20,000 nucleotides of DNA, taken from an uncultured virus (IMG/VR IMGVR_UViG_3300032038_000017) (taxonomy: Duplodnaviria > Heunggongvirae > Uroviricota > Caudoviricetes). Made by a program: the position numbers and the translations under genes. The DNA is taken from IMG/VR virus record IMGVR_UViG_3300032038_000017. One strand, written 5' to 3'. This document shows positions 1 to 20,000 of the stretch, piece by piece (within the stretch, counting starts at the first letter, position 1; every line of letters starts with the position of its first letter). Under the pieces are notes generated by a model, which worked only from the letters and a program-made list of their open reading frames with translations, made no database searches and was not told the origin of the DNA.

Positions 1-121
1 CTTCCAACATTTCGTCAAAAGATTCACGATTGTCAAACAGATAATCAAGCATTGACTTATACTCATAAGTTCTGCCATAGTCTGCTCGGCTTGTGTTTTT
101 TACTGTCAGTGAAATAGTCAT
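1..121 (-). CDS. Hypothetical early protein, partial (runs off left edge): MTISLTVKNTSRADYGRTYEYKSMLDYLF...
   Basis: ATG at 119-121 preceded by TAAGGAGATAAAACT and the conserved promoter at 149-176; open frame to window edge. Confidence 0.8.
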   Translation of the reverse strand, partial: MTISLTVKNTSRADYGRTYEYKSMLDYLFDNRESFDEMLE

Positions 122-148
122 AGTTTTATCTCCTTATCTGTTTAAAAA

Positions 149-176
149 ATTATAACCTTGCAAGGCTTTTACCCTG
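149..176 (-). promoter_or_regulatory. Early promoter copy 1 (CAGGGTA-N15-TATAAT) with embedded hairpin 154-183
   Basis: Motif match; inverted repeat aaccttgca/tgcaaggtt. Confidence 0.85.
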
Positions 177-188
177 CAAGGTTTTGCA

Positions 189-803
189 TTATTCGGCAGC
201 CATACCAATTACATAGTATTTGTGGATTTCACGAACCACTGAACCACTTTTTACAGTCTTTGGCTTAGACTTTGACTTCTTTACGACAAGGGTAAACTTT
301 GCCTTATCTTCTGAACCACTGACAAGAACTTTTGTCTTTTCCCACCAAGCGTCATTTCCACTGTTGATAGTGTACTTTTTTGCTTTACTGTCGGCAAGTG
401 TCTGTGTGCTTTCAACACCAATTTCCTTTTTACGCATATCGTTATCATAGCCATAGATAACAAAGCGTGTCTGATAAATCGGCTTTTTGACATTTGTAGC
501 CTTTGCCTTTTTTACAGACCAAGTTTCATAGCCAACTACTCCCAAGTCGAAAACTTCGCTAGACCATTTGCTCATTGCGTCAAATCTGTCATCGACCATT
601 TTCTGATACTTTTTCATTGTCTGAAACTTTTTAAAGTTTGACTCAGTGCATTTGTCGAAAACCTTATGCACCTTGCGAATACTTGCACAAGTGTTCCAAT
701 CACCACTGTAACTGTCGTCACTGTGCGACCAAGAATTGATTTCTGAAGAAGTCATAAACTCCTTAGCCAAACTTACACATCTACTGATACCACAAGCACC
801 CAT
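189..803 (-). CDS. Hypothetical early protein (204 aa, basic)
   Basis: ORF with TAAGGAGATAAAACT RBS and promoter copy 2. Confidence 0.85.
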   Translation of the reverse strand: MGACGISRCVSLAKEFMTSSEINSWSHSDDSYSGDWNTCASIRKVHKVFDKCTESNFKKFQTMKKYQKMVDDRFDAMSKWSSEVFDLGVVGYETWSVKKAKATNVKKPIYQTRFVIYGYDNDMRKKEIGVESTQTLADSKAKKYTINSGNDAWWEKTKVLVSGSEDKAKFTLVVKKSKSKPKTVKSGSVVREIHKYYVIGMAAE

Positions 804-828
804 AGTTTTATCTCCTTATGCTTTATTT

Positions 829-856
829 ATTATAACCTTACAAGGTGTTTACCCCG
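829..856 (-). promoter_or_regulatory. Early promoter copy 2 with embedded hairpin 836-861
   Basis: CGGGGTA-N15-TATAAT; ccttac/gtaagg. Confidence 0.85.
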
Positions 857-871
857 TAAGGCTTATTGTCC

Positions 872-1090
872 TTAGTATCTTACTACCTTGAACTTTGTGT
901 AGACAGACGAACCAGCAAAATCATAGCCGTCCTCTTCCAACTTTGTTTTGAAAGCGTCTGCCTCTTTTTTGGTGTAGAACTTTGTAGCGTATTCCTTTTT
1001 TGTTGTTGTATCGTTCAACAAGTTCAACCAATGTGGACTTGAAGAAGATACATACTCTCTGTGACCATCGTTAATGCGAATTACAAACAT
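872..1090 (-). CDS. Hypothetical protein (72 aa), co-transcribed with 1094-1345
   Basis: ORF starting 3 bp after upstream stop; no own promoter. Confidence 0.75.
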   Translation of the reverse strand: MFVIRINDGHREYVSSSSPHWLNLLNDTTTKKEYATKFYTKKEADAFKTKLEEDGYDFAGSSVYTKFKVVRY

Positions 1091-1093
1091 AAC

Positions 1094-1345
1094 TTAGATT
1101 CTCCCTACTTCTTCTTCATAACCTTTACAAGCACCCATAACAAAGTTATAAAGTTTTGTAAAGTCAGTTCCTTTTTCGCTTATAACAAACGAAGGAACTA
1201 AGCACAACAAATCGTCATCGATAGTCCACAGATAAAACCTTTTGTCCTTGTCATCTGACCGTTTTCTGCGAACTTCGTATTCCCAACCATTATCACTTAC
1301 AAAATGAAGTGTAAGGTTAAGCAGAAAAATGTCTTTTTTGTCCAT
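1094..1345 (-). CDS. Hypothetical early protein (83 aa)
   Basis: ORF, TAAGGAGG RBS, promoter copy 3. Confidence 0.8.
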   Translation of the reverse strand: MDKKDIFLLNLTLHFVSDNGWEYEVRRKRSDDKDKRFYLWTIDDDLLCLVPSFVISEKGTDFTKLYNFVMGACKGYEEEVGRI

Positions 1346-1371
1346 TACAAGTTCCTCCTTATGCCTTATAG

Positions 1372-1399
1372 ATTATAACCCTACAAGGTTTCTACCCTG
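1372..1399 (-). promoter_or_regulatory. Early promoter copy 3
   Basis: CAGGGTA-N15-TATAAT; upstream stop codon abuts at 1400-1402. Confidence 0.85.
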
Positions 1400-1648
1400 T
1401 TACCAAGAAACTTTTATTGCCCCTGTAGGACAACCAAAGCAATCCAAACACCACTTCCATTTATAGCCGTTCTTTTCCAAATTGGAATAAAGCCAACCAT
1501 TTCTTTCAGAGGGGTCGTCAAAGTAACTGTCAAAATAGTGAATTGTAACACTTTTTTCGCCTTTTGCATTTGCGGATTTTATAGCCTTTGTAACAATTTC
1601 GTCTGCCTTGATAGCACCTTTGGAACCCAAAGAACTTGCACTTATCAT
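1400..1648 (-). CDS. Hypothetical early protein (82 aa, MISASSLG...; CxxC near C-terminus)
   Basis: Start reassigned to 1648 because TAAGGAGAAAACAATT-ATG and promoter copy 4 lie inside the longer ORF call. Confidence 0.8.
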   Translation of the reverse strand: MISASSLGSKGAIKADEIVTKAIKSANAKGEKSVTIHYFDSYFDDPSERNGWLYSNLEKNGYKWKWCLDCFGCPTGAIKVSW

Positions 1649-1675
1649 AATTGTTTTCTCCTTACGCTTTAAAAA

Positions 1676-1703
1676 ATTATAACCTTGTTCAAGTTTTACC
1701 CTG
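1676..1703 (-). promoter_or_regulatory. Early promoter copy 4 with embedded hairpin 1680-1713
   Basis: Motif match; taaccttgt/acaaggtta. Confidence 0.85.
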
Positions 1704-1719
1704 GACAAGGTTAATTCCC

Positions 1720-2034
1720 CTAGAACGCTATTTTAGGACTTGCAATACCACAACATTCTGCACACTTTGAAATGTTATATTTTCCGTGCAACCACAAGTT
1801 GTAGATTTCACCATAATCACCTTTTGCGTACAATTCAGAAAGCGCAGAAAAAATTCTTTCACGAACGATAGAATCACCTACACCAATCAAATCGTAAACA
1901 TCACGACCCTTTCTCATTCCTTGCATTAACTTTGAGAAAGTAATTTCGCCATCGAGTTCCTTTCCCAATTCATCGTCTTTGTAACTTTCTGCCGTTGTAT
2001 ACCAATCACGGATTTTTGTTTTCTTTGTAACCAT
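1720..2034 (-). CDS. Conserved phage/MGE hypothetical protein (104 aa; D-E-L-G, T-F, D-V-Y, G-V-G-D-S-I-V-R-E-R-I-F motifs)
   Basis: ORF with RBS and promoter; motif recalled from small MGE proteins, family name not certain. Confidence 0.8.
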   Translation of the reverse strand: MVTKKTKIRDWYTTAESYKDDELGKELDGEITFSKLMQGMRKGRDVYDLIGVGDSIVRERIFSALSELYAKGDYGEIYNLWLHGKYNISKCAECCGIASPKIAF

Positions 2035-2060
2035 AGTAGTTTTCTCCTTATGCCATTATA

Positions 2061-2088
2061 ATTATAACCTTGCCAGACCTTTACCCTG
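2061..2088 (-). promoter_or_regulatory. Early promoter copy 5
   Basis: Motif match. Confidence 0.85.
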
Positions 2089-2094
2089 TAAATA

Positions 2095-2135
2095 AAAAAA
2101 TCCTACCGAATCTTGTAAAAGTTCAGTAGGATTTT
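2095..2135 (-). terminator. Intrinsic terminator after 2142-2396
   Basis: aaaatcctac...gtaggatttt stem, U-tract on minus strand. Confidence 0.75.
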
Positions 2136-2141
2136 CAATTC

Positions 2142-2396
2142 TTAGTAATGGTAAATTTCCTTTAAGGGTCCTTTACTTTTCTTTGACTGACCATAATGTG
2201 TGACATGGTAAAAGCCACAGTCATTACAGTAGTATGCCCTTTTAGGCTTGTCGTTTCCTCTTCCAATGTGCGAAGAAGTTCTGTGTCCTTTTAGTCTAGC
2301 AAGTTGCTCGCCAGCCTCACGCTTAGTCAAGCACTGTTTGCCACAAGTGCAATACTTGATTTTAGACTGACCAAAATCTCCAATAAAATCTTTCAT
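2142..2396 (-). CDS. Small Zn-finger-like phage protein (C-x-C-G-K ... R-A-Y-Y-C-x2-C-G-F-Y-H-V-T)
   Basis: ORF; Cys/His pattern typical of small phage metal-binding proteins; lacks the array promoter. Confidence 0.75.
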   Translation of the reverse strand: MKDFIGDFGQSKIKYCTCGKQCLTKREAGEQLARLKGHRTSSHIGRGNDKPKRAYYCNDCGFYHVTHYGQSKKSKGPLKEIYHY

Positions 2397-2497
2397 AGTT
2401 CCCTACTATGCCAAGATAACCAATTAAATAAATGACCACCAAAATCAATCTCGGCTAGTAATAAAGGTAGCCAAACCAACCAATAAAAAATCCCAAG

Positions 2498-2522
2498 AAA
2501 AACCACCGAAAAAATCGGTGGT
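2498..2522 (-). terminator. Intrinsic terminator after 2531-3157
   Basis: accaccga/tcggtggt stem, U-tract on minus strand. Confidence 0.75.
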
Positions 2523-2530
2523 AGTTTCCG

Positions 2531-3157
2531 TTATTTTTTGTTAGGGATTTCAGAATCCCAAGCCAACTGACGCTCAAAATCTTCTTTGTTGCGTTCAAGT
2601 CGTCTTGCTTTTTCTGTCCGAATTTCCCAACCCTTTTCTTCCGAATAGAAAGCGTAGCCTAATTCAACACCGTTTGAACCACCGTTCCAAGTCGTGTAAG
2701 AATAGTGAATGTCGATTGAAAATCCGATTTCTGCATCCTTTGTAGTGTCAATGTCCTCGTATTCCCAACCACCATAGTGCTTTTCTTTTGCACCTTCTTT
2801 ACCGAAGAAACGAATCCAAGTGTGACCATAGTTGAAACAACCAACCTTGATTTCGCTAAATGCCGCGTTAAGGTAAAGGCTTTCACGATTAAGGTTTTTG
2901 CTTTCGTAGTCAACACCCAAACCTTCACGACCTTGAACAACAGTAAAGTTGAAGATAGTGTTAAAGCCAAAAGTCTTGTTGATAAGGTCGAACAGTTCCT
3001 TCATAATCTTGCTTGAACTGTTTGTTACCTTACTGAACAATTCTTCTTCACGGCGCAACTGACCATTGTACCATTCTGCAAAAGGCTTTGCCCATTCTTC
3101 GCCCTTTTCTTCTACCAATCTGTCGTAAGACCAATCACCTTTCTCAAGTCTACTCAT
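2531..3157 (-). CDS. Hypothetical early protein (208 aa)
   Basis: ORF, TAAGGAGATAAAC RBS, promoter copy 6. Confidence 0.85.
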   Translation of the reverse strand: MSRLEKGDWSYDRLVEEKGEEWAKPFAEWYNGQLRREEELFSKVTNSSSKIMKELFDLINKTFGFNTIFNFTVVQGREGLGVDYESKNLNRESLYLNAAFSEIKVGCFNYGHTWIRFFGKEGAKEKHYGGWEYEDIDTTKDAEIGFSIDIHYSYTTWNGGSNGVELGYAFYSEEKGWEIRTEKARRLERNKEDFERQLAWDSEIPNKK

Positions 3158-3183
3158 AGTGTTTATCTCCTTATGTCTATTGT

Positions 3184-3211
3184 ATTATAACCTTGCAGGG
3201 TGTCTACCCTG
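3184..3211 (-). promoter_or_regulatory. Early promoter copy 6 with embedded hairpin 3193-3214
   Basis: Motif match; perfect 9-bp stem ttgcagggt/accctgcaa. Confidence 0.85.
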
Positions 3212-3219
3212 CAACCAAC

Positions 3220-3492
3220 TTACAAGTTTATACCGTCAAGGTATCTGCCGTTTTCCCATTCGTTCGGAATGTCAAACTTTTTCAATTCTGCCGATTCAAG
3301 AACACGGTCAGTGTATACGACAGTCAAATTGTTTGACAAGCAAACGGAACGGATTATTCCAACGTCACTAGGAAGTGTCATTGGACCCAAACCGTGTTTA
3401 AGAATGTATTGGAAACCGTCATTTGCTTTCTTGCCATAAGAAATACGATTCGGATTTCCACCACCCTTATTGTCAGAAAGAATCTTTATCAT
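3220..3492 (-). CDS. Small protein, possibly DarA_C-like (defence-against-restriction A C-terminal) domain
   Basis: Y-x3-H-G-x-G-P-x3-P ... Y-T-D-R-x-L-x3-E-L-x2-F-D-I-P pattern resembles recalled DarA_C consensus; family call is inference. Confidence 0.5.
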   Translation of the reverse strand: MIKILSDNKGGGNPNRISYGKKANDGFQYILKHGLGPMTLPSDVGIIRSVCLSNNLTVVYTDRVLESAELKKFDIPNEWENGRYLDGINL

Positions 3493-3518
3493 TGTAGTTA
3501 TCTCCTTATGCCTATAGG

Positions 3519-3546
3519 ATTATAACCTTACTAGGTGTTTACCCTG
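3519..3546 (-). promoter_or_regulatory. Early promoter copy 7
   Basis: Motif match. Confidence 0.85.
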
Positions 3547-3550
3547 ACAT

Positions 3551-3579
3551 AAGAAAAAAGACGGCAGAAAAGCCGTCTT
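3551..3579 (-). terminator. Intrinsic terminator after comM-like gene
   Basis: aagacggc/gccgtctt stem with U-tract. Confidence 0.8.
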
Positions 3580-3586
3580 AATTGTT

Positions 3587-4558
3587 TTAGTTTCCGATAG
3601 GTGTATCGTCTCTAAGTGCAAGGGCAAGCGACATATGCTCTTTATTGATTGTATCGCTTTCGTCAAAGTCTGCAAGAGTCCTAGCAACTTTTATAAGGCT
3701 TTTTCTTCCCCTTGTAGACATACCCGATACATCGCAAAATGCGTCAAGGTCTTTCAAAGCGTCATTGTTTAAATGGCAGAATCTTTCCATTTCAGATTCA
3801 GACAAGTCTGCATTAAGTTTACCTTGTCTTTCATACTGAATTGTCTGCGCCCTTGCGATTTTATCACGCAATTCGTCAAGTGTAAAACTGAACTTGTCAG
3901 TCAGTTCTTCTTTGGTGTATTCTGCGTTAAAGTTGAAACGAATGTCTATACGGTCAAGAAGTGGTCCACTGAACTTTTTCCAATACAGTTCAATCGACCT
4001 TGCGGAACAAAGGCAAACCCTTTCCTTGTTGCCATAGTTTCCACAAGGGCAAGAATTCACCGACATAGCCAACTGAAACTTTGCGGGGTACACTGTTGTT
4101 CTACCTGCACGGCAAAGCGTAATCTGATGGTTTTCAAGTGGAACACGCAACATTTGCAAGACCGAAGTTCTGAACTCCGCCGCCTCGTCAAGGAACAACA
4201 TACCGTTGTGTGCAAGACTGATTTCACCAGGTCTGCAATTCGGACCGCCACCACACATTCCTTCAATAGAGGAAGTCTGATGTGGCATACGGAATGGTCT
4301 GTTGTCTGATTCGACAATGGTTGAAAGTCCAGCCAAATCGTAGATTCTTTTTACTGATTCCTTTTCGTCTGCCGTAAGTTTAGGCATAAGCAAAGGAAAC
4401 TTAGTCATAAGCAAAGACCGACCACATCCAGGACTACCAAAGTCCAAGATGTTGTGGCGACCAGCAACGGCTACTGTCATAGCAAACTTCATAGCGTTGT
4501 AGTTTCGACCTTTCAAGTTGTCAAAGTCTTTTGCGTCTGCTTTATCAAACTCTATCAT
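3587..4558 (-). CDS. comM: ComM/YifB family Mg-chelatase-like AAA+ ATPase, lacking the N-terminal Lon-like domain
   Basis: A-V-A-G-R-H-N-I-L, Walker A GSPGCGRS, RPFRMPH, PGEISLAHNGMLFLDE (Walker B), LRVPLE, YPAKFQL, CPCG...CLCS, SGPLLDRID, STRGRKSLIKVARTLAD. Confidence 0.92.
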   Translation of the reverse strand: MIEFDKADAKDFDNLKGRNYNAMKFAMTVAVAGRHNILDFGSPGCGRSLLMTKFPLLMPKLTADEKESVKRIYDLAGLSTIVESDNRPFRMPHQTSSIEGMCGGGPNCRPGEISLAHNGMLFLDEAAEFRTSVLQMLRVPLENHQITLCRAGRTTVYPAKFQLAMSVNSCPCGNYGNKERVCLCSARSIELYWKKFSGPLLDRIDIRFNFNAEYTKEELTDKFSFTLDELRDKIARAQTIQYERQGKLNADLSESEMERFCHLNNDALKDLDAFCDVSGMSTRGRKSLIKVARTLADFDESDTINKEHMSLALALRDDTPIGN

Positions 4559-4582
4559 AGTTTAACTCCTTATACTTAATGT

Positions 4583-4610
4583 ATTATAACCACACAACAA
4601 TTTTACCCTG
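4583..4610 (-). promoter_or_regulatory. Early promoter copy 8
   Basis: Motif match. Confidence 0.85.
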
Positions 4611-4619
4611 CAAGAAATT

Positions 4620-4648
4620 AAAAAGGGGCAACTTCTTTTCGTTGCCCC
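4620..4648 (-). terminator. Intrinsic terminator
   Basis: ggggcaac/gttgcccc stem with U-tract. Confidence 0.8.
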
Positions 4649-4657
4649 GTAATTTCG

Positions 4658-4957
4658 TTAGTACTCTGTGGAACCTCTGACTACTTCGCTGTTTGTTGTT
4701 TTTTCAAACTTTTCAAGAAACATATCACGGATTTCTGAAATGTCGTCACTGAAATCGTCCCAAGTTACTGTCTGCCCAAAGATTTCTCCGAGCAGCTTGA
4801 ATGTTTCAAACACTTTGTCGCAAAGCTCGTCTTCATAAGCCAAACAAGACCCACAAAGCAGATACTTCTTGCCTTCTACTTCAACAGTATGTGTTTCACA
4901 CATTCCAAGTCCTTTAGCTTTTTCTACCAAAGCAGACTTCAAATCTTTTAATGCCAT
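4658..4957 (-). CDS. Hypothetical early protein (99 aa, acidic)
   Basis: ORF, AAGGAGATAACT RBS, promoter copy 9. Confidence 0.85.
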   Translation of the reverse strand: MALKDLKSALVEKAKGLGMCETHTVEVEGKKYLLCGSCLAYEDELCDKVFETFKLLGEIFGQTVTWDDFSDDISEIRDMFLEKFEKTTNSEVVRGSTEY

Positions 4958-4981
4958 AGTTATCTCCTTTATAACTTACAG

Positions 4982-5009
4982 ATTATAACTTTACGGGGCT
5001 TTTACCCCG
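4982..5009 (-). promoter_or_regulatory. Early promoter copy 9 with embedded hairpin 4987-5017
   Basis: aactt-tacgggg/ccccgta-g-aagtt (one bulged base). Confidence 0.85.
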
Positions 5010-5016
5010 TAGAAGT

Positions 5017-5397
5017 TTATTTTTCTGCAATAATCTGTTTGATTTCCAAGTCGGATTTTTTCTCGTCTAAAAGCAGATTGATTTTTTCAACATACTTTTC
5101 GTCAAGTGTATCCAAGTATCTCAAATGACAGTTCTGCCAAATGTCAAACAGTGTGTTATAAAGGTTGCTTTTCTTCAAAGCTGGGAAATCGTTTCCCAAG
5201 TCGTCTATACACTGACCACAGTAAACATAGTCAGTTTTTCGACCATTCCACAATCCACCACCTAATGCCACACGAAATCTGTCGTCGTCTTTGTCAAGGC
5301 GAATGTCTATCTCGGCTTCGTTAATTTTTCTGCCACGACCCGAATAGTCCCACTTACCTAAACTGAATGACCTTTTCTTGTAGTCAAGTATCATCAT
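5017..5397 (-). CDS. Hypothetical early protein (126 aa), paralog of N-terminal part of 7858-8484
   Basis: Shared G-K..Y.G..RKIN, WN.R.TD, GQCID, LYN...D.W...HL motifs. Confidence 0.85.
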   Translation of the reverse strand: MMILDYKKRSFSLGKWDYSGRGRKINEAEIDIRLDKDDDRFRVALGGGLWNGRKTDYVYCGQCIDDLGNDFPALKKSNLYNTLFDIWQNCHLRYLDTLDEKYVEKINLLLDEKKSDLEIKQIIAEK

Positions 5398-5422
5398 AGT
5401 TTAATATCCTTATGCTAATAAA

Positions 5423-5450
5423 ATTATAACCTTGCACAAGTTCTACCCTG
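5423..5450 (-). promoter_or_regulatory. Early promoter copy 10 with embedded hairpin 5427-5460
   Basis: taaccttg/caaggtta. Confidence 0.85.
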
Positions 5451-5467
5451 CACAAGGTTATTGGATT

Positions 5468-5719
5468 TTACCAAACATGGCCAACGGAAAATTCGTCAAG
5501 ACCTTCTTCCAAGATTTTCAAATCAACCTTGTCGGCATCAATGTCTGTTGCACGAATAAGGAACGAATTGTTGTCTGAATGGTACATAATGTCCAACTTG
5601 CCAGTCTCTTCGTTAAGAACGACATCAACATTGTCTGAACTGTATTCATTCAGTTCTTCTTCCACCATTGACACAATTCTGTTTGCCAATCTTTCAGTCA
5701 TAGGATAAACTTTGCTCAT
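5468..5719 (-). CDS. Hypothetical early protein (83 aa, strongly acidic)
   Basis: ORF, RBS, promoter copy 11. Confidence 0.85.
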   Translation of the reverse strand: MSKVYPMTERLANRIVSMVEEELNEYSSDNVDVVLNEETGKLDIMYHSDNNSFLIRATDIDADKVDLKILEEGLDEFSVGHVW

Positions 5720-5745
5720 AGTCTTTATCTCCTTACACTATATAA

Positions 5746-5773
5746 ATTATAACCTTGCAAGATGTCTACCCTG
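5746..5773 (-). promoter_or_regulatory. Early promoter copy 11 with embedded hairpin 5752-5779
   Basis: accttgca/tgcaaggt. Confidence 0.85.
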
Positions 5774-5787
5774 CAAGGTCATTTGTT

Positions 5788-6561
5788 TTAGTCCTCAAAT
5801 ATTTCCCAACCAAGTCGGTCTTGAATCTCTTTGGTCTTTGCCGTCATAAGAGAATCAATCTCTTCGTAGACTTCAAGCATCTTGTCAAGTTCAGTTTCAG
5901 AAGGCATACGGTGATGGAAAGTTTTGCACCATTCCTTGTCCAAGGCACTTGCACCGTTCCAACCAACTATGGCAAACATTTCAATACCAAAGTCGCCATA
6001 CTTGTTGCAGAGTTCTTTAATCTGCCTTGCTTTCTGTGTTTTTGTGTCGTGGTCGTAGAAGTATTTCATTTCCAAGTCCCTCTTTTCTTCCAAGACATCG
6101 TGAAACCAAAGGTCTACGATACGACCATCCTCGTCATAGTATGGGGTGTAATCACTTGAACCCCAAAGAGTTCTAGGGGTCTTAGAACCAAAGTCCGTAT
6201 ACTCACGACCACCAAATGAATAGTTTCCATAATGGTAATGGTCGTCTACAATGCCCCAAGGGTCGTTTCTTTTCAACCACGCTTTAAGCGAATTAACCTT
6301 TACACAGCCCCAACTGTCCTTTTTCAAGGTGTCCTTTTCTGCGTTGTATTTGTCCATAAGGTTGAGCATATAAGTAGCCCCACCTTCGTGTCCACGCAGA
6401 AGATAATTCTTGTCGATAAAGTCAATCTTTTCTTTTTCAGAAAGTTTTACTTCATCTTCGTAAATGTAGTATCTGCAAGCGTTAGGTTGTCTGTCGTTTA
6501 CTCTGGCGATAGCGTCACACTTTTCCTTGTAATACTTCAAATCAGAAACATTGTATTCCAT
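5788..6561 (-). CDS. Hypothetical early protein (257 aa)
   Basis: ORF, TAAGGAGATAACT RBS, promoter copy 12. Confidence 0.85.
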   Translation of the reverse strand: MEYNVSDLKYYKEKCDAIARVNDRQPNACRYYIYEDEVKLSEKEKIDFIDKNYLLRGHEGGATYMLNLMDKYNAEKDTLKKDSWGCVKVNSLKAWLKRNDPWGIVDDHYHYGNYSFGGREYTDFGSKTPRTLWGSSDYTPYYDEDGRIVDLWFHDVLEEKRDLEMKYFYDHDTKTQKARQIKELCNKYGDFGIEMFAIVGWNGASALDKEWCKTFHHRMPSETELDKMLEVYEEIDSLMTAKTKEIQDRLGWEIFED

Positions 6562-6582
6562 AGTTATCTCCTTACAGATTAC

Positions 6583-6610
6583 ATTATAACCTTACAGTTT
6601 CTTTACCCTG
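6583..6610 (-). promoter_or_regulatory. Early promoter copy 12 (upstream element lies within last codons of 6592-7275)
   Basis: Motif match overlapping ...GSRVKKL* coding sequence. Confidence 0.85.
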
Positions 6611-7275
6611 CTGCCGTAAACTTTTGACCAATACTTACCCTTGAATTCCCCTTCGGTCATTTTCGCCTTGTTGTCTGTGTTTACGAACTTCATTCCAAGT
6701 TTTTCAAGTTCTGCCCTTAAAGCCTTTGTAACGACATTTGAAGGCAATACAACATCACTGTCATCAAACAATGCCTTGATAGACACGGCAACTTCATTGT
6801 CTGGAACAATGCGAATCGGCTTGTCCCACCTTGTAAGATAAACAAGTCTTGTGCCAGTCATAAGTCCACGAACCAATCCTGCCTTCCACTTCTTTATGCC
6901 TACTGAATCTTTTGCTTTTTCTGCCTTGTATGGATTTTTGCTTTCCAATTCAGACATAGGGATTTCAACTTCCATAATAGCCAAGTTGTCACGGTCTTGT
7001 GCCGAACTGAATTGGTCATTAAGCATAAAGTTTGAACTGTGAATGTATGGATTGTATTTTGCCTTAATCTTTTTGCCGTTTCCTTTGTCCAAAACAAAGT
7101 AGCCTTTTTCGTCTACCATAGACGGATTTTCTTCTGACTGTTCCCATACATTGAACTGAATAGGGTCACGAAGTTTTCCGTTTACCTTAGCACTTACGGC
7201 TGGATAAGGTTTTCCGTCAATAATCTGAACGGCTCTGTAAGCCTTCATAGTTTTTACATTATCTAAGTTAATCAT
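6592..7275 (-). CDS. Stand-alone domain of the type found in large phage/MGE polyvalent proteins; possible R-S-E ADP-ribosyltransferase-like fold
   Basis: YRA..IIDGK.YP, W-E-Q, YNPY.HSS, LNDQFSSA, EVEIP, Y.AE.AKD.VG, RWDKP.RIVP motifs; family and function are recalled/inferred. Confidence 0.55.
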   Translation of the reverse strand: MINLDNVKTMKAYRAVQIIDGKPYPAVSAKVNGKLRDPIQFNVWEQSEENPSMVDEKGYFVLDKGNGKKIKAKYNPYIHSSNFMLNDQFSSAQDRDNLAIMEVEIPMSELESKNPYKAEKAKDSVGIKKWKAGLVRGLMTGTRLVYLTRWDKPIRIVPDNEVAVSIKALFDDSDVVLPSNVVTKALRAELEKLGMKFVNTDNKAKMTEGEFKGKYWSKVYGSRVKKL

Positions 7276-7300
7276 TGTTTTATCTCCTTATGTTTTATAG

Positions 7301-7328
7301 ATTATAACCCTATAGGTGTTTTACCCCG
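7301..7328 (-). promoter_or_regulatory. Early promoter copy 13
   Basis: Motif match. Confidence 0.85.
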
Positions 7329-7331
7329 TAT

Positions 7332-7362
7332 AAAATTAAAGCCGACCTATAGAAGTCGGCTT
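7332..7362 (-). terminator. Intrinsic terminator
   Basis: aagccgac/gtcggctt stem. Confidence 0.75.
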
Positions 7363-7367
7363 ATTCT

Positions 7368-7766
7368 TTAGCAAGGCTTGATTTCTGCTTTGAAGAACGC
7401 TTTGATTTTGTTGTAGTAGTCGATTGCCTCAGTCAGTTCTGTAAAGAACTTGTCTGTCTGTGGAAATCCCTTACTTGCAACTGTTGCGTCTACTTCGTAA
7501 ACAACCCCAATTTCTATGTCGTCATCGACACTTGCAAGAATTCCCATACTTGCGGCTGGCACAACGTCACCAATGCCAATCTGTGTCATTGTGATGTCGA
7601 ATATACCGAATTCACCGTCTACTGAATAAGACGCTACACGGTTTGCCATCCAATATTCGATATCCTTGTCGCCCTTTTTACGAGTAATGTAGCCTTCTTC
7701 ACGAAGGTGTTCCATATCGCCTTTTTCAAGTGGAATGAACTTCAACTGACCTCTTCTAACTTCCAT
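7368..7766 (-). CDS. Hypothetical early protein (132 aa)
   Basis: ORF, TAAGGGGA RBS, promoter copy 14. Confidence 0.85.
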   Translation of the reverse strand: MEVRRGQLKFIPLEKGDMEHLREEGYITRKKGDKDIEYWMANRVASYSVDGEFGIFDITMTQIGIGDVVPAASMGILASVDDDIEIGVVYEVDATVASKGFPQTDKFFTELTEAIDYYNKIKAFFKAEIKPC

Positions 7767-7791
7767 AGTTTAATCCCCTTATAGTTTTATT

Positions 7792-7819
7792 ATTATAACC
7801 TTGTAGATTGTTTACCCTG
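7792..7819 (-). promoter_or_regulatory. Early promoter copy 14
   Basis: Motif match. Confidence 0.85.
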
Positions 7820-7822
7820 AAT

Positions 7823-7851
7823 AAAATTAAAGGTGGCTATGAAAGCCACCT
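7823..7851 (-). terminator. Intrinsic terminator
   Basis: aggtggct/agccacct stem. Confidence 0.75.
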
Positions 7852-7857
7852 ACATTT

Positions 7858-8484
7858 TTACTTGTAAAGTTCGTCCTCTTTGTAAAGGAAGTCTACAGAC
7901 AAATCCTTGTCAAGAATCGCACGAATCTTGTTCAAGTCTTTTTCGGGGATTGCACGATACAACCAACCGTGTCCGTATTTGTAAGGCTTTCCGTCTACTT
8001 CAACTTCATACAGTCCGTGTCTTTTCAAAAGTTCACAATCAACAGAATAACTGTTCCAAGCAGAACCGTGCCAATTCTGCCATTCCTTGAAATAGTTATC
8101 ACTGTAACCAATTTCGGCTTTGGCTTTTTCCCAAGCAGACTTGCGAAGTTCCTCACGGATTGTGTCTTTCTCGCTTGCAAAGTCTTTAAGACAGTTTTCT
8201 TGTTCAACAGTTCCGGCGTTCATGTCGTTCAAGTGATACTTGCCCCACAAGTCTGCAATCAGATTGTAAAGACGGTCGTTCTTGAAGTATCTTTTGATAC
8301 TGTCGATACACTGACCACCAGCAACACAATCCGTATGGCGAGAGTTCCAAACAAAACCACAAACACTGAATGTTGGTTTGTCTGTATCTGCATTACGAAG
8401 TTCAATGTCCAATCTTACGGCATTGATTTTTCTGTTGCCATTGTAGGCAATCTTGCCAAAGTCAATCTTTCGTTTCAAATCCAT
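7858..8484 (-). CDS. Conserved phage hypothetical protein (208 aa; GQCID, W..YHLNDM.AG, YKYGHGWL motifs)
   Basis: ORF, RBS, promoter copy 15; paralog of 5017-5397. Confidence 0.85.
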   Translation of the reverse strand: MDLKRKIDFGKIAYNGNRKINAVRLDIELRNADTDKPTFSVCGFVWNSRHTDCVAGGQCIDSIKRYFKNDRLYNLIADLWGKYHLNDMNAGTVEQENCLKDFASEKDTIREELRKSAWEKAKAEIGYSDNYFKEWQNWHGSAWNSYSVDCELLKRHGLYEVEVDGKPYKYGHGWLYRAIPEKDLNKIRAILDKDLSVDFLYKEDELYK

Positions 8485-8510
8485 AGTAGTTATCTCCTTA
8501 TGGCAAGTTT

Positions 8511-8538
8511 ATTATAACCTTGCCAAATGCTTACCCTG
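8511..8538 (-). promoter_or_regulatory. Early promoter copy 15
   Basis: Motif match; upstream stop abuts at 8539-8541; tggcaag/cttgcca IR flanks the -10. Confidence 0.85.
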
Positions 8539-8979
8539 TTAAACTTTCCAACCTTTTATGTCATCAAGATTGATTTTATACATACTTGCAAGTGTAGCAA
8601 CATAAAAAGCCGTAAGCCGTACAAATACATAATCCGTAGCACTGCAAGCCACTGACCATTCACCGTCTTTGAACAAATAAAAGTATCCAATGTCCCAACC
8701 TTCTTTCAAGATTTTGTCAAGTTTCTTAGCCTTGTGGACTACTTCTTTTTGGTCGTCATACGGCTTGTCATCGTCAAATGTAGAACGGTCACCGATAGCA
8801 ACAAGTTCACGAGCATTTCTGTCGTTGTATTCTTCTGCATAGTTTGGGTTTGTAGAATAACATTCTTCAAGGATTCTTGCACCTACCCCGTTTGGTCGAA
8901 CATAGCCGTCATTATGAATGTAACTGTAAGTGTAAGTTCCGTCTTTCTCTGCGTAGATAACATAGCATCTTGTACTCAT
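8539..8979 (-). CDS. Conserved phage hypothetical protein (MSTR...Y-I-H-N-D-G-Y...G-V-G...Y-F-Y-L-F-K-D-G-E-W)
   Basis: ORF, RBS, promoter copy 16; motif widespread in phage early regions (recalled). Confidence 0.85.
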   Translation of the reverse strand: MSTRCYVIYAEKDGTYTYSYIHNDGYVRPNGVGARILEECYSTNPNYAEEYNDRNARELVAIGDRSTFDDDKPYDDQKEVVHKAKKLDKILKEGWDIGYFYLFKDGEWSVACSATDYVFVRLTAFYVATLASMYKINLDDIKGWKV

Positions 8980-9005
8980 AGTTTAATCTCCTTATGCTCC
9001 TATAA

Positions 9006-9033
9006 ATTATAACCTTTATGTTATACTACCCTG
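9006..9033 (-). promoter_or_regulatory. Early promoter copy 16
   Basis: Motif match. Confidence 0.85.
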
Positions 9034-9056
9034 TAAGGATTATAACTTATAGGTTA

Positions 9057-9098
9057 TAAAAAAATCGGCAACACTATTAAAGAATTGCCGATAAAAAA
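9057..9098 (-). terminator. Intrinsic terminator
   Basis: atcggcaa/ttgccgat stem, U-tract on minus strand. Confidence 0.75.
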
Positions 9099-9449
9099 TT
9101 AAAAATTATTGTTGTTTTTCAAGGCTTCAACTGTCTTGTTAAAGACATCCAATGCCTTGTCAAAAGCGTCAGAAGGGAAGAACAAGTCGTGTCCTACACC
9201 TGCCGCGTTCATAATGGAAACAAGAAAGCCTTCCCTTGTTGAGACCATTACATCTATCGGCAACTGAACAATTGCGTTTTCTTCTGTTGCCGTCAGAACA
9301 ACTGAATTGTAGATGTCACCATCAATCTGTTTCTTTTGGGGTGTATCACACCAAGAAAAAAGTGGACAAATAACACTAAGTCCTTCTACCTCACCCAGTT
9401 CTTTCCACTGTTTGCTTTCTTTTGCCGTAAAACTTCTAAGTTCTTTCAT
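9099..9449 (-). CDS. Hypothetical early protein (116 aa, MKELRSF...)
   Basis: Start reassigned to 9449 (TAAGGAGAAACCAAACT-ATG; promoter copy 17 lies in the longer ORF call). Confidence 0.8.
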   Translation of the reverse strand: MKELRSFTAKESKQWKELGEVEGLSVICPLFSWCDTPQKKQIDGDIYNSVVLTATEENAIVQLPIDVMVSTREGFLVSIMNAAGVGHDLFFPSDAFDKALDVFNKTVEALKNNNNF

Positions 9450-9476
9450 AGTTTGGTTTCTCCTTATGTCTGTTGT

Positions 9477-9504
9477 ATTATAACCTATCAAGGTATCTAC
9501 CCTG
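9477..9504 (-). promoter_or_regulatory. Early promoter copy 17 with embedded hairpin 9484-9509
   Basis: cctatca/tgatagg. Confidence 0.85.
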
Positions 9505-9521
9505 ATAGGCTTTTCAGTATT

Positions 9522-10067
9522 TTAGCAACCGTAAACTTTCTTTGCGTAATGCAGATTTACACTGTAACCCTTGCTCCACAACTTTTCGTGTAATGTCTGT
9601 GGGTCATCGTATTCGTGTCTGTCAAAATATTCAACACCACGCTTTGTAAGTTTCTTTACTTCCCAACAGTTTGTTCCATCGTGGTGATAGCCGTGAATGT
9701 TGAATACACCTTTATCATCAAAGATTTTCATAGCGTCAACATTGCCCCAAGCCTTAGACAAGTCATTGTAATTCTTTACAACAAAACCACCACGATGCCG
9801 CCCATCCCAAAGTCCAGCAGAACCAACCAAGATAAAAATGCTACCGTCATTGAAGAAATTTTTAAGGTTTGACGCTTCTTCTTCCCAAGCAATTTCGTTA
9901 CAGTCATAGATTTCTTGACTGATTTCTTCGTTAGAAGGCTCCCAATCTTTATCTTCCGGAAAGTCTTCCAAGTGTCGGTCAATACAATACTGCCTTGCAT
10001 CATCCCAATCGTAGCCGTCATAATTATCAAAAATTACAACTTCCGTTTTCTTCTGTTTGTTACTCAT
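9522..10067 (-). CDS. Conserved phage hypothetical protein (181 aa; GLWDGR..G and HHDGTN motifs)
   Basis: ORF, RBS, promoter copy 18. Confidence 0.85.
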   Translation of the reverse strand: MSNKQKKTEVVIFDNYDGYDWDDARQYCIDRHLEDFPEDKDWEPSNEEISQEIYDCNEIAWEEEASNLKNFFNDGSIFILVGSAGLWDGRHRGGFVVKNYNDLSKAWGNVDAMKIFDDKGVFNIHGYHHDGTNCWEVKKLTKRGVEYFDRHEYDDPQTLHEKLWSKGYSVNLHYAKKVYGC

Positions 10068-10094
10068 AGTAGTTTATCTCCTTATGCTTTACAG

Positions 10095-10122
10095 ATTATA
10101 ACCCTAAGGTATGTCTACCCTG
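10095..10122 (-). promoter_or_regulatory. Early promoter copy 18
   Basis: Motif match. Confidence 0.85.
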
Positions 10123-10130
10123 TATAAATT

Positions 10131-10156
10131 AAAAACGGACAGATTTCTCTGTCCGT
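10131..10156 (-). terminator. Intrinsic terminator
   Basis: acggacaga/tctgtccgt stem with U-tract. Confidence 0.8.
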
Positions 10157-10163
10157 ATAACTT

Positions 10164-10568
10164 TTAGTCTTCTTCGTTTTCTGTTTCAAGATGACCAAAA
10201 CTGAATACCAAAATCTGATTTGGTTCAATTCCAACTTCTTTACCGTCGTAGTCAATGATTTTCTTTGTTTCGGAACAAAGGTTCTTTACATAGACATAAT
10301 CGCTGAAATACTTGTCAAAGTATGTTTCGTGGCGGAAGTCAACCGATTCTTCGATGAAGTACGGTTTATTGAACTCGCCTTCGTATTCAAAGTTATTGGC
10401 ATTGAACTCTTCCACTTCACGAACAAGGTCGTCTTTATTGTTGACTCTTCCGAGTCTTTCAATAACTTCTGGTCCGTGTCCGTTCTTTGTGTTGTACATG
10501 TCACCATTGAACTCGTATGAGGTGAACATACCCTCATCTGTGATAATCGCAAACTTTCCTCTTGTCAT
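10164..10568 (-). CDS. Hypothetical early protein (134 aa, acidic)
   Basis: ORF, TAAGGAG RBS, promoter copy 19. Confidence 0.85.
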   Translation of the reverse strand: MTRGKFAIITDEGMFTSYEFNGDMYNTKNGHGPEVIERLGRVNNKDDLVREVEEFNANNFEYEGEFNKPYFIEESVDFRHETYFDKYFSDYVYVKNLCSETKKIIDYDGKEVGIEPNQILVFSFGHLETENEED

Positions 10569-10590
10569 AGCAACTCCTTATGGTATCTGT

Positions 10591-10618
10591 ATTATAACCA
10601 TACAAGGCATTTACCCCG
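10591..10618 (-). promoter_or_regulatory. Early promoter copy 19 with embedded hairpin 10596-10625
   Basis: aaccatac/gtatggtt. Confidence 0.85.
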
Positions 10619-10633
10619 TATGGTTTTACATGC

Positions 10634-10900
10634 TTACGCAACAAGTTCCACTCTTGCGAACGGCAGATTTGTTCCTAAATCCCAAAACTCGAAATAGTCT
10701 GGTGAGCAAGAATGGTCTACATCGATGTTATCAAGGTATTCTTTATTCAAGAAACCTTTGTCGGCACAAGCCTTCATAATGTCATCAATAGACGCATCTT
10801 CGCCTACTTCGATTGGCTTTTCTGAAAACTTCATAATGTTGTTTACTTCATAATCGTTTTCATCGCCCCAAACATCATAGGTATAAAAGATATATTTCAT
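10634..10900 (-). CDS. Hypothetical early protein (88 aa, acidic; YDVWG...YEVNN motif)
   Basis: ORF, RBS, promoter copy 20. Confidence 0.85.
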   Translation of the reverse strand: MKYIFYTYDVWGDENDYEVNNIMKFSEKPIEVGEDASIDDIMKACADKGFLNKEYLDNIDVDHSCSPDYFEFWDLGTNLPFARVELVA

Positions 10901-10927
10901 AGATTTAATCTCCTTATAGTTCTTTTT

Positions 10928-10954
10928 ATTATAACCATAGTTTGTGTTACCCTG
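10928..10954 (-). promoter_or_regulatory. Early promoter copy 20 (14-bp spacer), first of the leftward array
   Basis: CAGGGTA-N14-TATAAT. Confidence 0.8.
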
Positions 10955-11062
10955 ATAAGCCGTTCGGCTTTATCTTCTGTATAATAGAAGGAATTTGTTC
11001 GTTCGGCTATGAAAAAATTATCTATAATAGAAAGAAAAAATCCGATAAAAAATAAAAATAAT

Positions 11063-11089
11063 CGGGGTAAAAAAATCTTGAATTATAAT
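11063..11089 (+). promoter_or_regulatory. Early promoter, rightward (CGGGGTA-N14-TATAAT)
   Basis: Same motif on the + strand, followed by AAGGAGTAAACT-ATG. Confidence 0.8.
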
Positions 11090-11110
11090 ATACTTTGCAA
11101 GGAGTAAACT

Positions 11111-11554
11111 ATGGAAATTAAAGACGAAGAACTCTTGAAAAAAATCGTAAGAAGATTCTCAGAAACATTCCATGTCGGTCAGTGTGGCGAACCTACGATG
11201 CCGACAGAAGATAAGGTTGTTCTCACATTTGGTTTCATTGGAGACGAAATGTCAGACTATAAAATTTACCTTGCTATTTATGACAATGGCTTTACCGTAA
11301 GTGTCCGTTACGAAAACGAAGCCCGAAAAAAATTCCACGAAAATTATGTTTCTAAAGCATACTATTCAGACATTAAATCCTCCGAAGACTTTTGCAAGAA
11401 AATAGCCGCCGCTATCTTTGTAGAAATTCACACATTCTGCGACGGCGACATTATCCCTCACTTGGTAGATTGGATTCATGTTGCCGGACTTGGAGCAGGC
11501 TCTGACCCTATCAAAGTAATGAAAGAATACTCTGAAAAAAATCTCAACGCATAA
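11111..11554 (+). CDS. Hypothetical protein (147 aa)
   Basis: ORF with AAGGAG RBS and promoter. Confidence 0.85.
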   Translation: MEIKDEELLKKIVRRFSETFHVGQCGEPTMPTEDKVVLTFGFIGDEMSDYKIYLAIYDNGFTVSVRYENEARKKFHENYVSKAYYSDIKSSEDFCKKIAAAIFVEIHTFCDGDIIPHLVDWIHVAGLGAGSDPIKVMKEYSEKNLNA

Positions 11555-11563
11555 GGAAAAAAC

Positions 11564-11788
11564 ATGACTGTTTATCAGCTTTATCTGAAAGGGAAATCGG
11601 CAGTCTTTGAAGAGCCATTCAAGGCAGCTTGTCAGACCGTCACAAAACATTATCCTACGGAAGAAGAAAAGCAGGACTTTATCAAGTCTTGCCAAGATAA
11701 GTCATACTTAAACTTTCTCGATGTGTCTACAGAAAAGGCTCGTGAACTCCTGGAAGTAAAAGTTCTGGAGCTAACGCTTAAAGACTAG
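11564..11788 (+). CDS. Hypothetical protein (74 aa)
   Basis: ORF with TAAGGA RBS overlapping upstream stop. Confidence 0.8.
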   Translation: MTVYQLYLKGKSAVFEEPFKAACQTVTKHYPTEEEKQDFIKSCQDKSYLNFLDVSTEKARELLEVKVLELTLKD

Positions 11789-11823
11789 AAAAAAAATATA
11801 ACTCTGCAAGAAAAAAAATCTTG

Positions 11824-11850
11824 CAGGGTAAGAAATAATAAGGTTATAAT
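11824..11850 (+). promoter_or_regulatory. Early promoter, rightward (CAGGGTA-N14-TATAAT), overlapped by hairpin 11804-11826
   Basis: Motif match; ctgcaaga/tcttgcag IR. Confidence 0.8.
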
Positions 11851-11873
11851 ATTTTTTTTGACGAGGTAAAACT

Positions 11874-12953
11874 ATGAAGAAAAAAATTCTATTTTTACTT
11901 ACATTTTTATTCGTTCTCATTAGCAATACATTTGCCTATCAGATTGTCCTTGAACGCCGTGTAGACAACAAGGTTTGTCGTTACGCCGACAAGAAATGGT
12001 TTGAGGAACACGGAACTGTCAAAATCTATTGTAACGAATTTGCCAGTGCCAATGGTAAGGAAAAGTTCGGCTGGGCTTTTGGTATTGACTCTGACCTTAT
12101 TAATAATGCCTCAACAACAGAAGGGTATAAGCAGATTGGACTTCGTGGAGAAGACGACTGTCCACTTATGTATTACATAAAAGACGGCAGATTCTACATC
12201 GGTTGGGTATGGACTAACGGATATGATTCTGAGGTGACTATGGTTCATACATTTTACGACTTCGATGAAAAAAATGGCTACGATTTGTATTTTTTGTATG
12301 CCTATGCTTGTGCCGTAAATCATTTGCTTACATACGGTAATAACATCACATTCCACGAAAAAAAAGATTCAAATGGTCGAAATTTCTTCTGGTCTTCTGA
12401 AAATGAACTTAAACCAGACATGTCTTTCAGTACCAAAAGCTTTCCAGAATACGTAAACCATTCAAACTTTCGCCTTGAAAACGGATGTATCGACGGTGAT
12501 AGGGTTTGGCTTGACGGTGAATGGCGAAACATTGTAGGTAGAAAGTATACGGATAAAACTGGTTTGGTTTGGATAGCTTTCTATGATTCCATAGGGTATC
12601 ACGTCCAGAACACCAGCGATAAAAACCTTTATAGATGGTTTGAACCAATGGTTACTTTCCAGACTTATCGAACCGTAAAAATGGTTCTGATAAAGACCGT
12701 TGATACTAATAGCAGTGTAGACGCTGGCAAAAGAATTGCAGATAATCTGATAAAAAACGGATTATGGAAAGCAAAGAAACCAATGTACCCTGGCGACGGA
12801 TGTTCATTAGGTGAAAAAGGTCCAATGGAAGGTGTAATTACTTGTTGGTATGAACCGTTCGTATATCAAGGCTATGATTATAACGGATTGGGCGATTCCC
12901 CTAATAAGAGCCAGCTTATTGATTACGCCAAAGTTACTGTAAAAAGAAATTAA
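11874..12953 (+). CDS. Putative secreted/periplasmic protein (359 aa)
   Basis: N-terminus MKKKILFLLTFLFVLISNTFA is a classic Sec signal peptide; GAGG RBS. Confidence 0.8.
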   Translation: MKKKILFLLTFLFVLISNTFAYQIVLERRVDNKVCRYADKKWFEEHGTVKIYCNEFASANGKEKFGWAFGIDSDLINNASTTEGYKQIGLRGEDDCPLMYYIKDGRFYIGWVWTNGYDSEVTMVHTFYDFDEKNGYDLYFLYAYACAVNHLLTYGNNITFHEKKDSNGRNFFWSSENELKPDMSFSTKSFPEYVNHSNFRLENGCIDGDRVWLDGEWRNIVGRKYTDKTGLVWIAFYDSIGYHVQNTSDKNLYRWFEPMVTFQTYRTVKMVLIKTVDTNSSVDAGKRIADNLIKNGLWKAKKPMYPGDGCSLGEKGPMEGVITCWYEPFVYQGYDYNGLGDSPNKSQLIDYAKVTVKRN

Positions 12954-12971
12954 GAAGACATTTAAAAATAA

Positions 12972-13009
12972 AATTACCCCAAAAGCTTATAAAAGCCTTG
13001 GGGTATTTT
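12972..13009. terminator. Probably bidirectional terminator between convergent early (+) and late (-) units
   Basis: taccccaa/ttggggta stem with A-tract before and T-tract after. Confidence 0.7.
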
Positions 13010-13050
13010 CGTTTTAAATTTTTCGTTTTTCGTTTCGTTTTTCGTTTTTT
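13006..13050. repeat. Short degenerate tandem repeat (T3-5CG) x5
   Basis: ttttcg...tttttcg tttttcg tttcg tttttcg read directly. Confidence 0.7.
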
Positions 13051-13065
13051 AAAAAACGAGAATTT

Positions 13066-14331
13066 TTAGGTGGTAGGTTCTTCGTCGTTATGTAAATCAG
13101 TCAATTCTGGTTCGTCTTGTGTATCCTTATCGGGATTTTCTTTCTTGAAAAGACTCTTTTTATTGTAATTACCTTTCGAATGGTACTTTTCTTTCTTATC
13201 AGAATCTTTATCCTTACTCTTACCTACTCTCTTTTCCTGACTACCTAATGGGCTTCCTGCATTAGAAAGTACTTTACCTGCTCGGCGACCCCACAAAGCA
13301 AGTTTAGATAAGTACTGGGCATAGTAGCTTCCACCGGGAATAAATGCACCTAAGCCATATGTAAATGCACCGAATGCCAAAGAAGCAGCAGATAACGAAC
13401 CACCTGCACCGATAAGCAGTGAATTTCTACGTGCGTCTAATGTCTTGATAAACTTCTGGTTATCTTTCAAGAACTTCTTGTAGTTCTTTTCCAATTCAGT
13501 AAACTCTTTAATAGCGTCTTTGAATGTTTCCTGTACGTCTTCAGGTTTTATTTTTGAAACACTTGTTGCATTAATGTCTGTTTCGATAGACATAACTAAA
13601 CTAAGCCAAGTCAATGCGTCCAGTTCTGTACTATAAATAAAATCTGGGTTTTCACCGGCTACGAATGTTTCGTCCATCCATTCCAGTCCTGGGTCTATCT
13701 TCTTAAAGAAATCTTTTGCCGAAGCATTTCCGTCAAGGAAAGACTTATACTCTGCTTCTGCTTTCTCAAAAAGCTCTTCGTCGAGAACCTTTCCGGTCTT
13801 TTCGTTTGAAACTGCTTTACGTTTTTTCAAATAAAAATTTTTAAAAGCTTCCTTAATCTTTTGTTTACTTTCGGCAGACGCTTTTTGGGCTTTTAATAAT
13901 GCCTTTGAGTATTCTTCAACATAATATACTCTTAAATTGCCGGTTACACCAAAAGAGTTCAAGATAAGACCTAGCATAGGTTCTTTTTCTTCTTTTGCAC
14001 CACAAGCCCTAACAATTTTGATAACGTTTTCTTTATTTTTCAAGCTTTCCCTATTAGCTATTGCCTGTGCTTCTGGTTCAGCTACGCCGTTTTCTACAAG
14101 TGAATCTTTCCATACAACAAGAATTTCTGCAAGTTCTGTGTCATTATCATTAAGAGACAATGGTTTTTTAACGATACCGTCCATGTCTAAACCGTTCTTA
14201 AATCTAACGGTCTTGATAGCGTCAATTAAAAGACCAAATACAGTATTTTCCTGGTCTTCTGTATATATTTTTTTTGTTTCGTCTTCTATAAGCTTTGAGA
14301 GGTTCTCGCGGTAAATGTTTGCAAAGTTCAT
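13066..14331 (-). CDS. Probable virion/internal head (ejection-type) protein, 421 aa, with Gly/Ala-rich hydrophobic segment and charged tail
   Basis: In head module; N-terminal x-x-E sites (YRE, LIE, YTE); LLIGAGGSLSAASLAFGAFTYGLGAFIPGG segment. Confidence 0.55.
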   Translation of the reverse strand: MNFANIYRENLSKLIEDETKKIYTEDQENTVFGLLIDAIKTVRFKNGLDMDGIVKKPLSLNDNDTELAEILVVWKDSLVENGVAEPEAQAIANRESLKNKENVIKIVRACGAKEEKEPMLGLILNSFGVTGNLRVYYVEEYSKALLKAQKASAESKQKIKEAFKNFYLKKRKAVSNEKTGKVLDEELFEKAEAEYKSFLDGNASAKDFFKKIDPGLEWMDETFVAGENPDFIYSTELDALTWLSLVMSIETDINATSVSKIKPEDVQETFKDAIKEFTELEKNYKKFLKDNQKFIKTLDARRNSLLIGAGGSLSAASLAFGAFTYGLGAFIPGGSYYAQYLSKLALWGRRAGKVLSNAGSPLGSQEKRVGKSKDKDSDKKEKYHSKGNYNKKSLFKKENPDKDTQDEPELTDLHNDEEPTT

Positions 14332-14648
14332 TATTCTGCTTCCCCCTTAGTTTCTTGATTTGTATTTAAGTCTTCTACCGGAGCTTGTGGGTCTTGATGG
14401 ACTGCCTTACGTATTTCCGGGCTATTAATTTTTTTCAAAACATTTTTTGCAGAATTAATGAATCCGTTAAGCTCACCAATTTCGTTCCTATTCTTGTAAC
14501 GGTCTTCTATTGTTTCATTAAACTCAGAAACCTGTGAAATAAACTTGTTCAATTTTTCATTAAGCTCTTTCCAGTTTTCTTCGTTGAGTTTACCGTCTTC
14601 AAGTTTTTCTTGAAGCTTATTTAAGAAAAATACTTCTTCGAAATCCAT
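14331..14648 (-). CDS. Probable prohead core/internal protein (105 aa, MDFEEV...)
   Basis: Start reassigned to 14648 (GGAG RBS, 4 bp after upstream stop); stop overlaps next start (TAATG). Confidence 0.65.
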   Translation of the reverse strand: MDFEEVFFLNKLQEKLEDGKLNEENWKELNEKLNKFISQVSEFNETIEDRYKNRNEIGELNGFINSAKNVLKKINSPEIRKAVHQDPQAPVEDLNTNQETKGEAE

Positions 14649-14652
14649 AAAA

Positions 14653-15021
14653 TTACTCCGCCTTAGCTTCTTGTTCCTGGTTAACTGGTGTTTCGTCCAA
14701 CTGGATGTTAACATCAATGTTCATCACTTTCTGCTTCAATGTTACAAGAGCCTGGGTGTCTTTCTGTCGCTGTTCTGGCGTAACATTTGGAGCTTTTGCA
14801 GTGCCCACTGCCTTAATCATACCGTCAAGCTGCTTGATAATGTCGGCTTTCTGTTTCTGCAATTTTTTAAGGTTATTGGCGGGTGAGCCAAACTTAGCCA
14901 GAATGCTTTGGATAATGCCAGCTTCTTCAAGCTTTTGAACGTATATGTCTTGCTGAGATTCTGTCATCTTAGCCAAGTGATTATTTATTTTTTCAATCTG
15001 TTTTTCTGTTATCTCTTTCAT
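14653..15021 (-). CDS. Probable prohead core/internal protein (122 aa, coiled coil)
   Basis: ORF in head module; ITE, MTES, LEEA sites. Confidence 0.65.
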   Translation of the reverse strand: MKEITEKQIEKINNHLAKMTESQQDIYVQKLEEAGIIQSILAKFGSPANNLKKLQKQKADIIKQLDGMIKAVGTAKAPNVTPEQRQKDTQALVTLKQKVMNIDVNIQLDETPVNQEQEAKAE

Positions 15022-15023
15022 AG

Positions 15024-15032
15024 TTAATTAGT
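15024..15032 (-). promoter_or_regulatory. Candidate late promoter ACTAATTAA
   Basis: Same motif recurs at 15958, 18613, 18670 (+) and 19751; lies just downstream of a terminator. Confidence 0.5.
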
Positions 15033-15039
15033 AAAAAAT

Positions 15040-15069
15040 AAAAAAAGCCTACGCATTACACGCAGGCTT
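15040..15069 (-). terminator. Intrinsic terminator after 15089-15898
   Basis: aagcctgcg...cgtaggctttttt on minus strand. Confidence 0.8.
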
Positions 15070-15088
15070 CTCACAAGGAAATAAAGGC

Positions 15089-15898
15089 TTATCCTTCGAT
15101 AGACTCACCGAGTCTTTCTTGTTCCTCTTCGTCGTTTATGTCCTTTACGTTACCGTTTTTTCCGGCTTCATTATCTTCGACTTTCTTGTCTGTATCTTCG
15201 CCGTCCTTAGGCTCTTCTGTTGTAGATTCACCCTCAGGTTTTTCTTCAGTAGCTTCTGCTGTTCCGGCAGTTTCAAGCTTCTTGTTTACATCGTCAAGAA
15301 GCTCCTGTTCTGCTTCCCCACCATTTTCTGGGTCAACCTTTTTAGCTTCCTGAATCTTCTGTTCAAGCTCGGTTTTGATTTTCTGAAGCTCTTCTGGATT
15401 CTCGGCGTTTGTATCAATTCTATTTTTGATTTCGTCAAGAACTTTTTCTTCCTGTGCAACTTCTGCTGCCATAGCTTGTTCTGATTTAACAATCTGTGGC
15501 TCAAACTTCTTCTTAGCTTCGTTGTATTTTGCCTGGGCATTCGTAACACCCTGTGTTGCAGTTGTTACTTGTGCCTTAAACTTCTGAATGTACTGAAGGT
15601 CACGTTGCTTACGTCCTTCGTCTGCCAAAGGTGAAGTCTGGATAATCTGTTCCATTCCTGCCAAAGCTTCCATGATTTTTTGGGTAGAACTTTCAACAGT
15701 TGGTGTACCTTTGTCCATCCACTTAGCAAACTTGTAGAACGCCTTAGTGAACACATTTCCACCTTTGTCACCACCTTGGGCAGCAACTGGTGCATCTTCT
15801 TTCAAGTAATCTTCAAAGAAACGACTTTTAGCAGATTCACTTACTTCAAGGGATTCATAAAGTTCTTTTAAGTAATCTGTATTAAACTTATCTTTCAT
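15089..15898 (-). CDS. Probable prohead core/internal protein (269 aa, acidic C-terminus)
   Basis: Directly downstream of protease-scaffold; LYES, VSES, LKED sites; AGAGG RBS. Confidence 0.65.
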   Translation of the reverse strand: MKDKFNTDYLKELYESLEVSESAKSRFFEDYLKEDAPVAAQGGDKGGNVFTKAFYKFAKWMDKGTPTVESSTQKIMEALAGMEQIIQTSPLADEGRKQRDLQYIQKFKAQVTTATQGVTNAQAKYNEAKKKFEPQIVKSEQAMAAEVAQEEKVLDEIKNRIDTNAENPEELQKIKTELEQKIQEAKKVDPENGGEAEQELLDDVNKKLETAGTAEATEEKPEGESTTEEPKDGEDTDKKVEDNEAGKNGNVKDINDEEEQERLGESIEG

Positions 15899-15921
15899 TC
15901 TTCAAACCTCTTTAAAATCAT

Positions 15922-15954
15922 ATGTTCCCCATAACACACAAGTATGGGGAACAT
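15922..15954. terminator. Perfect 12-bp hairpin (terminator or RNA stability/processing element)
   Basis: atgttccccata/tatggggaacat. Confidence 0.65.
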
Positions 15955-15961
15955 TTTTTAA

Positions 15962-17737
15962 TTAGAACAATCCAAGTGATGCAGCAAGTGAATCAACTTG
16001 ATTATTCGTTGTGTTTCCTTCATAGAAGTCAGAAGTTTTTCCCTCTGTTGGAACATAAGTTGTGCTTTCGTCAAGCTGTCCAGCGTTTTCGAGTTCACGT
16101 GCAACTGACATAAACATTCTCTGTGCTTCACGGAGTGAACGTGCGTTCAAGAATGAATTCTTGTAAGGCTTAATAGACTCGCCATAACGTGCTTCGAGGT
16201 CATTGTAGTAAGAAACAACACTTCCTTCCATTGTCTTTACGTAGTTGTCTACATTTTCACCAAGACGGCTCTTCAATGTAGAAACTTCACGGCGAAGAAT
16301 GTTGATTTCACGTTTTGCAGATTCGTCAAGCTGTGTCATGTCAAGCTTAACTGGCTGAGCTTCTTTTTCTTTGAATGTAGCAAGGGCTGCCTTCAAAGCG
16401 TCGTTCTCTTCTTTCATTGCAGTGTATTCTGCAACATTTACTGAACCGGCTACCATAGACTCGTTGAGCTTCTGTTTGTTTTCTGGTACGTTGTTCTTTG
16501 CAGATTCTTTCAATTCAAGAATTTCGTCTGCTGCTTTGTCAAGTTTAGCGTTAGCTTCTTTGAGCTGTGTTTTAAGGATACCGTTTGCCTTTTCGAGCTT
16601 AGCGTTTCCTTCTTTGTATGTTTCAAGTTCCTTGTTAGCTTTTGCAAGGGCTTCCTGCATTTCCAAAACTTTTGCACCGGCTTTTGTATCAAGGTCGTCG
16701 AAGTTTTCTTTCAACTGCTTAACTTGTTCAGAAAGTGAAACGATTGTAGAGTTCTTTGAAATGTCAAGACTTTCGTTTGTAGCTTCTGCCAATTCAAGCT
16801 GTGCTTTAAGAGCATTGTGTTCGCTCATAATCTGCTGATTACGTTTTGTGATAGCCTCACAAAGTTCCTTGTAATCCTGAACCTGTTCAATCAAAAGTTT
16901 ACCAGACTTCATAATGGATTTTGCAGATTCATTTACTTCACTTACAGAAGAAGCCTGGAGGTCAAGCTTCATTTTGTGGGCTTCAGCAATGTCTTCGTTC
17001 AATTTAATCTGGAGGTCAGAAATACGGCCAGAAACTGCTTCTTCAAGGTCTTTAAGTCCACTTTCTTTTACCAAAGCGAGAACTTCGTTAGACTCTTCAA
17101 TTACTTCAAGCGGGTTTTCTGCACTGTGGTCTTTAGCCAAGAATGCTTCAACGTGCTCACGAATTGCTTTTGCCTGTTCTGGTGTAAGTTTGCTTTCAAA
17201 CAAGTCGTCGTCTTCACCTGCTTCAACTGCGGCAGTGTCGATTGTTGTATCAACGTCTGGGTCACCAACAGAAATGTTTGCGTCTGAATTTTCTGGGATA
17301 GCTTCTGTATCAGCAGTAGTTGTTTCTGGAATTTCTTCTGGTGCAACAACTGCATCATCAGCAACTGGGGAAGGAGCTGGCTCTTCAACCGGCTCTTCGT
17401 TTACTTTTACAACAGTGTCGCCGTTTGCCTGAACTGTAACGTCTGTTTCTGGAGCGTCTTCTGCAACAGTAACTGTTGTTTCTTCCATTTTAAGACCTTT
17501 CTCTACCAATACTTCGATTCTCTTCTGAGCTTCTTCAAGTCTTGCAGGGATTCCTTCTTCAAGGTCAGTAAGCTGTCCTTCCTGGATAAGCTTCTGGATT
17601 TCTTTCAAATCTTCCAACTGTTTAAGTGGGTTAGTGATTTCTGTGTTTTCTTTCAAATAGTTATTGATGTATTTGCGGAGCTCTTTTTCCTCAACCTTAG
17701 AAAGAGCTGACTTAACGCCGGTTTCTTTTGCGTCCAT
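15962..17737 (-). CDS. Nested in-frame scaffold protein (591 aa, MDAKETG...)
   Basis: AGGAGA 8 nt upstream of in-frame ATG (Met264) just after the protease domain. Confidence 0.55.
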   Translation of the reverse strand: MDAKETGVKSALSKVEEKELRKYINNYLKENTEITNPLKQLEDLKEIQKLIQEGQLTDLEEGIPARLEEAQKRIEVLVEKGLKMEETTVTVAEDAPETDVTVQANGDTVVKVNEEPVEEPAPSPVADDAVVAPEEIPETTTADTEAIPENSDANISVGDPDVDTTIDTAAVEAGEDDDLFESKLTPEQAKAIREHVEAFLAKDHSAENPLEVIEESNEVLALVKESGLKDLEEAVSGRISDLQIKLNEDIAEAHKMKLDLQASSVSEVNESAKSIMKSGKLLIEQVQDYKELCEAITKRNQQIMSEHNALKAQLELAEATNESLDISKNSTIVSLSEQVKQLKENFDDLDTKAGAKVLEMQEALAKANKELETYKEGNAKLEKANGILKTQLKEANAKLDKAADEILELKESAKNNVPENKQKLNESMVAGSVNVAEYTAMKEENDALKAALATFKEKEAQPVKLDMTQLDESAKREINILRREVSTLKSRLGENVDNYVKTMEGSVVSYYNDLEARYGESIKPYKNSFLNARSLREAQRMFMSVARELENAGQLDESTTYVPTEGKTSDFYEGNTTNNQVDSLAASLGLF

Positions 17738-18526
17738 TTCTGTATTCTCCTGAATTCTATTTTCTGATTTGTTTTCAACGGATTCATTTACTACCGTTTT
17801 CTTTGTATATTCGATGTTACCAAGATTTGTTTCGTTGTTGATAACACCATAAACTGACTGTGATGGATTAAGTACAACGTCTGCCAAACGTTCAATCTGA
17901 TATGTATCAGGATTAACTGTTTCGCCGTCTGCTTCAAGCTCACCGAATCCAGAAGAACTGAATCCTACACGACCACCAGCGTCAATGATTTCTTGTGCCA
18001 AATGACCATATGGTCCTACGAATGTACCAATACCGTATACAAGGTTGTTTCCTTCGTCGATATCCATTCCAAGCCATACGATGCTACTGTTTTTGAAGCT
18101 ACCTGGGTCAGAGTCGTCTGTTGGATGGTCTGCGAGACCACAAAGACCTTTCCAAGCGTCTTCCTGATTATTCATAACGTTTTCCCAAAGTGCCTTAGGA
18201 TAACGTCTGTGGTTTCCGTTAACGGTTCCGGGTGGATTAATGCGAGCTACAGGCACACGATAAATACGCTGCTTGTTTACATCTACGCCACCTTCCTTTA
18301 ACTTGCTAACAACTTTCTGGACAATTGCGTCTTCTACCTTTGCTTCACGAAGTGCCTTAATAATCTGATTGTTTGTAAGAGATTCGAGCATTTTTGATTT
18401 GCCACGTGAGGCATTATACTCAGTAATCTTTACATTCATAGATTCTTTAAGAGCTGCTGGTGCAGAATCTGTAATGTCGGAATAATAGCTGTTAGGCATT
18501 GTAAGTGTTTCTCTTAAATGTAACAT
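15962..18526 (-). CDS. Prohead core protease (T4 gp21-like) fused to long coiled-coil scaffold, 854 aa
   Basis: N-G-N-H-R-R-Y-P, G-L-A-D-H-P (catalytic His), G-F-S-S-S-G-F-G (catalytic Ser), D-V-V-L-N-P-S; C-terminal ~590 aa acidic coiled coil with many L/V-x-E-S sites. Confidence 0.85.
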   Translation of the reverse strand: MLHLRETLTMPNSYYSDITDSAPAALKESMNVKITEYNASRGKSKMLESLTNNQIIKALREAKVEDAIVQKVVSKLKEGGVDVNKQRIYRVPVARINPPGTVNGNHRRYPKALWENVMNNQEDAWKGLCGLADHPTDDSDPGSFKNSSIVWLGMDIDEGNNLVYGIGTFVGPYGHLAQEIIDAGGRVGFSSSGFGELEADGETVNPDTYQIERLADVVLNPSQSVYGVINNETNLGNIEYTKKTVVNESVENKSENRIQENTEMDAKETGVKSALSKVEEKELRKYINNYLKENTEITNPLKQLEDLKEIQKLIQEGQLTDLEEGIPARLEEAQKRIEVLVEKGLKMEETTVTVAEDAPETDVTVQANGDTVVKVNEEPVEEPAPSPVADDAVVAPEEIPETTTADTEAIPENSDANISVGDPDVDTTIDTAAVEAGEDDDLFESKLTPEQAKAIREHVEAFLAKDHSAENPLEVIEESNEVLALVKESGLKDLEEAVSGRISDLQIKLNEDIAEAHKMKLDLQASSVSEVNESAKSIMKSGKLLIEQVQDYKELCEAITKRNQQIMSEHNALKAQLELAEATNESLDISKNSTIVSLSEQVKQLKENFDDLDTKAGAKVLEMQEALAKANKELETYKEGNAKLEKANGILKTQLKEANAKLDKAADEILELKESAKNNVPENKQKLNESMVAGSVNVAEYTAMKEENDALKAALATFKEKEAQPVKLDMTQLDESAKREINILRREVSTLKSRLGENVDNYVKTMEGSVVSYYNDLEARYGESIKPYKNSFLNARSLREAQRMFMSVARELENAGQLDESTTYVPTEGKTSDFYEGNTTNNQVDSLAASLGLF

Positions 18527-18612
18527 ACTTCCTTTTTACTCCATATATTTGGCATTTTAAGCCACACGAGATTAATTTAAGTATCTGAATGGACTAATCC
18601 TCAAACACTTAA

Positions 18613-18621
18613 TTAATTAGT
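18613..18621 (-). promoter_or_regulatory. Candidate late promoter ACTAATTAA for protease-scaffold
   Basis: Motif recurrence upstream of structural genes. Confidence 0.5.
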
Positions 18622-18669
18622 GGAAATAGATTTTAATTACTTGAAAAATTAAAAATAATCAAAAGCTCT

Positions 18670-18678
18670 ACTAATTAA
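18670..18678 (+). promoter_or_regulatory. Candidate late promoter ACTAATTAA, divergent, driving putative sRNA
   Basis: Motif on + strand with no protein gene downstream before a terminator. Confidence 0.5.
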
Positions 18679-18805
18679 TCCGAGCACCAGAAATTGTGTT
18701 TCGAACGAATGTTTCCGTTGTTCCTACAACATTATTGTTTTAACGGATTTATCTCCTTACTACATTTAAACAAAACACCGTCCACAATGGACGGTGCTCT
18801 TTTTT
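18679..18805 (+). ncRNA. Putative ~125-nt small RNA with exposed anti-SD segment UUUAUCUCCUUAC
   Basis: Candidate promoter, two hairpins (18681-18703, 18714-18747), single-stranded 18748-18775 identical to the complement of the early RBS, terminator 18776-18805. Confidence 0.5.
18772..18805. terminator. Bidirectional intrinsic terminator
   Basis: caccgtcca/tggacggtg 9-bp stem; T-tract on + strand, aaaa on left giving U-tract on - strand. Confidence 0.8.
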
Positions 18806-19544
18806 AGTATCTTGCAGTTAAAACGTATCCACCTGGATTTGTACCAACCGGATAATTATATACGTAGAAGTATATTCCAGAACGACAGTCTGATTCATCA
18901 TGAACCCCACGGTTATGTTCCCCAGAGAATACCTGACGATTAATACGAACCTGACGGAATTCTTGTGTTACTGTAAAGTCTGGTTCATTTGACTGATAAG
19001 CTACAATACTTTCCGTTCCGTTTTCGTCTATGTATTTAAGAACCATAACGCCGTCTGCTGCTTCCTCTTCCTGATACAATGGAAACATGATTACATCATT
19101 CTGAACATATCCTTGACGTTCAAAGAAACTCTTGCTTCTATCACGGCGATTATCCGGATTAGCTTTATCTTTGTTTCTTTCATTTGATTCCAGATAAAAT
19201 CCAAGGTTTGTTAAAATGTCTTTTTCTTCATTAGACGTTGGTCTGTATACACGATGTGTTGCGGTATACTGTGGAACTATTGTTAGTTTATCTGGGTTAA
19301 ACAAGAACGTATATGGGGCTTCGGTCTTTCGTGGGAAGTCCAAACGCAAAGAAATCAAGAATTCGTTTTCACTTACGATAAAAACCGACGGAGCTTTCTC
19401 TACTCTTTTAGAAGAAAACTCCAAGTTTTCCACTTGGTCAAAAAACATCTTCCTTATTTTCACGTTGGTAGTGATGTCGTTCTCGTCAAACTTTTTCTGT
19501 GTAAGGGTTGTATTCTGTTCAACCCATTCCGACAATTTACTCAT
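18804..19544 (-). CDS. Hypothetical protein (246 aa)
   Basis: ORF; AGGAGG RBS; start overlaps upstream stop (TAATG). Confidence 0.8.
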   Translation of the reverse strand: MSKLSEWVEQNTTLTQKKFDENDITTNVKIRKMFFDQVENLEFSSKRVEKAPSVFIVSENEFLISLRLDFPRKTEAPYTFLFNPDKLTIVPQYTATHRVYRPTSNEEKDILTNLGFYLESNERNKDKANPDNRRDRSKSFFERQGYVQNDVIMFPLYQEEEAADGVMVLKYIDENGTESIVAYQSNEPDFTVTQEFRQVRINRQVFSGEHNRGVHDESDCRSGIYFYVYNYPVGTNPGGYVLTARY

Positions 19545-19744
19545 TATTTTTCCTCCTGCCAGTCATTTGCAAACAATTCAGGTAGAGACAACTTTATCTT
19601 CTTCCAGGAAAAAGAATCATTGTCCCAGTAGTTTACAAGAGAACCGGCTTCTTTTTGATTTGCTAAGCTTATGTAATTTCGTCTAGGCCACTTACTTCTT
19701 CTTAATTTCGTGACACCTTTTGCTACTAGCTCTAGATACGTCAT
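19544..19744 (-). CDS. DUF2829/Tad2-like small protein (66 aa)
   Basis: M-T-Y-L-E-L...G..L-R-R-S-K-W and terminal E-L-F-A-N-D-W-Q-E resemble DUF2829 (Thoeris anti-defence 2) consensus; start reassigned to 19744. Confidence 0.55.
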   Translation of the reverse strand: MTYLELVAKGVTKLRRSKWPRRNYISLANQKEAGSLVNYWDNDSFSWKKIKLSLPELFANDWQEEK

Positions 19745-19950
19745 TATAGTAATTAGGCACAATTTATGATTTTCAAAATTTGGATTTCACTAACATAAAC
19801 TAACTTAGTAAAAGGGGCATTTAGTATCTTGGCTACATTACTTGTACATAACAAGTAAAATTCAAAGAAAAAGAGGTGATGCCATTTCAGTTAATATATC
19901 TGCCAAAGATGCTTATTAGCCCTTTAATTTTTTATCAAAAGAGGTGAACA

Positions 19951-20000
19951 ATGGTTACTGTTCAGGTTGAAAACGACAATCTTGAAAGAGCACTTCGCAA
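19951..20000 (+). CDS. rpsU: Ribosomal protein bS21, partial (MVTVQVENDNLERALR...)
   Basis: N-terminus matches the bS21 V-x-V...L-E-x-A-L-R pattern; GAGGTG RBS at 19941-19946; only 16 codons visible. Confidence 0.7.
   Translation, partial: MVTVQVENDNLERALR

Follow-up and report, generated by a model that had tools for sequence, protein, structure and literature searches.

The window that we analyzed is a stretch of 20,000 nucleotides from an uncultured rumen phage (IMGVR_UViG_3300032038_000017), with a G+C content of 38.6%. On the minus strand, it contains an array of short genes (positions 1 to about 10,900), nearly all of them without a known family, and a series of larger genes (13,066-19,762). 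Between two of the larger genes is a gap of 277 nucleotides, and this gap contains the RNA element that we describe. PHROGs and Pfam provided names for almost none of the neighboring genes (the Pfam scans took in 29 ORFs from the window), and 601 bases of DNA around the gap matched none of 50,697 phage records. The genes and promoter-like motifs that the argument depends on are:

125..10916, minus strand: array of predicted early genes, with 19 copies of GGTTATAAT and with 12 leaders that match TAAGGAGATAAA at 11 or more of 12 positions, 3-5 nt before the ATG; these leaders are the proposed targets
15962-18526, minus strand: gene for an 854-aa protein, on one side of the gap
18612-18621, minus strand: second copy of ACTAATTAAT, the promoter-like motif of the gene for the 854-aa protein (the putative prohead protease)
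18670-18679, plus strand: ACTAATTAAT, a promoter-like motif of the phage (late) type that faces the RNA element, with a predicted transcription start at about 18681-18683
18804-19544, minus strand: gene for a 246-aa protein, on the other side of the gap

The 854-aa protein has hundreds of relatives in metagenomes, and its N-terminal 260 residues are similar to prohead proteases of the T4 gp21 type. Peptidase_S77 matches 6 of 12 aligned members of this family, with a best E value of 2e-4, a match that falls short of the Pfam cut-off, and the Atlas (language-model) feature score for the prohead-protease reading is 0.95. Searches of PDB sequences found no match, and the AlphaFold model of the protease domain (pLDDT of 44.5) was set aside. 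From these similarities, the gene looks like a T4 gp21-type prohead protease, which is a head-assembly gene, so it is presumably expressed late.

Most genes in the array share a cassette that consists of GGTTATAAT, 9-10 nt, TAAGGAGATAAA or a near variant, 3-5 nt, and the ATG. There are 20 copies of GGTTATAAT in the window (0.17 expected), and 19 of these are on the minus strand. Because GGTTATAAT is a -10-like promoter of the host type, we infer that the genes of the array are early. The spacing of the -10 element predicts that the early messages start 2-3 nt before TAAGGAG, so the leader would be the very 5' end of each early message. From the strong use of SD sequences, the host would be expected to be a Firmicute.

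The gap contains another copy of this leader in antisense. The 12-mer TTTATCTCCTTA has 7 exact copies in the window, and another 6 with one mismatch, or 13 in total (0.23 expected; none of 200 shuffles reached 13). All of these are on the plus strand, so the minus strand reads TAAGGAGATAAA at each. The exact copies are at 125, 807, 3162, 5724, 7279, and 10073, and in the gap at 18748-18759. A preliminary description of this DNA had reported the same 12-mer and the same six exact leaders, and these positions hold; it gave three more leaders as matching at 11 nt, where we count six leaders at 11/12. Twelve of the 13 copies are the ribosome sites of minus-strand genes with GGTTATAAT promoters. 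The copy in the gap is the only one of the 13 that lacks a GGTTATAAT promoter or a usable start codon. If it is read as a ribosome site on the minus strand, the nearest downstream ATG is at 17 nt and is followed by TTG TAG, so the earlier remark that this copy has no start codon at a usable spacing and no early promoter holds.

Around the gap copy we identified the following parts, whose helices P1, P2, and P2b and hairpins A and B are those conserved in related sequences (see below):

18682-18688, plus strand: 5' arm of P1 (GAGCACC), which pairs with GGTGCTC at 18793-18799
18693-18698, plus strand: 5' arm of P2 (ATTGTG), whose partner CACAAT (18783-18788) makes up the loop and the top of the terminator hairpin
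18703-18707, plus strand: 5' arm of P2b (GA(A)CG), which pairs with CGTC at 18779-18782
18717-18730, plus strand: hairpin A (GTTGT-TCCT-ACAAC), whose loop UUCCUA is identical in all lineages
18741-18759, plus strand: hairpin B, with TAACGGA (18741-47), the loop TTTATC (18748-53), and the 3' arm TCCTTA (18754-59)
18776-18796, both strands: two-way intrinsic terminator hairpin CACCGTCCA/TGGACGGTG, with 9 pairs, of which 6 are G-C
18793-18799 and 18800-18805, plus strand: 3' arm of P1 (GGTGCTC) and T6, the predicted 3' end of the RNA

The loop and the 3' arm of hairpin B together make up the 12-mer that is complementary to the early leader (the seed). The pyrimidine-rich motifs of the element are displayed in loops: UUCCUA in hairpin A, and UUUAUC with the weak arm UCCUUA in hairpin B. 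The hairpin at 18776-18796 looks like a terminator, as it is GC-rich and is flanked by an A-tract upstream and a T-tract downstream. This 9-bp terminator was already part of the preliminary description. On the plus strand, its T-tract (T6) follows a CTC, so that there is a spacer of 3 nt unless P1 forms; the hairpin is also shaped for the minus strand, where TTTTGTTT follows the stem directly and where it ends the 246-aa gene. The terminator hairpin excludes P2, P2b, and part of P1, and the energies of the rod and terminator folds are 0.2-6.7 kcal/mol apart.

Two other hairpins of the preliminary description (one at 18681-18703, and one that paired tccgttg with taacgga) are not conserved among the relatives, and we dropped them. 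The same fold had left the seed unpaired. In the consensus fold, the 3' half of the seed (UCCUUA) pairs with UAACGGA. Opening the seed costs 0.66 kcal/mol in the window and 1.0-3.6 kcal/mol in the relatives (0.7-3.9 kcal/mol overall), and the core of the seed is mostly paired in the relatives (probability of being unpaired of 0.003-0.2).

A scan of metagenome contigs for relatives of the 854-aa protein yielded 21 loci. The whole gap element is present in L002, L003, L004, L005, and L006, whose proteins are 79-100% identical to the 854-aa protein; counted by lineage, the element is present in four close lineages and in the more distant L007. Among L002-L006 and the window, the stretch that separates the two promoter motifs cannot be aligned. 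Within the close clade, just 1 of the 12 columns of the seed is variable, as compared to 5/10 and 7/12 in the flanks, and the loop of hairpin B (UUUAUC) is identical in the four lineages. A comparison of the lineages found no ORF that is conserved on either strand of the element. Since the seed and the element are conserved and no reading frame is kept, the element is non-coding and under selection. We considered several small proteins and rejected them: the minus-sense reading has no start codon and its frames differ between lineages; the ORF on the plus strand at 18709-18807 (32 codons) has early stop codons in L004 and L006; and the 28-codon gene-sense ORF of L007 has no counterpart in the other lineages.

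The helices show compensatory changes. In the model-fitted alignment, 3 of 6 pairs are compensatory in P2 (ATTACG/CGTAAT in L004 and GTTGTG/CATAAC in L006), as are 4 of 7 in P1 and 3 of 5 in hairpin A. This alignment has six sequences, in which pairing is kept in 98.2% of the 163 cells and compensatory changes are seen at 11 of the 28 pairs, a count that was reached in 0 of 500 shuffles (slid controls gave at most 2). These pair counts lean toward the structure because there are few sequences and they were aligned to fit it. The swaps in the stems of P1, P2, and hairpin A are visible by eye. Covariation in related contigs had been named beforehand as a way to check the RNA, and it is present, though in a fold other than the one that was first drawn. 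We conclude that the gap element (18682-18805, about 120 bases) is a real and new phage RNA element, as judged by its covariation.

The element has no match in Rfam 15. No family, 6S RNA included, matched anywhere in the window at the gathering thresholds; within the gap, the best match with E values up to 10 had E = 0.26 and 20.5 bits (the gathering threshold is 55). We rejected a 6S-like RNA and a phi29 pRNA-like RNA, as neither has support from Rfam. The size and context of the gap RNA do not fit these RNAs either.

In the genome_contigs set, we found neither relatives of the 854-aa protein nor the element pattern. In the viral_contigs set, a single distant relative of the protein turned up (L001), and the strict element pattern was absent. 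A looser pattern (the promoter motif plus the loop of hairpin A) matched 118 stretches of viral_contigs, and none of the 80 loci that we examined matched the RNA model at E values up to 0.1, so we take these to be chance matches. Weak matches to the covariance model in L013 and L001 are plain terminators. The distant relative from viral_contigs, which is 240 kb long (G001), has no array of TAAGGAG leaders (19 copies versus 13 for a control pattern), and it has no match to the RNA model that is better than E = 0.72.

The more distant lineage, L007, was found with a covariance model that was built from five sequences (L007:1283-1410, 25.4 bits, E of about 1e-3 over 138,610 bases). Its neighboring protein has 870 amino acids and is 72% identical to the 854-aa protein. 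The order of parts in L007 is ACTAAATAAT, CAAA, and then a new P1 sequence (GGCACCC/GGGTGCC). The stem of hairpin A has been swapped to ACCGU/ACGGU while its loop stays UUCCUA, and this loop is the only site that is identical in both clades. Hairpin B is in the same place, with a different sequence that does not include the 12-mer. The predicted minimum free energy (MFE) of the L007 RNA is -40.4 kcal/mol (z = -6.5).

If the seed acts on early leaders, the two might change together. The 8.6 kb of L007 that we examined contain one early-type cassette (TGTATAAT, 10 nt, AAGGAGAAATAACCAATG). The loop and arm of hairpin B in L007, AUUUCUUCUU, and the sequence AAGGAGAAAU can form a duplex of 10 bp that includes one G-U, and by our own reading of the sequences, a seed from one clade and a leader from the other form just 7 bp either way. 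The energy of the L007 seed with its single early-type leader is -11.4 kcal/mol, which 109 of 1,000 shuffled leaders equal or beat. The pairing in L007 is compatible with co-evolution of seed and leader but does not establish it, as many shuffled leaders do as well and the comparison is with a single leader.

Which strand is transcribed? The preliminary description had noted a motif in the gap on the plus strand (18670-18678), and we verified it at 18670-18679 as the promoter-like ACTAATTAAT. ACTAATTAA or the variant ACTAAATAA precedes the rod in the window and in L002, L003, L004, L005, L006, and L007. In every lineage, a motif of the form ACTAA(T/A)TAAT lies 4-8 bases upstream of P1 on the plus strand. 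ACTAATT or a near variant (ACTAAAT in L007) is also found 3-25 nt before the Shine-Dalgarno (SD) sequence or ATG of other genes, in both close and distant relatives. The motif resembles the late promoter of T4, TATAAATA. The two copies of ACTAATTAAT in the window are divergent and 48 bp apart. In L007 the motif has no adjacent divergent partner, which implies that it belongs to the RNA and is not just half of a symmetric protein site.

Two other observations bear on the strand. On the plus strand, T6-7 immediately follows the 3' arm of P1, and where there are extra bases between the motif and P1 (L006 and L007), these are A's that extend P1 into the U-tail. Also, four wobble cells of the alignment pair only on the plus strand (they are C-A mismatches on the minus strand) and one does the opposite, a 4:1 count that is not significant. 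Folding energies do not separate the strands: RNAalifold gives -26.2 for plus and -25.1 for minus, and the MFEs of single sequences favor one strand or the other by no more than 3.7 kcal/mol. Because of the promoter motif, the 3' end formed by P1 and the U-tract, and the wobble pairs, we favor the plus strand, and we think it likely that the gap element encodes a late small RNA on that strand, with the wobble pairs counting as a hint. The RNA is probably middle-to-late because ACTAATTAAT is the same kind of motif that precedes the putative prohead-protease gene.

We also looked for contigs from RNA libraries (4 runs from 3 studies). These contigs give neither the strand nor the ends of a transcript, and DNA can occur in RNA libraries. 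In all four runs, contigs cover 18753-18803, and in two of the four, they cover 18709-18803. These contigs run from the 246-aa gene through the terminator and end at 18753 or 18756 in two runs and at 18709 or 18710 in the other two. This run-on fits a plus-strand RNA that the assembler merged with the convergent message, and it equally fits a 3' UTR in the minus sense. In run X9, the contig over the seed has a depth of 2, as compared to 6.6 for the neighboring gene, which is no sign of an abundant discrete small RNA. Such libraries usually lose small RNAs. Contigs of the 854-aa gene end at 18598-18600 in 3 of the 4 runs (from 3 studies), a few bases past its motif, which is a weak hint that these ends mark a start at the promoter motif of the protease gene.

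We then compared the seed region to the start regions of the genes. Among the 32 starts tested, the best pairing is with early leaders (12/12 with six of them and 11/12 with six more). Most early starts, including all 12 leaders that match at 11/12 or better, have duplex energies of -12 to -21 kcal/mol, versus -7 to -10 kcal/mol for the 10 late or plus-strand starts. The early leader is also a plain strong SD sequence, and the gap copy could be a relic of an early cassette, which counts against regulation.

We propose that the gap RNA (about 18682-18805, plus strand, from its own promoter) might turn off the early genes by pairing with their leaders. Of the explanations that we considered, this is the leading one. 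The strand, timing, targets, and effect would all have to be as predicted, and we rate this at somewhat less than an even chance. The underlying idea of an anti-leader small RNA comes from the preliminary description; a conserved non-coding element, a correctly oriented promoter motif, and the better pairing with early starts speak for it, while its late timing is read from the type of promoter. The mechanism would be as follows. The two ends of the RNA would pair to form an interrupted rod (P1, P2, and P2b) that ends at the U-tract, and the rod would display the loop UUCCUA of hairpin A as well as the loop UUUAUC and the weak arm UCCUUA of hairpin B. UUUAUC and UCCUUA together are the exact complement of UAAGGAGAUAAA, which would be the SD sequence and spacer at which the early mRNAs begin. 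The loop would first contact GAUAAA, a private tag of the early leader. Pairing would then extend into the arm and displace the internal mimic, UAACGGA. The resulting duplex of 11-12 bp would cover the ribosome site and block initiation on at least a dozen early messages. Late messages, and presumably host messages, that have only AGGAG would escape. Because GAUAAA is absent from the late genes, the complementary loop could be a toehold that gives specificity for early messages. A single RNA would need to meet many abundant early messages, and this titration load is a point against the mechanism.

The element could also be a structured plus-strand small RNA that does not target the early leaders at all. 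It might act on other messages (host mRNAs, or late ones of the AGGAA type) or bind a protein, and the leader match would be the legacy of a captured early promoter-RBS cassette, at present read in reverse. The distant lineage fits this, as it shares the loop UUCCUA and not the 12-mer with the window and differs in the sequence of hairpin B. Descent from a cassette would also account for a TATAAT-like relic in the minus sense, 4 nt before the orphan site (TATAAT in L004, TATGAT in L006, and decayed in the window), and the seed is half buried in structure. On the other hand, loops normally drift, yet UUUAUC was kept in four lineages and just one seed column varies; pairing with the early leaders was the best of the 32 starts; and no Rfam family, 6S RNA included, matches. 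We regard this as rather unlikely. A functionless fossil, in which an early promoter-RBS cassette is decaying beside a terminator, would likewise explain why the gap copy is identical to the early RBS consensus, in the same orientation as the early cassettes, and without a start codon. However, a fossil should not keep its 12-mer and the surrounding helices where the adjoining spacer cannot be aligned, nor should it have 11 of 28 pairs compensatory or a homologous fold beside the 870-aa protein of L007, so we consider this highly improbable.

Alternatively, the functional RNA might be in the minus sense, with the 246-aa gene having a long, structured 3' UTR. In that case the rod would be a composite terminator and stabilizer, the orphan TAAGGAG would be a ribosome-binding decoy or a stabilizer of the STAB-SD type that is held in a hairpin by UCCGUUA, and ACTAATTAAT would be a U-rich tail or a chance match. 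Orphan SD sequences that stabilize mRNA are known; the work of Agaisse and Lereclus (1996), referenced in PMC7509114, reportedly describes them. In both clades, the 246-aa gene has the element right behind its stop codon, while the gene on the other side of the element differs; the minus strand folds as well as the plus strand does; its T-tract comes directly after the stem; and the contigs from RNA libraries run on from this gene past the terminator. But there is no promoter before the orphan SD, and a terminator lies directly upstream of it. On the minus strand, the terminator comes before the segment that is complementary to it, and we infer that this segment could not control termination. 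Four wobble cells would become C-A mismatches, against one for the plus strand. If ACTAATTAAT were a tail, this would not explain why TTAGT (the complement of ACTAA) was conserved in all six lineages, nor why other genes have the same sequence as their promoter motif. Finally, the minus-sense hairpin B of L007 has no GGAG. Overall, we doubt this explanation. We rejected a CsrA decoy (with a minus-sense AGGA loop): L007 has a single GGA, in the loop of hairpin A, and none in hairpin B, and there is no promoter on that strand.

The plus-strand RNA that we favor is reminiscent of the CU-rich anti-SD small RNAs of low-GC Gram-positive bacteria, namely LhrC1-5 from Listeria, RsaE, RNAIII, and SprD from S. 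aureus, and FsrA from B. subtilis (PMC4132741). Such RNAs carry pyrimidine-rich motifs redundantly, both in the loop of a hairpin and close to the terminator, and these motifs pair with the SD region; in LhrC4 a stem-loop must open for the final duplex to form (PMC4132741). The gap element shares the complementarity to the SD region. The gap RNA would be like the LhrC/RsaE type in being a short RNA with pyrimidine-rich motifs, and hairpin B would open in a similar way. It is unlike them in that it is encoded by a phage, lies behind a phage-type promoter motif, has the motifs UUCCUA and UCUCCUUA instead of UCCC, and has its ends paired in a rod. Its proposed targets also differ, as these are at least a dozen of the phage's own early messages that share a private 12-nt leader. 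We found no relationship between the gap RNA and the small RNAs of the LhrC/RsaE type, either by sequence or in Rfam.

Another parallel is with phage T4, whose endoribonuclease RegB inactivates early mRNAs at GGAG followed by an A-rich tract, and spares most middle messages and all late ones (PMC3014915). The consensus for strong RegB sites is GGAGRAYARAA (PMC3014915), and the early leader GGAGAUAAA resembles it. The phage described here also appears to be like T4 in having a T4-type prohead protease. RegB is an early protein that cuts RNA with S1 as its helper, whereas the phage described here would use an RNA to cover the site. Because the leader resembles the consensus, a RegB-like nuclease is another possible reason for the uniform leaders, which would not explain the orphan copy. 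Pfam scans found no RegB gene among the 29 ORFs of the 20-kb window. More tentatively than the silencing itself, we suggest that the late phage RNA could be the RNA counterpart of RegB, with its ends paired in a nuclease-resistant rod, a toehold hairpin, and a seed and leader tag that co-evolve (UUUAUCUCCUUA would match UAAGGAGAUAAA in the window, and AUUUCUUCUU would match AAGGAGAAAU in L007). This would also account for the uniformity of the early leaders.

Phage antisense RNAs that cover a ribosome site include c4 RNA from P1 and P7, OOP from lambda, and sar from P22. These are similar to the gap RNA in that a small phage RNA blocks translation by pairing at or near the ribosome-binding site. 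Each of them acts on one neighboring or overlapping message, in immunity or lysogeny, whereas the gap RNA would be a timing switch for many messages that are dispersed and that it would reach in trans. The STAB-SD of cryIIIA from B. thuringiensis is a strong SD sequence without a usable start codon, and the message that it stabilizes has it in the 5' UTR. The site in the gap likewise has no start codon at a usable spacing; it differs in that it follows a terminator, it is about 140 nt upstream of the promoter motif of the next gene, and its helices covary. No contig from the RNA libraries joins the orphan site to the message for the 854-aa protein (18601-18708 is uncovered in all four runs, and a lack of coverage does not count as evidence).

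Changes in transcription are a known way for phages to end early expression, and T4 also uses a nuclease that cuts early ribosome sites. We know of no phage that silences its early genes with a single trans-acting RNA against a shared leader, and a full-text literature search that was aimed at this arrangement found no case. As a proposal about its function, the gap element would be a variant of the CU-rich anti-SD small RNAs that has not been described before. Whatever its function, it is a new phage RNA that is supported by covariation and has a defined promoter motif. If the proposed function is correct, then it would be a simple mechanism for the switch from early to late expression that can be read from sequence alone, as well as a natural RNA design of the toehold type, and it would give a reason for the uniform promoter-leader cassettes in many uncultured phages.

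Copies of GGTTATAAT occur 20 times in the window, at 149-10936 on the minus strand, where the short genes of the early array lie (about 1-10,900), and at 11842-11850 on the plus strand. In most cases TAAGGAG comes 9-10 nt further on, and ATG another 3-5 nt after that. Given this spacing, almost all of the small early genes seem to carry a promoter of their own, with a 5' UTR shorter than 20 nt. Midway through the early array lies its sole gene with a clear family, encoding an ATPase (E = 4e-67):

3587-4558, minus strand: gene for a Mg-chelatase (ChlI)/YifB-like AAA+ ATPase

The conserved structured RNA element upstream of the prohead-protease gene contains another TAAGGAG in the minus sense (the orphan SD), which lacks a promoter or a usable start codon. 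Two features near it or within the element were considered:

18760-18775, with its equivalents in L004 and L006, minus-sense: possible -10 relic, flanked by the terminator and the orphan SD
L007 1289-1378, plus strand of the locus: 28-codon gene-sense ORF that crosses the RNA element

In the close relatives L004 and L006, a perfect TATAAT and a TATGAT, respectively, lie 4 nt ahead of TAAGGAG, and the window's counterpart is TTTAAAT. Judging from these sequences, the site may be a decayed -10 element from a one-time early cassette. The 28-codon ORF in the more distant locus L007 has a purine-rich GAAGAAGAA ahead of its ATG and no counterpart in other lineages. A 32-codon ORF on the plus strand (18709-18807) begins at the very point where two of the RNA-library contigs stop (18709/18710). 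Early stop codons shorten it in L004 and L006, so this ORF is probably spurious.

Among the later genes, these features stand out:

15021-15032, minus strand: late-type motif ACTAATTA before the 122-aa gene
15042-15072: strong terminator, with this ACTAATTA directly behind it
15962-18526, minus strand: gene for the 854-aa protein
18527-18580, minus strand: 5' leader of this prohead-protease gene, with a hairpin and AATATATGGAG (CTCGTGTGGCTTAAAATGCCAAATATATGGAG)

In the 122-aa gene and its homologues (L003, ~4056; L007, ~6916; L021, ~2049 and 371), only 3-6 nt separate ACTAATTA from the ATG, and these genes may produce leaderless late messages.

The 854-aa protein has a Peptidase_S77-like prohead-protease domain (residues ~100-225) and a tail of roughly 600 residues. 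Judged on the consensus sequence, the tail looks low-complexity and coiled-coil-like, and it may be a fused scaffold. The hairpin and AATATATGGAG are invariant across the close clade (the window and L002-L006). At the corresponding place in L001 and L007-L018, they are recognisable down to ~42% protein identity, with altered stem sequences. This leader is a possible translational operator.
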